NCBI GenBank assembly: GCA_036339975.1
Contig: JAYYZV010000005.1
Location: forward strand, 2,099-66,098
Direction: 5' to 3'
Source: Pseudomonadota bacterium
Lineage (GTDB): Bacteria; Pseudomonadota; Alphaproteobacteria; MPNO01; UBA830
Length of the DNA: 64,000 nucleotides
Part shown: positions 1 through 64,000 of the stretch, one piece after another
Layout: the number at the start of each line of letters is the position of its first letter
How positions within the stretch are numbered: the stretch's first letter is position 1
Program-made: the position numbers and the translations under genes
Notes under the pieces: generated by a model
Told to the model about the DNA's origin: nothing
What the model saw: the letters and a program-made list of their open reading frames with translations, nothing else
Database searches by the model: none

Positions 1-454
1 AGTAGTAAGTCATCATCGTGGTCTCGAAACCGGATAGACCGTCTGGCCATTGGTTTGGGCCGAGATTGAAGCTGCCATTTTTTAAACGCGGATGACCGGG
101 AGGAATGTCCTCGCCGATATAAAACCCCTCTTTAAGGTCGGGTGGCCCGCCGTCCTCAAGTGTTTGACCTCCTATCGGCTCATATCCACGGTTATATGGT
201 GACAGTCTCATGTCGATGGCTAATTTGCGATCCAGCGGCTGGGCGAAAAATTTAGCTGACTGGACAAAAACCTCCGTCTGCAGGGCAGTATCAACCCCGT
301 GCCCAATCACATACATGAAACCAAGATCAAGGCAGGCTGCACGTATTTTCTTTCCCACGGCATTACGACCGTTTTTATCACCAGAACGCAGAGGTGCGAT
401 ATCGATAATCGGAAGGGCGTTCTCCGAAAAATTTTCGGCATTGAACGAGTTCAT
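1..454 (-). CDS. 2OG-Fe(II) oxygenase, isopenicillin-N-synthase/ACC-oxidase-like (N-terminal part; C-terminus outside window)
   Basis: Not in ORF track because it runs off the left edge. My reverse-strand translation from ATG at 454 reads MNSFNAENFSENALPIIDIAPL..ACLDLGFMYVIGHGV..FFAQPLDRKLAI..SPYNRGYEPIGGQ..NQWPDGLSGFETTMMTYY. This is the typical DIOX_N half of this family. The HxD..H half is not visible. Confidence 0.7.
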   Translation of the reverse strand, partial: MNSFNAENFSENALPIIDIAPLRSGDKNGRNAVGKKIRAACLDLGFMYVIGHGVDTALQTEVFVQSAKFFAQPLDRKLAIDMRLSPYNRGYEPIGGQTLEDGGPPDLKEGFYIGEDIPPGHPRLKNGSFNLGPNQWPDGLSGFETTMMTYY

Positions 455-730
455 CGCTGGTCTTTCTGGTCGGCGGTTGATCTAGTTAGGACCGAATTTA
501 GTATTTGAACCGCCTTTCAAATAGGTCAATATGAAGGCTGAAATCACACTTCTTATACCACTTTGGCACTCGTTTTGCCGTATGTTTTGTCTTGTAATAT
601 TGCTGTTAAAGGTGTGCCTATATAACGAGACTAAACCCCGCTATTCGTCTCATTGGCCTGATAGAATCGTGATCGGTTACGTTTTGCGGTAGACGGGGAC
701 GCCGAAGGCAGGGCTAAACCGAGAAAAAAA

Positions 731-1549
731 ATGAAGGAAACTCAGACAAAAATGATTGAAGCTGTGTTTACCTATGCCGTCGATAACGGCCAAAAGATCA
801 TTAACCAAACGATGGGACCTGGTGACATGAGCCGGAAGCGCGTCGGCATCGTAGAGGAAAAGACCATGCCGGTCCGCGACGGGCGTTCCCGGCGTGAGAC
901 CTTCGATCTTGAAACGCATGGGTTCGAGTTCGTTGAACACCCAACCAAAATGGTGGACTTTTTCGACGAAGCGGAATTGAGATCCATCTATTACGAGGAG
1001 GTCGAGGAACTGGTCAAAGACCGGACCGGGGCTACCCGAGTCCACGTATTTGATCACACCTTACGTTCCGGTGATGAGGGTTTCCGTAACGAGAATCATT
1101 TCCGCGAGCCAGTTGCCCGCGTCCATAACGATTATACTGAGTGGTCCGGTCCCAACCGGGTACGTGATCTGTTGCCCGATGAGGCAAAAGACTTGTTAAC
1201 AAAACGTTTTGCCATTGTTCAAGTTTGGCGTGCAGTCCGTAAACCGATCGAATCTGATCCGCTCGGCATCTGCGATGCACGCACCTTGTCGAAAAAGGAC
1301 CTTATAATTTCAGAGAGACGCTACCCGGACCGGGTGGGGCAGACCTATCAGATCGCCTATAACCCGGATCACGAATGGTATTATTTTCCAAATATGGCCC
1401 GGGAAGAGGCGATGGTGTTCAAAGTATTTGATTCGGCAACTGACGGGCGCGCCAGATTCACCGCGCACTCTGCTTTCTCAGATCCGAATAGCCCAACAAA
1501 CGCTGCGCCGCGTGAAAGCATTGAAGTGCGGACCCTCGCTTTCTTCTGA
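731..1549 (+). CDS. CmcJ/NvfI/AsaB-like oxygenase (cephamycin 7-alpha-hydroxylase-related family)
   Basis: 272-aa ORF with family-typical blocks: FDLETHGFEFVEH, GATRVHVFDHTLR, VHNDYTEWSG, VQVWRAVRKPIESDPLGICDA, HEWYYFPNM, PRESIEVRTLAFF at the C-terminus. Confidence 0.65.
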   Translation: MKETQTKMIEAVFTYAVDNGQKIINQTMGPGDMSRKRVGIVEEKTMPVRDGRSRRETFDLETHGFEFVEHPTKMVDFFDEAELRSIYYEEVEELVKDRTGATRVHVFDHTLRSGDEGFRNENHFREPVARVHNDYTEWSGPNRVRDLLPDEAKDLLTKRFAIVQVWRAVRKPIESDPLGICDARTLSKKDLIISERRYPDRVGQTYQIAYNPDHEWYYFPNMAREEAMVFKVFDSATDGRARFTAHSAFSDPNSPTNAAPRESIEVRTLAFF

Positions 1550-1597
1550 ACTGGCGGTTCCAAAGAGTATCTTTTCTCCGCCGAACGATCCAAAAAA

Positions 1598-2848
1598 CTA
1601 AAACTGGGCGGGGCCTGCCGGCAGTCCGAGATGCACGCGGCCGTATAGGCCCAATACGGCATCCTGATTTACACTGATATGCATGGAGCCAGCATGTGCA
1701 TCCCGCCAATACCGCTGCATATTACTGGATAGCTGAAGACCGCCCGCGCCATTGGCCTCGAAAATCGTATCCAACCCCGATACGGCCAAATGTGCCGCAA
1801 ACCCCAGGTCGCCTTTATTTCTGGCCCTTATTTCCTCGGATTGGCTGTCTCCTGCTATATATGTTTGCATCAGTTCTTTGGCGTCCCGAAGCACAAGCAG
1901 CTTGGCAGCGTCAATAGAGGCGGCCGCTTTCCCTATTCGCGTATGTATGGACGGCAACTGGGCCATCGGTCCGGAATTAGCGAGGGCCGACCCCCGGGTT
2001 ACGCGAGCTGAGGTGTCGCTCATGAAACAGTCATATGCACCTCGCGAGATACCGATTATCGGCGCTGCAACACTTATCGAGAGGGCCTGAAACGTTGGAA
2101 TTGTATAAAGGGGGGCGGGGTTTGCTTTGGCCCCTGGCGGGTTTCCAGACATGGTGTCTTCAAGTGAAAGGTATCGGTGGCTAGGAATTCGAAGGTTTTC
2201 ACAAAAAACTGTTTTAGAACCAGTGCCCGCAAGACCAGCGGCATACCAGTCGTCCTTGATGTTGAACTCGCTTTTCGGAGCAACAATATAACCCCTCTCA
2301 ACCGGATTCTCATCTCCGTGATTCACGACATTAACGGCGACAAGAAGCCATGAGCAATTATCCACCCCTGAGCAATAGGCCCAAGTCCCTGAAACGGTGT
2401 AATCCTGATCGCCTTTAATAGCTGTTCCAGTTGGAATAAATGAGGCTGAGGTGCAACCATATTGGTCGTCGGCCCAAATTTCCTCCTGAGCCTCTAGGGG
2501 GAACATTGCAAGTAGGTATTGATACATACTGCATATAGAATGGACCCAACCTACTGATCCACAGCCGCGCGCGATTTCGTAGGCGGCTTCGGCGAATACA
2601 TCCATTCCATGCTCATACCCTCCAAAACGGCGTGGCATCAGCATGCGGAAAAGGCCGGCATCCAAAATCTGTTCGAAAAGGTCGCTCGGCACACGGCGGT
2701 CCGATTCCGTTTTTTCCTGACTTGCTCGGATTACCGGAACTAGCGCTCGGGCTCGCTCGAGCATGGCGGACGGCTTGACGTAGTCATCGGGCATGACCGG
2801 CGGTTTGACGTTTCCCTCGGGCAGCATCTCTGTAATCGTTGCCATCAT
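1598..2848 (-). CDS. acyl-CoA-dehydrogenase-fold flavin-dependent monooxygenase, oxygenase component (HsaA/HpaH-C2-like)
   Basis: 416 aa. RRVPSDLFEQILDAGLFRMLMPRRFGGYE, GSVGWVHSICSMYQ, YTVSGTWAYCSGVDNCSW and QRYWRDAHAGSMH resemble group-D two-component monooxygenases. Confidence 0.7.
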   Translation of the reverse strand: MMATITEMLPEGNVKPPVMPDDYVKPSAMLERARALVPVIRASQEKTESDRRVPSDLFEQILDAGLFRMLMPRRFGGYEHGMDVFAEAAYEIARGCGSVGWVHSICSMYQYLLAMFPLEAQEEIWADDQYGCTSASFIPTGTAIKGDQDYTVSGTWAYCSGVDNCSWLLVAVNVVNHGDENPVERGYIVAPKSEFNIKDDWYAAGLAGTGSKTVFCENLRIPSHRYLSLEDTMSGNPPGAKANPAPLYTIPTFQALSISVAAPIIGISRGAYDCFMSDTSARVTRGSALANSGPMAQLPSIHTRIGKAAASIDAAKLLVLRDAKELMQTYIAGDSQSEEIRARNKGDLGFAAHLAVSGLDTIFEANGAGGLQLSSNMQRYWRDAHAGSMHISVNQDAVLGLYGRVHLGLPAGPAQF

Positions 2849-3182
2849 GTTTTCCTTTTTTGAAGCGCAGTCGTTATTGAACCATATAGATCTTCCGAGT
2901 ACGACCCCGGTTTTTTTTGAAATTTTTCGTTGTGATAATAGGGCGCGGTAAGCGAACCTGCGGGGGCGACGTTAGCCATCTAGACGATTAGGTATACCCA
3001 CCCGTTGGTCGCCGATGTGGACGGACCGCGTCTTTGCCTCACTGTTCGAACCGGACCTATATACCTTACTGGTAAAGTGCGCAGAATTCTCAGGCTCTTT
3101 ATCCAGATGTAAGTCCGCGTAGCTTTTGCATTAACCGGTGGCGTTAGAATATAAGGGCGTATACGCAACGGAGTTACCCCTC

Positions 3183-4850
3183 ATGGATTCCCCGGTCGGA
3201 ACACGCACTTATCGCGATCTTCACCAGCACCTCGAAGAATTAAAAAACCGCGATTTATTATATGTGATTGATGAGCCAGTTAACAAGGATACGGAGATGT
3301 CGGCGCTTGTCCGTTGGCAATTTCGGGGGGGGCTTAGAGAAGAACAGCGCAGAGCGTTCCTGTTCAATAAAGTTACAGATTCGAAGGGGCGTAATTACGA
3401 AATACCTGTGGTGATCGGTGCGTTGGCGGCTAATCAAGACATATATGCTGCCGGCATGGACACCACTGTTGACCGGATAGCCGCTAAGTGGGATCAGGCG
3501 ATTGCCAATCCGGTAAAACCTCGCTTAATTAACGAAGCGCCTTGCCAAGAAGTAATCATCGAGGGAGAGGACTTGATGGCCGAGGAAGGTGGACTGGTTC
3601 GATTGCCCATTCCCTTGTCTACTCCTGGTTTCGACTCGACGCCTACACTTGCCGCCACCAACGTAATCACCAAAAACCCTGACACAGGTACGCAGAACAT
3701 GGGCACTTACCGTGCGGGTCTGAAATCGTCAGACCGCCTTGTGGTCAGGATGGCGACACGGGTTGGCGGCGCTGAGGGTTACATGCACTGGAAAACACAT
3801 AAGGAACGGGGCGAAAAACTTCCGTGCGCAATTGTAGTAGGCTGTCCACCATATGTCGCGTTCATGGGACCGCAAAAGCTGCCGATCGGTATGGAGGAGC
3901 TTGAAGTCGCCGGTGGGTTGGCCGGTGAGCCAATCAATGTTGTTCGCGCGCGTACCGTTGATCTTGTCGTGCCAGCAGAAGCGGAGGTGGTGATCGAGGG
4001 TTACGTAGACACGGAAATGCTCGAACCAGAGGGTCCCTTCGGCGAAAGTCACGGGCACGTCGCGTTAGAGGAACTCAATCTTCCTATGAAAGTAACGGCG
4101 ATCACTCATCGCAACAATGCGGTAATCCCGTCCTACATTTCGCAAGTCGCCCCATCGGAAAGCTCAGTAATCAAGCGCGTAGCCTACGAGCCGTTGTTCA
4201 AGGCGCATCTGCGGGACCAGCTCGGCATAAAGGGGGTAAAAAAAGTACAATTACATGAGCCGCTGACCGGTCTACTGCGTGTCACAATCATCACACTGGA
4301 TCACGAGACACCGCGCACCGAGGTCTGGCGAGCGCTATACGGCGCTGCCAGCTTTAAGGGGGATTGTGGAAAAATCACAATTGCTGTCAACGAAGACATC
4401 GATGCCGATAATGCCGACGCTATCCTCTGGGCCATGGGCTACCGGCTCAATCCGGCGGAAGATGTAGAGGTGCTGCAGCACCGTGGACAGGGGCACGGAC
4501 CCAAGCGCGAGAGTACCGGGGAGGAAGATTCGACCTTGCTGATCGACGCCACGATGAAATCGCCGATGCCGCCGCTAGCGCTACCCACGAAACCGTATAT
4601 GGAAGCCGGCAAGGCGCTTTGGGATAGGCTTGGCTTGCCCGAGTTGCGCCCCGAATCTCCCTGGTACGGCTATTCTCTGGGCGACTGGTCGCGGTCTTGG
4701 ACCGATGCTGCCGAACGTGCTGCCGCTAGCGAATGGTTAGAAAACGGGCAGCGCACGCTACAACGACAGGTTCCAGCAAACGTGGCCCCGGAAACCTCGG
4801 TTCGTGATATTGAAGGTGGTTGGGAAGACGAAACCGAATGGAAGAAGTAA
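3183..4850 (+). CDS. UbiD-family (prFMN-dependent) decarboxylase, paralog 1
   Basis: ORF 3138-4850. Blocks PVNKDTEMSALVRWQFRGG, QNMGTYR, VVGCPP and EGPFGESHG are typical of UbiD. I prefer ATG 3183 (GGAG 9 nt upstream; aligns with the N-terminus of paralog 2) over GTG 3138. Confidence 0.85.
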   Translation: MDSPVGTRTYRDLHQHLEELKNRDLLYVIDEPVNKDTEMSALVRWQFRGGLREEQRRAFLFNKVTDSKGRNYEIPVVIGALAANQDIYAAGMDTTVDRIAAKWDQAIANPVKPRLINEAPCQEVIIEGEDLMAEEGGLVRLPIPLSTPGFDSTPTLAATNVITKNPDTGTQNMGTYRAGLKSSDRLVVRMATRVGGAEGYMHWKTHKERGEKLPCAIVVGCPPYVAFMGPQKLPIGMEELEVAGGLAGEPINVVRARTVDLVVPAEAEVVIEGYVDTEMLEPEGPFGESHGHVALEELNLPMKVTAITHRNNAVIPSYISQVAPSESSVIKRVAYEPLFKAHLRDQLGIKGVKKVQLHEPLTGLLRVTIITLDHETPRTEVWRALYGAASFKGDCGKITIAVNEDIDADNADAILWAMGYRLNPAEDVEVLQHRGQGHGPKRESTGEEDSTLLIDATMKSPMPPLALPTKPYMEAGKALWDRLGLPELRPESPWYGYSLGDWSRSWTDAAERAAASEWLENGQRTLQRQVPANVAPETSVRDIEGGWEDETEWKK

Positions 4851-4881
4851 TCCTACAAAAAAATACCGGGGAGAGGATCTT

Positions 4882-5367
4882 ATGAATGGTGAAGAGCGGC
4901 GCGAATTCGTGCGCAAGCACAGAACCTGCGTGTTTGGCTATCCGCGCAAGGCGCACGGGCCGTCAATGTCGGTGGTACATTATGTGATGGACGGGGACGA
5001 TATTCTTGTTTCGTCAATGCTAGGTCGCGCTAAGCCTAAGGCAGTTCAGCGAGACACCCGTGTTTCTTTGTGCGTGCTAGATGAAAAATGGCCGCCGACC
5101 TATATTACCGTGTACGGCAATGCAGTTGTCGAAGAAAAGGGCGGCGACGATCTGCTGATTGCGATCTGTGAGCTGATGGCCGAACAGCCGATGCCAAAAT
5201 CGGAACGCGAAAAGCTTAGGAAGCTGGCGGTTGAGGAACAACGCTGCGTAATCCGCATTACCCCAGAATCAACCTTCGAAACACCACCGCGCCATGTCTA
5301 CAATCCGGAAGACGTAGAGACGTTGTCGCATTGGTTGGGTAACAGCCTGCCGTGGAACTCAGATTAA
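4882..5367 (+). CDS. pyridoxamine-5'-phosphate-oxidase-like (split-barrel FMN/F420-binding) family protein
   Basis: Internal ATG 4882 of ORF 4804-5367 is preceded by GGGGAGAGG. RREFVRKHRTCVFGY..GPSMSVVHYVMDGDDILVSS..VSLCVLDE is a PPOX-class N-terminal pattern. Confidence 0.6.
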   Translation: MNGEERREFVRKHRTCVFGYPRKAHGPSMSVVHYVMDGDDILVSSMLGRAKPKAVQRDTRVSLCVLDEKWPPTYITVYGNAVVEEKGGDDLLIAICELMAEQPMPKSEREKLRKLAVEEQRCVIRITPESTFETPPRHVYNPEDVETLSHWLGNSLPWNSD

Positions 5368-5567
5368 GGGTTGCTGATGATCCGCCCCTCTTTAGTCCCG
5401 CAATGCAATATTCGCTCGCCGGAAATCATGCTGCTGGCAAGCGCCTATTATTTCCCGGGGCGCCTATTTAGCTCCGTAGGAAAAATCGGCTGCGGCAAAG
5501 TTTGCGGCTACAAACTTCCCGGCGTACCGCTCATAAACAATCCGGAAACTTTATATGGGTTCGGCGC

Positions 5568-6092
5568 GTGAAGGCAATTTCTCCCCGCGCGGCATGGTCG
5601 AGGCTGATTTTTGACAAACTAATCCATGCGGGAGTCACCCTATTTCCTTACATACCTGACTTCGGGAATGATGATCTTGTTAAACTGGCCGAGACTGATA
5701 ATCGCAGTCGGGCCATCCTGCTCAGCAGCGAGGCGGAGGGGATTGCGTTGTGTGCTGGCGCCGATCTCGTCGGAGGCCGAGGTGTGCTCTTGATGCAGTC
5801 GTCCGGTGTGGGTAATTGCCCGAACATGTTGTCACTGATCCAGGGTGGGCGCTTTCCAATGCTAATGATTGTAACCATGCGCGGCGACTATGGAGAGCAA
5901 AACCCGTGGCAGTACCCCATGGGCCGGGCGGTGATCCCGATACTGGAAGCGATGGGCGTCCAGTGTATATTAGTCGAGCGCGAGAACGAACTCGAGCAAT
6001 CGGTCGATGCGGCGCTGTCTGCCGCCTTTATTGCGGAGCGCGGTGTCGCGCTTATTCTGACCCAGAAATTTTTGGGCGCGAAGGCGTTCTGA
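5568..6092 (+). CDS. TPP-dependent decarboxylase alpha subunit (sulfopyruvate/phosphonopyruvate decarboxylase ComD-like, PYR domain)
   Basis: ORF 5502-6092. IHAGVTLFPYIPDFGNDDL, SSEAEGIALCAGADLVGGRGVLLMQSSGVGN and MRGDYGEQNPWQ are typical. The start is uncertain (GTG 5568 suggested). Confidence 0.65.
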   Translation: MKAISPRAAWSRLIFDKLIHAGVTLFPYIPDFGNDDLVKLAETDNRSRAILLSSEAEGIALCAGADLVGGRGVLLMQSSGVGNCPNMLSLIQGGRFPMLMIVTMRGDYGEQNPWQYPMGRAVIPILEAMGVQCILVERENELEQSVDAALSAAFIAERGVALILTQKFLGAKAF

Positions 6093-6688
6093 TGATGGAG
6101 TATTTACCCAAAAGAGAAATTGATCGGCACGGCCTACTGGCGCACCTATTTCCGAAGCCTGACGACTACCTTTTGCTCGCGGGCCTCGCAGGCGCGGCAA
6201 AAGATGCGGCGGCATGGACAAAGGAAACAGATAATCTTCTGACGCTTGGGGGTGCGATGGGCGGGGCGATCTCAATGGGTCTGGGCATGGCGCTGGCAGC
6301 ACCTGGCCGCAAAGTCGCGGTAATCACCGGCGACGGAGAACTGTTGATGAACGCTGGTGCACTAGCAACCGTCGCATCCGCAGCCCCGCAAAACCTGACC
6401 ATTGTCTGTATAGATAACGGTGAACATGGCGAAACAGGCGGTCAGCCCGGCCATACCTCGAAGCGCACCAAACTTGCAACCTTGGCCGCAGGGGCCGGGA
6501 TAGCATCGGTAATGACGGTTTCCAAGCCAGACGAATTGCCAGCCGCGCGCGACTTTCTTGCCGATGCGATCTGCCCGAAGTTCCTTTGGGTGCGTGTTAT
6601 GGCGGGGCCACCTGCTGATTACAAGCGCAACTGGGACTTGATCGACTGTCGATTGCGGTTCCGGCGTGCGAACGTTGCCGCCAACTAA
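6092..6688 (+). CDS. TPP-dependent decarboxylase beta subunit (ComE-like, PP domain)
   Basis: In-frame ATG 6092 inside ORF 5816-6688 overlaps the alpha stop (TGATG). TPP motif GDGELLMNAGALATVASAAPQNLTIVCIDNGEHG (GDG-x24-NN-like). The upstream 92 codons of the tracked ORF overlap the alpha gene and look non-coding. Confidence 0.7.
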   Translation: MMEYLPKREIDRHGLLAHLFPKPDDYLLLAGLAGAAKDAAAWTKETDNLLTLGGAMGGAISMGLGMALAAPGRKVAVITGDGELLMNAGALATVASAAPQNLTIVCIDNGEHGETGGQPGHTSKRTKLATLAAGAGIASVMTVSKPDELPAARDFLADAICPKFLWVRVMAGPPADYKRNWDLIDCRLRFRRANVAAN

Positions 6689-6696
6689 ACTTTCTC

Positions 6697-7776
6697 TCAG
6701 CAGTCCGCATCTCTATTCGTCGTTTCCGGCATTTCGACGCCCAGTTTTGACGCCACCTCTTCCAGCCGTTTCCACGTGCCCTCCGGCACGGGTATGCCGC
6801 CCGCACGGCGTCTCTCCAGAACTAGGTCGCCGCGCTCGCCAGGGACCAAGATCTCTTGGTCATTCTCGGCACGCGGTAGTGACTTGATTGCTTCGGTTAG
6901 TCGGTCGACCTCGTGGATATATTTACCGATGTCACTGAATTGCGAGATATCGATGGCTATCACCAGTCCATTTTGCATGTGTCGCCCACCTTCTGGCGCG
7001 TCTTCGAGAAACGGCGCAATCAGTGGATTGGCAACTATTAGGCTAGTAATGCATTCGAACATCAGCGCTAGCCCACCACCCTTGTGACCGCCGAGTGCAG
7101 TGGGGATGGTGGCTGCGTTTGGATCGGTGGTGGGTCTGCCGTTTGCGTCTATGGCCCACCCTTCGCCCAGCATGGAGCCTGTATCGCGGGCCAGCTGAAT
7201 TTTACCCATCGATTGGGTAGCGGTTGCCATGTCCAGCATCAAAGGGGCGTGGCTCGCACCCGGGACTGAAATTGCGATCGGACTCGTAGCCAGCCCAGCG
7301 GTGCGCGCGCCCGGATATGCCATATTGGGACGCGACGTGTTGACTGCGATACCTGCCATGCCCTCCCCAGCAATTTCCAATGTGAAATAACCAATGGCAC
7401 CCATATGGGTCGCGTGCCGGATTAGGCATAGGCCCAGCCCGGCTTCTTTTGCCTTGTCGATTGCAATTGCCGTGGCTTTTGCGAGTGCTACCTGACCCAA
7501 TGCACGGTCTGCTTCCAGCACCGTTGCAGCGGGCAGGTCGGTTATTTTCCGTATGGATGGTTTCGGATTGCTAATTCCGGAATCAATCCGAGCCAGATAG
7601 CCGGGTATTCGCAAAACGCCATGGGAATCGACGCCGCGCAGGTTCGACCAAACCAGCACTTTCGCGATTAGCACGGCGTCTTCTTTCGGTACACCGGCCG
7701 CTGAAAACAGTTTGCGGACAAAGCCCGAGAGAGCCAGTTCGGAAACGCTGCGAGAGATGTTTTCCATAGGTGACAC
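6697..7776 (-). CDS. Ldh2-family malate/L-lactate/(R)-sulfolactate dehydrogenase (ComC-like)
   Basis: 359 aa. WSNLRGVDSHGVLRIPGY, IRHATHMGAIGYF, SPIAISVPG, GGHKGGGLALMFE. Confidence 0.8.
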   Translation of the reverse strand: MSPMENISRSVSELALSGFVRKLFSAAGVPKEDAVLIAKVLVWSNLRGVDSHGVLRIPGYLARIDSGISNPKPSIRKITDLPAATVLEADRALGQVALAKATAIAIDKAKEAGLGLCLIRHATHMGAIGYFTLEIAGEGMAGIAVNTSRPNMAYPGARTAGLATSPIAISVPGASHAPLMLDMATATQSMGKIQLARDTGSMLGEGWAIDANGRPTTDPNAATIPTALGGHKGGGLALMFECITSLIVANPLIAPFLEDAPEGGRHMQNGLVIAIDISQFSDIGKYIHEVDRLTEAIKSLPRAENDQEILVPGERGDLVLERRRAGGIPVPEGTWKRLEEVASKLGVEMPETTNRDADC

Positions 7777-7859
7777 TTATCAACCCCATGGTTTCCGGTC
7801 CAGCATTGCCGCCTTCACGCTGTCCGGCGTATAACAGTTGAAACGTTTCGGAGGCTGGT

Positions 7860-8744
7860 GTGGAAGAAAAAGTTACATTCAAATCAAGCGATCTGAACCT
7901 GTCGGGCGTGGTGCACCGTCCTGATGATATGGCCGCTGGTGAACGACGACCGGCAGTTTTGATATTGCACGGCTTTGGCAGCCGCAAAGACGCTGGAAAC
8001 GTTACCGGTCCAACCAATATGTTCATGAACTGGGGATACGTAGTTCTCCGCTTCGATATGCGCGGCTGTGGCGACAGCGACGGCTTGTTCGGCCACCTTC
8101 TTTGCCTCGATCAGGTTGATGATACGCGTGCTGCGATCGACTTTATGCAATCACGACCTGAGGTCGATCCCGACCGAATTGCCGTCGTTGGGTCTAGCTT
8201 CGGCGCCGCTGTGGCTGTCTATTCTGGAGGTGTCGACAAGCGTGTTGCGGCCGTCATTTCTTCCGGCGGTTGGGGGAATGGCGAGCGTAAATTTCGGGGC
8301 CAACATCCGGGCGAAGAAGCTTGGCGAAAATTCACCAGCATGTTGGAGCGAGGCCGCAAACACCGTGAGGAAAATGGTGAGCCGCTTTTTGTCGACCGCT
8401 ATGAAATCGTGCCTATTCCAGAACACCTGCGAGCGAATATGCCGTCCGGATCGGTTCAACAATTCACCGCAGATACTGCGATCGGCATGATGGATTTTAC
8501 TGCCGAGGACGTGATCGGGAAAATCGCACCGCGGCCCGTTCTTTTGCTGCATAGTTCGGTGGATTCGGTAACGCCGACAGAGCAGTCGGTAGAGATGTTT
8601 AAGAGGGCCGGACAACCCACCGATCTGCATTTGACCGCCGATACTGATCATTTCATGATGGCGGAGTCGAACACGAGGGTGATTAATATTATCAAGGACT
8701 GGCTATCTAAATATTTTCCGGTCACTGTGACAACGGATGCCTGA
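7860..8744 (+). CDS. alpha/beta hydrolase
   Basis: 294 aa. PAVLILHGFGS oxyanion region and nucleophile elbow VVGSSFGA. GTG start. 8-nt overlap with the next gene. Confidence 0.7.
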   Translation: MEEKVTFKSSDLNLSGVVHRPDDMAAGERRPAVLILHGFGSRKDAGNVTGPTNMFMNWGYVVLRFDMRGCGDSDGLFGHLLCLDQVDDTRAAIDFMQSRPEVDPDRIAVVGSSFGAAVAVYSGGVDKRVAAVISSGGWGNGERKFRGQHPGEEAWRKFTSMLERGRKHREENGEPLFVDRYEIVPIPEHLRANMPSGSVQQFTADTAIGMMDFTAEDVIGKIAPRPVLLLHSSVDSVTPTEQSVEMFKRAGQPTDLHLTADTDHFMMAESNTRVINIIKDWLSKYFPVTVTTDA

Positions 8745-9942
8745 CGGCACAATAAAGGTTGCGGATAAGGCTTTGGCGGAAGCCGAACTCGTCGACAAAG
8801 CCAAGCGCCTTGCGCCTCAGTTGGCAGACCGCGCCCGTCAAGCTGAGCTTGATCGACGTATTTCCGACCGAACCAATACCGATTTACGCGATGCGGGTTT
8901 TTACCGAGCATTACAGCCTGCAAGATATGGTGGCTTTGAGTTAGATTATGGAGCTCAGACGGCGTTCTCTCGAGAACTGGGACGGGTCTGCGCCTCTAGC
9001 GCTTGGGTGGCCGGCATCCTTGCTTGCCACGGTTGGATCGGGGGGATGTTCCCCGATGAGGCGCAAGGCGAGATTTGGTCCGATGACGTCGATGCTACGA
9101 TCGCGACATCCTTCCTTCCCGTTGGGGTGGAGGTAGAACGTCGGGGAGACGGTATCAGGATTAGTGGCCGGTGGAGGTTTTCGAGCGGGGTGGATTACTG
9201 CAGTTGGGCGATCCTGCTGGTGATAGTTCCGCCCAAAGGGGGGCAGGGTAACCCGGATCCGGTGTTCGCACTTGTCGATCTGACTAAATGCAAAATCGAA
9301 GATACCTGGAACAGTGCCGGCCTAACGGCGACTGGCAGTAACGATATCGTAGTTGACCGGGCGGATGTTCCGTCACATCGGATTATGCGGGTCATCGATA
9401 TGCGTGGCGAAGAAACACCTGGCTTCACCGCCAATAACAGTTATCTTTATCGTTTACCGCTTTTTGCTGTTTTTCCCTTCAACATTATTGGCCCGGCGCT
9501 CGGGGCTGCTCGCGGCGCGCTGGACGCCGTAATAGATGACTTGACCAACCGCCGATCAGTGACCGGTGCTGATCTCTCCCGCTCGGCGACAGTTCACCAA
9601 CGGGTCGGCCGGGCCGCGGCTCTGCTGGATTCGGCGGACGCGGTTATCGGCCAGCTTCGCAAGGAAATTGTTTCAAAGGGTAAGGCGGGAGATCAGTTCT
9701 CGATGCCCGATCGCGCTCGTTATCGCCTCAACCTTGGTCATGTTGCGAGGACCTGCTGCGACGCTGTTGACGAGTTATTGCCGCTTACTGGCGGCCGGGG
9801 ACTGGAATCATCACATCCGATGCAGCGCGCCTGGCGGGATGTCCATGCTGTCGCCCAACATATCGGGCTAGTGTGGGACCTTCAGACCGGGCTATATGGT
9901 AGCGTCCTGCTCGGTCATGAATGCCCCGACCCGAAGCTTTAG
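8737..9942 (+). CDS. acyl-CoA-dehydrogenase-fold flavin-dependent monooxygenase, oxygenase component (HsaA-like), paralog 2
   Basis: 401 aa. FYRALQPARYGGFE, SSAWVAGILACH, ISGRWRFSSGVDYCSW and QRAWRDVHAVAQH are collinear with the 1598-2848 protein. Confidence 0.7.
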   Translation: MPDGTIKVADKALAEAELVDKAKRLAPQLADRARQAELDRRISDRTNTDLRDAGFYRALQPARYGGFELDYGAQTAFSRELGRVCASSAWVAGILACHGWIGGMFPDEAQGEIWSDDVDATIATSFLPVGVEVERRGDGIRISGRWRFSSGVDYCSWAILLVIVPPKGGQGNPDPVFALVDLTKCKIEDTWNSAGLTATGSNDIVVDRADVPSHRIMRVIDMRGEETPGFTANNSYLYRLPLFAVFPFNIIGPALGAARGALDAVIDDLTNRRSVTGADLSRSATVHQRVGRAAALLDSADAVIGQLRKEIVSKGKAGDQFSMPDRARYRLNLGHVARTCCDAVDELLPLTGGRGLESSHPMQRAWRDVHAVAQHIGLVWDLQTGLYGSVLLGHECPDPKL

Positions 9943-10793
9943 CTCCCGACGCTTATTCTGAATTCACCTATCTGTTCGCATAGAAAGTGAAGTTCGTCGC
10001 CGGTTTTTACTTCGCTAACGCCCTCAGGTGATCCCGTGTACATCACGTCGCCGGGATACAGCGTGTAGTATTCCGATGCGTATTCGATCAGTTCCCGCAT
10101 GCTTAGGACCTGATCTTTGGTGTTTGCGTCTTGCTTTACTTCACCGTTGACTGAACCTTGAAATGACACGTCGTCCGGATTTTCGATTTCGTCTGCGGTC
10201 ACGAACCACGGGCCGAGGACGGCATAGCCGTCACAGGATTTTCGGGCGCTGCGGTCTTCCGGACCGCGCACCGTCATGTCGAGGCCGAGTGTATACCCCG
10301 CGATTACGTCTAGCGCGTCCTCTTTTTTTACGCGGCTACATTCTTTTCCGATGACCATGGCGAACTCGAATTCGTGATCGTTGCGTCGGTCGGGAAATCT
10401 TATTGGGATAGTATCGCCTGCGCCAATCAGCGCCGTGTTGGATTTTAGGAAAATGCCGGCTTCTTTGATCTTTGTCGTCCGTTCGATGTGTCGGATGCCG
10501 GGATCGGCCTGTGCCTCGTCTATATGTGCCCTATAGTTTACTGGTGCAGCCATCAATTTTCCTGGACGCGAAATTGGTGGCAGCAATTTCACCGTTTCTA
10601 GGGCGATCGGATCCGCGTCAACGGCCATTTTTTCAAGCTCGAGGTGCCATTTGGGGAGGGCTGCTATAATTGCGTCCGATTTTGCATCGTAGGGGTGTGT
10701 TGCACGGATCTGCTCCTGCGCCGCGGTCACGTCGCGAATGGTTCCGTCAACCAGTATGCCGAGGCGGTCGTTGTCGAACCTACAGATTTTCAT
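9939..10793 (-). CDS. fumarylacetoacetate hydrolase (FAH) family hydratase/decarboxylase/isomerase
   Basis: 284 aa. NYRAHIDE, EFEFAMVIGK, GYTLGLDMTVRG, PGDVMYTGSPEGV. Confidence 0.85.
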   Translation of the reverse strand: MKICRFDNDRLGILVDGTIRDVTAAQEQIRATHPYDAKSDAIIAALPKWHLELEKMAVDADPIALETVKLLPPISRPGKLMAAPVNYRAHIDEAQADPGIRHIERTTKIKEAGIFLKSNTALIGAGDTIPIRFPDRRNDHEFEFAMVIGKECSRVKKEDALDVIAGYTLGLDMTVRGPEDRSARKSCDGYAVLGPWFVTADEIENPDDVSFQGSVNGEVKQDANTKDQVLSMRELIEYASEYYTLYPGDVMYTGSPEGVSEVKTGDELHFLCEQIGEFRISVGS

Positions 10794-10890
10794 TTCTTAC
10801 CCATCGTCTTGATCTATCTGATTGCCTTGCTCTTTTGTCGCGCATAATTCTAGGATTGGAAAGACGTCTCGGGAGAATAGGGAGAAGAAA

Positions 10891-11766
10891 ATGAGCGATC
10901 CAATCGTGACCGGCCTTCGAAGCGCCGAATTTCAGGTGCCTGATCTGAAAACGGCAACCAAGTTTTACGAACATAACTGGGGGTTGGAGGTGGCTGATGC
11001 CGATGCGGACAGTATTTACCTTAGGGGCACTGGAAGGGCACATCATGCGCTAGTATTGCGCGAAGGTGGTGAAAAAAAACTGCTGGCGGTCAATCTTGCT
11101 GCGGCCGATAAGGCCGCAGTGGACGGGCTTTACGAAAAAGCAAAAGGGTTCGGAGCGTCTGTGAAAGCGCCAGAAGAACTAACCGGACCTGCTGGCGGGT
11201 ACGGCTTTATATTTCAAGACCTGAATGGCCGACCGTATCGAATTTCTTGCGGCATTTCCGACCATAAAGAAAAATTGGAAACAGCAGACCGGCCCGTAAA
11301 AATAAGCCACGTCGTCCTGAATTCGCCAGACAGGGAGGCGCAAAGCGATCAGTTCATAGATATTTTAGGCTTCAAGCTGACCGACCGAACGGGTTATATG
11401 GATTTCATACGCTGCAGCTCCGATCACCATGCGATTGCATACACAACTATAGATCGGCCAACGCTGAACCACGTCGCCTTTGAAATGCCAAGCCATGATG
11501 CGCTTATGTACGGTGCCGGGAGAATGAAGCAGACCGGGTATCCGACGGAATGGGGTGTCGGCCGACACGGGCCAGGTAACAATATCTTCGCTTATTTTGT
11601 CGATCCAAACGGGTACGTAATAGAATACACTGCTGAGGTGGAGCAGGTGGACGACCAATATAAGGTCGGCATGCCCGAAGACTGGGAACGGCCACCTGAA
11701 CTGCAGGGTGATGCCTGGGGCTTCGCAGATGGCGCCTCCGACAGGATGCGCGCCCACACCACCTGA
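10891..11766 (+). CDS. two-domain VOC-family extradiol ring-cleavage dioxygenase (catechol-2,3-dioxygenase/HsaC-like)
   Basis: ATG 10891 within ORF 10822-11766 (AGGGAGAAG upstream). Candidate metal ligands in ISHVVLN, LNHVAFEM and YVIEYTAE. Confidence 0.75.
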   Translation: MSDPIVTGLRSAEFQVPDLKTATKFYEHNWGLEVADADADSIYLRGTGRAHHALVLREGGEKKLLAVNLAAADKAAVDGLYEKAKGFGASVKAPEELTGPAGGYGFIFQDLNGRPYRISCGISDHKEKLETADRPVKISHVVLNSPDREAQSDQFIDILGFKLTDRTGYMDFIRCSSDHHAIAYTTIDRPTLNHVAFEMPSHDALMYGAGRMKQTGYPTEWGVGRHGPGNNIFAYFVDPNGYVIEYTAEVEQVDDQYKVGMPEDWERPPELQGDAWGFADGASDRMRAHTT

Positions 11767-11951
11767 TTTTGATCATTTTGGATAAAGTTGGGTTTATAAG
11801 GACGCTGAAATAATCGTCTGAAAACTTTTCAAATTTGATAATGCCGGACTGGACCTTTTAGTTGATTTCTTTACACTCCTTTCCGACAGGGCTGCGTTTG
11901 CCCAAACTGAATTGTATAAAATGTCAAACTGACCATAGGGAGGTCTAAATT

Positions 11952-13268
11952 ATGACTACGATTAATAGAGGGACACGCCTTCTTGGCGCGGCCTTAGCCG
12001 GCGCGTTTGTGCTAAGTGCAAGTGCGGCGTCAGCCCAGACTGTTAAAATTGGTGTGCCTACTTTTCTGACAGGGGCGGGTGCCCCAGCTTTCGGGATACC
12101 CGGCAAGCAGGGTGTGGAGCTTATTGTCAGAGGTATTAATAATGGAGAGCTGCCTGCTCCCTACAACACGAAAGGTCTTGCGGGTCGTCAGATTGAAGCT
12201 CTCATCTATGATGAAGCGGGTGGAGGCACTAAACAGGTTACCGAGCTCAGAAATAAGAAGCAAAAAGATAAAGTAGACGCAATTATCGGGCAAATTTCAT
12301 CGGGAACCTGCGCGGCAACCACGAAGGTGTCGGAAGAAATTAAAGTTCTGACGATTCAAACCGTTTGCGGAACACCGCGGATCTTTGAAGACATTAACCC
12401 TAATCCTAAGTACGTTTTTAGGACTATGAACCACGGGACGGCCAATAACGTCTCTGCCGCCCATTACATTGTGTCAAAACACAAGGATAAAGTCGGAAAA
12501 GGGTTTACTGGAATTAACCAGAATTATGCTTGGGGACAAGACTCATGGCGTGATTTTAGCTTAGCGATGCAGGCCTTAATGCCGGGAGTAAAGGGTTCCA
12601 AGAAGAACCAAATGCCCAAAATTTTCGCTGGGCAGTATGGCAGTGAAATCTCTGCGCTGTCGCGGTCAAAAGAAGGTCTAGTCCACTCGAGTTTTTGGGG
12701 TGGTGATCTTGAGGCCTTCATTGGTCAGGCTGGAGCTCGGGGCCTTTTCAAGAGAAAGCTGTTTGTTTTTACCGTTGGCGAAACAGTTGCGTATCGCCTT
12801 GGGAAAAAGTTTCCAGAAGGCATAATCGTGGGAACCCGCGGGCCATACGGTATGTATGTAGTAGACGATCCGTCCCCGCTAAATCAGTGGTTCCAGAAGG
12901 AATTTCGTAAGGCTTATGGTATGCCGCCAGCGCAGCCATCCTACCAATACGCACAGGGCTTCTTGGCAGCAAAATATGCATACGACAAGGCGGCCAAAGC
13001 TGCTGGTAAATTCCCAAGCACAGAACAGGTTATTGCTGCTCTGACCGGGGCAACGTTCCCGACGTTCGTTGGAAACGTGCGAATGGCTCTTGGTAAAGGT
13101 CATCAGGGCATTACAGATGACATGTGGGGCGTTACTACCTGGGATAAAGACCGCAAAGAAATGGTCGTAAAAGACGTCGTAAAATTCTCCCCCGAGTGTG
13201 TTATGCCCCCCGCTGGTGTAAAAGGAGTTGACTGGATCAAGGGTGGTATGAAGGGCGCTAAGTGCTAA
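11952..13268 (+). CDS. ABC transporter periplasmic substrate-binding protein, LivK/Peripla_BP_6 type
   Basis: 438 aa. Sec signal peptide MTTINRGTRLLGAALAGAFVLSASAASAQ, then VKIGVPTFLTGAGA. Directly upstream of LivHMGF-type genes. Confidence 0.85.
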   Translation: MTTINRGTRLLGAALAGAFVLSASAASAQTVKIGVPTFLTGAGAPAFGIPGKQGVELIVRGINNGELPAPYNTKGLAGRQIEALIYDEAGGGTKQVTELRNKKQKDKVDAIIGQISSGTCAATTKVSEEIKVLTIQTVCGTPRIFEDINPNPKYVFRTMNHGTANNVSAAHYIVSKHKDKVGKGFTGINQNYAWGQDSWRDFSLAMQALMPGVKGSKKNQMPKIFAGQYGSEISALSRSKEGLVHSSFWGGDLEAFIGQAGARGLFKRKLFVFTVGETVAYRLGKKFPEGIIVGTRGPYGMYVVDDPSPLNQWFQKEFRKAYGMPPAQPSYQYAQGFLAAKYAYDKAAKAAGKFPSTEQVIAALTGATFPTFVGNVRMALGKGHQGITDDMWGVTTWDKDRKEMVVKDVVKFSPECVMPPAGVKGVDWIKGGMKGAKC

Positions 13269-13303
13269 GTAGGCACTAAGGGCGTAGACAATAATTTGTA
13301 ACA

Positions 13304-13334
13304 CCGGGGGGCGGCTCGCCGTCCCCCGGCTTTG
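13304..13334 (+). terminator. GC-rich intercistronic hairpin with short T tract between the binding-protein and permease genes (partial terminator or mRNA stabiliser)
   Basis: CCGGGGGGCGG (13304-13314), loop CTCG, CCGTCCCCCGG (13319-13329) with one mismatch, followed by CTTTG. Confidence 0.35.
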
Positions 13335-13378
13335 TATGGGAAGATAAAGCGCCCAAAAAAGAGCGCGTATAATTTTGT

Positions 13379-14296
13379 TTGGGGAGGCTGAAATTGGATT
13401 TTGAGCTTTTAATAGTCATCCTTATAGATGGCTTGGTTTATTCCTCTTACCTTTTTCTGGTAGCCGTTGGTTTGACGGTTATTTTTGGTGTTCAAAAGGT
13501 CCTAAACGTCACTCACGGTGCCTTTTATGCATTTGGTGCATACCTAACGGCTTTTCTAATAGGTCTAGCGGCGAACGGCGGTTGGCCGGACTCCGGCGGC
13601 TTCTTAATTATTTTGGTTAGCGCTATTTTTCTCGGGATCGTCCTCGGTATCATTATCGAGAGGGGACTTCTGAAATTTCTCTACGACAGAGACGAGCACA
13701 TCGTGGTTCTCGCTACCTTTGCCGCATTTCTCGTTTTAGAGGACGCAATACTACTTATTTGGGGTACTGATCCCTACCTTGCTTTTCAGCCGCTAGCATT
13801 GCTTGGTAATAGCGAGATCGCTGGGCTGATCTTTGACAACTACGCACTTACAATGATCGCCCTATCATTCGTCATTGCATTCATACTTTGGTACGGCCTT
13901 AACAGAACACAGTTTGGCCGAGTTCTTCTCGCGGTCATATTTGATCGTGAAGTCAGCATGGCTATGGGCATAAACGTAACGAAGGTGTTTTTAATCACTT
14001 TTATCATCGGAACATTTCTTGGTGCATTGGGGGGCGCTTACCACGCCCCAATAATCTCAGTTCAGCCGGGTATTGGCGTAGAAGTAATTGTGCTCGCGTT
14101 TGCTGTGGTTGTTATAGGAGGTATGGGTTCTATCCCCGGGGCTCTTATCGGAGCAATCGTCGTGGGCATATCGAGGGCGGCGGCAGTGCATATGCTTCCA
14201 GAAGTTGAACTTTTTGTCATCTACTCAATCATGGCGCTTGTCTTGGTGTTCCGACCGGAGGGTCTTTTTGCTCCGATTAAGGCGAGGAAAATATGA
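13379..14296 (+). CDS. branched-chain-amino-acid-type ABC permease (LivH-like)
   Basis: 305 aa, polytopic membrane protein. The true start may be TTG 13394, 6 nt after GGGGAGG. Confidence 0.85.
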   Translation: MGRLKLDFELLIVILIDGLVYSSYLFLVAVGLTVIFGVQKVLNVTHGAFYAFGAYLTAFLIGLAANGGWPDSGGFLIILVSAIFLGIVLGIIIERGLLKFLYDRDEHIVVLATFAAFLVLEDAILLIWGTDPYLAFQPLALLGNSEIAGLIFDNYALTMIALSFVIAFILWYGLNRTQFGRVLLAVIFDREVSMAMGINVTKVFLITFIIGTFLGALGGAYHAPIISVQPGIGVEVIVLAFAVVVIGGMGSIPGALIGAIVVGISRAAAVHMLPEVELFVIYSIMALVLVFRPEGLFAPIKARKI

Positions 14297-15279
14297 CCCG
14301 TTTATTCGATAAAACTTTTTGGGGCCTCACCATTGGGCTAGTAGCGTTATTCGTGCTCAACTTCTTTCTTGAAGAGTGGATGCGGACGATTGGTTTGCAG
14401 ACCCTATCAAGAGGATTGGTCGCAATTGGTCTGCTGATCCTCTGGCGCGCCGGTCTCGTGTCATTCGGGCACGCTCTGTTTTTTGGTTTCGGTGCTTATA
14501 CTGTCGCAATGCTTCAGATAGTAGGGGTGAGAGACATATTCCTGCTGATGATAGGTGGTATTTTTACAGCTGGCATGCTGGCGTTTGTTCTCGGGTTTTT
14601 ACTTAGACAATACCGGGCTATCTTTTTTGCGCTGTTGAATATGGCTTTCTCAATGATCCTTTACGGCGTGTTGGCCAAAGTTGAATCCCTCGGTTCTACT
14701 GATGGAATTGGGATCGAACAGGTGACTTTTCTTGGTATAAACCCCGGCGACGATAACTATCGTTTTGTATTCTACATCTTTGCCATAGTTTTCGCATACG
14801 TTTCAGCAGTCGCTGCTCATTGGTACTTGAAATCGACCTTGGGTATGATGACGATGGCAGTTCGCGAAAATGAAATCCGGGTTGAATACCTTGGGTATTC
14901 CTCTGAAAAAGCGATCCATTCAAAATATATTATTTCAGGTTTGTTAGCCGGCGCCGGCGGAGTAATAATGGCTGTGACAGTAGGACATGTAGATCCCGAC
15001 TCTATGGTCTATTGGCCAGTCTCGGGTGACTTTGTGTTTATAACCATTTTAGCCGGGACCGGTAATGTCAGTGCGACGTTTATCGGAGCCTTAGTCTATG
15101 AGTTGCTTCGGACTTATGCCTTTGAATTTGCTCCAGAAATTTGGCAGTTAATTCTTGGGGGGTCGTTATTGCTTATCATAATGTTCCTGCCAGATGGCCT
15201 TTGGTCTATCCGCAGTGAGTGGCGTCACAAAAGAGCTTTGCGTGCCGCAAACCGCGCCCAAGCCTCGTCAGAGGAGTGA
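14293..15279 (+). CDS. branched-chain-amino-acid-type ABC permease (LivM-like)
   Basis: 328 aa, polytopic. 4-nt ATGA overlap with the preceding permease gene. Confidence 0.85.
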   Translation: MTRLFDKTFWGLTIGLVALFVLNFFLEEWMRTIGLQTLSRGLVAIGLLILWRAGLVSFGHALFFGFGAYTVAMLQIVGVRDIFLLMIGGIFTAGMLAFVLGFLLRQYRAIFFALLNMAFSMILYGVLAKVESLGSTDGIGIEQVTFLGINPGDDNYRFVFYIFAIVFAYVSAVAAHWYLKSTLGMMTMAVRENEIRVEYLGYSSEKAIHSKYIISGLLAGAGGVIMAVTVGHVDPDSMVYWPVSGDFVFITILAGTGNVSATFIGALVYELLRTYAFEFAPEIWQLILGGSLLLIIMFLPDGLWSIRSEWRHKRALRAANRAQASSEE

Positions 15280-15283
15280 GATT

Positions 15284-16066
15284 ATGACAACGGTACTCAA
15301 GGTGCAGGATCTAGAAAAGAACTTCGGTGGAGTTATCGCGGCTCGAAATATTAACGTGGAGGTTAACGAGGGTGAGACCATTGGCATTATTGGTGCCAAT
15401 GGTGCGGGAAAAACAACATTTGTAAACATGGTCACCGGGTATTTACCGCCATCATCTGGTGAGGTTGAGTTTCTCGGGCAAAGCTTGATCGGTTTTAAGC
15501 CCCGCGAAGTTACAAAACTCGGGCTTTGCCGGTCATTCCAAGTGCCGCAGGTGTTCCTTTCAGAAACGGTCTTTGACAACATGTTGGTTGCATACGGTAT
15601 AGCTGAGCAGACAGGTTTTAGTCTGTTTAGGCCGATCCACACTGATGACCGAGAGACGAGGGTGGATAATCAACTTGAGAGATATCAAATCTCCGATTAT
15701 CGAGACACACCTGCGTCTGCATTACCACAGGGTGTTAGAAAACTTTTGGATATTGCGATGGCAACAGTTCGTAATCCCAAACTAGTAATGCTCGACGAAC
15801 CCACAAGCGGCATAAGTGTCGAGGAAAAATTCGACCTTATGGACATTATAATGGAGGCTATGCGCCAGGAGGACACGACCGTCATGTTCATCGAACATGA
15901 TATGGAGATAGTAGAACGTTTTGTAGACCGAGTTTGGGCATTTTATCAGGGCGAAATCATTTGCGACGCGCCGACGGCGGAAGCGATGGTCGACGAAAAA
16001 GTGCGCGAATTTGTGATAGGTCAAGAATATCATCCGGCACACCTCGAAGGGGACGCAAATGCTTAA
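15284..16066 (+). CDS. ABC transporter ATP-binding protein (LivG-like)
   Basis: ATG 15284 (GAGGAG upstream) within ORF 15194-16066. Walker A GANGAGKTT, Walker B LVMLDEPTSG, H-loop FIEHDM. The signature is degenerate (LPQGV). Confidence 0.85.
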   Translation: MTTVLKVQDLEKNFGGVIAARNINVEVNEGETIGIIGANGAGKTTFVNMVTGYLPPSSGEVEFLGQSLIGFKPREVTKLGLCRSFQVPQVFLSETVFDNMLVAYGIAEQTGFSLFRPIHTDDRETRVDNQLERYQISDYRDTPASALPQGVRKLLDIAMATVRNPKLVMLDEPTSGISVEEKFDLMDIIMEAMRQEDTTVMFIEHDMEIVERFVDRVWAFYQGEIICDAPTAEAMVDEKVREFVIGQEYHPAHLEGDANA

Positions 16067-16703
16067 TATTCAAGGCATAGACGTCAATATTGGCGCGACG
16101 CCGATTTTGCGAGGTGTCACCCTTGAGGTTCCTTCAGGTACAATGTGCGGCCTTATCGGCCGTAATGGCGCAGGAAAAACCACCTTCATGCGGGCTGTAA
16201 TGGGGGCACTTGAGGCCAAAGCCGGAGGTATTGAATTTGATGGAGAAAATCTTCGTGAGGCTCCTGCTCACCGTCGCGCCCATATTGGCATAGGTTTCAT
16301 GCCGGAAGACAGGCGGCTGGTGCCGCAATTGACAGCCGAGGAAAATATTCTTCTACCGACTTGGACCACCAAGATGGAGGGTGCCGCGGACCGGCTGGCT
16401 TGGATCTATAAGTTAATGCCCGAGGTTGAGGAATTTCGCAGTCGGGGTGCGACAGAGCTTTCTGGCGGGCAGCAGAAGTTTGTAGCATTCGCCCGTGCAC
16501 TGATGGTTGGCACCAAGTTGCTGATGCTGGACGAGCCCTCAGAGGGTATTGCGCCGGTCTTTGCACAACGGATGGTTGAAATCATGGCCAATCTGAAGGA
16601 GGAAGGGGAGTCCGTGCTGGTCGCCGAATCAAACGACAAGCATATCAACAGCCTTCTCGACAAAACCTTCGTCATCGAGCGTGGGTCAATTATTAACGGG
16701 TGA
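16059..16703 (+). CDS. ABC transporter ATP-binding protein (LivF-like)
   Basis: 214 aa. Walker A GRNGAGKTT, signature LSGGQQK, Walker B LLMLDEPSEG. 8-nt overlap with the upstream ATPase gene. Confidence 0.85.
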   Translation: MLNIQGIDVNIGATPILRGVTLEVPSGTMCGLIGRNGAGKTTFMRAVMGALEAKAGGIEFDGENLREAPAHRRAHIGIGFMPEDRRLVPQLTAEENILLPTWTTKMEGAADRLAWIYKLMPEVEEFRSRGATELSGGQQKFVAFARALMVGTKLLMLDEPSEGIAPVFAQRMVEIMANLKEEGESVLVAESNDKHINSLLDKTFVIERGSIING

Positions 16704-17050
16704 CGGTAGTTCCTCTTTCGAAAACTCTGCTTCGTATATTGCGCCGCGGTATGTTTTGTCTGGAAACACATCTTATTCTATTCAGTACCGCATCGTGTTT
16801 GATCCTACGTAAGGTCCTCCGTAGAGCTCAACCGACTAGCGGTTTTACATTATTATGGATGTGGTCCCGGAAGATCTAAAAAGCGCCTGGGGCCGGTTGG
16901 TGTTCCAGTAATCAGTCCTTTTTGCTTGGCAGTTAACCCCGAGATAGCCCCTGTATTTGGCCACAGTGGGGCGAGGGCGGGCAAACACTTATATGATTAG
17001 GTCGGGACCTAGGGAGGGATTTTCTGGATATCGCACTTACTTCTGTTGTT

Positions 17051-17764
17051 ATGGCCGCACTTCTCCTTGCGGGTGCTGTAAAGGGCATTATTGGTCTGGG
17101 GTTGCCCCTCACGGCCATATCAGTCATGGGCGCTTTTACCGATCTGCGCACCGCTATTGCGTTTATTGCAATCCCGGTCGTTGCAACCAACCTCTATCAG
17201 GCCTTTGAGGGCGGTCGTGCTGGAGAAATGTTTAGTAGGTATTGGCGGATAAATTTTTATTCCGTGATTGGCACTGTTGTCGGGGCGCAGATATTATTCT
17301 TGGTTGACCCGCGGATTCTGACAACCATCCTAGGTGTCGTAGTTGTGATCTATGTTCTTTTAAATATCACTCGTTTTCAAATTCGTATTACCGACCGCAC
17401 CAACCCATGGGCAGTGCCACCACTCGGTTTGCTGTCCGGCCTTTTAACCGGAACGACGGGATCCGTCGGTATTCCTATCGCGCTGTATCTACAGGCACTC
17501 GATATTGACAAAGAGAGCTTCCTCCGTGCTATTGCGCTAACATTTCTGATCAGCGCTTCGTTTCTGGTCATAGCGCTTGCTGAAAAAGGCGCATTCACGC
17601 AGGAAAATCTGTTTATCTCCGCATTAAGCCTCATACCAGCGTTTGCTGGTATGGCCATCGGACAAAGATTTCGGGGCCGACTGTCCGAAGAACGCTTCCG
17701 AAAATTCGTATATCTGTTCCTGCTAATTGCGGCGGCAAATCTGATGCGGAAAGGTCTGTTTTAG
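17051..17764 (+). CDS. TauE/SafE (TSUP) family sulfite/anion exporter
   Basis: 237 aa, polytopic. LLLAGAVKGIIGLGLPLTAI and GLLTGTTGSVGIP repeats are typical of TSUP. An in-frame CTG at 17024, 5 nt after AGGGAGGG, is an alternative start. Confidence 0.75.
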   Translation: MAALLLAGAVKGIIGLGLPLTAISVMGAFTDLRTAIAFIAIPVVATNLYQAFEGGRAGEMFSRYWRINFYSVIGTVVGAQILFLVDPRILTTILGVVVVIYVLLNITRFQIRITDRTNPWAVPPLGLLSGLLTGTTGSVGIPIALYLQALDIDKESFLRAIALTFLISASFLVIALAEKGAFTQENLFISALSLIPAFAGMAIGQRFRGRLSEERFRKFVYLFLLIAAANLMRKGLF

Positions 17765-18006
17765 CTTCTGGCCTCGCGGCCAGGCAGCCGTCGTGCGCAA
17801 CGGCCATCGCACCATCTATTTTATATATGGATATGTCTACGCGGAAACTATGTCCCTATTCAGTTTAATTTGTTTAAAAATTTAGTGTGGGAGGGCCGAA
17901 GCCTGGTACAGACAGGTAATTTTCAATTATTGATGGTTGTTCATCTCAATCGGCGGAGTTAGTGGCATGTTTCATGCTATCATGGGGTTTTCCTGAAAGG
18001 TATTTC

Positions 18007-18969
18007 ATGACTGCCGTCCCGGCAACAATCACTGCCATTTACGCCGCCATTCCCTCGCCTGTGCGAGGCGTTTTATTTATGATGATATCTGCGATTGGTG
18101 TTGTGGCCATGAACGTTTCGATCCGGAACATCGCCGATGATATTCATCCCTTCGTGATAGCCCTTTTCCGGCACTCCATCGGTGTATGCCTTTTGGCGCC
18201 ATTGATTCTGCGGCGCGATCATAACCCTTTTCGGACAGGTCACCTTCCACTGCACGGGTTACGGGCTCTATTCAACGTGATCGCGATGCTGGCTTACTTC
18301 GTGGCCCTGACAATGGAGCCGTTGGCCAAGGTAGTTGCGCTTACATTCACCGCACCTCTTCTCGCTACCGTCGGAGCGGTATTGATCCTTCGGGAAAAAG
18401 TCAGTCGGCACCGGTATGGAGCGTTAGCTATTGGCCTCGCCGGTGCGCTTATTATCCTGCGGCCGTGGGCCGTTGAAATCAGCACCGGCTCACTCCTGTT
18501 GTTGTTATCGTCCAGTACTTGGGCTATGGCGTTGGTTGTGATCAAAGTGCTCTCGCGGCACGACAATCCGGTGACCATCGCTCTTTATGCGTCACTTCTT
18601 CAGGTCCCATTCTGTTTGGTTGCTGCCTCGTTCTTCTGGCAATGGCCGACACCATATCAGTGGTTCATTATCTTCCTGATAGCTATCTTCGGCAGCACGA
18701 CCCAGATCTGTCTAGCTCAGGCGTTTCGCGAGGCTGACGCCACTGTCGTTCTGCCAGCCGATTTCACTAAACTGGTGTTTGCCGGGTTGGCAGGATGGCT
18801 ATTTTTCTCCGAACTACCGGAAATCTGGATCTGGATCGGCGGCACAATAGTTTTCAGTGGGGTTTTCTTGAACACCTGGTTTGAGAAGCGAGCCCGGGAC
18901 TCCAGCGGTCTTGCACAAGTACAGGAAGTTTCGCAGACTCCGCCAAACAGCAATGAAAGACCGCCATGA
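18007..18969 (+). CDS. EamA/DMT-family transporter
   Basis: ATG 18007 within ORF 17962-18969. About 10 TM segments. Shares the ALIILRP and PADFTKL..F.E motifs with the EamA array at 46-53 kb. Confidence 0.8.
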   Translation: MTAVPATITAIYAAIPSPVRGVLFMMISAIGVVAMNVSIRNIADDIHPFVIALFRHSIGVCLLAPLILRRDHNPFRTGHLPLHGLRALFNVIAMLAYFVALTMEPLAKVVALTFTAPLLATVGAVLILREKVSRHRYGALAIGLAGALIILRPWAVEISTGSLLLLLSSSTWAMALVVIKVLSRHDNPVTIALYASLLQVPFCLVAASFFWQWPTPYQWFIIFLIAIFGSTTQICLAQAFREADATVVLPADFTKLVFAGLAGWLFFSELPEIWIWIGGTIVFSGVFLNTWFEKRARDSSGLAQVQEVSQTPPNSNERPP

Positions 18970-19829
18970 AAGAAATCGTGTGGGGAAATTTTAGCCAGGA
19001 GGAGTTGGACCGAAATTACGATCAGTCATCCCTGGTGCCAAATGTCAGCGAACTTATGGAACAGAACGCCATAGATAGTGCCAAAATTAGGGAAGAACTC
19101 GAGGTGATTGCCGACGTTTCTTATGGACCGACGGTTTTGGAGCGCCTTGATATATTTCCGGCATCGCAGAGGGGTGGGCCGGTCGCGATTTATCATCACG
19201 GTGGCGCCTGGACACGATCTGACAAGGATCAGTGTTCATATGCAGCTCCCAGTTTGGTCGCGGCGGGGGTCAACGTCCTAGTGCTCGATTTTGCTTTAGC
19301 TCCGGCAGTGTCGCTGGATGAAATTGTGCGGCAGAACCGCGCCGCAATTTCTTGGGCATGGTACAACGCAGATGAATATGGTTGGGATAGAGACAGAATT
19401 CATAGTATTGGCCATTCATCGGGCGGGCATATCTGTGGCATGATGCAGATTACGAACTGGGAAGATCTCTATGGTTTACCCGCGGATATCATAAAAAGTG
19501 CCGCTCCATGTAGTGGAATGTATGAACTGGAACCGGTGCAACTTAGCCACCGCAACAGCTATCTTGACCTAACAGGCCAAGCCGCGGTGCGTAACAGTTC
19601 GATCCGCCATATTCCGGCCTACGGGCCGCCAATGACGATGGCGTGGGGTACTGGCGAACTAGAAGAGTTTCAGCGCCAGAGCAGAGAGTTCGCAGTGGCT
19701 TGGGAAGCTGCCGGCCACGAGGTCGAAATCTTTATCTTGGAGGATCTGAACCATTTTGAGGTGGGCCGGGAAATGTTCAATCCAGATCAACCAGTGTTTC
19801 AGAACATTCTGAAAAATATTGGTGTTTAG
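18966..19829 (+). CDS. alpha/beta hydrolase, arylformamidase/esterase-like
   Basis: 287 aa. HHGGAW oxyanion motif and nucleophile GHSSGGH. 4-nt overlap with the upstream EamA gene. Confidence 0.7.
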   Translation: MKEIVWGNFSQEELDRNYDQSSLVPNVSELMEQNAIDSAKIREELEVIADVSYGPTVLERLDIFPASQRGGPVAIYHHGGAWTRSDKDQCSYAAPSLVAAGVNVLVLDFALAPAVSLDEIVRQNRAAISWAWYNADEYGWDRDRIHSIGHSSGGHICGMMQITNWEDLYGLPADIIKSAAPCSGMYELEPVQLSHRNSYLDLTGQAAVRNSSIRHIPAYGPPMTMAWGTGELEEFQRQSREFAVAWEAAGHEVEIFILEDLNHFEVGREMFNPDQPVFQNILKNIGV

Positions 19830-19863
19830 ACGAGACTAATCGAAGTCTGTTATAGATATAAAA

Positions 19864-20724
19864 ATGAGCGTAGCCACGGAGGAGAGAGAAATGGACGGAG
19901 CCGGACCGGGCGCTGCCTATCAGGCAATCACCGTGATGCCCTATTCCCCGACTATCGGGGCTGAAGTTGGCAATGTCGATCTGACACGGCCGCTTCTCGA
20001 TCTGGAACTCTTGGAAATTCGACGCGCATTCACTGAACATATGGTTCTTTTCTTCCGAGATCAGGAAATCAGTTTTGATGATCATGCGCGGTTTGGAGAA
20101 TATTTTGGTTCCCTCGGTCAGCACGTTGGTAAAAAGACCAACAGTCAGGCTACCGATGATCTGCGGGTCCGTAAGTTCCATGCAGACGGGGATACCCCCC
20201 GGGTGTCCGGGAATGTCTGGCATACCGACCAATCCTGTGCGCCGGTTCCGCCGCTTGCCAGTGTGCTTTACTTGCACACCCTTCCACCAAATGGTGGTGG
20301 CGATACTGGATTTGCCAGCATGTATGCCGCCTACGATGCGCTGTCCGATAACATGAAGGACTATCTGGATGGATTAACGGCCCACCATGACGGAACTCTG
20401 CAGTTCGGCGCTGGCACCCCGGAAGCTGATCACCCGGTTGTCGTTCGTCATCCGGAAAGCGGGAGAAAACTCCTATACGTTAATGAAGCCTTCACCTCTT
20501 ATATAAACGGTGTATCGCGTGAGGAGAGTAAAGCGATCCTAGAATTTCTCTACGATCACCAGAAAAGACCAGAATGGAGTACCCGGTTTCGATGGGAGCC
20601 ACATTCTATTGCTTTTTGGGACAACCGCTGCGTCCATCACCGAGCAATTTCGGATTATCTGCCGCACGTTCGATCCGGTTACCGGATCCAGGTGGAAGGA
20701 ACAGAACCTCCGCTTGCCGGCTGA
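19864..20724 (+). CDS. TauD/TfdA-family Fe(II)/2-oxoglutarate dioxygenase (taurine-dioxygenase-like)
   Basis: 286 aa. WHTDQS (HxD), GGDTGFASM, WDNRCVHHRA. Confidence 0.85.
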   Translation: MSVATEEREMDGAGPGAAYQAITVMPYSPTIGAEVGNVDLTRPLLDLELLEIRRAFTEHMVLFFRDQEISFDDHARFGEYFGSLGQHVGKKTNSQATDDLRVRKFHADGDTPRVSGNVWHTDQSCAPVPPLASVLYLHTLPPNGGGDTGFASMYAAYDALSDNMKDYLDGLTAHHDGTLQFGAGTPEADHPVVVRHPESGRKLLYVNEAFTSYINGVSREESKAILEFLYDHQKRPEWSTRFRWEPHSIAFWDNRCVHHRAISDYLPHVRSGYRIQVEGTEPPLAG

Positions 20725-20974
20725 GCCGAAACATTATTTTCTATATTTTATAGACCGACCGCGCCAATAACGATCCGAAATTGATCTGTCGGCAGAAGTC
20801 ACAGATAGGTCGTCAATTTACCTCCAATGTACCCGGGTTGGTTTGATGCCCTTACTGCTGTCCATAAATAATTAGCCGGTAAAAAAACAATTTTTCCTAA
20901 TTTCGGCGTGGTAAAATTACATGGCGGTGTTGTTTTTAAGACGGATTACGATCTAAAAAATTAAAGGCGCTATT

Positions 20975-21685
20975 TTAGTTGTCTCTGCCGTAGCGATGTA
21001 ATCCCGCACCGTTAGCCTTCAACCAGTCGCGAGCCTGTCCTACATCCGGACATAGCGTACTCACCAGTGTCCAGAAACGTTCGCTGTGATTGAGTTCACG
21101 GAGGTGGGCAACCTCGTGGGCGATAACGTATTTCAGCACGTGCTGGGGCGCCATTACCAGCCGCCATGAGAAATTTAGGTTCCCGGCACGTGAGCAACTG
21201 CCCCACCGAGAGCGTGTGTCACGGATGGAAATCCGTGCGGGTTTGCGGCCTATTTTTCCGCCCATTTCTTCGGCACGGGGTCTTATCTCGTCCAGAGCCC
21301 TGCCACGAACCCATCTTCGGACGCGGCCAGGAAGCGTATCTTCTCGCCCACCGACTAGAAGTTCATCATTCGCTAGTCTCGGGACGGCGGTGCAGCTGTT
21401 GGTTCGCCGGATTGTGACATGCCTGCCCAGAAGCGGAAAAACTGCACCATCGGCAAACGGAGCGGCGGGGCCAATCCGCGCCAACTGCTTTGTAACCCAT
21501 CCTGCCTGAGTCGCGGCGAACCGAAGACCTTCGCGCACCGTCGCGCCGGGCGGAAGAACAATTTCGACTTTTCCGTCATAAACGCCCACATGCAGTAAAA
21601 TTCTCCGGGCGCGCTGGCTACTGCGGACGTGAAGCTGGATTTCCTGACCGTCTTCCAGAGAGAGAAAGTCAGATGCTTCGGTCAA
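20975..21685 (-). CDS. YgjP/DUF45-like M48-family zinc metallopeptidase
   Basis: C-terminal 236 codons of tracked ORF 20975-22357. RSRWGSCS and HEVAHLRELNHSERFW (HExxH). TTG 21685 forms a TTGA overlap with the MFS stop. The upstream part of the tracked ORF overlaps the MFS gene out of frame. Confidence 0.75.
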   Translation of the reverse strand: MTEASDFLSLEDGQEIQLHVRSSQRARRILLHVGVYDGKVEIVLPPGATVREGLRFAATQAGWVTKQLARIGPAAPFADGAVFPLLGRHVTIRRTNSCTAVPRLANDELLVGGREDTLPGRVRRWVRGRALDEIRPRAEEMGGKIGRKPARISIRDTRSRWGSCSRAGNLNFSWRLVMAPQHVLKYVIAHEVAHLRELNHSERFWTLVSTLCPDVGQARDWLKANGAGLHRYGRDN

Positions 21686-23094
21686 ATTTCCACCCCTGGC
21701 TTTAGCTGGTACATTCGCAGAACGCAAAGGCTGCCGGCCAGCGGGACGACCGCGCCGAGTGCGAATACCCAGCTGAGGGCATATTCTACAGTCGCGGGTT
21801 CGGTTCCGCCCGCAAGACCGGCCCCATTGGCAACAAGGCCCGCGATTGCCGCCCCGTAAGCTATACCGATCGACCTCATCGCCGGAGCGGCGGACGCTGT
21901 GATCCGGGATTCCGCTTCCCCGGCGGCGGCCAGAGCCCAAGAGATGGAATGTACATTTGTCATCCCAACGCCAATCCCGGCCACGGTAACAAATCCTGTT
22001 AATACCCAGATCGAAGTCTCTCCGAGAGTGATCGCAATGCCAAGAATGCTCAATGAGGTAAACATCAGCCCGCTCGCGCAGGCGATACGGGTCCAGCGGT
22101 CGCTCCATCCTGCAGTAACAAGGGAGCCGACCGTCCAGGCGATCGAAAAGACTGTCAGCACGTAACCAATCCATAGAGGATCGAGACCATATATCTGCCG
22201 CAACGCCAGTGGCATAAAAATTGTCATTGGCGTGTAGGCGGCCGACAACAAGAGAAACACCCAATAAGCGGTGCCCACCGGGGCGAACAGCGAAAGTACG
22301 TGTCGTGGAAAGAGGTTTTCTTCCACCCGGTCGAGACGCAGTGTGAATATCAGACACATTACCCCAGCGGCGATCAGTGAGCCACGAGATACGAAATCGT
22401 TAAACTGTCCGGACGCACCCACTAGAACAACCGAAGTACCGAGGAGTAGCAACCGCCGATAGGGCAGCCGCCGCTTTTCGCCACGCTCGCTCTCGGGTAC
22501 GACTTTCCATGCAGCGAGAACGAACAACATCGTCAATACACTGGTGGTGAGAAACGCTCCCCGCCACATCCCGAAATTGCCCCAGACGCCGCCGATCAAG
22601 GGTCCGACTACCGCCGCGACACTCCATGTAGTCGTGATGGTCGCTAAAACGCGGGTGCGCAGCCGTCCCGTGTATAGATCGTTTACAAGGGTCATTGACT
22701 GCGACATCATCAAGCCACCGCCGATACCTTCGACGGTGCGGAAAGTCAGCAGCAGTGCCATGTTGGGTGCCGCCGAACAGCCCAGTGCGCCGACGAGAAA
22801 AATTAACCCTGCCGCGACATAGCCTTTCCGGCGTCCTAGCATTGCGCGAACGTACTGCCCGCTCGCCGCCCCCATAACGGTCCCTACCATATAGAGCATT
22901 GTGGTCCAGGCGTAGAATTCCACGCCACCGATTTCGGCGACTACCGCCGGCATGACGGTAGTTATGACGAATATGTCGATAGCGTGGACGCCGATGCCGA
23001 TATTGAGCAGTATCGTGTAAACACCGAGGATGCCGCGGAACATGTCCACCCAGCCGGTGCCCCCATCCGGGCGCGCTTCGTCAGTCGTTGTCAT
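21682..23094 (-). CDS. MFS transporter (DHA-type drug/metabolite:H+ antiporter-like)
   Basis: 470 aa, many TM helices. MLGRRKGYVAAGLIFLVGALG and RTVEGIGGG motifs. Confidence 0.85.
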   Translation of the reverse strand: MTTTDEARPDGGTGWVDMFRGILGVYTILLNIGIGVHAIDIFVITTVMPAVVAEIGGVEFYAWTTMLYMVGTVMGAASGQYVRAMLGRRKGYVAAGLIFLVGALGCSAAPNMALLLTFRTVEGIGGGLMMSQSMTLVNDLYTGRLRTRVLATITTTWSVAAVVGPLIGGVWGNFGMWRGAFLTTSVLTMLFVLAAWKVVPESERGEKRRLPYRRLLLLGTSVVLVGASGQFNDFVSRGSLIAAGVMCLIFTLRLDRVEENLFPRHVLSLFAPVGTAYWVFLLLSAAYTPMTIFMPLALRQIYGLDPLWIGYVLTVFSIAWTVGSLVTAGWSDRWTRIACASGLMFTSLSILGIAITLGETSIWVLTGFVTVAGIGVGMTNVHSISWALAAAGEAESRITASAAPAMRSIGIAYGAAIAGLVANGAGLAGGTEPATVEYALSWVFALGAVVPLAGSLCVLRMYQLKPGVEI

Positions 23095-23335
23095 GCTACC
23101 AGTCTAGGCGGGTTGGAACAGAATCCCTAGTAAGGCGGCGTCGCATCGTTTAATCAGGGCGAGATATTAACCAACCGTTTAAATGTTCTCCTGTTAGCTC
23201 GGCGTCATACCCCTCTACCGACCCCATAAAAGGCCATGTCGATGATGGTACAACTTTTCAGGGGTTCCGTGACCCGCCATCAACGCGTATCTAGTATGTC
23301 AATTACTGAACACCCATGCCGGAATGTGATTAAGA

Positions 23336-23836
23336 ATGTCTGAAAGCCTGATTTTCGCGCTCGTGATTGCGCTAACGGTCTACATGTTCATGCGCCGTTT
23401 GCGGCTGTTAAAACAACAGAAAAAAAAGAAGGTAGAGGAAGAGGCACGTGGAGAGAAACCTCTGGAGGACCCGGGCAGCATGCCGCGGCTTGGAGCACCC
23501 GGCACAATCACTCGAGAACAGATCAGGCAATTAAAAAATAACGATTTTACGCCTGAGCGTCAGTGGAGTAAGGAAGAAGCGCAACTTATACTCGATACCG
23601 TCACCTATCTTCGTGCCGTCATATACGAGGCAACGGGCGAAGCTGGCGCACCGATAGAAGTACAGAATGACATTCTCAAATTCATTCTGACCGACCAAGT
23701 TCTGCGTGAGTACGTTTTGCAATGGGGTCTGAACCGGACCCGGGATGAGCACACTTCTCCGCAGCCTGTTCTCGAGCATGATGAATGTTATCAAAAAGTA
23801 GAAGCCGCGGTTCTGGAACGCTGGGAATCGTCTTGA
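23336..23836 (+). CDS. hypothetical membrane-anchored protein
   Basis: 166 aa. One N-terminal TM helix (LIFALVIALTVYMF), a Lys-rich linker (KQQKKKKVEEE) and a soluble domain. I recognise no family. Confidence 0.5.
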   Translation: MSESLIFALVIALTVYMFMRRLRLLKQQKKKKVEEEARGEKPLEDPGSMPRLGAPGTITREQIRQLKNNDFTPERQWSKEEAQLILDTVTYLRAVIYEATGEAGAPIEVQNDILKFILTDQVLREYVLQWGLNRTRDEHTSPQPVLEHDECYQKVEAAVLERWESS

Positions 23837-23871
23837 GTAGAGCAGCTGACATAGCCGGCCCCGATAGAGAT

Positions 23872-24909
23872 TTGAAAACTGACGCTTTCGATTTCGAACT
23901 TCCACCCGACCTCATAGCCACTAAGCCAGTTCGGCCACGGGACGCCGCACGGATGCTGGAAGTTTGCGATGGTTTTGTTGACAGGAGGGTTACTGACCTG
24001 CCTGACCTGCTGAGGCCAGAAGATGTTCTCGTCATAAATGACACCCGCGTGATACCTGCCCGTCTCAGAGGCACTCGTCGCGGCGCGAAGGTGCAACTGA
24101 CGCTGCACAAAGCGAAAGCCGATGGACGATGGATGGCATTCTCTCGTCCAGCCCGAAAGCTCACACCGGGGGACGTTATCGATTTCGCGGACGGGTTTAC
24201 GGCTCGGGTCGATAGTAAGGGTGAAAGGGGAGAGGTTTTGCTATCTTTTCCAGACACTAAGGAACTTTTCGCCGCGCTACAACGACACGGCGAAATGCCG
24301 CTTCCCCCCTATATTTTGCGTGAATCGGGTGCAACGGCGGAGGATGAAGAAGATTATCAGACAGTTTATGCGGTTCACGAAGGCGCGGTGGCCGCGCCGA
24401 CGGCAGGCCTCCATTTTACCAAAAGTCTGATGGATACCATCCGAGATGCTGGTGTGGGGTTGGCAACCGTCACCCTTCATGTTGGCGCGGGTACATTTCT
24501 ACCGGTCAATGTAGACCGTATTGCCGACCATCCGATGCACAGTGAATGGGGACGTATAGACGCGAAGACCGCTGAAGAGATTAATTTAGCCCGTGCTGCC
24601 GGTGGCAGAGCCATTGCCGTGGGAACGACTTCGCTCCGGCTAATTGAGAGCGCCGCTACTTTAGAAGGAGAGATACTCCCCTTCGACGCCGATACAGACA
24701 TTTTTATTACGCCCGGCTATCAGTTCCGCGCGGTCGATGCCCTAATGACAAACTTTCACCTACCGCGTTCGACGTTGTTCATGTTGGTATCCGCCTTTGC
24801 CGGGTCCGAGCAAATAAAAAATGCCTACAGTCATGCGATCTCTGAGAAGTACCGGTTCTATTCCTATGGGGACTCTAGCTTTCTCCATCGGGCCGATCAC
24901 AATGCCTAG
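23872..24909 (+). CDS. queA: S-adenosylmethionine:tRNA ribosyltransferase-isomerase
   Basis: ORF 23785-24909. [61 protein letters not shown] and NFHLPRSTL are QueA blocks. TTG 23872 matches the usual N-terminus; the start is uncertain. Confidence 0.85.
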
Positions 24910-26029
24910 TTTCGGTTATGCGGTCACCCATACCGACGGCCTAGCCCGTCGTGGACGTTTGACCACAGCACACGGCTCGGTCGAAACGCCCGTTTTCATG
25001 CCCGTCGGGACGGCTGCAACGGTAAAGGGAATGACATCAGAGGCTGTATACCGAACCGGAGCCCAAATCGTTTTGGCAAACACCTATCATCTGATGTTAC
25101 GACCCGGCGCGGAGCGCCTTTCCGCGCTAGGTGGCTTACATAAATTTATGGACTGGGAGAAGCCTATCCTGACGGATTCAGGAGGATTTCAGGTGATGTC
25201 GTTGACGGAGCTGCGGAAGTTGGATGAGGAGGGTGTTGAGTTTCGCTCTCATATCGACGGCGTAAAATTTATGCTGACGCCGGAGCGTTCTATCGAGATC
25301 CAAAAACTGATCGATTCTACAATCACAATGGTATTGGATGAATGTACCGCTCACGGTGCGGACGCTTCTGCGGCGGCTGACTCCATGCAATTGTCGATGC
25401 GTTGGGCGGCGAGATGCCGAGATGCGTTTGCGGAAAAGCCAGGCTACGGCCTATTCGGTATTGTACAGGGTAGCATTTATCCGGATCTTCGTCGTGAATC
25501 CGCGGCGGCGCTGATCGATATCGGTTTCGACGGCTATGCGGTTGGCGGGTTGGCGGTTGGAGAAGGCCAGGACAAAATGTTCTCCGTACTGGACGTTACT
25601 GTGCCGGTCTTGCCAAATATTAAGCCTCGCTACCTGATGGGGGTGGGTACTCCATCCGACATCGTTGGTGCAGTTCAGCGTGGCGTAGACATGTTTGATT
25701 GCGTGCTTCCCACTCGGTCCGGTCGAACAGGCCAAGCTTTTACTAGGCGTGGGGTTTTAAATATCCGAAACGCCCGTCATGCCGATGACCCTCGGCCCGT
25801 TGATCCAGAGAGTAACTACCCGAGCGTAGGCAATGTCAGTCGGGCCTATTTGCACCATCTGTTCAAGGCGAGGGAGATGTTAGGACCGATCCTGCTTACT
25901 CTCCACAATCTACATTACTATCAGGAATTAATGGGCTGTATCAGGGCGGCAATAGAGGCCGGTGCAATGGATGAATTCGCCACGGCCTTCCATAGGGAAC
26001 AGGCGGATGGCGACATTGAACAACTCTAG
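24902..26029 (+). CDS. tgt: queuine/preQ1 tRNA-ribosyltransferase
   Basis: ATG 24902 (overlaps the queA stop, ATGCCTAG) in ORF 24821-26029. [36 protein letters not shown]. Confidence 0.9.
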
Positions 26030-27152
26030 GGTGTCCGACCGCCTCGACCCTAAAACGGTCATCCGGAACCGTGCCCTAGCTCTCGGCTTCGATGTCGTCG
26101 GTTTTTCTGGGCCGGACAACGGAGATGCGGGCCTACATCTTAAGTCTTATATCGAGCGCGGGTTCTACGGCGATATGGGGTGGATGAAATCTACTGCGGA
26201 TCGCCGTCGGTCGCCTCGCGCACTGTGGCCTGATGTGGAAAGCATTGTCGCCATTGGTGTTAATTACGGTCCTGCAGAGAATCCGATGACGTTGCAGAAC
26301 TTTCCCGATCGGGGTGCCGTTTCTGTCTACGCGCGCGGCAGAGATTATCATGACATACTGAAAAAAAAACTTCGCAGCTTGGCTACAGAGATAGCTCAAA
26401 GTTGGAATTGCGAGGTAAAGTTGTTTGTGGATACGGCGCCAGTGATGGAAAAGCCGGTCGCGCAGGCAGCCGGCTTGGGTTGGCAGGGTAAGCATACTAA
26501 CCTTGTATCACGAGAGTTTGGCTCTTGGCTGTTTCTTGGTGAGGTATTTACAACACTTGAACTGCCGCCGGATGCGCCCGGCGAAGACGGGTGCGGAGCC
26601 TGTCAGCGTTGTCTGGATGTCTGTCCCACTGGGGCATTTCCCGCTCCATATCAACTCAATGCAACGCGATGCATTTCCTATTTAACGATTGAACACAAGG
26701 GTCATATTCCCGTCGAGTTCCGCGCTGCTATTGGTAACCGAATTTACGGCTGCGACGATTGCCTTGCGGTATGTCCTTGGAATAAATTTGCTCGAGTAAC
26801 GGGGCATCAAGAGTTGCAGTCATATGTCCATCTGACACGACCCCTGCTCCGAGACCTGATGTTTTTAGATGACGACGCCTTTCGGCAGGTGTTTTCCGGC
26901 TCGCCTATAAAGCGCCTTGGGCGAGACAGGTTCGTGCGAAATGTGCTGATTGCGGTGGGCAACAGTGCGGACAGGACTTTGCTGCCGGATACCGAGAGAA
27001 GTTTGTCTGATATGTCGCCACTGGTGAGAAGCATGGCGGTCTGGGCATTGTCAAGGCTGGCCACAATTTCTGAATTTATAGAATTTCGGGACAAACATGC
27101 CGGCGGGGAAAACGACGTCAATGTTATGGCGGAGTGGGATAATGGATTTTAA
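26007..27152 (+). CDS. queG: epoxyqueuosine reductase
   Basis: ORF 25962-27152. GWQGKHTNL, 4Fe-4S motifs [16 protein letters not shown] and [12 protein letters not shown]-terminal HEAT-like repeats. The start is ATG 26007 or GTG 26031. Confidence 0.85.
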
Positions 27153-27215
27153 AATCATGTTTATTTGCGTATGGAACCTTCGGGTCAAATTTACTGAATA
27201 GTTATAGGCCCAGTG

Positions 27216-28220
27216 ATGTCTCTCAAAATATTGAAATCAAATCGGCTGTCAGAGCTTGATCGACGGGTGTCGATTGCGCCAATGATGGACAGGACCGACC
27301 GCCATGAACGCTATTTTCTGCGCCTGATCTCGCCATCGGTTCTGTTGTATACCGAGATGACCACCACCGGAGCGATTATTCGTGGCGATCGAGAAAGATT
27401 CTTGAAATTTAATGACGCCGAACATCCTGTGGCATTACAGCTGGGAGGCGCGGATGCAGACGATCTTTCTCGCTGCGCTGAAATTGCCGCTGGATACGGC
27501 TATGACGAGATAAACCTCAACGTCGGTTGCCCGAGTGACCGAGTTCAAAACGCCCGCTTCGGCGCTTGCTTAATGAAGCAACCGGAAATAGTAGCCGCCG
27601 GTGTGAAGGCTATGTGCGGGGCGGTCGGGTTGCCGATCACCATCAAAACACGTATCGGTGTCGACGATCACGATTCTTGGGATGAACTTCTCCATTTCGT
27701 CGAAACTGTTGCCGAAGGAGGATGCGAAACATTCATCATTCATGCCCGGAAGGCTTGGCTTAAAGGCCTCAGTCCTCGGGAGAATCGCGAAATACCGCCA
27801 CTCTCTTACGATACCGTTTACCGACTGAAACAACTCTATCCAGAGTTTTCAATTTCAATCAACGGCGGGATTAAAACCGTTGAAGAGATCAACTTACATC
27901 TGCAACATGTGGACGGGGTGATGATAGGCCGCGCGGCTTATGAGAACCCTTGGCTACTTGCTGATATTGAAAATGATTTGTTAGGTGGTGCCGCGCTTTC
28001 GGCCCGAGACGCCGTAATTGACCGGTATGCCGATTACATTGACCGGGAAATGGCGACAGGAGTGCCCTTTTATGCAATGGCGCGGCATGTGCTTGGACTT
28101 TATCTAGGTGTCCGTGGCGCCCGCCTATGGCGGCGTCACATCAGCGAAAAAGGCCCACGACCGGATGCCAGCAGTCAGATTCTCCGAGACGCTGTTGCTC
28201 ACGTGCTGGCACCTGCCTAA
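27216..28220 (+). CDS. dusA: tRNA-dihydrouridine(20/20a) synthase
   Basis: ORF 27213-28220. SIAPMMDRTDRHERYFLR, LYTEM, NLNVGCPS, IHARKAWL. Confidence 0.85.
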   Translation: MSLKILKSNRLSELDRRVSIAPMMDRTDRHERYFLRLISPSVLLYTEMTTTGAIIRGDRERFLKFNDAEHPVALQLGGADADDLSRCAEIAAGYGYDEINLNVGCPSDRVQNARFGACLMKQPEIVAAGVKAMCGAVGLPITIKTRIGVDDHDSWDELLHFVETVAEGGCETFIIHARKAWLKGLSPRENREIPPLSYDTVYRLKQLYPEFSISINGGIKTVEEINLHLQHVDGVMIGRAAYENPWLLADIENDLLGGAALSARDAVIDRYADYIDREMATGVPFYAMARHVLGLYLGVRGARLWRRHISEKGPRPDASSQILRDAVAHVLAPA

Positions 28221-28458
28221 CAAACACATTTTACGATAACGGGCCGGTGGTCCGAAATTTTCTTTGATTTTGGGTAGTTATCTTAAAAATGGGGTAAGTT
28301 GTATTGTTCTATGACTTCAACGTCAGCAGCAAAGCGACCGGCCATAGTGATAAGAGGATTGCGCATATGGGTAGCTTTTAACACGCTTTTTCTGCCTTGA
28401 CCCGGCTCCGGCGAACCGGCATTCAGGTCTACTCCAACTTTTATAGATAGAGCCGTCC

Positions 28459-28806
28459 ATGACCGTCACCATCTATCATAATCCTCGATGTTCAAAATCG
28501 CGCGCAACGCTGTCTCTACTTCAGGAAAAAGGTATCTCGCCGGTGATCGTCGAATACCTTGAAACGCCGCCGTCCAGCACCGAACTGCGTGCAATTCTTG
28601 AAAGGCTTGGCATCGAGCCGCGCGATCTGATGCGGAGACAAGAAGAGCCCTATAAGATATTGAACCTTGCCGACAAGACACTGGATCGAGACACGCTTAT
28701 ACAGGCTATGATAGAAAATCCGATCTTGATAGAGCGCCCCGTGGTGTTGAATGGCGGGAAATGTGCCCTCGGCCGGCCACCGGAAAACGTGCTGAAGATC
28801 CTCTAG
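28459..28806 (+). CDS. arsC: ArsC-family (glutaredoxin-type) arsenate reductase-like protein
   Basis: 115 aa. IYHNPRCSKSR active-site Cys context and LIERPVV. Confidence 0.8.
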   Translation: MTVTIYHNPRCSKSRATLSLLQEKGISPVIVEYLETPPSSTELRAILERLGIEPRDLMRRQEEPYKILNLADKTLDRDTLIQAMIENPILIERPVVLNGGKCALGRPPENVLKIL

Positions 28807-28808
28807 TT

Positions 28809-29336
28809 ATGACGTATCCCCGAGGCATCTTGGTTGGTGTCATAGCGATGACGGTCATTGTCGTTGCGTCCAATGTGCTTGTCCAATATCCCATTAACGA
28901 TTGGTTGACCTGGGGCGCATTTACCTACCCGGTGGCGTTTCTAGTGACCGACCTCACCAATCGAGTCCTTGGCCCGGCGGGCGCTCGGAAGGTCGTTTAT
29001 GTCGGTTTTTCGATAGCCGTGATCCTTTCGGTTGTGTTTGCTACCCCCCGGATTGCATTTGCATCGGGCGCTGCTTTTCTGTTGGCGCACCTTCTCGATG
29101 TTCAGATTTTCGACCGCTTTCGAGAGAGTAATGTCTGGTGGACCGCGCCTCTGGTGTCGTCGACGGCTGCTTCTGCGGTTGATACAATCCTATTTTTCTC
29201 GATCGCGTTCGCGGGTGTGGGATTGCCTTGGGTAACCTGGGGAATAGGCGATTTTTGTGCCAAGATGTGCGTTGCGATCGTATTGTTGATACCCTTCCGG
29301 GTGCTTATGCGGGTGACCCGGCCGCAGGGAACGTGA
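28809..29336 (+). CDS. yhhQ: queuosine-precursor (preQ0/preQ1) transporter, VUT/DUF165 family
   Basis: ATG 28809 within ORF 28761-29336. AFTYPVAFLVTDLTNR, AHLLDVQIF, DTILFFSIAF. Confidence 0.75.
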   Translation: MTYPRGILVGVIAMTVIVVASNVLVQYPINDWLTWGAFTYPVAFLVTDLTNRVLGPAGARKVVYVGFSIAVILSVVFATPRIAFASGAAFLLAHLLDVQIFDRFRESNVWWTAPLVSSTAASAVDTILFFSIAFAGVGLPWVTWGIGDFCAKMCVAIVLLIPFRVLMRVTRPQGT

Positions 29337-29355
29337 ACGAGGGGAGGAATTGAAA

Positions 29356-31710
29356 ATGGCGGATGACGGAGAGAGAAGTGCCAAGGGGATTGGTGCTCGG
29401 GTTCTGCGAAAGGAAGACGCACGTCACCTTACCGGTAAGGGGAAGTTCACATCCGATTTTAAACGTCCAGGGCAGAAGGAGATGGCATTCGTACGTAGTT
29501 CTGTCGCACATGCACGGATAAAATCGATTAATAAACCCGCGGGCTTCGAAAATGCGGTCTTTACGGCCGACGACTTGTCAGATTTGAAACCGATGCGTGC
29601 CCCGTCTAAGCTTCCTGGCTACAAGGCATCTGATTACCCGTCTCTCGCTATTAACAAAGTTCGCTTTGCGGGGGAACCTGTTGCAGTTTGCGTTGCCGAC
29701 AGCCGCGCCGAAGCCGAAGATATAGCCCAGTTGGTCAAGGTCGAGTACGACCTGCTGCCAGCGGTGACTGACATGTTGGCAGCTAAGGCCGCCGATGCGG
29801 CCCTGCTCCATGAGGAGTGGGAGAACAATATAGTCTTTGAAACATTCTCAGACGATGACTTCTCGAAAATCGCTGATGAAGCCACGGTCATCATTAAACG
29901 GGAGTACCGGATGAACCGTCAGGCGATGAACCCGATGGAAGGAAAAGCAGTCTTCGCTGAATGGGACGACCGGCAGGACCAGTTGATGGTTTGGACATCG
30001 ACGCAGGTGCCGCATCTTATCCGCACAGGGCTGGCCGAGTTCCTTGATCTGGAACAGCGTCAGGTGCGGGTAATTGCGCCAGATGTCGGTGGCGGATTCG
30101 GGTGCAAAGCGCTGCTGCAGCCGGAAGAACTGATTGCCGGTTGGCTGGCCCGGAAACTCGAATGCCCTATCCGCTGGGTAGAGGACCGGCGGGAGCATCT
30201 GGTGACCGGCGCAAACTGCCGCGAACATCATTACTTTGTTACCTTGCACGCCACGCCGGACGGCCGCATGCTGGGACTTGACTGCGATGTAACGGTCGAT
30301 GCAGGGGCGTATTCGGTTTATCCATTTACCAATGGGCTGGAAGGCGCTATGGCGCACGGCAATCTGCCGGGGCCTTATGATATAAAGGCTTATCGCTGTC
30401 GCACCCAGACTATGGTCACCAACAAGCCGGGGTTGATGCCCTATCGCGGCGTGGCGCGTCCCGGCGTTTGCTACGCGATGGAAATGACTATCGATGCGCT
30501 GGCTCGGGAAATTGGGATGGAGGCACATGAAATCCGTATGAAAAATATGGTGCCCGAGAGCGCCATGCCGTTCATGTCGATCGCTAATAAGCATTTCGAT
30601 AGCGGAAACTATGCAAAAAGTGTGGAGATGGCGGCTGAGATGATCGGCCTTAAAGAAATCCGAGCTGCACAGACAGAAATGGATACTGAAGGCAGACTGA
30701 CCGGCGTCGGAATGGGTTCCTATGTTGAACAAACCGCACACGGCACGTCGGTGTTTTCGAGTTGGGGTGTTGCCATGGTGCCAGGCTACGAGCAGGCGAC
30801 CGTGCGCCTCACGCCGGATGGTGGACTAGAACTACGAATCGGCGTGCAGAGCCACGGCCAGGGTATGGAAACTTCGATGGCGCAAATGGCCTACGAGGTG
30901 CTAGGCATTGATCCGGAAAATGTAATGGTAACACACGGCGATACCGGGCTGACGCCTTATTCGACCGGGACATACGCCTCGCGCTCGATGGTTATGGCTG
31001 GCGGCGCGACCGCGCGGGCCTGTCGGGTATTGGCTGAGCGGATGGAAATCATCGGCGCGCATCTCTTGCAATGCGAACGAGCCGAGGCCAGCATCGTTGG
31101 CGGAAAGGTCGTCAGCGGCAAAGGTGAGGTATCCTTCGCCGAGATCGGTCGGGTCTGGTACCTCAACCCCGACGAACTGCCGGAAAACGTCGACCAGGGT
31201 GGTGTCGAAGTGACCATGGGTTATCGCCCGGAGCCCGACTCGGGCGCATTTACATACGCCAGCCATGCCTGCAAGGTTTCCGTGGATATAGAAACCGGCA
31301 AGGTGAAGGTTCTGGATTACGCAATAGTTGAGGATTGTGGCACCATGGTGAATCCAATGATCGTAGAGGGTCAGACCTATGGCGGTGCGACTCAGGGTAT
31401 CGGTACTGCGCTGCTGGAAGAAAGCCCTTATGACGATATGGGAAACCCCGGCGCATCAACCTTTGCTGATTACATGATGCCTAGTGCCACCGACGCGCCG
31501 CAATACCGGATTGATCACATGGAAAGCCCGTCGCCGTTCACTGAGTATGGGATAAAGGGAATGGGCGAGGGTGGAACGATACCGACGCCTGCTGCGATCG
31601 GAAATGCAATAAACGATGCGCTGAAACAGATCGGCGCCGAGGTTGTGGAAACACCGTTCACGCCACGTCGGGTGCGAGCAGCGATTGCTGCGGCACAGAC
31701 AAACCGATAA
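29356..31710 (+). CDS. xanthine-dehydrogenase/CoxL-family molybdopterin-binding large subunit, copy 1
   Basis: ORF 29350-31710 (ATG 29356 after GGGGAGGA). GIGARVLRKED, DVGGGFG, PYRGVARPG, GMGEGGTIP. Confidence 0.85.
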   Translation: MADDGERSAKGIGARVLRKEDARHLTGKGKFTSDFKRPGQKEMAFVRSSVAHARIKSINKPAGFENAVFTADDLSDLKPMRAPSKLPGYKASDYPSLAINKVRFAGEPVAVCVADSRAEAEDIAQLVKVEYDLLPAVTDMLAAKAADAALLHEEWENNIVFETFSDDDFSKIADEATVIIKREYRMNRQAMNPMEGKAVFAEWDDRQDQLMVWTSTQVPHLIRTGLAEFLDLEQRQVRVIAPDVGGGFGCKALLQPEELIAGWLARKLECPIRWVEDRREHLVTGANCREHHYFVTLHATPDGRMLGLDCDVTVDAGAYSVYPFTNGLEGAMAHGNLPGPYDIKAYRCRTQTMVTNKPGLMPYRGVARPGVCYAMEMTIDALAREIGMEAHEIRMKNMVPESAMPFMSIANKHFDSGNYAKSVEMAAEMIGLKEIRAAQTEMDTEGRLTGVGMGSYVEQTAHGTSVFSSWGVAMVPGYEQATVRLTPDGGLELRIGVQSHGQGMETSMAQMAYEVLGIDPENVMVTHGDTGLTPYSTGTYASRSMVMAGGATARACRVLAERMEIIGAHLLQCERAEASIVGGKVVSGKGEVSFAEIGRVWYLNPDELPENVDQGGVEVTMGYRPEPDSGAFTYASHACKVSVDIETGKVKVLDYAIVEDCGTMVNPMIVEGQTYGGATQGIGTALLEESPYDDMGNPGASTFADYMMPSATDAPQYRIDHMESPSPFTEYGIKGMGEGGTIPTPAAIGNAINDALKQIGAEVVETPFTPRRVRAAIAAAQTNR

Positions 31711-31721
31711 GGAGACGCGAA

Positions 31722-32537
31722 ATGAAACCTGCAAAGTTTGAACATCAGCGTATGACGTCGGTGGATGATGCGGTAAAGGCATTGGGAGAGGCCGATAAAG
31801 AAATTCGGGTTCTTGGCGGCGGTCAGTCACTGGGACCGATGATGAATTTACGCCTTGCGCAGCCTGACGTCTTGCTTGATCTCAGTCGGGTCGACGGTCT
31901 GACCGATATCGAGGAAGACGGCAATAGGCTGAAAATCGGTTCCCGAGTGACCCATGCCCGGATCGAGGATGGCGAAGTTCCCGGAACCACAGGCGCCTAC
32001 ATGCAGTTTGTTGCATCGGGCATTTCGTATCGCTCCGTTCGCAACCGCGGTACCATAGGGGGGTCGGTTGCACACTCGGATCCCGCCGCTGACTGGCCCT
32101 CGGCGCTATTGGCTCTAGGCGGTCACGTGACAGCTGCAGGCCCTGAGGGGCTGCGGACGATTTCGCTCGACGGATTTACGGTAGGGCCGTTTTCTACCGG
32201 TCTTGGTTTTGACGAGGTATTAACCGGTTTTGAGCTCGCTGTTCTCGGACCAGGCGCGCGATGGGGCTACTACAAGGTGAACCGAAAACCAGGTGAGTTC
32301 GCAGATGCGATCGGAGCAATTACTGTAGGCGCGGAACCGCGTGCGGTATGCGGAGCGACGGAGTCTGCGCCGTTCCGAGTGCCAGAAATTGAGCAACGGC
32401 TATCTGCCGGTGCCGACGAGCTATCTGTTGTAGACGCGCGAAATATTCTCGAAGAGCACGATACTGGCTTTGACGATTACGAATTACAGATACATGCTGT
32501 CGCGCTGAGCCGTGCGGTAAAGAGGGCCTTCGAATGA
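31722..32537 (+). CDS. molybdenum hydroxylase FAD-binding medium subunit (CoxM-like)
   Basis: 271 aa. GGGQSLGPMMNLR, RNRGTIGGS. Confidence 0.85.
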   Translation: MKPAKFEHQRMTSVDDAVKALGEADKEIRVLGGGQSLGPMMNLRLAQPDVLLDLSRVDGLTDIEEDGNRLKIGSRVTHARIEDGEVPGTTGAYMQFVASGISYRSVRNRGTIGGSVAHSDPAADWPSALLALGGHVTAAGPEGLRTISLDGFTVGPFSTGLGFDEVLTGFELAVLGPGARWGYYKVNRKPGEFADAIGAITVGAEPRAVCGATESAPFRVPEIEQRLSAGADELSVVDARNILEEHDTGFDDYELQIHAVALSRAVKRAFE

Positions 32538-33001
32538 CAGAGTTATCGTTAAAAATAAACGGCGAGGACATTGCCGCTGATGTCGAACATCGCCTTTCAT
32601 TAGCGGACTTCATCCGAGATCATCGGCGTCTAACGGGGACGCATCTGGGTTGCGAACACGGTGTGTGCGGCGCATGCACGGTTCTCATGGACGGCGAACC
32701 GGTTCGCTCTTGCATTACTCTTGCGGCTGTGGCGGATGGGACTGAAATCACTACCATCGAAGGCTTCGATGATGATGAACCCATGTCGGACCTGCGGCAG
32801 GCGTTTCATGAGAACCACGCCCTGCAATGCGGTTACTGTACACCCGGTATGCTAATAGCGGCGCGCGATATCGTTACCCGCCTGCCGGATGCCGAGGAGG
32901 ACCGTGTCAGGCTTGAACTCGCTGGCAATCTCTGCAGGTGTACAGGATACGTCGGCATAGTGAAGGCGATTCTTTCGGTTCTGGATCAGGGCCGCGCCTA
33001 A
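32534..33001 (+). CDS. molybdenum hydroxylase (2Fe-2S)-binding small subunit (CoxS-like)
   Basis: 155 aa. CEHGVCGACTV, QCGYCTPGM, CRCTGY. ATGA overlap with the medium subunit gene. Confidence 0.9.
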   Translation: MTELSLKINGEDIAADVEHRLSLADFIRDHRRLTGTHLGCEHGVCGACTVLMDGEPVRSCITLAAVADGTEITTIEGFDDDEPMSDLRQAFHENHALQCGYCTPGMLIAARDIVTRLPDAEEDRVRLELAGNLCRCTGYVGIVKAILSVLDQGRA

Positions 33002-33031
33002 GAGGCGGCATAATGGAGAGGTAACTCGGTA

Positions 33032-35371
33032 ATGCCGGATGGAGCGATGGGTCAGGGCATCGGGGCCAGCGTACTGCGCAAGGAAGACAAGCGGTTTCTG
33101 AGGGGCCATGGTCGCTATGTCGCGGATATTGCGAGACCCCGCATGCTCGAAGCAGCGATCGCACGGAGTCCAGTCGCGCACGCGAATGGCCTTAAAGTTG
33201 TCAAACCGCCGGGCGATGAAGCGCGGGTGTTCATAGCGGATGACATGGCTGCAGACGGTGTCGAGCCGATCCATGTCGTTTCTAAGTTTCCCGGGCACAA
33301 GGCGTCGGATTATCCCCATCTTGCGACTGATAAGTTACGTTTTGTTGGCGAAGCGATTGCGGTCTGCCTAGCGGATAACCGTGCAGCCGCTGAGGACCTC
33401 GTTGCAAAGACCCAAATTTCGTTCGATCCGTTGCCGCCGGTGGTTGAGATGCTGGATGCTGTCGAAAATCCTCCCGCCTTGGTCTACGATGACTGGGGAG
33501 ACAATGTAATTCTTGATTCTCGGTTCGAAGAGAATGTTGATGGAATTAATAGTGCGGCGGTCTCCGTGACCCGCTCGCTGCGGATGAACCGGCAAGCTGT
33601 TAACCCTCTGGAAGGTGCGGCGGTGCTGGCGGAATGGGATCCACGCGATGAACGTCTAGTGGTTCATAGCTCATCGCAGATACCCCATATTCTTAAAAAT
33701 GCGCTCTGTGAGTGCTTGGGGCTTCGACAGAGCCAAGTCCACGTTATAGCGCCGGATGTCGGCGGAGGGTTTGGCTATAAATGTGTGTTAATCCCAGAGG
33801 AAATTTATATTCCCTGGGTTGCCATGCAGGTGAAGCGCCCAGTGCGTTGGATTCAGGATCGTCGCGAACATCTGGTGGCTGCGGCAAATGCTCGTGAGCA
33901 CCACTACTCAGTTACGCTCCATGCTGATGCAGATGGAACCTTCATCGGCGTAGAGGCGGATATCGTTGTCGATTCGGGAGCCTATTCCGTCTATCCACAT
34001 TCAAATATTCTTGAGTCGACCATGGCTGGACGCACGCTTCATGGGCCATACAAATTCTCGGCTTACAAGGTGAGGTCGCGGGCCGTGGCGACTAACAAAC
34101 CGCCAATTGTACCGTATCGCGGTGTTGCCCGACCCGGCATATGCTTTGCAATGGAACTCGCGGTCGACGCAATGGCGCGTCAACTGGGACGCGAGCCCTA
34201 CGATCTGAGGATGCAGAACCTCGTTCCCGGTGACGCTATGCCCTACAAAACCATCACAGGCGGTGAGTTTGACAGCGGTGATTACCCCGAAGCATTACGC
34301 CGTGCCGGTTCTCTTATAAATGTGGCTGCGGTCCGAGAAAGGCAGGCAAATCGCGAGGCCGACGGCTGCCTGATCGGCGTCGGGTTTGGGTGCTATATCG
34401 AAATGACGGCTTTACAAACCTCTGCGGCGGCGAGGGCGGGCCTTGCCGCCATTCCTGGATACGAGCAGGCGCATATCAGGCTAACGCCTGATGGTGGATT
34501 GGAGATAGGCGTCGGGGTCCAGAACCATGGACAAGGTATGGAAACGACACTCGCACAGGTCGCTTGCGAACGTTTAGGTGTCGACATCGACATGGTTGCG
34601 GTGCGTCACGGAGATACAGCGACCTCACCGTATTCGACAGGGACCTATGCATCACGCTCCCTGATCATGGCCGGGGGGGCTGTTGCGCGGACCTGCGATG
34701 TGCTCGGTGAAAATATTCGGCGCATAGGGGCACATCTGCTCCAATGCGAGTTTGATGACACCCGAATAGAGGCCGCCTCCGTTGTGGGGCCGTCCGGCAA
34801 TGTGACGTTTGAGGAGGTCGCCCGCGTTTGGCATCGCAACCCGGAGGAGTTGCCGGCCGACATTGATCCAGCGGGTGTTGAAGTAACTTCAGGTTTCCGG
34901 CCAAAGCCCGACAACAGTCCGTTTTCTTATGCCACCCATGCCTGTATCGTTTCGGTCGACCCCGAACTAGGGCAGGTCGAAATACTGGATTACGTGATTT
35001 CGGAGGATTGCGGCACCATCGTCAATCCGATGGTCGTTGATGGTCAGATCATCGGTGGAGCCCTGCAGGGTGTTGGTACGGCGCTGCTTGAAGAGTCACG
35101 GTATGATGCGGATGGGCAGCCATTATCCTCTACATTTGCCGATTACACGATGCCGGGATCGACGCAGCTGCCGAAACTGCGTCTGGACCACCTCGTCACT
35201 CCCTCGCCGCTGACGGAGTACGGGGTGAAAGGACTAGGCGAGGGTGGGGCTATTCCGCCCCCCGCGGCGATTGCAAATGCTGTCAACGATGCACTGCGTG
35301 GATTTAATGTCGAAGTAACAGAGACCCCCATCACGCCGCGCCGCGTTCTGGCAACCATCGCAGGCGAATAA
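33032..35371 (+). CDS. xanthine-dehydrogenase/CoxL-family molybdopterin-binding large subunit, copy 2
   Basis: 779 aa, collinear with copy 1 over its full length. GIGASVLRKED, DVGGGFG, PYRGVARPG, GLGEGGAIP. Confidence 0.85.
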   Translation: MPDGAMGQGIGASVLRKEDKRFLRGHGRYVADIARPRMLEAAIARSPVAHANGLKVVKPPGDEARVFIADDMAADGVEPIHVVSKFPGHKASDYPHLATDKLRFVGEAIAVCLADNRAAAEDLVAKTQISFDPLPPVVEMLDAVENPPALVYDDWGDNVILDSRFEENVDGINSAAVSVTRSLRMNRQAVNPLEGAAVLAEWDPRDERLVVHSSSQIPHILKNALCECLGLRQSQVHVIAPDVGGGFGYKCVLIPEEIYIPWVAMQVKRPVRWIQDRREHLVAAANAREHHYSVTLHADADGTFIGVEADIVVDSGAYSVYPHSNILESTMAGRTLHGPYKFSAYKVRSRAVATNKPPIVPYRGVARPGICFAMELAVDAMARQLGREPYDLRMQNLVPGDAMPYKTITGGEFDSGDYPEALRRAGSLINVAAVRERQANREADGCLIGVGFGCYIEMTALQTSAAARAGLAAIPGYEQAHIRLTPDGGLEIGVGVQNHGQGMETTLAQVACERLGVDIDMVAVRHGDTATSPYSTGTYASRSLIMAGGAVARTCDVLGENIRRIGAHLLQCEFDDTRIEAASVVGPSGNVTFEEVARVWHRNPEELPADIDPAGVEVTSGFRPKPDNSPFSYATHACIVSVDPELGQVEILDYVISEDCGTIVNPMVVDGQIIGGALQGVGTALLEESRYDADGQPLSSTFADYTMPGSTQLPKLRLDHLVTPSPLTEYGVKGLGEGGAIPPPAAIANAVNDALRGFNVEVTETPITPRRVLATIAGE

Positions 35372-35539
35372 GCATACATGTCGGCATCCAACAATAATTT
35401 CGATTTTTTCCCTATTAACGGCGGGGCGGCTCCTTTCGAGGTTTTCACGTCGCAAACAGCTGTTTGTCATACGTTGATACCGACAAAATCTTATTGCTGC
35501 GGTATGATTTGTTAAAAATTAATTAGAGAACCCATAGAG

Positions 35540-36886
35540 ATGAGTAGAGACCGCAAGATCAAACTGAACGCGTTTATGCGGCCGACGACCATTCACACAG
35601 GTAGCTGGCGTTGGCCCGGTGCATATGCAGATGCGAATTTCAATTTCCAACATATAAAAAGTTTCGCGCAGCGGCTCGAAGAAGCAAAGTTCGACAGCTT
35701 TTTTATGGCCGATCACTTGGCGGTTCTCAATATGCCGGTGGAAGCATTGCGTCGGTCAACAACACCAACCTCGTTTGAGCCTTTCACTCTGTTGTCCGCC
35801 CTGTCTATGGTCACAAAAAACCTTGGTTTAATGGCGACTGGTTCGACCACCTACGACGAGCCTTATCACATTGCGCGGCGCTTCGCCTCGCTAGATCATA
35901 TAAGCGGCGGACGGGCAGGGTGGAATATTGTGACCACCTCCAACCCCGATGCGTCGAAAAATTTCGGCAAGGAAGATCACCTTGAGCATGCCGAGAGATA
36001 TCGGCGTGCGCGGGAATTTTATGAGGTGGTTACAGGGCTCTGGGACAGCTGGGCCGAAGATGCCTTTGTCCGCGATCAGGAATCGGGTTTTTTCATGGAT
36101 CCCGAGAAAATGCACGTCTTGGATCACAAGGGGGATTTTTTCAATGTTCGAGGGCCTCTAAATATTGCAAGGCCGGTACAGGGTTGGCCAGTTATAGTGC
36201 AGGCTGGGGGATCTGATGCGGGGCGCCAGCTCGCCGCCGAAACGGCAGAAGCGGTGTTTGCGGCTCAAAGTAGCCTTGAGGCCGGGCAGGCCTTCTATGC
36301 TGATGTAAAGGGTAGGATGAAGAAAATTGGACGTCGCCCCGATCAACTAAAAATCATGCCGGGGTGTTTGATCGTGGTCGGGGACACAATAGATGAAGCC
36401 AAGAAAAAACGCTCCAAGCTAGATAGCCTCGTGCACGAGGAAAGCGCAATTGCGTCGCTCTCTATCACCTTGGGCGTGGATGTGTCTAAATTCGATCCAG
36501 ATGGACCGCTTCCGGATAATCTGGCGGAAAGCAATGCCACAAAATCGGGTCGTGATCGGGCAATCTTGCTGGCGGAGACGGAAGGGCTGAGCGTTCGTCA
36601 GTTGGCACAGAGGTTGGGCGGATATTCTGGGCTTGCCATGGTCGGAACGCCGGAATCTATTGCTGATGATATGGAGGAATGGCTCGAAACCCGTGGCAGT
36701 GACGGGTTTACCATCATGTTCCCTTACCTGCCGCAAGGGCTAGACGATGTTGTTGACCGGATTATCCCAGAAATTCAGCGCCGCGGGCTTTTCCGGACGG
36801 AGTACGAAGGAACGACCTTGCGAGACAATCTGGGCCTTTCGCGCCCCGAAAATCGATTTTTCACTAATCAACAGGCGGCAGAGTAA
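35540..36886 (+). CDS. LLM-class flavin-dependent monooxygenase, NtaA/SnaA/DszA subfamily
   Basis: 448 aa. KLNAFMRPTTIHTGSWRWPGA, FDSFFMADH, SGGRAGWNIVTS-like block, FTIMFPYLP. Confidence 0.8.
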   Translation: MSRDRKIKLNAFMRPTTIHTGSWRWPGAYADANFNFQHIKSFAQRLEEAKFDSFFMADHLAVLNMPVEALRRSTTPTSFEPFTLLSALSMVTKNLGLMATGSTTYDEPYHIARRFASLDHISGGRAGWNIVTTSNPDASKNFGKEDHLEHAERYRRAREFYEVVTGLWDSWAEDAFVRDQESGFFMDPEKMHVLDHKGDFFNVRGPLNIARPVQGWPVIVQAGGSDAGRQLAAETAEAVFAAQSSLEAGQAFYADVKGRMKKIGRRPDQLKIMPGCLIVVGDTIDEAKKKRSKLDSLVHEESAIASLSITLGVDVSKFDPDGPLPDNLAESNATKSGRDRAILLAETEGLSVRQLAQRLGGYSGLAMVGTPESIADDMEEWLETRGSDGFTIMFPYLPQGLDDVVDRIIPEIQRRGLFRTEYEGTTLRDNLGLSRPENRFFTNQQAAE

Positions 36887-36965
36887 GATACTTCGACCCG
36901 CCTAGTAGATTTTCGGTGCAAAGCTGCTACATAAGAACTATACGATTCTAAATACAGGAGGCAGC

Positions 36966-38108
36966 GTGCCTGGCTTGACCGACCTAGATCCCGATGGGCT
37001 TCTCGAATATTCCGTGGTCTTCACTGACCGCTCCCTGAACCACATGTCGCAGACCTTTCAGGGTGTAATGACGGAGATTTCTTCAACTCTGAAGCGCGTT
37101 TATAACTCTCATTCCGTCGCACTCGTGCCTGGCGGCGGCACCTATGGCATGGAGTCTGTTGCACGACAATTCGGCAGTGGGCGCAAATGCCTCGTCATTC
37201 GTAATGGATGGTTTAGTTATCGCTGGTCGCAGATTTTCGAGGCTGGTGGTATTCCTTCGGAAGAAATAGTGCTCAAGGCGCGCTCTGTCGAGCAAGGTCG
37301 TCAGGCGGCTTTTGCGCCGCCACCCATTGAAGATGTCGTATCTGCGATTGAGACCGAGCAGCCAGATATAGTCTTCGCACCGCATGTCGAAACTTCTTCT
37401 GGCATGATTCTGCCTGACGATTACTTGCGTCGGGTCGCTGATGCCGTTCACAGCGTCGGCGGCCTTTTTATACTCGACTGCATTGCATCGGGTACGATTT
37501 GGATAGATATGGAGAATATAGGAATCGACGTGCTTATCAGCGCCCCCCAGAAGGGGTGGAGCGCATCGCCGTGTAGCGCGTTGGTTATGTTTGGAGAAAC
37601 CGCCTACGAACGCATTGGTGATACTACAAGTTCAAGTTTTGCCGCTGACCTTAAGAAATGGCTTCAAATAATGGAAGCCTACGAGGCTGGCGGGCATGCT
37701 TATCATGCGACCATGCCGACCGACGCGATCGTGAAGTTCCATGCGTCGATGACTGAAACCGATGCGTATGGTTTCGATAAGGTCTGTGACGAGCAGCAGG
37801 AATTGGGCGATCGAGTCCGCGCTCTGATGGCGTCCCACGGTTTCAAGAGTCTGGCGGCATCCGGCTACGGCGCCCCCGGCGTCGTGGTCTGTTATACCGA
37901 TGACCCTGATGTACAAAATGGAAGCAAGTTTGCCGCCGCCGGCCTACAGACAGCTGCTGGTGTACCGTTGATGTGTGACGAGCCCGATGATTTTCGCACC
38001 TTCCGCGTTGGCCTATTCGGTCTCGACAAACTTCACAATATCGAACGCACTGTCAGCAATCTTGATAGTGCACTTGCTGAAGTGACTGGCGGGACGAACG
38101 TCCGTTAG
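36966..38108 (+). CDS. class-V (AGT/PhnW-like) pyridoxal-phosphate aminotransferase
   Basis: 380 aa, GTG start. VVFTDRSLNHMS, ALVPGGGTYGMES, and SAPQKGWSA (candidate PLP-lysine context). Confidence 0.7.
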   Translation: MPGLTDLDPDGLLEYSVVFTDRSLNHMSQTFQGVMTEISSTLKRVYNSHSVALVPGGGTYGMESVARQFGSGRKCLVIRNGWFSYRWSQIFEAGGIPSEEIVLKARSVEQGRQAAFAPPPIEDVVSAIETEQPDIVFAPHVETSSGMILPDDYLRRVADAVHSVGGLFILDCIASGTIWIDMENIGIDVLISAPQKGWSASPCSALVMFGETAYERIGDTTSSSFAADLKKWLQIMEAYEAGGHAYHATMPTDAIVKFHASMTETDAYGFDKVCDEQQELGDRVRALMASHGFKSLAASGYGAPGVVVCYTDDPDVQNGSKFAAAGLQTAAGVPLMCDEPDDFRTFRVGLFGLDKLHNIERTVSNLDSALAEVTGGTNVR

Positions 38109-38148
38109 TTTCTCGTTAGAGGCGGCCGACGAGCTCTCGGATAATGTT

Positions 38149-38964
38149 CTATAACGTTGCCGCCATCTTTTGGCGTGTTTTTTGGTCAGGCATAGGTCCA
38201 TCGCCGACAGCGAGTAAATCTGCCATATGCATCGGGTTTGACGTGCCCGGGATCGAGCAGGTAACGCCGGGATGAGAAATAACGTACTTGAGGCAGTATT
38301 GTGCCCATGTTGTGCACTCCAGCTCAGATGCAAGACCCGGCAGTGGACGTTGGGACAGCCGTGACAGAAGCCCGCCACCACCGAAGGGCAAGTTAATAAG
38401 TGTGGCGATGCCGTTGGCGTGGCAGAAAGGTAGGACGCTGTCTTCCGCAGCGGGTTCGTCAATAGAATAGCAAAATTGGACGAAGTCGACAGGCTTGTCG
38501 CGCACAGCTTTGATCAATTCGTCAAATGCCTGCGGCCGATAATGACTGTACCCGAGATACCGGATACGCCCCTCATTTTTCCATCCACGCATGGTGTCTA
38601 ACTGGGTTTGCCAATCAACTAGGTTATGGACCTGCATCAAGTCGATGACATCCGTTCTGAACAAGCGGAAGGAGGCTTCCATCTCCGCGATTCCCTGGGG
38701 TCGGCCATGGGTCCAAACCTTGGTGGCGATGAAGGTTTCATCACGGCGCCCCAAATCAGCCAAAAGATCACCGACTACCTCTTCTGCTCGGCCATACATG
38801 GGTGACGAATCGATCACTGAGGCTTCGGCGTTGAGAAGCGTTTCGAGGATAGCGCGGCGGTCGTTCCGCTCAGACAAACCGGATCCGATGTCAAATCCGC
38901 GCCAGGTGCCAACGCCGACGGCGGCGATCTTCTCACCCGAGGAGGGTATGCTTCTTTTCAGCAT
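38149..38964 (-). CDS. aldo/keto reductase
   Basis: 271 aa. VGVGTWRGF, IDSSPMYGRAEE, KVW, IRYLGYSHY. Confidence 0.8.
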   Translation of the reverse strand: MLKRSIPSSGEKIAAVGVGTWRGFDIGSGLSERNDRRAILETLLNAEASVIDSSPMYGRAEEVVGDLLADLGRRDETFIATKVWTHGRPQGIAEMEASFRLFRTDVIDLMQVHNLVDWQTQLDTMRGWKNEGRIRYLGYSHYRPQAFDELIKAVRDKPVDFVQFCYSIDEPAAEDSVLPFCHANGIATLINLPFGGGGLLSRLSQRPLPGLASELECTTWAQYCLKYVISHPGVTCSIPGTSNPMHMADLLAVGDGPMPDQKTRQKMAATL

Positions 38965-38995
38965 TTTCCGGAAATTAGCCTATTTTCCGTTGGCA

Positions 38996-39033
38996 TAAAA
39001 ACCATCCGGCCCGTCGCTTATCCAGCCGGGCCG
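38996..39033 (-). terminator. possible Rho-independent terminator downstream of the 39135-39578 gene
   Basis: Minus strand reads CGGCCCG-13 nt-CGGGCCG (39033-39007), then GATGGTTTTTATG. The large loop lowers confidence. Confidence 0.35.
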
Positions 39034-39134
39034 AGGGATTACCGTTATGGGTAGAAGATAAAACATTGGCTCGGTATTCTTAATTTTTTCGGCAAACATG
39101 GGTTTTTCGGTCGAATGAAAGAGAATGCTGACAC

Positions 39135-39578
39135 CTAATTCCGAGAACCTTCGAAGCCGCTCCAAGCCATATCGATAGCCTGTTCTATGGCGATACCCTG
39201 TCTAAGCTCCTCGTAAAGCGGATCTCCGAGCAGTCGCCAAAGATCGCGGGTCAGGCGAGCCAGTGCGTCGAATGCATATCGGGTGTCGAGATGCCCGGGG
39301 TCGAATCCGTATTCATCTGCCCATTCTGTAACATCGTCGAATTCCTCGTACTCGGCTGCAACTGCACCGAGATAGCGGAGTGTGTCCTCAATTGCTGGCG
39401 GCCCCTCACCAATCGGACATGTGAAATGAAATTCCATTTCGTGGGTACGTCCTCGCAACGTGCATTTGTAATGATCGCAGGCGTCTGGAACCTCGGTGCG
39501 GTGAAGATCTGGGTTGTCGTCCGCCGACCCGGAGTTCAACGATAATTGCGCCCGCGCGACGTAGTTCTCAACATCCAT
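39135..39578 (-). CDS. hypothetical acidic cytoplasmic protein
   Basis: C-terminal 147 codons (MDVENYV...) of tracked ORF 39135-39755. The upstream 59 codons look non-coding (Ser/Cys/Leu-rich). No recognisable family. Confidence 0.45.
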   Translation of the reverse strand: MDVENYVARAQLSLNSGSADDNPDLHRTEVPDACDHYKCTLRGRTHEMEFHFTCPIGEGPPAIEDTLRYLGAVAAEYEEFDDVTEWADEYGFDPGHLDTRYAFDALARLTRDLWRLLGDPLYEELRQGIAIEQAIDMAWSGFEGSRN

Positions 39579-39827
39579 TTCGATGGAACCTTTCTCGCTA
39601 TTACGTCTTGAAGGTCTGCCACTGATAGCGCGCCACGTGAGCAGAAATAAAGACGGGTGTGAGGCTGGTCCAGAAATCGTCCCCCGCGAATCCCAGAGTA
39701 GGCAACACGATATCGATAATAGGGTGTTTGGGGTAAATATGGAAAACTCCGACAAACCAGAAGTTCGCAGTAGCCATGGGGTGAATATCTACACGGTTTC
39801 CGCTTCCTTACAATTACATCTGGAGAG

Positions 39828-40787
39828 TTGTCACCTCATCTCATTTTATCCACGGCCACGATTGTTATAAAAGAACACAAGACTGTCATCAACGTTCCCG
39901 ACCCCATCGCCGTTTATGACGCAAATATGACAGACGGTGCCATTATCATTTTGCGGCAATACGGAAACCTTAACGGGCCACGCGTGGTACTCAGCCATGG
40001 AAATGGGTGTGCGATAAACGGATATTACCCCTACTGGGAACACTTGTTGCCGGGTTTTGAAGTAGTAATTTTCGATTTTCGGAACTGCGGTATGAACCCA
40101 GTGCACGATGGCGCACATGACTACAAGCGTTTTCTCTCGGACATGACGGGTGTTTACGATGCAATTGATATTGCGTTCGGCAAGAAACCTCAGATTGGCG
40201 CGTTCCATTCGATGTCAGCACGGGCAAATCTAAAGTATGCGATGGATGTTGACATTCGCTTAGACGGGCTAATTTTGTTTGATCCACCCATGGTGCCGCC
40301 CAGTGATCATCCACTTCACGACATAATGCTAAGCGAGGAACGCGTATTGTGGAGATGGAGCGCAGGGCGTCCCAATTCATTCGACGATCCGTCTGAACTG
40401 GCCGCGGCGTATGCTGGGTCGCGAATGTTATCCGCATGGGTCGACGGAGCCTATAATCTAATGGCCAGGGCTGTACTTCGGCAGAAAATGGGCTCCAAGA
40501 AATGGAAGTTAGTCTGTAGTCCCGCTCGCGAGTCTGAAGTCTATCGCCAGAATGCGGCAATGAATATCTGGCCGAAACCATCGGAAATTCCAATGCCGGT
40601 TTTATTGATCGCGAGCGACCCAGACAGCGGTATTCCGTCGGCGCCGGGGTTTGCCTGCCGAGCGCTGCGTGATGAACGTGGTTGGGCGTATGAATGTGTG
40701 TCCGGTACAGGTCACTTTTTGCAGATACAGAAACCAGAATGTTGCGCGCGTCTTACCCAAAGGTTTGCTGCGAAGATATTTGTCTAA
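39828..40787 (+). CDS. alpha/beta-fold hydrolase
   Basis: 319 aa. VVLSHGNG oxyanion region, nucleophile-elbow-like AFHSMSA, C-terminal GTGHF. TTG start; the start is uncertain. Confidence 0.6.
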   Translation: MSPHLILSTATIVIKEHKTVINVPDPIAVYDANMTDGAIIILRQYGNLNGPRVVLSHGNGCAINGYYPYWEHLLPGFEVVIFDFRNCGMNPVHDGAHDYKRFLSDMTGVYDAIDIAFGKKPQIGAFHSMSARANLKYAMDVDIRLDGLILFDPPMVPPSDHPLHDIMLSEERVLWRWSAGRPNSFDDPSELAAAYAGSRMLSAWVDGAYNLMARAVLRQKMGSKKWKLVCSPARESEVYRQNAAMNIWPKPSEIPMPVLLIASDPDSGIPSAPGFACRALRDERGWAYECVSGTGHFLQIQKPECCARLTQRFAAKIFV

Positions 40788-40793
40788 CTGGGT

Positions 40794-41561
40794 TCAAACC
40801 TCAATCGGCGTACCCCCAAGCTGCGTGAGATAAGTCTTCAGTTCTTCTGTCGGCATGATGCCTGAAAACATCTCATTTCTCATGTGAAGGCGTTGCATCG
40901 AGACCTCTAACAGTGCTTTTTTTGATGCTTCGAAATCTGCATTGGTGTTGATTTTTCCTTTGAGATCAGCTGCTGCGTGGTCCACATGTCCGTCCTCGTC
41001 GTCGGCGATAACCTTGAACGCCGCTGCAAGCTTGGTCTCAAAAACGCCGCCCGTCAGCTTTGCTCCTTCGCGGAATGTGGCCGTCCCGCCGCCTTCGGTC
41101 AGCTCCATCGTAGCGCGTACCGCGGGATTCTCCGAATTCACGTAAACGTGGCGCAGTTTATTTAATTTATCGTCTTCAGGTAATTGGCCGACATCTCCGT
41201 GCCGTAGGGGACGACCAAGAAGACCTTCAAGTACTTCCGCCAACACGGTGTAGTGCATGAATTCCTCGGTCATCTGTTCCAGCCGGTGATGAAAACCGCG
41301 CCGATCCATACCGTCGTCGACCGAGTTGAATTGGTTTACCAGAGAGGTAAATTCCATATGAAGACCACACGCAAATCCATCGGTTGAACCGTAACCGATA
41401 ACCGGATTTAGTTCCTTGTAGACAGCTGCCTTAAGATAGTGGAGCCAGATGTCTTTCGATGGATTTGAAGCGAAGAACCTTCGCGTCAGCTCTGCTTCTG
41501 TTTCCCAGTAAGGCGTGGCTAAGTCGACTAGCTGCTGTGTATAAGGAGGATTGTCACTCAT
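40794..41561 (-). CDS. uncharacterised ferritin-like di-iron-carboxylate protein (putative oxidase/oxygenase)
   Basis: 255 aa. Ligand-like pattern E70, E100-FM-H103, E153/E156, E189-DG-H192 (E-x~30-ExxH twice). ATGA overlap with the upstream TauD gene, with GGAGG 9 nt upstream of the ATG. Confidence 0.5.
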   Translation of the reverse strand: MSDNPPYTQQLVDLATPYWETEAELTRRFFASNPSKDIWLHYLKAAVYKELNPVIGYGSTDGFACGLHMEFTSLVNQFNSVDDGMDRRGFHHRLEQMTEEFMHYTVLAEVLEGLLGRPLRHGDVGQLPEDDKLNKLRHVYVNSENPAVRATMELTEGGGTATFREGAKLTGGVFETKLAAAFKVIADDEDGHVDHAAADLKGKINTNADFEASKKALLEVSMQRLHMRNEMFSGIMPTEELKTYLTQLGGTPIEV

Positions 41562-42445
41562 ATTATGGGACCTCCTATACCTGACAGAGGCGCATCACCC
41601 GCCACAGTGGTGCGGTGGAGAAGGCGGCGCGAATTTACGAGGTCATAGGGCATAGCCTGGTGCATTACGCAGATATTATCGAACATCACCATGTCGCCAT
41701 CCTCCCATTCGTGACGATAAATAAACTGCGGCTGGGTGCAGAATTCTTCCAGTTCATCAATCAACCTGCGTGCACCCTTGTATGACATGCCTTCAATCCC
41801 TGCTGCATGCGACCCGATAAATAGTGCGCGACGTCCATTTGGACGTTCAGCGACTAACGGCTGCCGTGCGGGGGGGGTTTCTGCCTGCACCTCGGGTGGC
41901 CGCGGAGGTAAGCTGTGACGCCGTCGCGTTTCTTCAAAATCGTGGATTATTACCAAGGTCTCAAGGGCGCGTTTTCGCTCTTCGGATAGGGCATCGTATG
42001 CGAGAGTCGTATCCGCAAACATCGTGTCACCCCCTTCCTCGGGCATTTCTATCGCATAGAGAATTGAGGCTTTGGACGGCAGGATGCGAAATGACGAATC
42101 AATATGCCAAGACGACGTCCCTAGCGTAAAAGACTGGTGTCCGGGATCATCCACCGGTTTGATCGTATTTGTAGCGCGGTCGATGTTGGTAACTCGAAGA
42201 ACCGTCTTGTAACCTTCCGCCTGATCCTTGCGGTCGGGAAAGTTCTCCAGCGTACCGAACTTTTCACTAAACGCGACCTGCTGGGCGACAGTCCAGTATA
42301 GTTTGCGGAAGATCAGAAGCCGATGTGTGTTGAACGCATCGTGCACCGTCCTTACCACTTTCTCCGAAAGGGACCGTAAAGGTTCCATCCCATCAACCTC
42401 TGCCCCAATCCCACTGCTGCGCGGTGTAATGGTGATACTCGACAT
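41558..42445 (-). CDS. TauD/TfdA-family Fe(II)/2-oxoglutarate dioxygenase
   Basis: ATG 42445 (GAGG upstream) within ORF 41558-42478. WHIDSS (HxD), GGDTMFAD, FDNICVMHQA. Confidence 0.8.
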   Translation of the reverse strand: MSSITITPRSSGIGAEVDGMEPLRSLSEKVVRTVHDAFNTHRLLIFRKLYWTVAQQVAFSEKFGTLENFPDRKDQAEGYKTVLRVTNIDRATNTIKPVDDPGHQSFTLGTSSWHIDSSFRILPSKASILYAIEMPEEGGDTMFADTTLAYDALSEERKRALETLVIIHDFEETRRRHSLPPRPPEVQAETPPARQPLVAERPNGRRALFIGSHAAGIEGMSYKGARRLIDELEEFCTQPQFIYRHEWEDGDMVMFDNICVMHQAMPYDLVNSRRLLHRTTVAGDAPLSGIGGPII

Positions 42446-42575
42446 TTTTCTTACCTCGCTCCGTCGAAGATTAACCACCCCTTTGCGTATCTACAATGCG
42501 CATGGCGTTGTCTTGGCGTTCTGCCTGTGACAGTTTCAGGAACACAATTTTAGCCCGTGCAGAAGGACACCTTCC

Positions 42576-43463
42576 GTGGAAAAGATCAACATCCAGTTCA
42601 CCCTCTTCTCGGCATTTTATTCGCCACTTATTTCGACCTTTTCCGCAGGGTTTCTGCAGGAAGAGGGCCTTGATCCTGACTGGTCAGTGTCTCCACCCGG
42701 TGTCTCGGCAATCGCGGCGCTGGAAGATGGATCGGCCCATGTCGTCCAGTCGGCGCTGAGCCAAGGGTTCACCCCCTTGGATAATGGCCAGACCCCAAGC
42801 GTGGTTCATTTTGCACAGATTAACGAGATGGATGGATTTTTTATCACCGGGCGCGATGCAGATCCGAATTTCACATGGGACAAATTAGAGGGAGCAGAGG
42901 TAGTGACATTCGCCGGTGGTCAGCCGCTCGCTATGTTCAAATACGCCTGCCACAAGGCGGGTGTCGATTACGACGCCATCAACCTCATCCATCCCGGTGG
43001 GGCAGCCGATATAGACAAGGCTTTTCGTGAGGGCACAGGTCAGTACGTGCAGCAGCAGGGGCCGTTTCCGCAACAGCTGGAAGCCGACGGCATCGGATAT
43101 GTCGTTTCGCAATCCGGTCCCCTGATTGGTCCGTGCGGATTCTCAAGTCTGGCGGCTACGCGGCAATGGTTGGAAACGGACACGGCAAAGGCTTTTATGC
43201 GTGCTTACACAAAAACGCGGAGATATATGAATGATACGCCCGCCGCGGATATCGCGAAGGCCGAGAAGCCGTATTTTCCCGATATCGACGAGGCAGTCTT
43301 GGCGAAATGTATCGCTTCCTATCAGGACCTCGGAACCTGGGCGCCGCATGTGGAGATCACTAAGCCCGCGTTCGAGGTCATCCTCAATGTGTTTGAACAT
43401 TTTGGCACATTGAAGGAACGCTACACCTGGGATCAGGTATGTGTGCTTCCCCCGACAGGGTGA
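42576..43463 (+). CDS. SsuA/NMT1/THI5-like periplasmic-binding-fold protein lacking a signal peptide
   Basis: 295 aa. It starts directly with the mature-domain-like strand KINIQFTLFSAFYSPL. FLQEEGLD, EDGSAHVVQSA and LEGAEVVTFAGGQP fit the type-2 PBP pattern. No N-terminal hydrophobic leader. Confidence 0.6.
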   Translation: MEKINIQFTLFSAFYSPLISTFSAGFLQEEGLDPDWSVSPPGVSAIAALEDGSAHVVQSALSQGFTPLDNGQTPSVVHFAQINEMDGFFITGRDADPNFTWDKLEGAEVVTFAGGQPLAMFKYACHKAGVDYDAINLIHPGGAADIDKAFREGTGQYVQQQGPFPQQLEADGIGYVVSQSGPLIGPCGFSSLAATRQWLETDTAKAFMRAYTKTRRYMNDTPAADIAKAEKPYFPDIDEAVLAKCIASYQDLGTWAPHVEITKPAFEVILNVFEHFGTLKERYTWDQVCVLPPTG

Positions 43464-43534
43464 TAGAGCGTAAAGACCATAAGCTCTGCCGTTGACGCCA
43501 ATTTAGTGCCTTAGGTTTGAAGGCCAAAACGGCA

Positions 43535-44512
43535 TTAACTATCAAGTCGTAGAACGATTTTACCAAAGTGTTTGTTGGACTTCATGTAGTCGACGGCTTC
43601 CTCCGCATCATTCAAGGCGTATTCACTATCGATCGGTATTGACAGGTCGCCGGCTTCGACGGAAGCCCACAAATCCTCCCGCATCGCTCGTACGATTTCC
43701 CGGACCTCCTCGACCGTGCGTGTCCGAAATGTCACGCCGATGTAATCGATGCGCCGCATCGCATGTAGGTCAAAATTGAAATCACCTTTGAACCCGCCGA
43801 GCCGACCGACATTCACGATCCGGCCAAGGATTTTCGTCGCAGATAGGTTGGCGTTCGCGGCATAGCCAGAAATCTGATCGACGATCAGGTCGACACCCTC
43901 TCCATCGGTTGCCTCCAGAACTTGTTTGACCCAGCCTTCGTCTCTAGAGTCGACCATCAGGTTGGCGCCGAATTCGCTGAGGCGGGCTCGACGATCGGGG
44001 TTGGTGGAAGAGCCAATTACAAGCTTGGCACCCAGGGCTTTCGCGATCTGCATTCCCATCAATCCAACACCTGTACTGGCGCCCTGTATCATTATTGTTT
44101 CACCCCGCCTGAATCGGCCAGCTGTCACCGCCGCGTTATGCATCGTCTGGAGTGCGACTGGCAGGGTCGAGGCCTGTGCAAAAGTCATATTGTTAGCCGG
44201 AATCGGAATGACCCGACCCCAGTCGGCGACCGCATACTCGGCCCAGCCCGAAGTGCCAGAGCACATTACTCGGTCGCCAAGATTTATGTTCGGCACGTCG
44301 TTTCCAATGGCAACGACTTCTCCAACGTACTCTATTCCCGGCACAGTGCCCGGCCCCCCGGCGCGACCGTGTGCCATGCCGCTGGCAACCATGGCGTCGG
44401 CGCGGTTCATCCCGCAGGCGCGAACTCTGATTAGAACCTCGTTCTTTTTTGGCTCAGGTTCCGGAACGTCAACAATCTTAAGGCCATCTGTACCAACAAC
44501 AGCTGCTTTCAT
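43535..44512 (-). CDS. zinc-type/medium-chain dehydrogenase-reductase (quinone-oxidoreductase-like)
   Basis: ATG 44512 (GGAGAG upstream) in ORF 43535-44527. MKAAVV, VRACGMNRAD, IQGASTGVGLMGMQIAKALGA. Confidence 0.8.
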   Translation of the reverse strand: MKAAVVGTDGLKIVDVPEPEPKKNEVLIRVRACGMNRADAMVASGMAHGRAGGPGTVPGIEYVGEVVAIGNDVPNINLGDRVMCSGTSGWAEYAVADWGRVIPIPANNMTFAQASTLPVALQTMHNAAVTAGRFRRGETIMIQGASTGVGLMGMQIAKALGAKLVIGSSTNPDRRARLSEFGANLMVDSRDEGWVKQVLEATDGEGVDLIVDQISGYAANANLSATKILGRIVNVGRLGGFKGDFNFDLHAMRRIDYIGVTFRTRTVEEVREIVRAMREDLWASVEAGDLSIPIDSEYALNDAEEAVDYMKSNKHFGKIVLRLDS

Positions 44513-44618
44513 AGATGTTCTCTCCACGCTTTCTAAATTTGTATCAAGTTTACCGATGGCGGGAGCTCTTGCCCAATTTTTGCGGCGGTATCATCATGCG
44601 GCAAACAAGGGAAAATAG

Positions 44619-46241
44619 ATGAACGATCCCAAATCGCGCGGTTACAAAGACATGCAAGATCATATGTGGGCGCTTGATGCCGCTGGTCTGCTGACGACGA
44701 TTGATGCACCGATCAATAAAGACACCGAACTTAGTCCCTTGGTTCGGTGGCAGTTTAGAGGTGGAATTCCAGAAGTTGAGCGAAAAGCGTTTCTTTTTAA
44801 GAATGTGATGGGAGCGGAAGGAAACCGATTCGATATCCCGGTCCTGACGGGCGCTCTGGCTGGAAACGCCGAGATCTATGCCATCGGTATGGGGGTTTCG
44901 GTAGACGATATCGGCGATTGCTGGGCCAATGCGATCGCAAACCCCATTGATCCGGTCGAATTTGCATCACCGCCGTGCCAAGAAGTTGTATTTGAAGGCG
45001 CCGGCCTAGTCTCGGGTAATGGTTTGGATGCGTTGCCCGTACCGGTATCCACACCCGGTTATGATTCCGCACCGTATCTTACCGCAACCGTCTGCGTCAC
45101 CAGTGATCCTGACAACGGTATTCAGAACCTCGGTACTTATCGCGGCGGGTTGAAGGCACCCGACCGGATCGGACTAAAAATGTTCATGAATCTGGGGCAA
45201 GGCGCCGCTGCGCACTGGGAAAAATATCGAGCCCGGGGTGAGGCTATGCCGATGGCAATAGTAGTCGGCTGCCCGCCGCCCATCGCGTATTGCGGTCCTC
45301 AGAAATTACCAGAGAATATTGACGAGATCGGCATAGCCGGCGGCATCGCCGGCGTGCCGATGCGCATAGCAAAGGCGCGCACCAGCGACCTGATGGTGCC
45401 TGCGGATGCCGAGATCGTAATTGAGGGACTGCTCGATCCAAATCATTTTGAGCCAGAGGGACCGTTTGGGGAAAGCCATGGTTATATAAATCTTGAGGAG
45501 TTTAATTTTATCTTGCAGGTGACCGCCATCACCCGGAAAAGAAATGCTGTTTTCACCTCTATCATCAGTCAGGTTACACCGTCTGAGTCTTCTGTGATCA
45601 AACGGGTTGCTTACGAACCCTTGTTCCTCAATCACCTGCGCGAACACCTCGGCATAAAAGCCGTAGTGCGCGTGTGTATGCATGAAGCCCTGACAAATTT
45701 ACGTAAAGTCGTTGTCGTTCAGTTCGCGCGCGGTACGGTCCGTACCGAAATTTGGCGCGCGCTATATGGTGCCATGTCGTTTCAGGCGGCGGTCGGAAAA
45801 TATATAATTGCTGTTGACGAGGATATCGATCCGCGAAATCTCGATGCCGTATTTTGGGCGATGAGCTACCGGGCCAACCTTGCGGATGACTGCGAGGTTA
45901 TCCATCATAGGCCACGGGGGCATGGACCAAAAACAGGCGCGACTGAGGATGCGACGCTTGCTATAGACGCCACGCTGAAAGCGGATATGGCACCTGTGGC
46001 GCTTCCCAAGCGCGAATACATGGAAAATGCACGAGAAATCTGGGATCGGCTTGGCCTGCCGCCGTTAAAGCCAGAAGCGCCCTGGCACGGCTATGAGTTG
46101 GGTGACTGGTCCGCGGAATGGGATCGGCTAGCCGAACGCGCTGCGGCTGGGGACTGGATCGCCAATGGTGAACGCTCTAATCAAAAGCGCCGTGCCGGGG
46201 TTAAGCCCAACACCGACGTGCGCAAGGTTGATAAGGATTAA
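44619..46241 (+). CDS. UbiD-family (prFMN-dependent) decarboxylase, paralog 2
   Basis: 540 aa, collinear with 3183-4850. PINKDTELSPLVRWQFRGG, QNLGTYR, VVGCPP, EGPFGESHG. Confidence 0.85.
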   Translation: MNDPKSRGYKDMQDHMWALDAAGLLTTIDAPINKDTELSPLVRWQFRGGIPEVERKAFLFKNVMGAEGNRFDIPVLTGALAGNAEIYAIGMGVSVDDIGDCWANAIANPIDPVEFASPPCQEVVFEGAGLVSGNGLDALPVPVSTPGYDSAPYLTATVCVTSDPDNGIQNLGTYRGGLKAPDRIGLKMFMNLGQGAAAHWEKYRARGEAMPMAIVVGCPPPIAYCGPQKLPENIDEIGIAGGIAGVPMRIAKARTSDLMVPADAEIVIEGLLDPNHFEPEGPFGESHGYINLEEFNFILQVTAITRKRNAVFTSIISQVTPSESSVIKRVAYEPLFLNHLREHLGIKAVVRVCMHEALTNLRKVVVVQFARGTVRTEIWRALYGAMSFQAAVGKYIIAVDEDIDPRNLDAVFWAMSYRANLADDCEVIHHRPRGHGPKTGATEDATLAIDATLKADMAPVALPKREYMENAREIWDRLGLPPLKPEAPWHGYELGDWSAEWDRLAERAAAGDWIANGERSNQKRRAGVKPNTDVRKVDKD

Positions 46242-46339
46242 GGGGGCTTTGGTTCGTTCGCTATTCCCGCGAAGGAGAATGTCTCGTTCTATTCCGTTCG
46301 TTTACCGGAGGCCCTCGCCTGCGCGGGGATGATGGACGG

Positions 46340-47215
46340 TTGAAATTATCCTTTGCAAAGCCTCCCCCAATAGTTGCCGGCCCCGCTTGGATGGTCCTTG
46401 CCGGGACCGGGTATACGCTGGCATCCGTTTGTACCCGCGAATTGTCGTCGGATTATTCAACCGCACAGCTTGCGTTCATGCGGGCAGTGATAGCCATGGC
46501 ATTCATCATGCCCATGATCGCCCGAAACGGCATTCACGTGATGAAAACCACTGTTTTCCCGATCCATGCGATACGGGGGTGTCTTACCTACGGTGGGATG
46601 ATGTGCTGGTTTTATGCTGTCAGCGTGATCCCGATCTCCGATTACACAGCGCTACTGTATATCCAGCCGGTCTTCACTATCCTTCTCGCGGTGCTTATCC
46701 TTGGCGAAAACGCCGGACCGCGAACCTGGGGCGCGATCGCTGTAGCCTTTGCAGGCGCACTGATCATCTTGCGGCCGGGCTTTCAGGAAATAAACCTCGG
46801 TATGATGGCCGCGTTGGCGACCGGCATTTTGTTCGCCGGGGTCAATACTTGTATGAAAACACTTTCGAAAACAGACTCGGCCGCTGTGATGGTTGCCTAT
46901 GTCAGTATCCTAATGCTTATTTTTTCCTCAATCCCTGCTTGGCTCTATTGGACAGATCTCAGCTTGCAGGACATTCCCACCATTATAGGCGTGGGGGTAT
47001 TCGCGCTTCTTGGTCAGTATTCCATCACCCGAGCGATTGCGGTTGCGGAGGCGCGCGTCGTACAGCCTTTCGACTTTTCCAGACTAATTACGGCCGCCAT
47101 CATTGGTTGGATCGTGTTCGGTGAAAGTTCGGATCTATATACTTGGGCTGGAGCGCTGGTTATTTTTTGCGCGAGTTACTACGTAATCGTCTTCGAGCGG
47201 AGGGATCAGCACTAA
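46340..47215 (+). CDS. EamA/DMT-family transporter
   Basis: 291 aa, about 10 TM segments, TTG start. ALIILRPGF and PFDFSRL..GWIVFGE motifs. Confidence 0.8.
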   Translation: MKLSFAKPPPIVAGPAWMVLAGTGYTLASVCTRELSSDYSTAQLAFMRAVIAMAFIMPMIARNGIHVMKTTVFPIHAIRGCLTYGGMMCWFYAVSVIPISDYTALLYIQPVFTILLAVLILGENAGPRTWGAIAVAFAGALIILRPGFQEINLGMMAALATGILFAGVNTCMKTLSKTDSAAVMVAYVSILMLIFSSIPAWLYWTDLSLQDIPTIIGVGVFALLGQYSITRAIAVAEARVVQPFDFSRLITAAIIGWIVFGESSDLYTWAGALVIFCASYYVIVFERRDQH

Positions 47216-47417
47216 TCGCGCACCACATCACCACCATCGTTTCGGCAGACGGTAGCCGTAAAGAATCCGTGCTTGACGCCCGGCGGGTAACGTCCGCGGG
47301 CGGCGACGGAATTGTGCCTGCGATTGAAAATGTATTAGCTGTCTTTAGGCCGAAGACATGGGGTTTTGGCGGTTGTTCACTGTCTGAAGAGGCCGGTATG
47401 GAGGTCGTGGAAATGAT

Positions 47418-48122
47418 ATGATAACGCAATACACATGGCCTACGCCGAACGGGCATAAGGTATCGATCCTAATTGCGGAGCTTGGCCTTGAGAGCGAAAT
47501 TGTCGCTGTCGATATCAATATTGGTGAACAGTTTAATCCAGCGTTCCTCGAAATAAGTCCGAACAACCGGATTCCGGCGATTATCGATCACAAGCCTGTC
47601 GACCGGGGTGGCCCGGTATCCGTGTTCGAGACTGGCGCAATTCTGTTGTATCTTGCCGAAAAAGAGGGGCGATTACTTCCGCAACCGAGTGAAATCCGAG
47701 CGTATAAGTCGGTGATAGAGTGGCTGATGTGGCAGATGGGCGGACTTGGTCCGATGGCGGGCCAGGCACACCATTTTAGACAGGCGATGGGTGGCGTCGA
47801 CGTGCCGTATGGTGTAGAGCGTTATTCTAATGAAGTCCGCCGTCTGTATGATGTAATGAACAGACGTCTTTCGGAAACCGAGTGGCTGGCTGGCGACGAA
47901 TATTCAGTTGCCGATATTGCCTGCTGGCCTTGGGCTCGCCCGTCCCGGCGACAGGGAGTTGATAAGGCTGACTTTCCCCATGTGAAACGTTGGTTTGATG
48001 TTATGGCTGCTCGTCCTGGCGTACAAAAGGGAATGGAGCTTTTGAGCGACAGGCGTGGATCGAGAGAGTTGACCGATAGATCACGTGAACTTTTGTTCGG
48101 CATGGGCCAGTTGGAGCGATAA
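47418..48122 (+). CDS. glutathione S-transferase (YfcG/YghU Nu-class-like)
   Basis: 234 aa. TPNGHKVSILIAELGL, NPNNRIPAI-like block, VFETGAILLYLAEK. GGAGG upstream. Confidence 0.85.
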   Translation: MITQYTWPTPNGHKVSILIAELGLESEIVAVDINIGEQFNPAFLEISPNNRIPAIIDHKPVDRGGPVSVFETGAILLYLAEKEGRLLPQPSEIRAYKSVIEWLMWQMGGLGPMAGQAHHFRQAMGGVDVPYGVERYSNEVRRLYDVMNRRLSETEWLAGDEYSVADIACWPWARPSRRQGVDKADFPHVKRWFDVMAARPGVQKGMELLSDRRGSRELTDRSRELLFGMGQLER

Positions 48123-48363
48123 TTATGGTTGATAAATGGATCAACTGCCCCCACTGCGCCAAAATGGAATACAATTTCCCGACGGTTGCCTGCGCAGCGG
48201 CTGAGAAAATTGAATCCTCTCCCATCACTCCCCCAATTTTCTTAAGACCAATCAACACGTGGAGACTGTTTAGATAGCAGTTGGAACTTAAAAATGGCGG
48301 GTTACCGAGGGCGGACGCGGTGTTATTTCCTTTAGTTATTTCCGAATCCAGTTGAGGGGGCGT

Positions 48364-49269
48364 TCAGTGCACCCCAGGTGCCTCGCCACGACGGGCTTCT
48401 TCGCGAACGCTGTAGTAATTAGCGGCGAAGATGACTAAGCCACCGACCGCTGTCCAAGGATTGATGGCCTCAGCGTAAATCAAATATCCGAGAAGTGCCA
48501 TTAATGGCAACCGCAGAAAATCCAGTGGAAAAATGATTGTGATATCAGCGAGTTTCAATGCCCGTGCCATGGTGTAATGCGCTGCCAGTCCGGACAGCCC
48601 CCACGCTAGAATCCAGGGGATATCAATCAATGTGGGTGTCACCCAATCGAAAATGAAGACTGCAGGAATAAGACCCAGCGGTAGCTGCATCGCGTTCATA
48701 TAAAATATAATGCCTTGTGGTGACTCAGTGCGTGTTAAGTATTTAACCAAAACCCCGGATCCGGCATAAAGAAACGATCCCAGAAGCATCACGAAGCCCG
48801 CGACGCTGAAGGCGGACCCTTCCGGTTGCAAGATGATCAATGCTCCGGAGAAGCCTAGTATCGTAGCAATCCATTTATGCCGCCACATGGTTTCACCCAA
48901 GAACATGACGGCGAGAATGGCGGTAAAAAGTGGGACGGAGAATTCGATGGCCGTCAGGTCCGATAAAGTCAGATGTACAATCCCGTACATCCAGCATAGC
49001 TGCGCCGAAAACTGAATTAGCGCACGGAAGCCGTGGAATCTGAGGTTGGTCGTGTGCAGATCGCGAAAACGTTCACGCATGACAAAGGGCAGCACAGCTA
49101 TGACGCCGATAAGGGACCTGAAGAACAGAATCTCGAAAGTCGACATGGTGGTGTGTAATTCGCGTGCTGAAAGGGCCATTCCGGCGAAGCCCGCCATGGT
49201 GCCGCAGAACCAGAGGACAGCTTGAAAAAGTGGCGGCACTACCGAGGTATCCCGCGGGTTTCCCGCCAT
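48364..49269 (-). CDS. EamA/DMT-family transporter (array member 5, distal)
   Basis: ORF 48364-49350. ATG 49269 suggested (10 residues before TM1), which overlaps the upstream gene by 31 nt. ALIILQPEG, PLDFLRLPL..YAE. Confidence 0.75.
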   Translation of the reverse strand: MAGNPRDTSVVPPLFQAVLWFCGTMAGFAGMALSARELHTTMSTFEILFFRSLIGVIAVLPFVMRERFRDLHTTNLRFHGFRALIQFSAQLCWMYGIVHLTLSDLTAIEFSVPLFTAILAVMFLGETMWRHKWIATILGFSGALIILQPEGSAFSVAGFVMLLGSFLYAGSGVLVKYLTRTESPQGIIFYMNAMQLPLGLIPAVFIFDWVTPTLIDIPWILAWGLSGLAAHYTMARALKLADITIIFPLDFLRLPLMALLGYLIYAEAINPWTAVGGLVIFAANYYSVREEARRGEAPGVH

Positions 49270-50135
49270 ACCGAGTAGTAGTTGCCACCGAAAATCAGGA
49301 TCGCTCCCCCCAGCACCCAAATACTCACGCCTTCGGAATAGATCAACCAACCGATCAATGCGGCCAACGGCAGCCGCACAAAATCAACCGGGATGCAGAC
49401 GGTGGCGTCTGCGAGTTGGAAGGCGCGGGCAAGGCAGAAATGTGCTGACATTCCAGTCAATCCAATAGCCAGTAACCAAGGGGTATCAGCCCACATCGGC
49501 CATACCCATTCGAACCAGAATACCGCCGGCAGAAAAGCCAGCGGCAGCTGAATGATTTGCATCCAAAAAACGATGACCCAGGGTGCATCATCGCTGGTCA
49601 GTGATTTCATCATTACATTTGAGATGCCGTAGCATAGTGCACCCAGTAGTACTACTAGTGCACCTTGGGTGACGATCTCGAACCCCGGGCGCAGGATGAC
49701 TAGGACGCCCGCCATACCCATCGCGACGGCGATCAACCTGTGCGATTTTGCTCTTTCTCCCAGAAAAAGCATGGCGATGATGGCAGTCCACATGGGCATA
49801 GTGAATTCTAATGCGGTCACATGTGCCATCGGCAGTAAGGTAATACCGATCACCCAGCACCACTGACCGCCGAAATGAACCACATTTCGGCCAAGCTGCA
49901 TACCGAACCGGCGAGTTTTGACTTTGTGGAAACCGAGGCGCCACGCCACTAGGCCCATGATGGGAATTCCGATGATCGATCGGAAGGACAGTAGCTCGAA
50001 GCTCGACAGGTTAGTCGACAGTTCGCGTACGGAGACCATCATCAGAATGAACGATGCCGCTGTCCCGAGCACCCAGAATGCGGCAAGCACAGCGTTCTGG
50101 GCCGGTTGAGATGTCTGCGCGGCGGGGTCTGCCAT
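49239..50135 (-). CDS. EamA/DMT-family transporter (array member 4)
   Basis: ATG 50135 within ORF 49239-50252. VLVILRPGF, PVDFVRLPL..YSE. Confidence 0.8.
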   Translation of the reverse strand: MADPAAQTSQPAQNAVLAAFWVLGTAASFILMMVSVRELSTNLSSFELLSFRSIIGIPIMGLVAWRLGFHKVKTRRFGMQLGRNVVHFGGQWCWVIGITLLPMAHVTALEFTMPMWTAIIAMLFLGERAKSHRLIAVAMGMAGVLVILRPGFEIVTQGALVVLLGALCYGISNVMMKSLTSDDAPWVIVFWMQIIQLPLAFLPAVFWFEWVWPMWADTPWLLAIGLTGMSAHFCLARAFQLADATVCIPVDFVRLPLAALIGWLIYSEGVSIWVLGGAILIFGGNYYSVWRETRGIPR

Positions 50136-50158
50136 TGGTTGGTACCCGTTTAAAGAGA

Positions 50159-51073
50159 TCAGTCGGTCGTCGTCGAACTTGACCTGACGGTTCGCGTTTC
50201 CTTGCGGACAATATACATTGTCGACACAAAGATAACCGCCCCACCGACCCATGCCCAGACCACCGGTGCTTCCCCGAAAAAGAGGAAGGCACCCAGCGTC
50301 ACCCAGGGCAGCTTGGTAAAATCGACGATAATAATCAGGCTAGCATCCGCCAACGCCAATGCTCGGGCTAACATCCAGTGGGCAAGAGTCGCCGTTGCCG
50401 CAAGACCGATTAGCCACGGCGCGTCGGTCATTTGAGGCATCGAGATACCGCCCATAGCCCATGCGGCGGCGAGCGCCAGCGGCAAATGTATAACATTCAT
50501 ATAGAAAACAATCGTGTCGCTGGTACCGTCCCGCATCAATACCTTTGTTACGATATTTGCACCCGCGTATCCGACTGCGGAGACGATAGCTGAAATTGCG
50601 GCGATGGTGACCGGTTCTAACCCTGGCCGCAGGATGATCAGGACGCCGGCAAAGCCTATGAAAGTTGCTATCCATCGCACCGTGTCCACCCGTTCCCCTA
50701 GAAACACAATGGCGAGAAGAATGGTGAATAATGGCACCGTAAACTGCAACGACATGCCAACCGATAGATTCATCTGCGATATTGCGTAAAACCAGCCGGC
50801 AACACCAATGAAATGCATGAGATTACGGAGCAGATGCCACCTAAACATTCTGGTACGAAACAGCCCACTACCTGTCCGTCCGAAAACGGGCACCAGAAGG
50901 ACTAACCCGATCAGGGCCCGCCAAAATGCTAGCTCCCCCGTGTTATACCTATCGGCTAGGTGCCGCACGATCATGACCATAGACATGAAAGCGACAGTTG
51001 ATAACGCTATCCAGATAAAACCCCGAAGATTCGGTGAAAGCTTGGTGAGCCGTTGCCGGAAACTGCCGATCAC
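50159..51073 (-). CDS. EamA/DMT-family transporter (array member 3)
   Basis: 304 aa. VLIILRPGL, IVDFTKLPW..FGE. 4-nt overlap with the upstream member. Confidence 0.8.
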   Translation of the reverse strand: MIGSFRQRLTKLSPNLRGFIWIALSTVAFMSMVMIVRHLADRYNTGELAFWRALIGLVLLVPVFGRTGSGLFRTRMFRWHLLRNLMHFIGVAGWFYAISQMNLSVGMSLQFTVPLFTILLAIVFLGERVDTVRWIATFIGFAGVLIILRPGLEPVTIAAISAIVSAVGYAGANIVTKVLMRDGTSDTIVFYMNVIHLPLALAAAWAMGGISMPQMTDAPWLIGLAATATLAHWMLARALALADASLIIIVDFTKLPWVTLGAFLFFGEAPVVWAWVGGAVIFVSTMYIVRKETRTVRSSSTTTD

Positions 51074-51993
51074 GCGTTACCCTTTGCCGCGTTATCCTGC
51101 CGTTGTTTCTCCAACCGGCTTTCCCGCGCCGTGATATACCAAGTGCAGATGAAAATAAGGCCTCCGCCAACCCATACCCATATAGTTGGCACTTCGCCGA
51201 ATAGTGCGAAGGCGAAACCGGAGGTGATTGGAAGGCGAAGGAAGTCGGTCGGCCCGATGATGCTGGCGTCTGCCAGTTTAAGAGCGCTCGTGTACATTAG
51301 GGGTGCCAGAGTACCTGTTACGCCGATGAAAAGAATAGGTAGAATGTCGTCTACCGTCGGAGGCACCCATAGCCATAAAGTCAGTGGTACGCTGAGAAGA
51401 AGAATGAAAAAATTGGTGTAGAACGTCAGCGCCAGCGGCGTTTCGGTCTTAACCATGAATTTCAGAAAAATAACAGTCCCGGCATAGAGTGCCGCTGAGC
51501 CAAGGATCATCAGCTCTGCTAATCCTACGTCTAAATTGCCAGGTTGCAGTATGACCAGAGTTCCGCAGAAGCCGACGACGGTTGCGGCCGTTCGACGAAT
51601 ACCTACACGTTCGCCAAGGAAGATGACGGCGAGCAGGATCAGGAAAAGCGGCAACGTGAAATGGATTGCGACGGCTTTTCCCAGTGGCACCACGCCGATG
51701 GCGTAAAACCACATAATCATCCCCGCAAAATTAACTACTGCCCGTATCGCGTGCATGCCTAGTCGTTGTGTTTTCAGTAGGTGGACGCCTTTCCAGGCGA
51801 AGTAGGGCATCAGGATCATCATGCTGACCAACATTCGCCAAAAAACAATCTCCGGCGATGCCATTGTGTCGGTTAGATATCTCACGCACGTATGTGTCGA
51901 CGAGAAAAGAAACATCGAAAGTACTGCGATTATAACGCCGGTGATGACGTTCGATGATGCTGGATTAAGGGAGGTGCTGTCGGGGGAAGTCAT
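51070..51993 (-). CDS. EamA/DMT-family transporter (array member 2)
   Basis: 307 aa. TLVILQPGN, PTDFLRLPI..FGE. Confidence 0.8.
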   Translation of the reverse strand: MTSPDSTSLNPASSNVITGVIIAVLSMFLFSSTHTCVRYLTDTMASPEIVFWRMLVSMMILMPYFAWKGVHLLKTQRLGMHAIRAVVNFAGMIMWFYAIGVVPLGKAVAIHFTLPLFLILLAVIFLGERVGIRRTAATVVGFCGTLVILQPGNLDVGLAELMILGSAALYAGTVIFLKFMVKTETPLALTFYTNFFILLLSVPLTLWLWVPPTVDDILPILFIGVTGTLAPLMYTSALKLADASIIGPTDFLRLPITSGFAFALFGEVPTIWVWVGGGLIFICTWYITARESRLEKQRQDNAAKGNA

Positions 51994-52028
51994 CTCCTTA
52001 AAGTAGAGTATTTTGTGCGTATGAGGAA

Positions 52029-52925
52029 TTACGCAGCTTTATCGGCTTCGCGCCGCGCTATAAAGTAGGTGCTAACGAATATGATGGCAGCGCCGAGCCA
52101 TACAAATTCGTCTGGCACTTCGCCAAACAGGGCAAATCCGAAAAGAGCTGTAAAGGGCAGGCGCATAAAATCGTATGCTGCGATCAAACTTGCTTCCGCC
52201 TTTCGAAGGGCGATTGCAACAAGGAAGGGCGCGAACAGGCCGCATACGCCAAGGCCCATAACCGGCAGAATGTCTGCGTTCGTCAAAGGTGCCCAAAGGA
52301 TTATAGTCGGGACCAGACAGCCTATCGCCATGAACAGATTAGTATAAAATGTCACCGCCGCAGGGGTTTCGCTCTCCACCACCTTTTTTAGAAAAACCAC
52401 GGCGCCGCCGTACAAGGCCGCCGATCCCAATATGGCAAGTTCCGGCAGACCGGTTTCGATCATGCCGGGGCGGAGAATAACCAATACACCGCTAAATCCC
52501 GCCAACATTGCGGAGACCCTCCACAGACCAATACGTTCTTTCAGGAAGATTGCGGCCAGTAGCACAATGAAAAGCGGCATGGTGAAATGAATTGCGATAC
52601 CCTTGGCTAATTCTATATGTCCCAGGGCCCAGAACCACAAAACCATCCCCACGAAATTGAAGGTCGATCGGATCACGTGAACTTGTATTTGTCGTGATTT
52701 CAGCTTGTGGACGCCGGACCAAATGAAATAAAGCCCGATTCCGACCACGCCTAACAAAGCGCGTATGAATACAATCTGCCATGACGACATCGTATCAGAT
52801 AGAAGCCGCACCGACGGCGGTACGACGCTGAACAACAACATCGCGACGGTTGAGATGATTGTTGCCTGAATGACGGGGCTCAGCGCACCGAAGCCCGATT
52901 GGCTAGAAGGTATGAACATTGTCAT
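52029..52925 (-). CDS. EamA/DMT-family transporter (array member 1, promoter-proximal)
   Basis: 298 aa. VLVILRPGM, AYDFMRLPF..FGE. Confidence 0.8.
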   Translation of the reverse strand: MTMFIPSSQSGFGALSPVIQATIISTVAMLLFSVVPPSVRLLSDTMSSWQIVFIRALLGVVGIGLYFIWSGVHKLKSRQIQVHVIRSTFNFVGMVLWFWALGHIELAKGIAIHFTMPLFIVLLAAIFLKERIGLWRVSAMLAGFSGVLVILRPGMIETGLPELAILGSAALYGGAVVFLKKVVESETPAAVTFYTNLFMAIGCLVPTIILWAPLTNADILPVMGLGVCGLFAPFLVAIALRKAEASLIAAYDFMRLPFTALFGFALFGEVPDEFVWLGAAIIFVSTYFIARREADKAA

Positions 52926-52964
52926 GAATTGAAAGTAACGAATTTAGAAAGCACTTTGGCGCCC

Positions 52965-53579
52965 TTATACGACCGACACCGCTCCTGCAGTTTTTTCGAG
53001 GTATAGCTGGAGATTTACGGCCTGTTCACTGCTGTTGACCAACGCCGCGACAATACGGCTGAGATGGCGGAAATCGTCAGCACTGAGAGAGCTGAATTCG
53101 ACGTCGTTTACCTGCCGCTGATAGGGTGCTAACTCGGCGAGTTTGTCGCTGCCGGTTTGGGTTACCGTCAGCACGGTGCGCCGTCGGTCAAGCGCATCTG
53201 TCGTTTTTTCGATCAGCCCGCGGCCCTGAAGTTTTCGCGTCACGTTGGTCACAAAACCAGTGCTTACATGCAGATGATCTGCGAGGGCTTTAACGTTGAC
53301 ATTGCCGGCCCGACTCAGCCGGGCGACTGAGATAAGAATTGTATATTCAATACCGGCCAGACCAATTCGTCGAGCATGACCATCGCGAATGGCGGCATGG
53401 CGCGCGTTAAATGCAAAAATATCGTGCACCAGTTGGCGGAACATCTGGTCGGAACCGTTAGCTAGTAGTTCCTCGCGCGATACAGTTAGTGGCGTAGTCG
53501 GCATCTGACTTAATAGGGCTTTTTTCGCCGCTGTTTTGCCGGATTTTGTAGTTTCGACGGTGCCTAATTCTTCCGACAT
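52965..53579 (-). CDS. MarR-family transcriptional regulator
   Basis: 204 aa. Winged-HTH core LAGIEYTILISVARL..VKALADHLHVSTGFVTNVTRKLQGRGLIEKTTDALDRRRTVLTVTQTG. Confidence 0.8.
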   Translation of the reverse strand: MSEELGTVETTKSGKTAAKKALLSQMPTTPLTVSREELLANGSDQMFRQLVHDIFAFNARHAAIRDGHARRIGLAGIEYTILISVARLSRAGNVNVKALADHLHVSTGFVTNVTRKLQGRGLIEKTTDALDRRRTVLTVTQTGSDKLAELAPYQRQVNDVEFSSLSADDFRHLSRIVAALVNSSEQAVNLQLYLEKTAGAVSVV

Positions 53580-53616
53580 GCTATCTGAATCACCATTTTC
53601 TGAGAGATAAAGAGCG

Positions 53617-53646
53617 TTGACATTCTATTGTATTCTAAAATAGTAT
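53617..53646 (+). promoter_or_regulatory. candidate sigma70-type promoter for the HpaB-family gene, embedded in ATTCT/GTATTCT repeats (possible MarR operator)
   Basis: TTGACA 53617-53622, 18-nt spacer, TAGTAT 53641-53646. GTATTCT at 53630 and 53643. ATTCT at 53622, 53632, 53645 and 53661. Confidence 0.3.
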
Positions 53647-53685
53647 TCTTTGTATATTAAATTCTGCTAAATGGAGAAATTGGTT

Positions 53686-55176
53686 ATGGCGAAAACAGGC
53701 GCCCAGCATTTGGAATCCCTGCAGGACGGCCGTGAGGTGTTTATAAACGGTAAGAAAGTCGACGATGTCACTACGCACCCTGCTTACAGAAATGCTGTCT
53801 CGGCTGCGGCGCGCCTGTATGATTTTCAGGCAGACCCCGAAAATATAGAGTGGATGACATTCGAAAGCCCGACCTCTGGTGAACGGGTTAATCGCTGCTG
53901 GCAGCTGACAACATCGTATGAGGAGTTGGTGGCTCGTCGTCGCGCTATCGAGGGCTGGTCCCGACTTTCCGGTGGCTGGCTTGGCCGCTCTCCCGACCAT
54001 ATAGCGTCTTCGATGGTCGGTCAGGTGATGGGTTTGCCGGTATTCGAAAACCATTCAATTGAGCGAGCCGGTGCGCTGAAGGATTATTTCCAGTTTGTCC
54101 GCGACACTGATGCATATATGACCTACGTCATCATCAATCCGCAGGCTGATCGAAACAAAAGCACTGGTGAACAGCAGGATGAGTACTTTGCGACAGGAGT
54201 GGTAGATGAAGACTCTGAAGGCATCACGGTACGCGGCGCCAAGATGTTGGGCACCGGTTCCATTATGGCAAACGAGGTCTTGTTCGCGAATATCCAACCT
54301 TTGAAACCGGGAGAAGAAAAATACGCGATTTCCTTCGCTATTCCGATGAATACAAAGGGCTTAAAAATCATGTCCCGCCGATCGTATGAGGAATCGGCAT
54401 CAAGTATATACGACTATCCCCTTTCTTCTCGGTTCGACGAAAATGACGCGCTTGTCTATTGTGACGACGTGAAGGTGCCGTGGGAGCGGGTCTTTATCTA
54501 TAAGGATACCGATACTGCTCGCGCTCAGTTTCAGGACACTTACGCGCATTACATGCAGAACTACCAGGCGATGATCCGTCTGATGGTGAAAATGCAGTTT
54601 CAGGTCGGTGTAGCGCGCAGAATCACCGAAACCATTGGTACAGTCGGTATGCCGCCCGTTGCCGAAAAACTTGGCCATCTGGCGGCGCAAGCGGCTATGG
54701 TCGAAGGCTTGGTTTATGGCATGGAATCCGGCGGTGGAATGTATAACGGCTACTACGTCCCGGACCGCAATCTGATGTACACGGCGCAGGTGCTGACCCA
54801 GCAGCTGTATCCGGAGTTCGTTACCTCGATGCGTGAGCTGGCCGGTGGTGGCCTGATCATGTTGCCGTCATCCGCCGAAGATTTTGCTAATCCGGAGCTG
54901 GCAAAATATATAGGGGCGACCCAGAAATCAGCGATCGGATCTTCGGAGGAAAAGGTCAAGTTTATGAAACTCGCCTGGGATTCTATCGGATCCGAATTCG
55001 CTAGCCGGCATACCCAATATGAAATGTTCTATGCCGGGGCACAGTTCGTGACCCGCAATCACGCGCTTCGTACCTACGACTGGGATCGGTCAGCGGACCT
55101 AGTCGACTCTATCCTCGATAGTTACAAGCTGGAGGATGCGATCAGTGAAGGCGATGCTAAAATCGCGGCGGAGTAA
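53686..55176 (+). CDS. 4-hydroxyphenylacetate-3-monooxygenase (HpaB) family flavin-dependent oxygenase component
   Basis: ATG 53686 (GGAGA upstream) in ORF 53671-55176. HLESLQDGREVFINGKKVDDVTTHPAYRN, GWLGRSPDH, ITVRGAKMLGTGS. Confidence 0.85.
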   Translation: MAKTGAQHLESLQDGREVFINGKKVDDVTTHPAYRNAVSAAARLYDFQADPENIEWMTFESPTSGERVNRCWQLTTSYEELVARRRAIEGWSRLSGGWLGRSPDHIASSMVGQVMGLPVFENHSIERAGALKDYFQFVRDTDAYMTYVIINPQADRNKSTGEQQDEYFATGVVDEDSEGITVRGAKMLGTGSIMANEVLFANIQPLKPGEEKYAISFAIPMNTKGLKIMSRRSYEESASSIYDYPLSSRFDENDALVYCDDVKVPWERVFIYKDTDTARAQFQDTYAHYMQNYQAMIRLMVKMQFQVGVARRITETIGTVGMPPVAEKLGHLAAQAAMVEGLVYGMESGGGMYNGYYVPDRNLMYTAQVLTQQLYPEFVTSMRELAGGGLIMLPSSAEDFANPELAKYIGATQKSAIGSSEEKVKFMKLAWDSIGSEFASRHTQYEMFYAGAQFVTRNHALRTYDWDRSADLVDSILDSYKLEDAISEGDAKIAAE

Positions 55177-55474
55177 TAATAGTACGGGGAAGAATGCCAC
55201 GCGGCCTGAGACTATAAGCCGTTTTGAGGCTAACGTATTCCAACTCCGTGTGGCCGGGAGAGTGAGGTCCGCAAGGAAGTTGGACAGCACAGCTATTTTT
55301 AAATTCTGGGTTCCCCCGCTGTCCTTCGTTCTTCAAGAGCAGCCCCTGATGGCTGAGTGAACTGTGGTTTAGGAGCAGTTGCTTTGACCGGCGAAAATGA
55401 CGTTCGCCAAATAAATTTTTCAAATGATCTAAAGGCATATCTTTCGAGAAGTGCTGTAGTTCGCGATCAGCGAA

Positions 55475-55516
55475 CCGCCCACTTTGCATGGCCTGCTTTT
55501 CGATGGGCGGGTTTTT
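55475..55516 (+). terminator. Rho-independent-terminator-like hairpin 56 nt upstream of the GMC oxidoreductase start
   Basis: CCGCCCA 55475-55481 pairs with TGGGCGG 55504-55510, followed by GTTTTT (to 55516). Immediately preceded by hairpin TTCGC-GATCA-GCGAA (55460-55474). Confidence 0.4.
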
Positions 55517-55571
55517 CCTGTAGTCTCGACCCAATATTTAGATTCAAAATCGAATTTTCAGACATAATAAA

Positions 55572-57221
55572 ATGACCAAACAAAATATCTATGACTACAT
55601 CGTTGTAGGCGCCGGATCGGCAGGTTGTACGTTGGCTGGGAGGCTAACCGAAGACCCGGATGTCCGCGTCCTTCTACTAGAGGCGGGTGGATGGGACCGA
55701 GACCCATGGATACATATTCCACTTGGGTGGGGGCGCATATTGCAGCGGCGTTTGCACGACTGGATGTATTTCGCTGAGCCCTCAGCCACTATGGATAATC
55801 GTCGCATCGAATGCGCCCGAGGAAAGGTGATCGGTGGTTCCTCTTCAATAAACGCGATGGCGTATTATCACGGCCACCCCTCCGACTATGACCGATGGGC
55901 GGCATTAGGTCTAAACGGATGGTCTTACTCAGAGGTGCTGCCTTATTTCCGCCGTTCCGAGGATTGGGAGGGGGGTTCTGACCACTGGCGTGGCGTCGGT
56001 GGGCCGCTGACGGTAAGCAAAACGACCTTCCAGGACCCTTTGTGCGAGGCATTTCTGTCGGCGGCACATGATGCTCAGCACCCTTTCACGGATGACTATA
56101 ATGGCAAAAAACCTGATGGTTTTGCTCGTATGCAGGCGACACTTCGGAACGGTCGTCGTTGGAGTGCCGCCGCCGCATATCTGCGGCCAGCGCTTAAGCG
56201 CCCGAACCTGACCGTTAAGACCAATGCCCTCGTGCGAAGGCTTGAGATGGACGGTAACGCCGCGAGGGGTATTGCCTATAACCTCGCCGGTCGGTTGGTC
56301 TCGTCGCGCGCAACGCGCGAAGTGATACTCTGCGGTGGGACGATCAATTCGCCGCATCTATTAATGTTGTCCGGTATTGGCGATCCAAACCATCTCCGGG
56401 AGCATGGGATTGATGTCGTTGTGCCGCTGAGTGGGGTCGGGCAGAACCTCGCCGATCACACCTCATCAGCCTTTATATTTCGCCGCAACGACGGCAGTCC
56501 GTTTCAGCGAAACATGCGTTTTGACCGTGTGGTGGCATCCTTGATCCGTGCGTATCTCGGGAAGGGAGGCTTTGCCGCTGATCTGCCCTTCGGGATTACT
56601 GCGTTTCTGAAAACAACACCCGATGCGCCAGCGCCCGATATCCAGATGCTGTTCTGGATGGGTGCGACGAATACCGCCTCGCCTTGGTTGCCACCCTTCA
56701 AAAAGGCCTTTGAGGATTCGTTTTCTGTGCGGATCATGCCAATGCATCCGACTAGTCGAGGTCACATAGCCCTCGCTTCATCTGACCCAGAGGATGCCGT
56801 TCTGATACACCAGAATTTCCTCAGTACGGAAGCAGAGTGGGACACAATGCGGCGCGGCCTCAGGATGGCGCGGGAACTCGTTGCGTCACATCGCATAAAG
56901 GCCTTCGGTGGGGAGGAAATCGCCCCTGGTGCCAAGAAGCAGTCGGACGCGGAGATAGACGCCCATATTCGAGCTACGATGGGGACAGTGCATCATCCTG
57001 TCGGAACCTGCAAAATGGGTACAGCCGAAGATCCGTTGGCAGTGGTCGACGCGGAGCTGCGTGTTAGGGGCGTTAATGGACTACGCGTCGTTGACGCTTC
57101 TGTGATGCCTGATTTGATCGGCGGAGCTACAAACGCGCCTGTTATTATGATGGCGGAGAAAGCGTCCGACATGATACTTGGAAAAGATCCACTTCCATCT
57201 GCCGGTGTATCAATATGTTAA
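55572..57221 (+). CDS. GMC-family FAD oxidoreductase (choline/alcohol-dehydrogenase-like)
   Basis: 549 aa. YDYIVVGAGSAGCTLAGRLTED, GKVIGGSSSINAM, HPVGTCKMG, DASVMP. Confidence 0.9.
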   Translation: MTKQNIYDYIVVGAGSAGCTLAGRLTEDPDVRVLLLEAGGWDRDPWIHIPLGWGRILQRRLHDWMYFAEPSATMDNRRIECARGKVIGGSSSINAMAYYHGHPSDYDRWAALGLNGWSYSEVLPYFRRSEDWEGGSDHWRGVGGPLTVSKTTFQDPLCEAFLSAAHDAQHPFTDDYNGKKPDGFARMQATLRNGRRWSAAAAYLRPALKRPNLTVKTNALVRRLEMDGNAARGIAYNLAGRLVSSRATREVILCGGTINSPHLLMLSGIGDPNHLREHGIDVVVPLSGVGQNLADHTSSAFIFRRNDGSPFQRNMRFDRVVASLIRAYLGKGGFAADLPFGITAFLKTTPDAPAPDIQMLFWMGATNTASPWLPPFKKAFEDSFSVRIMPMHPTSRGHIALASSDPEDAVLIHQNFLSTEAEWDTMRRGLRMARELVASHRIKAFGGEEIAPGAKKQSDAEIDAHIRATMGTVHHPVGTCKMGTAEDPLAVVDAELRVRGVNGLRVVDASVMPDLIGGATNAPVIMMAEKASDMILGKDPLPSAGVSIC

Positions 57222-57390
57222 ACTACTGGGAGGCACCCGACCGTGATGTCGTTAATAGCCCCCAATTAAGTCATAGAAGTCTTAGTGCAGCGGTTAGAGA
57301 CGGGTTTTCTTGTTCCGGTTTTCAAATTTTAAAGAAGGTTGTCATAGCGCGGTCACTCGGCCCCAAACTAAGAGCTGATATTTCTCTGAG

Positions 57391-58971
57391 CTACAAACCG
57401 GAATAGGTCGTTTTCCATAGAACAGCCAATGCCTGCCGGTCGATTTTGCCACGCTCATTTTTCGGGATGTCGTCCAAAATGATGAGTTGCGACGGCATCT
57501 TGAAATGCGCTAACGCATTGGCGCAGTGGGCGAGAATCCTTTCGTCAGTTGCGCTCGTATTGCGGCGTAGTGCCGCGAAGCTTACGGGGCGTTCACCGTA
57601 GACTTTGTCATAAACGCCGATGGTGGCAGCTTCTAGTACATCCGGGTGAGTGCTAAGCGCGTTGTCGATTTCGAGAGGGGCGATGTTGACCCCGCCCCGA
57701 ATAATGACGTCCTTAGCCCGGCCAGTAATCATCAAGAAGCCTTCCTCGTCAATATAACCTATATCTCCCGTTTTCAAGCGGCCGATTTTCTCGATGGAGC
57801 CGTCGGCATGCAAGTACCCTCCGGCCGGTTGCGCGCCGCCGAGTTCTATCTCGCCTACCTCACCCGGTTCGAGCGTGTTCCCATCCGGACCAACGATCCG
57901 AAGGTTCTGGTAAAGCCCGGATGGACCTACGCTTCCGATACGGCGTTTCCCGACGTGGTTACTTGCAACGATCCCGCCTTCGCTCATCCCGTATAGTTGT
58001 ACAAGTTCGATGCCGTATTTTTCTTCAAAACGTTTGTGCTGTTCCACCATTAACGGCGCGGTGGATGAGGACATGAAGCGCAGCTGACGCGTTGCTGCCA
58101 CATCTTCAGGGGTCGGCTCATGTTCCAATAGCATGTTGATGACAGTAGGCACGCCGATCACCATCGTCGGTGAAAAGAAACGTAACCAGTCGAAGAAGCG
58201 GGAACGCGAAAAACGGTTAGCCAGAAGAATCGTCGCACCCACTCGAAGGGCTGGTGTAAGACAAAGCATGTGAGACGACGCCCAGCTAAGAGATCGAAAC
58301 TCTAGCATGCGATCAGTTTCGGTTAGTTTCCACATGTCGAGGGTTTGATCTGCGATCCAGAAATAATTGCCAAAACGGTGCATTACTCCTTTCGGTGCGG
58401 CGGAGGTTCCCGAAGTAAAGCTGAGCACACAAAGGTCCTCCGGCCCGGCCCCGGCATCCGGAGCTTTGTGGCCGTCGTCATATCCATTCAAAATTTCGAA
58501 AAGGCCCCCATCCTGAGCGTTGTTGCCGTCTGGAGCGCAGTCGCCGAATGCGATCCAATCGCAGTCAACAACGTGATTGAGGCCGCGAATATCGAGGTCC
58601 TCATGAGACAGGACGAGCGCGGGTTCGATGCGCGCAAGCATTTCACGCATGTTGGTGGCATTGACCTCGATATTGATCGTGCAGAATGCCGCCCCGTAGC
58701 GGAGGATTGCGAAATACAGGACAGGCATTTCCAAACGGTTATCTGTCAACACTGCGATACGCCCCCCTGCGCCGATACCGCGTGCCGCGAGGAACCGCGA
58801 AAGTCGGTTCGACAGCTTCCACATTTGGGTAAAAGAGATCGCGCGGCCATCCTGGTCGAGCGCCACGATGAATGGCTTATCGCCACGGGCCTCCGCGTGA
58901 TTTTGGAGCAACGCAGCGACGGACTGGTAACGACCTTTATCTGGGGCGGAAGGGACGGAACGGGTTAGCAT
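57391..58971 (-). CDS. AMP-dependent synthetase/ligase (acyl- or aryl-CoA ligase)
   Basis: 526 aa. AMP-binding motif FTSGTSAAPKGV, YGMSEGG, TGDIGYIDEEGF, ERGKIDR. Confidence 0.85.
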   Translation of the reverse strand: MLTRSVPSAPDKGRYQSVAALLQNHAEARGDKPFIVALDQDGRAISFTQMWKLSNRLSRFLAARGIGAGGRIAVLTDNRLEMPVLYFAILRYGAAFCTINIEVNATNMREMLARIEPALVLSHEDLDIRGLNHVVDCDWIAFGDCAPDGNNAQDGGLFEILNGYDDGHKAPDAGAGPEDLCVLSFTSGTSAAPKGVMHRFGNYFWIADQTLDMWKLTETDRMLEFRSLSWASSHMLCLTPALRVGATILLANRFSRSRFFDWLRFFSPTMVIGVPTVINMLLEHEPTPEDVAATRQLRFMSSSTAPLMVEQHKRFEEKYGIELVQLYGMSEGGIVASNHVGKRRIGSVGPSGLYQNLRIVGPDGNTLEPGEVGEIELGGAQPAGGYLHADGSIEKIGRLKTGDIGYIDEEGFLMITGRAKDVIIRGGVNIAPLEIDNALSTHPDVLEAATIGVYDKVYGERPVSFAALRRNTSATDERILAHCANALAHFKMPSQLIILDDIPKNERGKIDRQALAVLWKTTYSGL

Positions 58972-59103
58972 AGGATGATATTAAGTACGTCGCGGGGAGC
59001 GTCAAAGAGATTCCGTTAGAAGAACCAAAACTGACCCCGTTAGGATGACGGTATAAAACCTTATGCTATGATTGGAACTTAGAACCCTTATGGAGCGCCT
59101 ATA

Positions 59104-60447
59104 ATGTCCTACGAAGGGCCTGCTATTCAATTATCCGACCGCGTTGACGACCGGGCGGAGACAGATCACGAATTCCGGCTTCACCGTTCTATCTTCAAAG
59201 ACCCGGATATTTATGCCGCCGAAATGGAATTCTGCTTCGAGAGGATATGGAATTTTCTATGCCACGAGAGCCAGGTGCCAAACCCCGGCGACTACTATGC
59301 CACGTATATCGGCAGCCAGCCGGTCTTCCTGCATCGGCAAGAAGACGGTTCGGTCAAGGCGTTCGTTAACGCGTGTTCCCACCGGGGTGCGACAATTACA
59401 CCGTTTAAGCAGGGTAATTCTAAGACGCTGACCTGTCGTTTCCATGGGTGGAGTTACAAATGCTCTGGCGAATGCATAGGTATCAAGAACGAAGAAGGCG
59501 GCTACGGCGGCGATTTTGATCGGGCGCATTACAATCTAACCGAAATCGCCCATGTAGGTGAATATAGGGGCTTCATCTTCGGTGCTTTATATGACGGTGT
59601 CCCGACACTTGATGAACATTTGGGCGAAGCTAAGTTCTTTATCGACCTTTTTGCCGATCAGTCAGCAGACGGGCTGGAGATAGTCGCTGGTTCCCAGACC
59701 TATTTGTGCGATCACGATTGGAAGGTACAAGCCGACAACGTGACTGACGGGTATCACGTCTCTACCGTGCACCGAAACTTCATGAATACAATACGAGCTC
59801 GCGAAGAACGCGAAGGGACTGAGGGCCTCCTCAAGACGGAAGTTGGGCGTATCGAGGGTGGCGTAAAGAACGGTATGTACTATCTGGGTAACGGCCATAT
59901 GTGCATTTGGGCCGACCGATCGAGCCCTGAGGGAGCGCCGCTTGCCCCGGCGACTGAGCGGATCGAAAACGAATTTGAGGAAACCAAGGCCCACTGGATG
60001 CTACGCCGTGGCCGAAATATCATCGTATTCCCGAACCTTGTCCTCAACGATCTGGCCTCTACGCATCTGCGCACTCATCGGCCACTTGGTCCCGGTAAGA
60101 GTGAAGTGACTATTTGGTGTATTGCACCGAAGAATGAACCCGATGAGGCGCGATTTGCGCGACTTCGCAAGTTTGAGGATTTTTTCCTCGTTTCAGGTCT
60201 ATCAACGTCCGACGACGTAGTATCTCTGGACACTGCGCAGGAAGGGTTCAACGGGGTTGAAGCTGGCTGGAATAATTATGATCGCGGCCTAAGTACTATG
60301 CGCGCCGGTCCCGATGCGGAAGCGCGTAAGGCTGGGATCAACCCTGAATTTCACTGTGATAGCTGGGATTACGAGGCCGCGTTTGTTGGTTGGTACCGTT
60401 ATTGGCGAGGGTTAGTAGAAGAGGGAACTAAGTCCAACGCGCCGTAG
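59104..60447 (+). CDS. Rieske [2Fe-2S] ring-hydroxylating oxygenase alpha subunit
   Basis: 447 aa. Rieske motif CSHRGATITPFKQGNSKTLTCRFHGWSY. Mononuclear-iron region DGYHVSTVH. Confidence 0.85.
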   Translation: MSYEGPAIQLSDRVDDRAETDHEFRLHRSIFKDPDIYAAEMEFCFERIWNFLCHESQVPNPGDYYATYIGSQPVFLHRQEDGSVKAFVNACSHRGATITPFKQGNSKTLTCRFHGWSYKCSGECIGIKNEEGGYGGDFDRAHYNLTEIAHVGEYRGFIFGALYDGVPTLDEHLGEAKFFIDLFADQSADGLEIVAGSQTYLCDHDWKVQADNVTDGYHVSTVHRNFMNTIRAREEREGTEGLLKTEVGRIEGGVKNGMYYLGNGHMCIWADRSSPEGAPLAPATERIENEFEETKAHWMLRRGRNIIVFPNLVLNDLASTHLRTHRPLGPGKSEVTIWCIAPKNEPDEARFARLRKFEDFFLVSGLSTSDDVVSLDTAQEGFNGVEAGWNNYDRGLSTMRAGPDAEARKAGINPEFHCDSWDYEAAFVGWYRYWRGLVEEGTKSNAP

Positions 60448-60615
60448 CTTATGACGGGGAAAATGTTGGGTGGGTGAGCATGTGTGGTGAAGACCCGGCT
60501 TGGGCAAACATAGTCCAGCATGGAGCCGCAGATCTGGCAGCCTTTAGGCGGATACCCGTTTCGGACCTCGGCTGGGCGGCGCTATTTTGGAGGTGATTGA
60601 TAAGTGCCGATCCAC

Positions 60616-61443
60616 CTAATCGGTAATCGAGCCAATAAAATTTTTAACTGCCGAATTAAATGCGTCCGGACTTTCCATACAGCTGTAATGACCACACCGA
60701 TCGAAAGTCTCGATTGGCCCTTCGCCCATTGCATCGCGCGCAGCTGTTCCGGTGCTCAACGGCGACGCTGGATCGAGCGTCCCTCCAATTACAAGTGACG
60801 GGCAGTCAATTCGCGGTGCGAGAGCAAAGAAATCGGTTTGCGCAGCCATCTCGATGGCCTGACACATCGCCCCAAGTGGAGCGCGTTTCATGATCGTTAA
60901 TACCAAGTCTACAATCATCGGCATTGTTTCTGGTCCGAGCAGTTTTCTGCCGCGCTCTTCGGCAAATCGCTCCGGCCCAAGGTCCCGCAGGTCTTTTAAA
61001 AGCTTGTTGCGCTGTTTTGAACGCTCGCTATCCGGTAACCCTGCCAGTCCAGTTAATCCTTGGCAGAAGGTGTATGATAATGTTTGATCGGGATATTCCG
61101 CCGCATATGTAGCACCTATGAGGGCGGCTAGTGACTGTCCCAAGATATGTGTCTTAAAAACGCCAATCGTATCGAGTACCGCTGATAGAGTATGCGCATA
61201 ATGTTCAGCGGTTGGATTTTCCCGCACAAAACCGCCAGATGCGCCGTAACCTGGCATATCCCAAGCGATGATACGGAAATGGTCGGACAATCCCCGAAAT
61301 TGGAACGCCCAGGTCTGGGAAGACCCGCCCAGACCGTGCAATAGAACTAGTGCTGGTTTATCACTGTCACTAATTGTGGCGGTGTCGCGCACTGCAATGG
61401 GCGTGCCGCCGATCTCGACGCTCATAAGCTCTGGAAGTGCCAT
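60616..61443 (-). CDS. alpha/beta hydrolase (3-oxoadipate-enol-lactonase/meta-cleavage-hydrolase-like)
   Basis: 275 aa. LVLLHGLGGSS, nucleophile GQSLAA, C-terminal CGHYS. Confidence 0.8.
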   Translation of the reverse strand: MALPELMSVEIGGTPIAVRDTATISDSDKPALVLLHGLGGSSQTWAFQFRGLSDHFRIIAWDMPGYGASGGFVRENPTAEHYAHTLSAVLDTIGVFKTHILGQSLAALIGATYAAEYPDQTLSYTFCQGLTGLAGLPDSERSKQRNKLLKDLRDLGPERFAEERGRKLLGPETMPMIVDLVLTIMKRAPLGAMCQAIEMAAQTDFFALAPRIDCPSLVIGGTLDPASPLSTGTAARDAMGEGPIETFDRCGHYSCMESPDAFNSAVKNFIGSITD

Positions 61444-61600
61444 GGCGGAAGACTAGCGGAATCGCTGGTGTGTGTTGAGTGGGGTATTCCACTTAGTACT
61501 TTGCTCGTGCGGTTATTGCGGCGCCAGATAACGTCTCCGCATAAATGCCGCCCTAGTTCTCATAAGACGCCTAGGTTACCCGATGATTCTAGCTCAACGC

Positions 61601-62416
61601 CTATGTTTGAGCGGTCATCGCGTTGCGATAGCGTTCCCAGTATTCCTCACATGCGGAGACGCTTTCCGGTGATAGTTCGTATTCGGGCCGTGGGTCTTCG
61701 ACCCAGTTACCAAGCGGGTCCTCGCCTCGGATGTGGATGGCCAGTGGATTGTCGAACTGGGCTTGTCGAACGTGAGAATCGGCGAAATGAATGGCGAAAC
61801 CTACACGAGGCCAGTCGGCGTTGTTTGGTTCAGAAGAGTGGATTGTTTTGTTGTGGTGGATCGAGATCTGGCCAGGTTCGAGCGCCATCTCTACGGCGGC
61901 AGTGCTGTCGATGTCGCGGATCGTTTGGCCGCGAGAAAGAAGGTTGTTCTTATCGTAGGTTTCGTCATGCGGGAGGATCGCCTCCCCTTTGTGTGATCCA
62001 GGTAGAATCTTCATGCAGCCGGCTTCGGAATTTGCACGAGTGAACGCCACCCAGGCAGTGATCGACTCCGGGGGTTCGAGCCCGTAATAGGTTGAATCTT
62101 GGTGCCAAGAAATGAACCGTGGGTCGTGTGCTTTCTTAGTAAAAAAGGACGAACCCCAGCAAACAATATTGGGACCAATCAGATCCTCGATGGCGTCAGC
62201 GAGGCGAGGGTGGGTGACGAGATCCCACAACCATGGGAACGGCAAATGCGCCTTCATTCGGAAGCGATCCTGGGCCTCGCCATCCATGGAGTTTTCGAGG
62301 GCTTGAAACCGGTGGTTGTAATCTGCTGCTTCGTCTTCCGTAAGAAGGTCAATGGGCCAGACTGCGCCGTCGCGGTGCCACTGGGTAAGCTGCTCTTCGC
62401 TAAGGATTTTGGACAT
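61601..62416 (-). CDS. phytanoyl-CoA-dioxygenase (PhyH) family Fe(II)/2OG oxygenase, paralog 1
   Basis: 271 aa. SWHQDSTYYGL (HxD), ISIHHNKTIHSS. Confidence 0.8.
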   Translation of the reverse strand: MSKILSEEQLTQWHRDGAVWPIDLLTEDEAADYNHRFQALENSMDGEAQDRFRMKAHLPFPWLWDLVTHPRLADAIEDLIGPNIVCWGSSFFTKKAHDPRFISWHQDSTYYGLEPPESITAWVAFTRANSEAGCMKILPGSHKGEAILPHDETYDKNNLLSRGQTIRDIDSTAAVEMALEPGQISIHHNKTIHSSEPNNADWPRVGFAIHFADSHVRQAQFDNPLAIHIRGEDPLGNWVEDPRPEYELSPESVSACEEYWERYRNAMTAQT

Positions 62417-62437
62417 TGTTGGCTCCTGTGTAGCGTT

Positions 62438-63247
62438 TCAGTGTTTTCCGACGCCGGTCAGATATTCGCCGTAAGTTGCATCCAGCGCTTCTAGGCATGT
62501 CTTGTCGAATTCTTCCTTCGGCTCCGGGTCTTCCGCCCAATGACCCTCTTTGTCTGTTCCGCGGACCAGTGTTGCCGTGGCGTTTTTTAGCAAAACCTGA
62601 TGAACGTGCGGAGCGATGTAGTGTATTGAGATGCCGATACGCGGATAGTCTGCTTTGTTGGGGTTGGACCCATGCACGACGGCTTCGTGATGGATTGAAA
62701 ATTCGCCAGGCTCAAGTGTCACGTCGACTGCGCGGTCTTCCTCCACATGATGGATAGTCTGGCCTTTCATCAGGAGATTGTTGGCAGTGCCGGTCTCGTC
62801 ATGTTCATACAAACCTTTGTCGTGCGTGCCGGGAATAAAACGCATACAGCCGGATTCTGCGTTAGACCGGCTGAAGGCATACCAGACACTAACTGTGGCG
62901 CGTTCGGAGAGACCGTAGTAGGTCGAATCCTGGTGCCACGACACGAAGCGCCTGTCGTGGGCGTTCTTCGTGAAAAACGAAGATCCCCAACAAAGGATGT
63001 TTGGGCCGATGATGTCCTCCACGGCATCCAATATGTTGTCGTTGCAGATGATGTCCCACATCCACGGAAAGGGTAGGTGGGCCTTAATCTTAAACCTGTT
63101 CTGAGGCTCTTCACCGATTTCCTTCTCAAGCGCGAAGTATCTGGCAAGATTTCGTTCGGCCTGATCAGGATCGACTGCACGGATAGGAAAAATGCATCCG
63201 TCGGAATGCCAACTGGCGACCTGTTCAGCGCTAAGTATCTTCGGCAT
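62438..63247 (-). CDS. phytanoyl-CoA-dioxygenase (PhyH) family Fe(II)/2OG oxygenase, paralog 2
   Basis: ATG 63247 (GGAAG upstream) in ORF 62438-63388. SWHQDSTYYGL, FSIHHEAVVHGS. Collinear with paralog 1. Confidence 0.8.
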   Translation of the reverse strand: MPKILSAEQVASWHSDGCIFPIRAVDPDQAERNLARYFALEKEIGEEPQNRFKIKAHLPFPWMWDIICNDNILDAVEDIIGPNILCWGSSFFTKNAHDRRFVSWHQDSTYYGLSERATVSVWYAFSRSNAESGCMRFIPGTHDKGLYEHDETGTANNLLMKGQTIHHVEEDRAVDVTLEPGEFSIHHEAVVHGSNPNKADYPRIGISIHYIAPHVHQVLLKNATATLVRGTDKEGHWAEDPEPKEEFDKTCLEALDATYGEYLTGVGKH

Positions 63248-63261
63248 CTTTTGTTCACTTC

Positions 63262-64000
63262 CTAGAACGGTTTGGCGTCGCCCAGTACAGTGGTGCGTAG
63301 CAAAAGCCGGCGTTCCGTCTCGGGAAAATCGGTGCGCGCGTGCATTGAGCATCGGTTGTCCCATAGCAATAGATCGCCAACCTGCCATTCGTGCTCGTAC
63401 ACGAACTCCGGGTCTTCCGCATGATCAAAAAGCGCGTTCAGTAGTCCGTCTGCCTCGTCCTGATCCATGTCAATCACGCCTTCGGTCATCAGACGGTTAA
63501 CGTAGATTGCTTTCCGCCCCGTATCGTCATGGGTGCGGAACACTGGATGCACCGATTCCGAAAAGGCTGGGGTTCCCTTGTCATCACCTTTTTGGACGGA
63601 TCCGTAATTGTAGTGGTGGAATGCCTTGCGGTCTTCCAACTGCTCGCGCAGTTCGTCAGGCAACGCGTCGTATGCTGCATAACCGCTAGCGAACAATGTG
63701 TTTCCGCCATGTGACGGTATTTCCACAGCATTCAGCATAGTGGCTTTATGAGGCAATTCCGCATGCATCATATCATGGTGGAACATCATCTCGCCGTCAG
63801 GCAATGCTCCGATGGGTTCGCCATTCTCTCGGATGTTGGAAATCAGCATGATTCCTTCCGGAAGCCGGTCGTACCCCTTCGGATGAAACTCTTTAGGCCG
63901 AGCCACCTTGCCCGGTTGACCAAACCAGCTGGTGACTTCCAATTGGCGTTCTGCGTCCAAGTGCTGTCCGCAGAACAGCAGGATTGTGTGATCAAACCAT
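63262..64000 (-). CDS. TauD/TfdA-family Fe(II)/2OG dioxygenase (N-terminus outside window)
   Basis: The reading frame stays open to the right edge (..WFDHTILLFCGQHLDAERQ..). FHHDMMH (HxD), GGNTLFAS, WDNRCSMHAR. Confidence 0.8.
   Translation of the reverse strand, partial: WFDHTILLFCGQHLDAERQLEVTSWFGQPGKVARPKEFHPKGYDRLPEGIMLISNIRENGEPIGALPDGEMMFHHDMMHAELPHKATMLNAVEIPSHGGNTLFASGYAAYDALPDELREQLEDRKAFHHYNYGSVQKGDDKGTPAFSESVHPVFRTHDDTGRKAIYVNRLMTEGVIDMDQDEADGLLNALFDHAEDPEFVYEHEWQVGDLLLWDNRCSMHARTDFPETERRLLLRTTVLGDAKPF

Follow-up and report, generated by a model that had tools for sequence, protein, structure and literature searches.

Two-gene routes in which a 2-oxoglutarate (2OG) hydroxylase is followed by a diiron oxygenase include PhnY*/PhnZ and TmpA/TmpB, in which an enzyme of gamma-butyrobetaine-hydroxylase type acts first and an HD-domain protein second. 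In a further pair, BesD and BesC, an Fe/2OG enzyme is followed by a heme-oxygenase-like diiron enzyme acting on one substrate (10.1101/2021.12.02.471016). Diiron and Mn/Fe oxidases carry out alkene-forming decarboxylation, N-oxygenation, C-C fragmentation and nitrile and alkyne formation. About a dozen members of the heme-oxygenase-like group have an assigned function (PMC13108848), and a published census of approximately 9,600-10,000 sequences began from InterPro heme-oxygenase-like annotations (PMC7848743). Within the general ligand scheme of these diiron enzymes (PMC13108848, PMC7848743), the canonical arrangement places an ExxH motif on core helix 1, a Glu on core helix 2 and an HxxxD/ExxH motif on core helix 3 (PMC13108848, PMC13185094). 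The MboA ligands (E86/H89, E143 and H172/D176/H181) are spaced by 57 and 33 residues (PMC13185094). In SznF, the helix that precedes the first ExxH contributes an additional ligand (PMC7848743).

The locus compared with these systems here lies in a window of 64,000 nt (JAYYZV010000005.1), and all positions refer to the numbering of that whole window. It encodes a 255-aa protein, X, together with the following features:

39828-40787, plus strand: alpha/beta hydrolase (Pfam Abhydrolase_6), convergent with X
40794-41561, minus strand: X, 255 aa, ORF and residues confirmed; unannotated family, predicted dimetal-carboxylate oxidase/oxygenase
41558-41561, minus strand: ATGA in which the TauD stop and the start of X overlap, coupling their translation
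41571-41575, minus strand: GGAGG Shine-Dalgarno sequence of X, within the last TauD codons and 9 nt ahead of the X ATG
41558-42445, minus strand: TfdA/TauD-family Fe(II)/2-oxoglutarate dioxygenase, 295 aa (Pfam TauD, 1.3e-58)
42446-42575, no strand: divergent intergenic region of 130 bp between the TauD-X operon and the NMT1-like gene
42576-43463, plus strand: leaderless SsuA/NMT1-type binding-protein-fold protein, 295 aa (Pfam NMT1 2.6e-6, NMT1_2 4.8e-6)
44619-46241, plus strand: deep-branching UbiD-family (prFMN-type) decarboxylase (Pfam UbiD)
47418-48122, plus strand: YfcG-like (Nu-class) glutathione transferase/disulfide reductase (NCBIfam PRK13972, 241 bits)

X and the TauD-type ORF are real genes and are translationally coupled: the ATG of X (41561-41559) overlaps the TGA stop of the TauD ORF (41560-41558). 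The overlap (41558-41561) and the GGAGG within the last TauD codons (41575-41571) had been noted in a sequence-only reading of this DNA, and re-checking the ORFs showed that all of its coordinates and motifs were correct. Six bp separate the stop codons of X and the alpha/beta hydrolase gene, and Pfam-type annotation of the surroundings of X in the window revealed many aromatic-catabolism genes. A search of the 130-bp divergent region found neither a sigma-70-like promoter match nor an Rfam element.

The assignment of the upstream gene to the TauD/TfdA Fe(II)/2OG dioxygenases was upheld by a full-length Pfam TauD match (199 bits, profile positions 3-267 of 267). The motifs WHIDSS (residue 113) and FDNICVMHQA (residue 255) are present, and H115-x-D117, H262 and R275 align with the facial triad and 2OG Arg of TfdA, giving an intact HxD...H...R set. 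An alternative GTG at 42478 would add 11 residues; orthologues are 295-296 aa in length. Among proteins of solved structure, it is most closely related to TfdA (5bke, 5e-40) and to aryloxyalkanoate dioxygenases. An identity as a taurine dioxygenase orthologue was rejected on the score against the NF007104 equivalog (137 bits, cut-off 313), and the models for TmpA (26.7 bits, cut-off 400) and gamma-butyrobetaine hydroxylase (28.5 bits, cut-off 415) also scored low.

These scores bear on the possibility that the TauD-like enzyme hydroxylates a carbon next to a heteroatom and that X then cleaves a C-P, C-S or C-N bond, in the manner of PhnY*/PhnZ or TmpA/TmpB. Both the co-translation of the two genes and the SsuA/TauA-type binding-fold gene divergent from them would fit such a route, as would a clustering of RdhA-like, TauD-like and TauE genes in another genome and a class-V aminotransferase gene 3 kb away with weak PhnW/AepZ similarity (83.6 bits, cut-off 360). 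However, the dioxygenase is nearest to ether-cleaving TfdA and aryloxyalkanoate enzymes, its coupling to X is seen in one nested clade only, and the window region examined contains no phn or sulfite-handling genes and, apart from the weak PhnW-like match, nothing that points to phosphonates. Moreover, enzymes of the TauD, TfdA and AtsK types release the leaving group unaided and need no second enzyme. The likeness to PhnY*/PhnZ and TmpA/TmpB, which the sequence-only reading had drawn, is thus confined to the two-gene logic of a 2OG hydroxylase and a diiron oxygenase; nothing specific supports it, Pfam finds no HD domain in X, and we consider heteroatom-bond cleavage of this kind very improbable.

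No match to X was found in Pfam, NCBIfam or the PDB sequences, in agreement with the earlier view that it falls in no nameable family. Sequence comparison nevertheless places it in a conserved, previously unannotated family, with 132 close homologues, approximately 270 clusters at 50% identity and 456 X-like relatives in a metagenome scan; the homologues occur in marine Alphaproteobacteria. The published heme-oxygenase-like census probably missed this family, since it began from existing annotations and X has no Pfam or NCBIfam match. Across 38-39 sequences with identities down to 22%, K49-E50, E100-x-x-H103, E189-x-x-H192, R137 and R228 are invariant, while E156 is nearly so across the superfamily, being missing in one distant subgroup. 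Only two histidines are invariant superfamily-wide, and the X family has no invariant Cys.

The residues from which a diiron ligand pattern had been proposed (E70, E99-E100-F-M-H103, E153, E156 and D188-E189-D-G-H192) are all present in X. The proposal stands in so far as the E/H motif is conserved as for a two-metal site, with a tandem E...ExxH arrangement of E50 or E70 with E100xxH103, followed by E156 with E189xxH192, in which the ExxH pairs are invariant. The role given to E70 does not extend as far: within the narrow family of X, H68 is invariant and E70 is at least 90% conserved, but the conservation of both is limited to that family, and the superfamily-wide carboxylate is E50. The candidate ligands are E50, E100, H103, E156, E189 and H192, with H68 and E70 as additional candidates in the narrow family.

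Two independent AlphaFold models of X (pLDDT 92.7, all helical, and 94.3) were compared with the PDB using Foldseek. For both models, the best neighbours are proteins of the seven-helix heme-oxygenase-like type, namely TenA, UndA, CADD-like, BesC, AetD and HmuO (probability ~1.0, TM 0.5-0.62), although every E-value exceeds 1e-3 and no match is strong. Ferritin-like structures (PaaA, AurF, R2lox and ADO-like) rank lower in both (TM 0.39-0.53). The highest TM values, 0.55-0.62, belong to TenA/thiaminase II, a metal-free heme-oxygenase-like fold without the metal-type E/H set carried by X. The NMT1/THI5-type gene next to X makes a pairing that recalls pyrimidine salvage, but X has no invariant Cys and no TENA_THI-4 Pfam match, and no TPP riboswitch was found in the region next to the NMT1-like gene.

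The heme-oxygenase-like diiron oxidases, the best structural neighbours of both models, are also of similar size (~230-260 aa), and X has its ExxH, E and ExxH elements at the spacing expected for these enzymes. The distances of 56 residues from position 100 to 156 and 33 from 156 to 189 match those in MboA and UndA (ExxH, a Glu ~56 residues later and D/ExxH ~33 after that), and H68 and E70 of the X family are placed where the extra ligand of SznF sits. In contrast to the canonical set of three histidines and three carboxylates, X has two invariant histidines and lacks the first His of HxxxD/ExxH, which is replaced by Ile185 (Val in relatives), and the invariant K49-E50 pair falls outside the canonical ligand scheme. 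At the sequence level, the heme-oxygenase-like Pfams PF14518, PF03070 and PF01126 gave no match to 38 X members even at E-values up to 1, and hhalign of the X family against a canonical PF14518 family detected no similarity (probability 0.1).

The alternative of a classical ferritin-like (four-helix-bundle) diiron protein differs only in fold class, and its chemistry, O2 activation at a dimetal site, would be similar. In such a protein, the helices 66-80 (E70) and 87-115 (E100xxH103) would pair with each other, as would 146-166 (E156) and 173-201 (E189xxH192). The tandem E...ExxH motif defines the ferritin-like scaffold (PMC7848743), and X shares this motif, with two histidines and four carboxylates, with R2lox, aldehyde-deformylating oxygenase, AurF, PaaA and DUF455. 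Sub-threshold DUF455 matches were obtained for 6/38 members (best E 0.003, 15 bits against a cut-off of 34) and are collinear at the last ExxH helix. Further weak sequence matches include R2-like ligand-binding oxidase (E 0.06, with DDExxH aligned to its ExxH helix), rubrerythrin (E 0.016) and an archaeal aldehyde-deformylating-oxygenase-like protein, and structural comparison recovered R2lox at TM 0.53, with AurF and ADO-like structures among the matches of the second model. Despite the abundance of ferritin-like structures in the PDB, however, their TM values of 0.39-0.53 fall short of the 0.55-0.62 reached by heme-oxygenase-like structures, no ferritin-clan Pfam model reaches threshold among X members, and the first carboxylate, E70, is not conserved beyond the narrow family. 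The ferritin-like fold assigned in the sequence-only reading is not the one that either model matches best, and the ferritin-clan sequence similarity is weak and local; we regard this alternative as unlikely, if still a serious contender. As heme-oxygenase-like structures match better than ferritin-like ones, X looks from the models like an apparently new variant of the dimetal-carboxylate oxidases and not a classical ferritin-like protein.

On balance, we lean towards X being a helical-bundle enzyme that uses a metal centre, most likely dinuclear iron (or Mn/Fe), for the O2-dependent oxidation of a small metabolite, and whose predicted fold comes closest to that of heme-oxygenase-like diiron oxidases such as UndA, BesC, CADD and AetD. 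The metal would be held by carboxylates and histidines, with E100-x-x-H103, E156 and E189-x-x-H192 as the predicted core, a further carboxylate supplied by E50 and possible participation of H68 and E70 in the narrow family. The histidine count would differ from that of these structural relatives, with two invariant histidines as in ferritin-like diiron enzymes.

To place the gene pair in a wider context, the neighbours of X were compared across genomes. TauD lies directly upstream of X in 10/11 related clade-A species-level loci (11/12 counting the window), and seven of these ten have an overlap of exactly 4 nt, the remaining values being 8, 7 and -11 nt. Such coupling is seen in a single nested marine clade only. 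In sister lineages, X is instead coupled to a short reductive-dehalogenase (RdhA)/QueG-like iron-sulfur protein, whereas deeper lineages have it next to genes for a UbiD-like decarboxylase and a GST, or without conserved neighbours; it also occurs alone amid housekeeping genes. In other subfamilies, too, an oxygenase gene directly precedes that of the X-like protein, encoding a canonical PF14518 diiron enzyme (21/21 loci) or, in another case, a luciferase-like monooxygenase. The sequence-only reading had named a lack of conservation of the TauD pairing in related genomes as grounds for refutation, and such a lack is largely what is seen; TauD-X coupling is a recent, lineage-specific arrangement that does not define the context of X.

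The pairing of a 2OG enzyme with a diiron enzyme lacking an HD domain had been thought undescribed, but BesD/BesC already provides such a pair and is the nearest precedent for TauD-X (10.1101/2021.12.02.471016). The two systems differ in that BesD is a halogenase of another 2OG subfamily, BesC has the canonical three histidines and three carboxylates with no detected homology to X, and the X-TauD pairing is restricted to one lineage. Where they are coupled, the TauD-type enzyme and X would probably act in turn on one compound, but we propose this sequential action, and the two-enzyme pathway logic that it implies, only tentatively.

The variety of partners could also indicate that X does not transform a substrate itself but assists whichever cofactor-dependent enzyme is encoded next to it, whether by redox partnership, by rubrerythrin-like scavenging of peroxide or oxygen or by metal handling. 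The partners are chemically varied and all cofactor-dependent (TauD-type Fe(II), RdhA/QueG-like B12/[4Fe-4S], canonical diiron and UbiD-like), the genes are tightly coupled (1-4 nt overlap), and both the occurrence of X alone among housekeeping genes and the labile cofactors of heme-oxygenase-like diiron enzymes (PMC7848743) would also be compatible with such a role. We know of no single accessory function that serves iron, B12 and prFMN enzymes alike, and the invariant arginines and K49-E50 pair suggest a defined small-molecule pocket. The one known redox partner dedicated to a heme-oxygenase-like diiron enzyme, MboB, does not resemble X, being a reductase of the flavin/[2Fe-2S] kind (PMC13185094). 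RdhA-like and TauD-like genes also co-occur without X, and overall an accessory role appears improbable.

A more far-reaching version of the preferred oxidase assignment is that X combines a heme-oxygenase-like scaffold with a ferritin-type tandem ExxH set and adds a third structural type to the enzymes that activate O2 at a dimetal site. In the family of X, inclusion of H68 and E70 from the preceding auxiliary helix would give a site of three histidines and four carboxylates, similar to the sites of the N-oxygenases SznF, AurF and CmlI. X would then be a portable oxidative module whose chemistry on an aromatic or carboxylate substrate is not yet described for either superfamily, and evolution would have set it beside partners as different as TfdA-like dioxygenases, UbiD-like decarboxylases and aerobic B12 proteins of the RdhA/QueG type. 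This is speculative and we think it rather unlikely in its full form, but characterisation of X would test whether a ferritin-type ligand set can occupy a heme-oxygenase-like scaffold.

The substrate of X probably bears a carboxylate, given the invariant R137 and R228 and the neighbouring genes. X-like genes have carboxylate-related neighbours that encode UbiD-like, Amidohydro_2 and CMD decarboxylases, TRAP and TctC transporters and acyl-CoA ligases. The narrow family is presumably isofunctional, but its neighbours vary between TauD, RdhA-like, UbiD-like and none, so that they point to no one pathway. Characterisation of the family would be worthwhile and could bring to light an oxidative step that is new to the breakdown of marine aromatics, ethers or organohalogens; the idea of a replacement for PhnZ is a poor guide for such experiments.

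Several other genes are maintained around X. The divergent NMT1-like protein has weak Pfam matches that exceed their cut-offs (NMT1 27.9 bits against 20.5, NMT1_2 27.0 against 24.7) and, among PDB entries, a weak match to 3qsl only. Its GTG is the first start codon past a stop in the same frame, which leaves no room for a signal peptide, and orthologues are of the same length; there is no adjoining ABC permease or ATPase gene. The description of a leaderless SsuA/NMT1-type neighbour without ABC partners across 130 bp therefore holds, and the protein is probably cytoplasmic. Throughout clade A and in some of clade B, orthologues (72-89% identity) keep this divergent orientation to X with or without TauD at the locus, and the alpha/beta hydrolase is kept next to X or the X-Rdh unit in clades A and B. 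The UbiD-like protein, which scores below every equivalog cut-off and has HmfF (6h6x, 2e-37) as its best PDB relative, has orthologues (62-85% identity) that lie close to X in clade A and are its immediate divergent neighbours in clade C, and is the neighbourhood partner found in both deepest lineages of X. Orthologues of the YfcG-like GST (50-82% identity) lie no more than 10 kb from X in 24/38 species-level loci, in clades A and C. The TauE gene that clusters with RdhA-like and TauD-like genes in one other genome belongs to the sulfite exporter family.

Re-reading of the sequence located all three open reading frames (ORFs) of the sequence-only reading exactly where it had placed them, including the gene for X, a 255-aa protein encoded just downstream of a TauD-like gene:

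40794-41561, minus strand: X, 255 aa, ATG start
41558-42445, minus strand: TauD-like ORF, 295 aa, full-length match to Pfam TauD (E 1.3e-58)

The ATGA overlap described for this pair lies at 41558-41561, where the last two bases of the X start codon are the first two of the upstream TGA stop, and the GGAGG motif is found at 41575-41571, 9 nt 5' of the X ATG. The gap between the TauD-like ORF and a divergent NMT1/SsuA-type gene is exactly 130 bp, as reported; Rfam and promoter scans detected no RNA elements and no promoter-like sites in this control region, and scanning the locus for promoters and terminators gave nothing exceeding shuffled expectation. On its other side, X is convergent with an alpha/beta-hydrolase gene on the plus strand, with stop codons only 6 bp apart (40787-40794) and no terminator-like structure found between them.

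The TauD-like ORF contains both the WHIDSS and FDNICVMHQA motifs noted previously, and its alignment to TfdA (5bke, E 5e-40) retains the HxD motif, the distal His and the 2OG-binding Arg. A PDB sequence search identified ether-cleaving TfdA and aryloxyalkanoate dioxygenases as the nearest solved relatives, while orthology to taurine dioxygenase was ruled out by a score of 137 bits, the cut-off being 313. The coupled pair had been likened to PhnY*/PhnZ, with the TauD-like enzyme and X together carrying out heteroatom cleavage. However, enzymes of the TauD, TfdA and AtsK types ordinarily finish the cleavage without a second enzyme, and this scheme, for which we found little specific support, is very improbable. 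X and the co-translated TfdA-like dioxygenase probably act on the same compound in the window genome. The divergent 295-aa NMT1/SsuA-type protein barely exceeds its Pfam cut-offs (27.9 and 27.0 bits). It is indeed leaderless, as its start cannot be moved upstream and its orthologues are equally long, and the adjacent genes encode no ABC partners. At five related loci (L013-L015, L017 and L018), a further TauD paralogue, divergent and 31-35% identical, is encoded beyond the NMT1-like gene, approximately 2.2-2.9 kb upstream of X, such that two TauD-family genes flank the leaderless binding-fold gene; the window lacks this paralogue.

Searches of Pfam, NCBIfam and PDB sequences with X and its family profiles returned nothing significant, which agrees with the original view that X belongs to no nameable family. 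A 90%-identity collection contained 132 homologues, mostly from marine and other Alphaproteobacteria, and all named ones are hypothetical proteins. A profile search with the X family yielded 270 clusters at 50% identity, and a metagenome scan recovered 456 relatives of one distant X-like subfamily, where the query was a narrower alignment, the most diverse one having no conserved stretch. Among narrow-family members (identity of 49% or more), E22, E50, H68, H103, D188, E189, H192 and E230 are invariant, while E70, E99, E100 and E156 show conservation of 90% or higher. In the superfamily as a whole, where identity falls as low as 22%, K49-E50, E100, H103, R137, G158, E189, H192 and R228 are invariant and E22, E24 and E156 nearly so. 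Because of this conservation, the core of X can be defined as two ExxH motifs with a glutamate between them. Of the proposed di-iron ligand pattern, both ExxH motifs and E156 therefore belong to this core, but E70 is conserved at the family level only; the extra carboxylate retained throughout the superfamily is E50. In the superfamily alignment, the members of one distant subgroup (P0383, P0384, P0385 and P0207) retain both ExxH motifs but feature Pro in place of E156 and Gln in place of D188, substitutions that may reflect a site that is mononuclear or changed in some other way.

An AlphaFold2 model of X is all helical (pLDDT 92.7) and was compared with PDB structures, as was a model built independently for P0379, a distant relative (pLDDT 94.3). 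For both models, the top matches were not the ferritin-like proteins expected from the sequence-only reading (PaaA, AurF, an archaeal ADO-like protein and R2lox; TM 0.39-0.53) but heme-oxygenase-like proteins: TenA/thiaminase II, UndA, CADD, CADD-like, BesC, AetD and HmuO (TM 0.5-0.62). No match in either group had an E-value below 1e-3, so X is remote from every solved structure. In the opposite direction, weak sequence similarity points to the ferritin clan. This comprises local similarity of 6 of 38 X-superfamily members to DUF455, confined to the last ExxH helix (best E 0.003), along with weak, local similarity to R2lox (E 0.06) and rubrerythrin. A literature search on DUF455 returned nothing on its function, and an hhalign comparison of the X superfamily with the canonical PF14518 diiron family from related loci found no similarity, with sensitivity limited by the shallow alignment.

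The ligand spacing of X (E100xxH103, 56 residues to E156 and a further 33 to E189xxH192) is nearly the same as in the diiron enzyme MboA (E86/H89, E143, D176/H181; PMC13185094), and is likewise compatible with ferritin-like enzymes. The idea that MboB sets a precedent for an X-like partner was dropped, as MboB is a flavin/[2Fe-2S] reductase. The canonical heme-oxygenase-like ligand set consists of three His and three carboxylates, its last core helix bearing HxxxD/ExxH (PMC13108848), whereas X has Ile at the first His of this motif. In SznF, an auxiliary helix before the first ExxH supplies an extra ligand (PMC7848743), and this place is occupied by H68 and E70 in the narrow family of X. We read X as a predicted ferritin-type ligand set on a heme-oxygenase-like scaffold, which would make it a clean member of neither superfamily. 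On balance, X is predicted to be an O2-activating protein of heme-oxygenase-like form that would bind a dinuclear Fe or Mn/Fe cofactor and oxidise a small metabolite. The same chemistry on a ferritin-like fold, to which the weak sequence similarity points and against which the structural ranking stands, is a possible but less probable alternative. Thiamine-pyrimidine salvage, with a TenA-like fold beside a THI5/ThiY-like gene, was also considered; it was rejected because a conserved Cys, a TENA Pfam match and a TPP or other riboswitch are all absent and X has the metal-type E/H set.

To assess conservation of the TauD pairing, 38 species-level loci from GTDB genomes were compared along with loci from an exact protein look-up. 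A neighbour-joining tree of X divides the narrow family into two deep lineages, in which the pairing holds within one nested marine clade but other lineages lack TauD coupling. The first lineage features a basal grade (69-76% identical to X) with no TauD, where X overlaps a downstream gene by 1 or 4 nt. The 330-aa product of this gene belongs to the reductive-dehalogenase/QueG superfamily (TIGR02486, 108 bits; PceA and NpRdhA, ~1e-24). This Rdh grade encloses a monophyletic marine clade that is 74-81% identical to X and in which 11 of the 12 loci, window included, have TauD immediately 5' of X; three of these TauD loci retain the RdhA-like gene (TauD-X-Rdh), and one marine-clade locus is X-Rdh without TauD. 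The NMT1-like gene is also found with X in the TauD clade and in some of the Rdh grade, independently of TauD. Neither TauD nor Rdh adjoins X in the other deep lineage (49-57% identical to X), where the gene is instead directly divergent from a UbiD-like/isocitrate-dehydrogenase-family/GST operon, near GST alone, or among housekeeping genes. The window has a related UbiD-like gene:

44619-46241, plus strand: deep-branching UbiD-family decarboxylase, 540 aa, under every equivalog cut-off

Its second-lineage orthologues are 62-65% identical, and in the TauD clade, window included, UbiD-like and GST orthologues are 3-8 kb away from X. As it occurs in both deep lineages, the UbiD-like/GST linkage is probably the oldest. 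The UbiD-like orthologues are 62-85% identical across lineages where X itself is only ~50% identical; the closest PDB relative, HmfF, scores only 132 bits, and the genes examined included no UbiX.

The RdhA-like protein features two [4Fe-4S] motifs (for example L004:8765-9760, and also L009, L013-L015, L017 and L020-L024), and its 1-4 nt overlap with X occurs in sister clades from aerobic marine Alphaproteobacteria. Its family is large (3,627 matches), and in one genome (L134) the gene sits beside TauD, TauE and a beta-eliminating lyase while X is elsewhere. A literature search joining reductive dehalogenases, UbiD and marine Alphaproteobacteria was uninformative.

More distant relatives have other contexts. 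A soil and sediment subfamily occupies an operon encoding a thiolase-like protein, an SDR, a PF14518 diiron enzyme and the X-like protein, which comes last in all 21 loci with enough flanking sequence:

L054-L074, L087 and L110: soil and sediment X-like operon loci (e.g. L062:5241-5951 then 6001-6774)

The PF14518 partner, annotated as an 'iron-containing redox enzyme', is a canonical HxxxDxxH diiron enzyme, and thus two different putative dimetal helical proteins adjoin. Another subgroup lies downstream of a TctC-type binding-protein gene, and single look-ups gave one X-like gene following a fused TRAP transporter, one flanked by a luciferase-like monooxygenase and a CMD-family gene, and one 4 nt downstream of an Amidohydro_2 gene; no conserved neighbours were found in a 48-51% subgroup. 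An oxygenase gene often immediately precedes the X-like gene, and the neighbours are frequently carboxylate-related (decarboxylases, carboxylate transporters and CoA ligases). Together with the invariant R137 and R228, these recurring neighbours suggest carboxylate-bearing substrates. An accessory or redox protein serving varied cofactor enzymes would also fit such changing partners, but we consider this unlikely.

A 2OG enzyme followed by a ferritin-like rather than HD-domain diiron protein had been regarded as undescribed. BesD/BesC is already reported to comprise a 2OG enzyme and then a heme-oxygenase-like diiron enzyme (10.1101/2021.12.02.471016), so the logic of the TauD-X pair has a precedent. 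The novelty lies in the X family, which is unannotated, with a divergent ligand set and different partner enzymes by lineage, and which the published census of heme-oxygenase-like diiron enzymes (PMC7848743) probably missed.

Many genes in the 25 kb around the locus are typical of aromatic and xenobiotic catabolism, including an NtaA/DmoA-type flavin monooxygenase, a class-V aminotransferase, an aldo-keto reductase, an alpha/beta hydrolase, a quinone oxidoreductase, the UbiD-like gene and a YfcG-like GST, as well as the Mo-hydroxylase, EamA and MarR genes and those at 53671-60447 listed below. Features of the window with their coordinates are:

23785-29336, plus strand: queuosine cluster queA, tgt and a genuine queG, then dus and a Vut_1/YhhQ-type transporter
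29350-35371: two xanthine-dehydrogenase-family Mo-hydroxylase large subunits with FAD and 2Fe-2S subunits
39135-39755, minus strand: conserved hypothetical protein, 206-aa ORF from a TTG start, no Pfam or NCBIfam match
46340-52925: six EamA-family transporter genes, five in tandem on the minus strand (48364-52925)
52965-53579: MarR regulator gene, following the EamA genes
53671-60447: HpaB-family hydroxylase, GMC oxidoreductase, acyl-CoA ligase and Rieske oxygenase alpha subunit

The stretches at 29350-35371 and 53671-60447 look like an aromatic-catabolism region, and the EamA set is an unusual local expansion. A queuosine link was considered for X, with queA-tgt-queG and the YhhQ-type transporter 12-17 kb away and a QueG relative as its RdhA-like partner, but specific support was absent. 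The Vut_1 gene and adjacent Mo-hydroxylase genes keep synteny with the X locus in genomes of the X-Rdh lineages (L004 and L009). The protein encoded at 39135-39755 accompanies the X cluster in both the marine TauD-X clade and the X-Rdh lineages, at 43-78% identity, and is called as 147 aa in relatives.

Follow-up and report, generated by a model that had tools for sequence, protein, structure and literature searches.

Few bacterial transporters are as numerous, or as poorly characterised, as DMT/EamA proteins, which have mostly been studied singly, and the locus described here raises the question of what a bacterium might do with five of them in a row. Within the window (the whole 64,000-nucleotide stretch of contig JAYYZV010000005.1 that was analysed), the ORF list and a Pfam search place five tightly packed EamA/DMT genes, E1-E5, on the minus strand at 48364-52925, 39 nt downstream of a MarR-family gene and with all ORFs lying where the initial annotation had put them. 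Its two further paralogs are likewise borne out: E6 is parted from E5 by a GST gene alone, and E7 is an EamA protein by its match to PF00892. Moreover, both of the subfamily signatures it had quoted occur in all seven of the proteins E1-E7. The exact E4 protein is already on record in NCBI, where it carries no name. The features concerned are:

18007..18969, plus strand: E7, EamA paralog, the most distant (PF00892 x2, E 9.1e-35)
44619..46241, plus strand: UbiD-family (prFMN-type) decarboxylase (PF01977+PF20696), first gene of the convergent ubiD-E6-GST unit
46340..47215, plus strand: E6, EamA/DMT permease, 291 aa (PF00892 x2, E 6.9e-30), between ubiD and GST
47418..48122, plus strand: Nu-class, YfcG-like glutathione transferase / disulfide reductase (GST_N and GST_C domains), convergent with E5
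48364..49239, minus strand: E5, EamA/DMT permease, 291 aa from the conserved GTG (PF00892 x2)
49239..50135, minus strand: E4, EamA/DMT permease, 298 aa (PF00892 x2, E 9.2e-29)
50159..51073, minus strand: E3, EamA/DMT permease, 304 aa (PF00892 x2, E 9.3e-27), GTG start
51070..51993, minus strand: E2, EamA/DMT permease, 307 aa (PF00892 x2, E 1.3e-34)
52029..52925, minus strand: E1, EamA/DMT permease, 298 aa (PF00892 x2, E 6.9e-30), sister paralog of E2
52965..53579, minus strand: MarR-family regulator, 204 aa (PF01047/PF12802), first gene of the unit, with an N-terminal extension of ~70 aa
53580..53670: intergenic region between marR and the hpaB-like gene, promoter-like hexamers on both strands
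53641..53656: candidate MarR operator, AT-rich pseudo-palindrome TATACAAAGAATACTA, overlapping the -10 of the hpaB-like promoter
53671..55176, plus strand: HpaB-type flavin-dependent phenol hydroxylase, oxygenase component (PF11794+PF03241), divergent from marR

These permeases are EamA proteins that fit none of the named subfamily models tried. Each of E1-E7, at ~300 aa, contains two stretches that match the PF00892 domain, with E-values of 1e-27 to 1e-35 and scores of 94-120 bits where the cut-off is 28.2. Structure was modelled for E5 alone among the array proteins, and its AF2 model has ten long TM helices (pLDDT 84.6, pTM 0.82), which Foldseek aligns with YddG (5I20; TM-score 0.79-0.80) and LicB (7PAF; TM-score 0.81-0.85), both at probability 1.00 and at about 14-16% sequence identity. 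The array permeases fit no curated NCBIfam subfamily model, their scores falling below the cut-offs of TIGR00950 (2A78; 42-62 vs 230.2 bits), YddG NF050091 (25.4 vs 300 bits) and RarD TIGR00688 (25.4 vs 130 bits). A RibN-type riboflavin importer, which is the automatic label on a 90% relative, gains no support from the surroundings, there being no FMN riboswitch or riboflavin-gene context here; Rfam gave no match in the whole window at the gathering threshold, nor at E<=1 in 46000-54000.

We find the array at no fewer than 33 related loci from marine alphaproteobacterial genomes and metagenomes (20 genome loci, 10 close metagenome loci and three more distant lineages), all relatives compared being uncultured MAGs or metagenome sequences. 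Synteny in related genomes had been proposed as a check, and gene order and junction geometry recur at these 33 loci; because they repeat across the 20 and the 10 loci and in three distant lineages, the arrangement is not chance. In the more distant arrays L029, L030 and L041 the genes follow one another collinearly as (E1/E2)-E3-E4-E5. Array size ranges from 3 to 5 genes through loss of E1, E3 or E4, the reduced forms being E2-E3-E4-E5, E2-E4-E5, E1-E2-E4-E5, E1-E2-E5 and E3-E4-E5 (E1, for example, is missing from L001, L004-L006, L008, L012, L013 and L016). E2 orthologs occur at 59-85% identity in the 20 genome loci, and E5, present in every array seen, is the most widely retained member. 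The statement that such proteins are usually encoded singly also stands: of 70 relatives with no more than 53% identity, ~65 are single genes, as are those in L021 and L023. The initial annotation had further allowed that the array might prove common and already assigned a function: it is common within its own clade, an assigned function was not found, and literature searches returned no paper on such a bacterial array.

In agreement with the earlier reading, the copies are strongly diverged and not recent duplicates. Pairwise identity among E1-E7 is 28-50%, the closest pairs being E1/E2 (50%) and E4/E5 (44%), with E7 at 28-32% to E1-E6, and each paralog forms its own orthogroup in the phylogeny with 99-100% bootstrap (E1, 100%, its grouping with E2 at 98%; E3, 100%, including the distant L029b and L030a; E6, 100%, or 99% with the 'far' copies of L027 and L029 added). 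From these trees, the duplications are all older than the clade. Against three relatives, with dS saturated, dN is 0.06-0.12 across copies and dN/dS is 0.03-0.08 for every copy (E2, 0.06-0.07; E4, 0.03-0.05), as in the flanking enzymes, and such values indicate strong purifying selection on all copies. Frameshifts and premature stops are absent from the array copies, and, because 18 residues (including R26, R41, R72, W83, E116, K166, D240 and E257) are universal, no copy is degenerate. Eighteen positions are fixed differently per orthogroup, the polar ones lying in TM3, 4, 6, 8 and 9 (N/H/Q/T 76, H/Q/E/L 99, E/A/G/M 148, P/H/Q 221 and S/T/R 234).

The junctions are tight: MarR-E1 is a 39-nt gap, E1-E2 a 35-nt gap, E2-E3 a 4-nt overlap (GTGA; kept at -4 in every locus with both genes) and E3-E4 a 23-nt gap, all as previously given. 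The overlap of ~31 nt proposed for E4/E5 does not stand, as it arises from a start at ATG 49269 (301 aa). In L002, L006, L033, L016, L005, L017, L041 and L029, the only or common start of the E5 ortholog shares 1 or 4 nt with the E4 stop; consequently, the conserved E5 start is GTG 49239, giving a 1-nt overlap (TAGTG). These junctions leave too little room for internal promoters, and a promoter-hexamer scan finds promoter-like sites clustered in the MarR-HpaB intergenic region only. Because of these tight junctions and the restriction of promoter-like sites to the region ahead of marR, a single E1-E5 transcript is plausible in this genome. The earlier claim of one operon holds to that extent, although not universally, since in seven relatives a UbiD-like gene on the opposite strand interrupts the array, leaving E(1)-E2-E3 on one side and E4-E5 on the other.

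The regulator belongs to the MarR family by PF01047 (42 bits vs 24.6) and PF12802 (35.9 vs 27), and its similarity to solved MarR proteins is weak and generic (best E 4.5e-07, to 3BPV), with no close match to a characterised subfamily among them. Orthologs of 55-85% identity hold the same position in L001-L014, L016, L033, L036-L038 and L040. MarR proteins bind a (pseudo)palindrome of 16-20 bp in their own promoter region and are released by a small ligand, and TATACAAAGAATACTA is our candidate for such an operator. Around it, promoter-like hexamers read TTGACA(53617)-16/18 nt-AATAGT/TAGTAT on the plus strand, and TTAATA-17-TAGAAT and TATACA-18-TACAAT on the minus strand. The marR-hpaB spacer is 85-97 nt long in 15 loci, and across 13 aligned loci (this genome and 12 relatives) it holds an invariant block, TA.TATAC.AA..ATA.TA.TT, followed by an invariant GTCAA. 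The motif occurs once within the window, and in L009 it is palindromic, matching both strands. It is absent ahead of E4-E5 in the split-array relatives, which makes any MarR control a later acquisition rather than a built-in property of the array. The more distant arrays are without both MarR and HpaB, and a MarR head is limited to one subclade.

The neighbouring enzymes offer a clue to substrates. The HpaB-type protein matches E. coli HpaB (6B1B) at E 2.9e-87, with chlorophenol and nitrophenol monooxygenases scoring lower, and its gene is the most conserved of the cluster (ortholog identity 85-96%). The UbiD protein is a divergent family member, given that its best PDB match is at E 2e-37, and the GST matches YfcG (5HFK/3GX0) at E 1.2e-70. 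In nearly all arrays the GST gene and an E5-type gene converge, as they also do in L048, L055 and L064, where E5 is single. E7 has a separate context (TauE-E7-hydrolase-TauD), and its ortholog lies near the array in L020. The suggested tie to organosulfonate pathways gains no specific support, the conserved partners being the YfcG-like GST, the UbiD decarboxylase and the HpaB-type hydroxylase. Because the window is a general oxygenase-rich island, substrate guesses from the neighbourhood are weak. Linkage to the HpaB-type hydroxylase and to the UbiD-E6-YfcG-like GST unit makes phenolic or aromatic-acid metabolites the likely substrates.

On balance, we consider it somewhat more likely than not that E1-E5 are DMT permeases which are expressed together but work individually, each with a pocket of its own, and that they handle phenolic or aromatic-acid metabolites. 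In relatives, one member or another has dropped out without the remaining ones losing their conservation, which argues that they are separately functional, and each 10-TM DMT protomer holds a complete transport path. Under this hypothesis, old duplications would have been followed by divergence of substrate pockets, leaving five separate full-length 10-TM secondary permeases, a broad-specificity battery, encoded with marR on one message in this genome, with probable translational coupling at the E2/E3 and E4/E5 junctions. MarR would repress from an operator common to the array and the divergent hydroxylase gene, and a small aromatic or phenolic ligand may free it, switching on the hydroxylase and five permeases together. 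The array and the convergent ubiD-E6-GST unit might then work as one module for both the transport and the conversion of a set of related phenolic or aromatic-acid metabolites. As for direction, efflux or exchange of toxic substrates and products seems to us slightly more likely than high-affinity uptake. Importers do occur in the DMT superfamily, such as RibN (PMC4418817) and, by its structure title, LicB (7PAF), and direction is not readable from sequence.

An alternative, which we consider unlikely, is that these permeases serve general metabolite efflux or housekeeping and are not specifically tied to the adjacent enzymes, forming a 'transporter island' held by co-regulation or by chance linkage in a catabolic island. 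This reading would suit the nearest out-group relatives (47-48% identity), which are single and lie beside gyrB/dnaN/dnaA or COQ7/DsbB, the failure of any curated subfamily model to fit, and the lineage-dependent identity of the genes heading or trailing the array (MarR/HpaB, AMP-ligase, Metallophos, PNPOx). However, the YfcG-like GST, usually with UbiD and E6, stays with the array through many rearrangements: a minimal module in L026 retains three EamA genes, the GST and the adjacent UbiD gene amid unrelated flanks, and L048 keeps an E5-GST-E6 trio.

Strict gene order and overlapping junctions over deep divergence exceed the needs of a loose battery, and a second alternative, which we regard as improbable, takes them as the mark of heteromeric transporters of 10-TM subunits (coupled E2+E3 and E4+E5, or a larger assembly), with one or two multi-subunit machines as the product of the whole array. 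The (E1/E2)-E3-E4-E5 order kept across deep divergence speaks for it, as do the E2/E3 (-4) and E4/E5 (-1/-4) overlaps in essentially all loci, which fit partners of equal stoichiometry, and the position of E4 ahead of E5 in all but two of the arrays seen. TM5 and TM10, which form the dimer interface in some DMT structures, have few positions specific to an orthogroup, and small residues on them (A125, G132, G266, I270) are universal. One possibility is that the two pores or the interface of heterodimers would give new specificity or regulation. Yet each protein is complete, with two EamA domains and, as modelled for E5, a 10-TM fold; E5 is kept and conserved without E4 in L019, L020 and L026, E2 is kept without E3 in L005, L008, L012, L013 and L016-L020, and E3 without E1/E2 in L030. 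Within the superfamily, heterodimers are documented in the 4-TM SMR branch only (PMC9574504). It is more doubtful still that E2-E3 and E4-E5 are the first heteromeric transporters of full-length 10-TM DMT subunits. The obligate hetero-oligomers suggested by the initial annotation are disfavoured, with E1, E3 and E4 each missing from some otherwise intact arrays, and are unlikely because array size varies from 3 to 5 and a UbiD-like gene splits the array in seven relatives. Finally, redundant duplicates for gene dosage, or decaying copies, are scarcely credible, as the tandem layout and differing array sizes that would suit them are contradicted by the low identity between copies, the age of the duplications and the purifying selection on each, besides intact reading frames and fixed orthogroup-specific residues.

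If the copies form a specificity battery, the array is a natural panel for the pocket residues that set substrate choice in the DMT fold, and may point to the class of dissolved organic compound handled by these abundant marine bacteria; if the coupled pairs are heteromers, they would represent a new architecture for the DMT superfamily. Either way, five genes, one regulator and one 16-bp operator candidate make a defined, testable target.

Among known systems, the PecS/PecM pair of Dickeya, Agrobacterium and Vibrio combines a MarR-family repressor with an EamA/DMT efflux pump, for which the phenolic aldehyde 4-hydroxybenzaldehyde is a proposed substrate (PMC12288460). The likeness lies in a MarR-family regulator linked to two-EamA-domain DMT transporter genes, and in a palindrome in a divergent intergenic region as the expected regulator site, predicted in our case. 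However, one regulator here heads five co-directional transporters instead of one divergent gene, and its resemblance to solved MarR proteins is generic; the divergent regulator-pump pair itself is absent, marR and E1-E5 lying in series on the same strand with the hpaB-like gene divergent. Duplications in Vibrio copy whole pecS-pecM pairs (PMC6391409), not tandem pump arrays. HpaR-hpa and other MarR-controlled aromatic catabolic clusters share a marR divergent to an HpaB-family gene, with a conserved palindrome between, whereas the regulator here scores 30 against the 121 bits of the HpaR model TIGR02337, adjacent hpa meta-cleavage genes and an HpaC reductase are absent, and the regulated operon consists of transporters only.

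PSMR heterodimers and ArnE/ArnF are likewise encoded by adjacent paralogous genes of one superfamily whose stop and start codons often overlap, as would be expected of genes for heteromeric partners (PMC9574504). Their subunits are of half or quarter size (~110 aa, 4 TM) and form no pore alone, and pairing of this type was rejected for the E proteins, which have 291-307 aa and two EamA domains (ten TM in E5) and whose partners do not always co-occur. Plant UMAMIT (EamA-like) genes are also tandemly duplicated (PMC13512864, PMC13113050), although as eukaryotic duplicates with separate promoters, outside any bacterial operon and of an origin unrelated to that of E1-E5. The 10-TM DME exporters of the YddG/EamA/RhtA type and the importer LicB share fold, size and two EamA domains with the E proteins, at the low identity to YddG and LicB and the sub-threshold NCBIfam scores given above. 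Those exporters and LicB are encoded by single genes; the present arrays hold four to five distinct paralogs in fixed order, with overlapping junctions, across uncultured marine Alphaproteobacteria and beside aromatic-compound enzymes.

The five consecutive EamA genes (E1-E5) behind marR lie in the ORF list where the initial annotation had placed them, and Pfam confirms their families, with EamA (PF00892) matches at E-values of 1e-27 to 1e-35 in these genes and in two further paralogs of the window (E6 and E7):

52965-53579, minus strand (as the array): marR, 204 aa, array head, Pfam MarR
52029-52925, minus strand: E1, in the ORF list, two PF00892 stretches
51070-51993, minus strand: E2, in the ORF list, two PF00892 stretches
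50159-51073, minus strand: E3, in the ORF list, two PF00892 stretches
49239-50135, minus strand: E4, in the ORF list, two PF00892 stretches
48364-49269 as initially annotated, conserved start GTG 49239, minus strand: E5, two PF00892 stretches
46340-47215, plus strand: E6, two PF00892 stretches
18007-18969, plus strand: E7, two PF00892 stretches

The junctions, both read from the sequence and computed, are gaps of 39 nt (MarR-E1), 35 nt (E1-E2) and 23 nt (E3-E4) and an overlap of 4 nt (E2-E3). The 31-nt overlap previously proposed for E4 and E5 depended on ATG 49269, but the sole or shared E5 start of orthologous loci gives an overlap of 1 or 4 nt with the E4 stop, and we therefore place the E5 start at GTG 49239. 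Both signature motifs noted earlier are found in all seven proteins (E1-E7), and the view that these are strongly diverged, rather than recent, duplicates is borne out by pairwise identities of 28-50% (closest pairs E1/E2, 50%, and E4/E5, 44%) and by the age of the duplications relative to the clade. The MarR protein carries a ~70-residue N-terminal extension before the winged-helix domain; its extreme N-terminus is poorly conserved, and alignments begin at residues 27-30 in many relatives.

The array is more conserved than the initial annotation could know. A scan with E2, taking one genome per species, recovered at least 20 loci, all from marine alphaproteobacterial or 'Rhodospirillaceae' MAGs (e.g. 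UBA830, UBA7314), and ten further close loci of unchanged layout came from scanning metagenomes with an E5 alignment. MarineAlpha11_Bin1 is the source of a 90% relative of E5, and the NCBI proteins on the window's contig are without functional name. Mapping the window proteins onto the E2-scan loci defines a conserved cluster of a divergent HpaB-like gene, marR, the EamA array, a convergent GST with E6 and ubiD, and then a Zn-dehydrogenase. Within these loci the array takes the forms E1-E2-E3-E4-E5, E2-E3-E4-E5, E2-E4-E5, E1-E2-E4-E5 and E1-E2-E5. Furthermore, a second UbiD-family gene on the opposite strand lies between E3 and E4 in several related loci (L004, L007, L009-L011, L014, L040); it is distinct from the window UbiD (~25-27% identity) and runs divergently from E4-E5. 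Pfam confirms the family for the L009 copy (11873-13273, minus strand, 466 aa). In L046 and L082, both distant loci, EamA and UbiD-like genes likewise stand side by side.

Some loci depart from this setting. In L026 (the L019 region; 2174-7661 and 14166-15323), from a complete-chromosome MAG, three EamA genes, GST and UbiD are kept although the flanking genes are unrelated, and the defence- or mobile-element-type domains of the flanks (AAA_15, DUF4435, GmrSD_N) hint that this module can move as one unit. In L017 (5889-9010), L018 and L020, which are more distant relatives without MarR and HpaB, a same-strand AMP-dependent ligase gene, orthologous to window 57391-58971, directly precedes the array, and consequently the GMC-HpaB-MarR segment looks like an insertion between ligase and array in the window's subclade. 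L017 also has a UbiD-like gene further upstream.

Neighbour-joining trees with a custom NJ bootstrap place every copy in one of seven clean, separate orthogroups (bootstrap 99-100%), in which E1 pairs with E2 (98%) and E4 with E5 (99%) as sister groups. All duplications are therefore older than this clade, and the smaller arrays arose by loss. Searching the contigs of E5 homologs at 47-60% identity for distant arrays revealed three more lineages, with four tandem EamA genes in L029, three in L030/L031 and three in L027/L028. In the NJ tree the copies of L029 group in order with (E1/E2), E3, E4 and E5, those of L030 with E3, E4 and E5, those of L027 with E4, E5 and E5, and separate nearby EamA genes of L027 and L029 with E6 (support 81-100%; widest E5 group 74%). 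L041, 61% identical to E5, shows the same four-gene order as L029, plus GST. Given that the copies of L029, L030 and L041 fall in the same order, the array order is old and collinear, the E1/E2 split being a later duplication. These distant arrays (L029, L030/L031, L027/L028) are without MarR and HpaB, and a small PNPOx_N (split-barrel flavin-binding) gene directly follows their last EamA gene on the same strand (L027:7495-7962; L029:10897-11361; L030:5288-5776; L031:5248-5712). None follows E5 in the window, where the only PNPOx_N match among ten ORFs scanned is 4804-5367.

The premise that such genes usually stand alone is supported: at identities of 53% or less, ~65 of 70 loci carry a single gene, and single genes also occur beside gyrB/dnaN/dnaA (L021) and COQ7/DsbB (L023). 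This pattern places the array's beginnings in a marine lineage. The GST is convergent with E5 in nearly every array, and also where E5 is single: distant non-array relatives pair an E5-type gene convergently with a YfcG-like GST (L048:1195-4408, L055, L064), and in L048 an E6-type gene shares the strand of the GST. On L055 and L064, which are shorter contigs, only the E5-GST pair is present. Such pairs suggest that the array grew from an older DMT-GST-DMT core.

Every E gene, compared with its orthologs in L001-L003, has a dN of 0.06-0.12, a dS that is saturated (at least 1.2) and a dN/dS of ~0.03-0.08, a range shared by MarR, GST, UbiD and HpaB. Eighteen residues are invariant across E1-E6, including R26, R41, R72, W83, E116, K166, D240 and E257 (E5 numbering), and E7 retains 16 of them. 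As sequence searches of the PDB gave little (no match to E2 with phmmer at E<=0.01; LicB only, E 0.0014, with a 12-sequence E5 profile), the fold was tested with an AF2 model of E5 from a 60-sequence alignment. The model has ten long helices (pLDDT 84.6, pTM 0.82) and matches YddG (5I20) and LicB (7PAF) in Foldseek at TM-scores of 0.79-0.85. Purifying selection, shared residues and this predicted fold together indicate that each E gene probably encodes a complete DMT transporter, E5 being the one modelled. At 18 positions the orthogroups have fixed different residues, and the polar positions among them fall in TM3, TM4, TM6, TM8 and TM9, helices that line the central cavity in the YddG structure, which is only suggestive of diverged specificity.

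On the best-supported reading, the E genes would encode DMT permeases that each work on their own and whose pockets have diverged. The initial annotation also raised obligate hetero-oligomers, and heteromeric 10-TM pairs would accord with the fixed gene order and the conserved overlapping junctions. However, E1, E3 and E4 have been lost independently while their neighbours remain conserved, each protein is complete by itself, and documented DMT heterodimers are confined to the 4-TM SMR branch (PMC9574504), making heteromers improbable. Recent duplication, gene dosage and pseudogene decay are excluded by the 28-50% identity, the low dN/dS and the old orthogroups.

With internal gaps of only -4 to +35 nt, there is little promoter room inside the array, and the E2/E3 and E4/E5 overlaps, kept in nearly all loci, fit translational coupling. 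Promoter-like hexamers cluster solely, and on both strands, in the 91-nt region between marR and hpaB. This is weak evidence because intrinsic-terminator and promoter scans were at chance overall (11 against an expected 9.2, and 8 against 7.2). The length of this region is kept at 85-97 nt across relatives, and it contains an invariant AT-rich block, TA.TATAC.AA..ATA.TA.TT, then GTCAA, from which we derive a candidate operator:

53641-53656: candidate operator, window copy TATACAAAGAATACTA, from the conserved intergenic block

The block comes close to a perfect palindrome in the L004-L014 group and matches on both strands in L009. The window copy overlaps the -10 of the predicted hpaB-like promoter, which has TTGACA at 53617 as its -35. 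Palindromes of 16-18 bp are described for MarR operators (PMC6391409); the block resembles such an operator in a divergent promoter region, and we infer that MarR binds it. The motif occurs in the 64-kb window only between marR and hpaB, which gives no support to a MarR regulon that reaches beyond this region, ubiD-E6-GST included. Where the second UbiD-family gene intervenes (L004, L007, L009-L011, L014, L040), the array would form two units with E4-E5 outside that operator, as no such motif was found in the intergenic region upstream of E4-E5 in L009. Riboswitch control is rejected, Rfam giving no element in the whole window at the gathering threshold and none at the locus at E<=1.

Several genes bear on the likely substrates. 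The GST is closest to Nu-class, YfcG-like enzymes (E 1e-70), the UbiD is a divergent family member (best PDB match E 2e-37), and the divergent gene is closest to HpaB-type two-component phenol hydroxylases (E. coli HpaB, E 3e-87), with more distant matches to chlorophenol and nitrophenol monooxygenases. The hpaB-like gene (53671-55176) is 93-96% identical in amino acids to its counterparts in L001-L003 (dN 0.02-0.04), against 75-90% for other cluster genes; no HpaC-type flavin reductase was seen adjoining it. Oxygenases are numerous in the wider window (TauD x3, PhyH x2, Rieske, luciferase-like, GMC), which also holds an acyl-CoA ligase; E7 sits in its own plus-strand run (17051-20724):

17051-17764, plus strand: TauE/SafE sulfite-exporter family, first of the E7 run
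18966-19829, plus strand: alpha/beta hydrolase, start overlapping the E7 stop by 4 nt
19864-20724, plus strand: TauD-family dioxygenase, last of the run
28761-29336: Vut_1 (putative vitamin/queuosine-precursor uptake) protein
32534-33001: CoxS-like [2Fe-2S] subunit, between large ORFs 29350-31710 and 33032-35371
35540-36886: luciferase-like monooxygenase, oxygenase-rich island (35540-63960)
41558-42478 and 63262-63960: TauD-family genes, same island
55572-57221: GMC oxidoreductase, same island
57391-58971: AMP-dependent ligase, same island
59104-60447: Rieske ring-hydroxylating alpha subunit, same island
61601-62416 and 62438-63388: two PhyH genes, same island

The enzyme partners and this oxygenase-rich setting loosely indicate phenolic or aromatic-acid metabolites as substrates. 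NCBIfam matches were all below cut-off, with no curated subfamily cut-off reached, so no subfamily name can be assigned; relatives labelled 'Riboflavin transporter' or 'S-adenosylmethionine uptake transporter' owe these names to automatic annotation only.

In the window's subclade the permeases would be co-expressed with an HpaB-type hydroxylase, with MarR as repressor, and the array would be linked to ubiD-E6-GST. The DMT superfamily also includes importers, and we lean only slightly towards efflux or exchange. PecS/PecM provides a precedent for MarR-linked DMT efflux of a phenolic aldehyde (PMC12288460).

Searches of the literature turned up nothing relevant on tandem EamA arrays in bacteria or on heteromers of 10-TM DMT proteins. 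Within the literature searched, a clade-wide array of this kind, old, collinear and translationally coupled, with four to five distinct DMT paralogs of full length, is undescribed. The default explanation of the array is nonetheless unremarkable, with permease function predicted from sequence. It is not of the paired-SMR type, and its other orientation, other divergent partner and generic MarR rule out a PecS/PecM system, yet all its components are familiar, namely EamA/DMT permeases, a repressor of the MarR family and control through a divergent promoter region.
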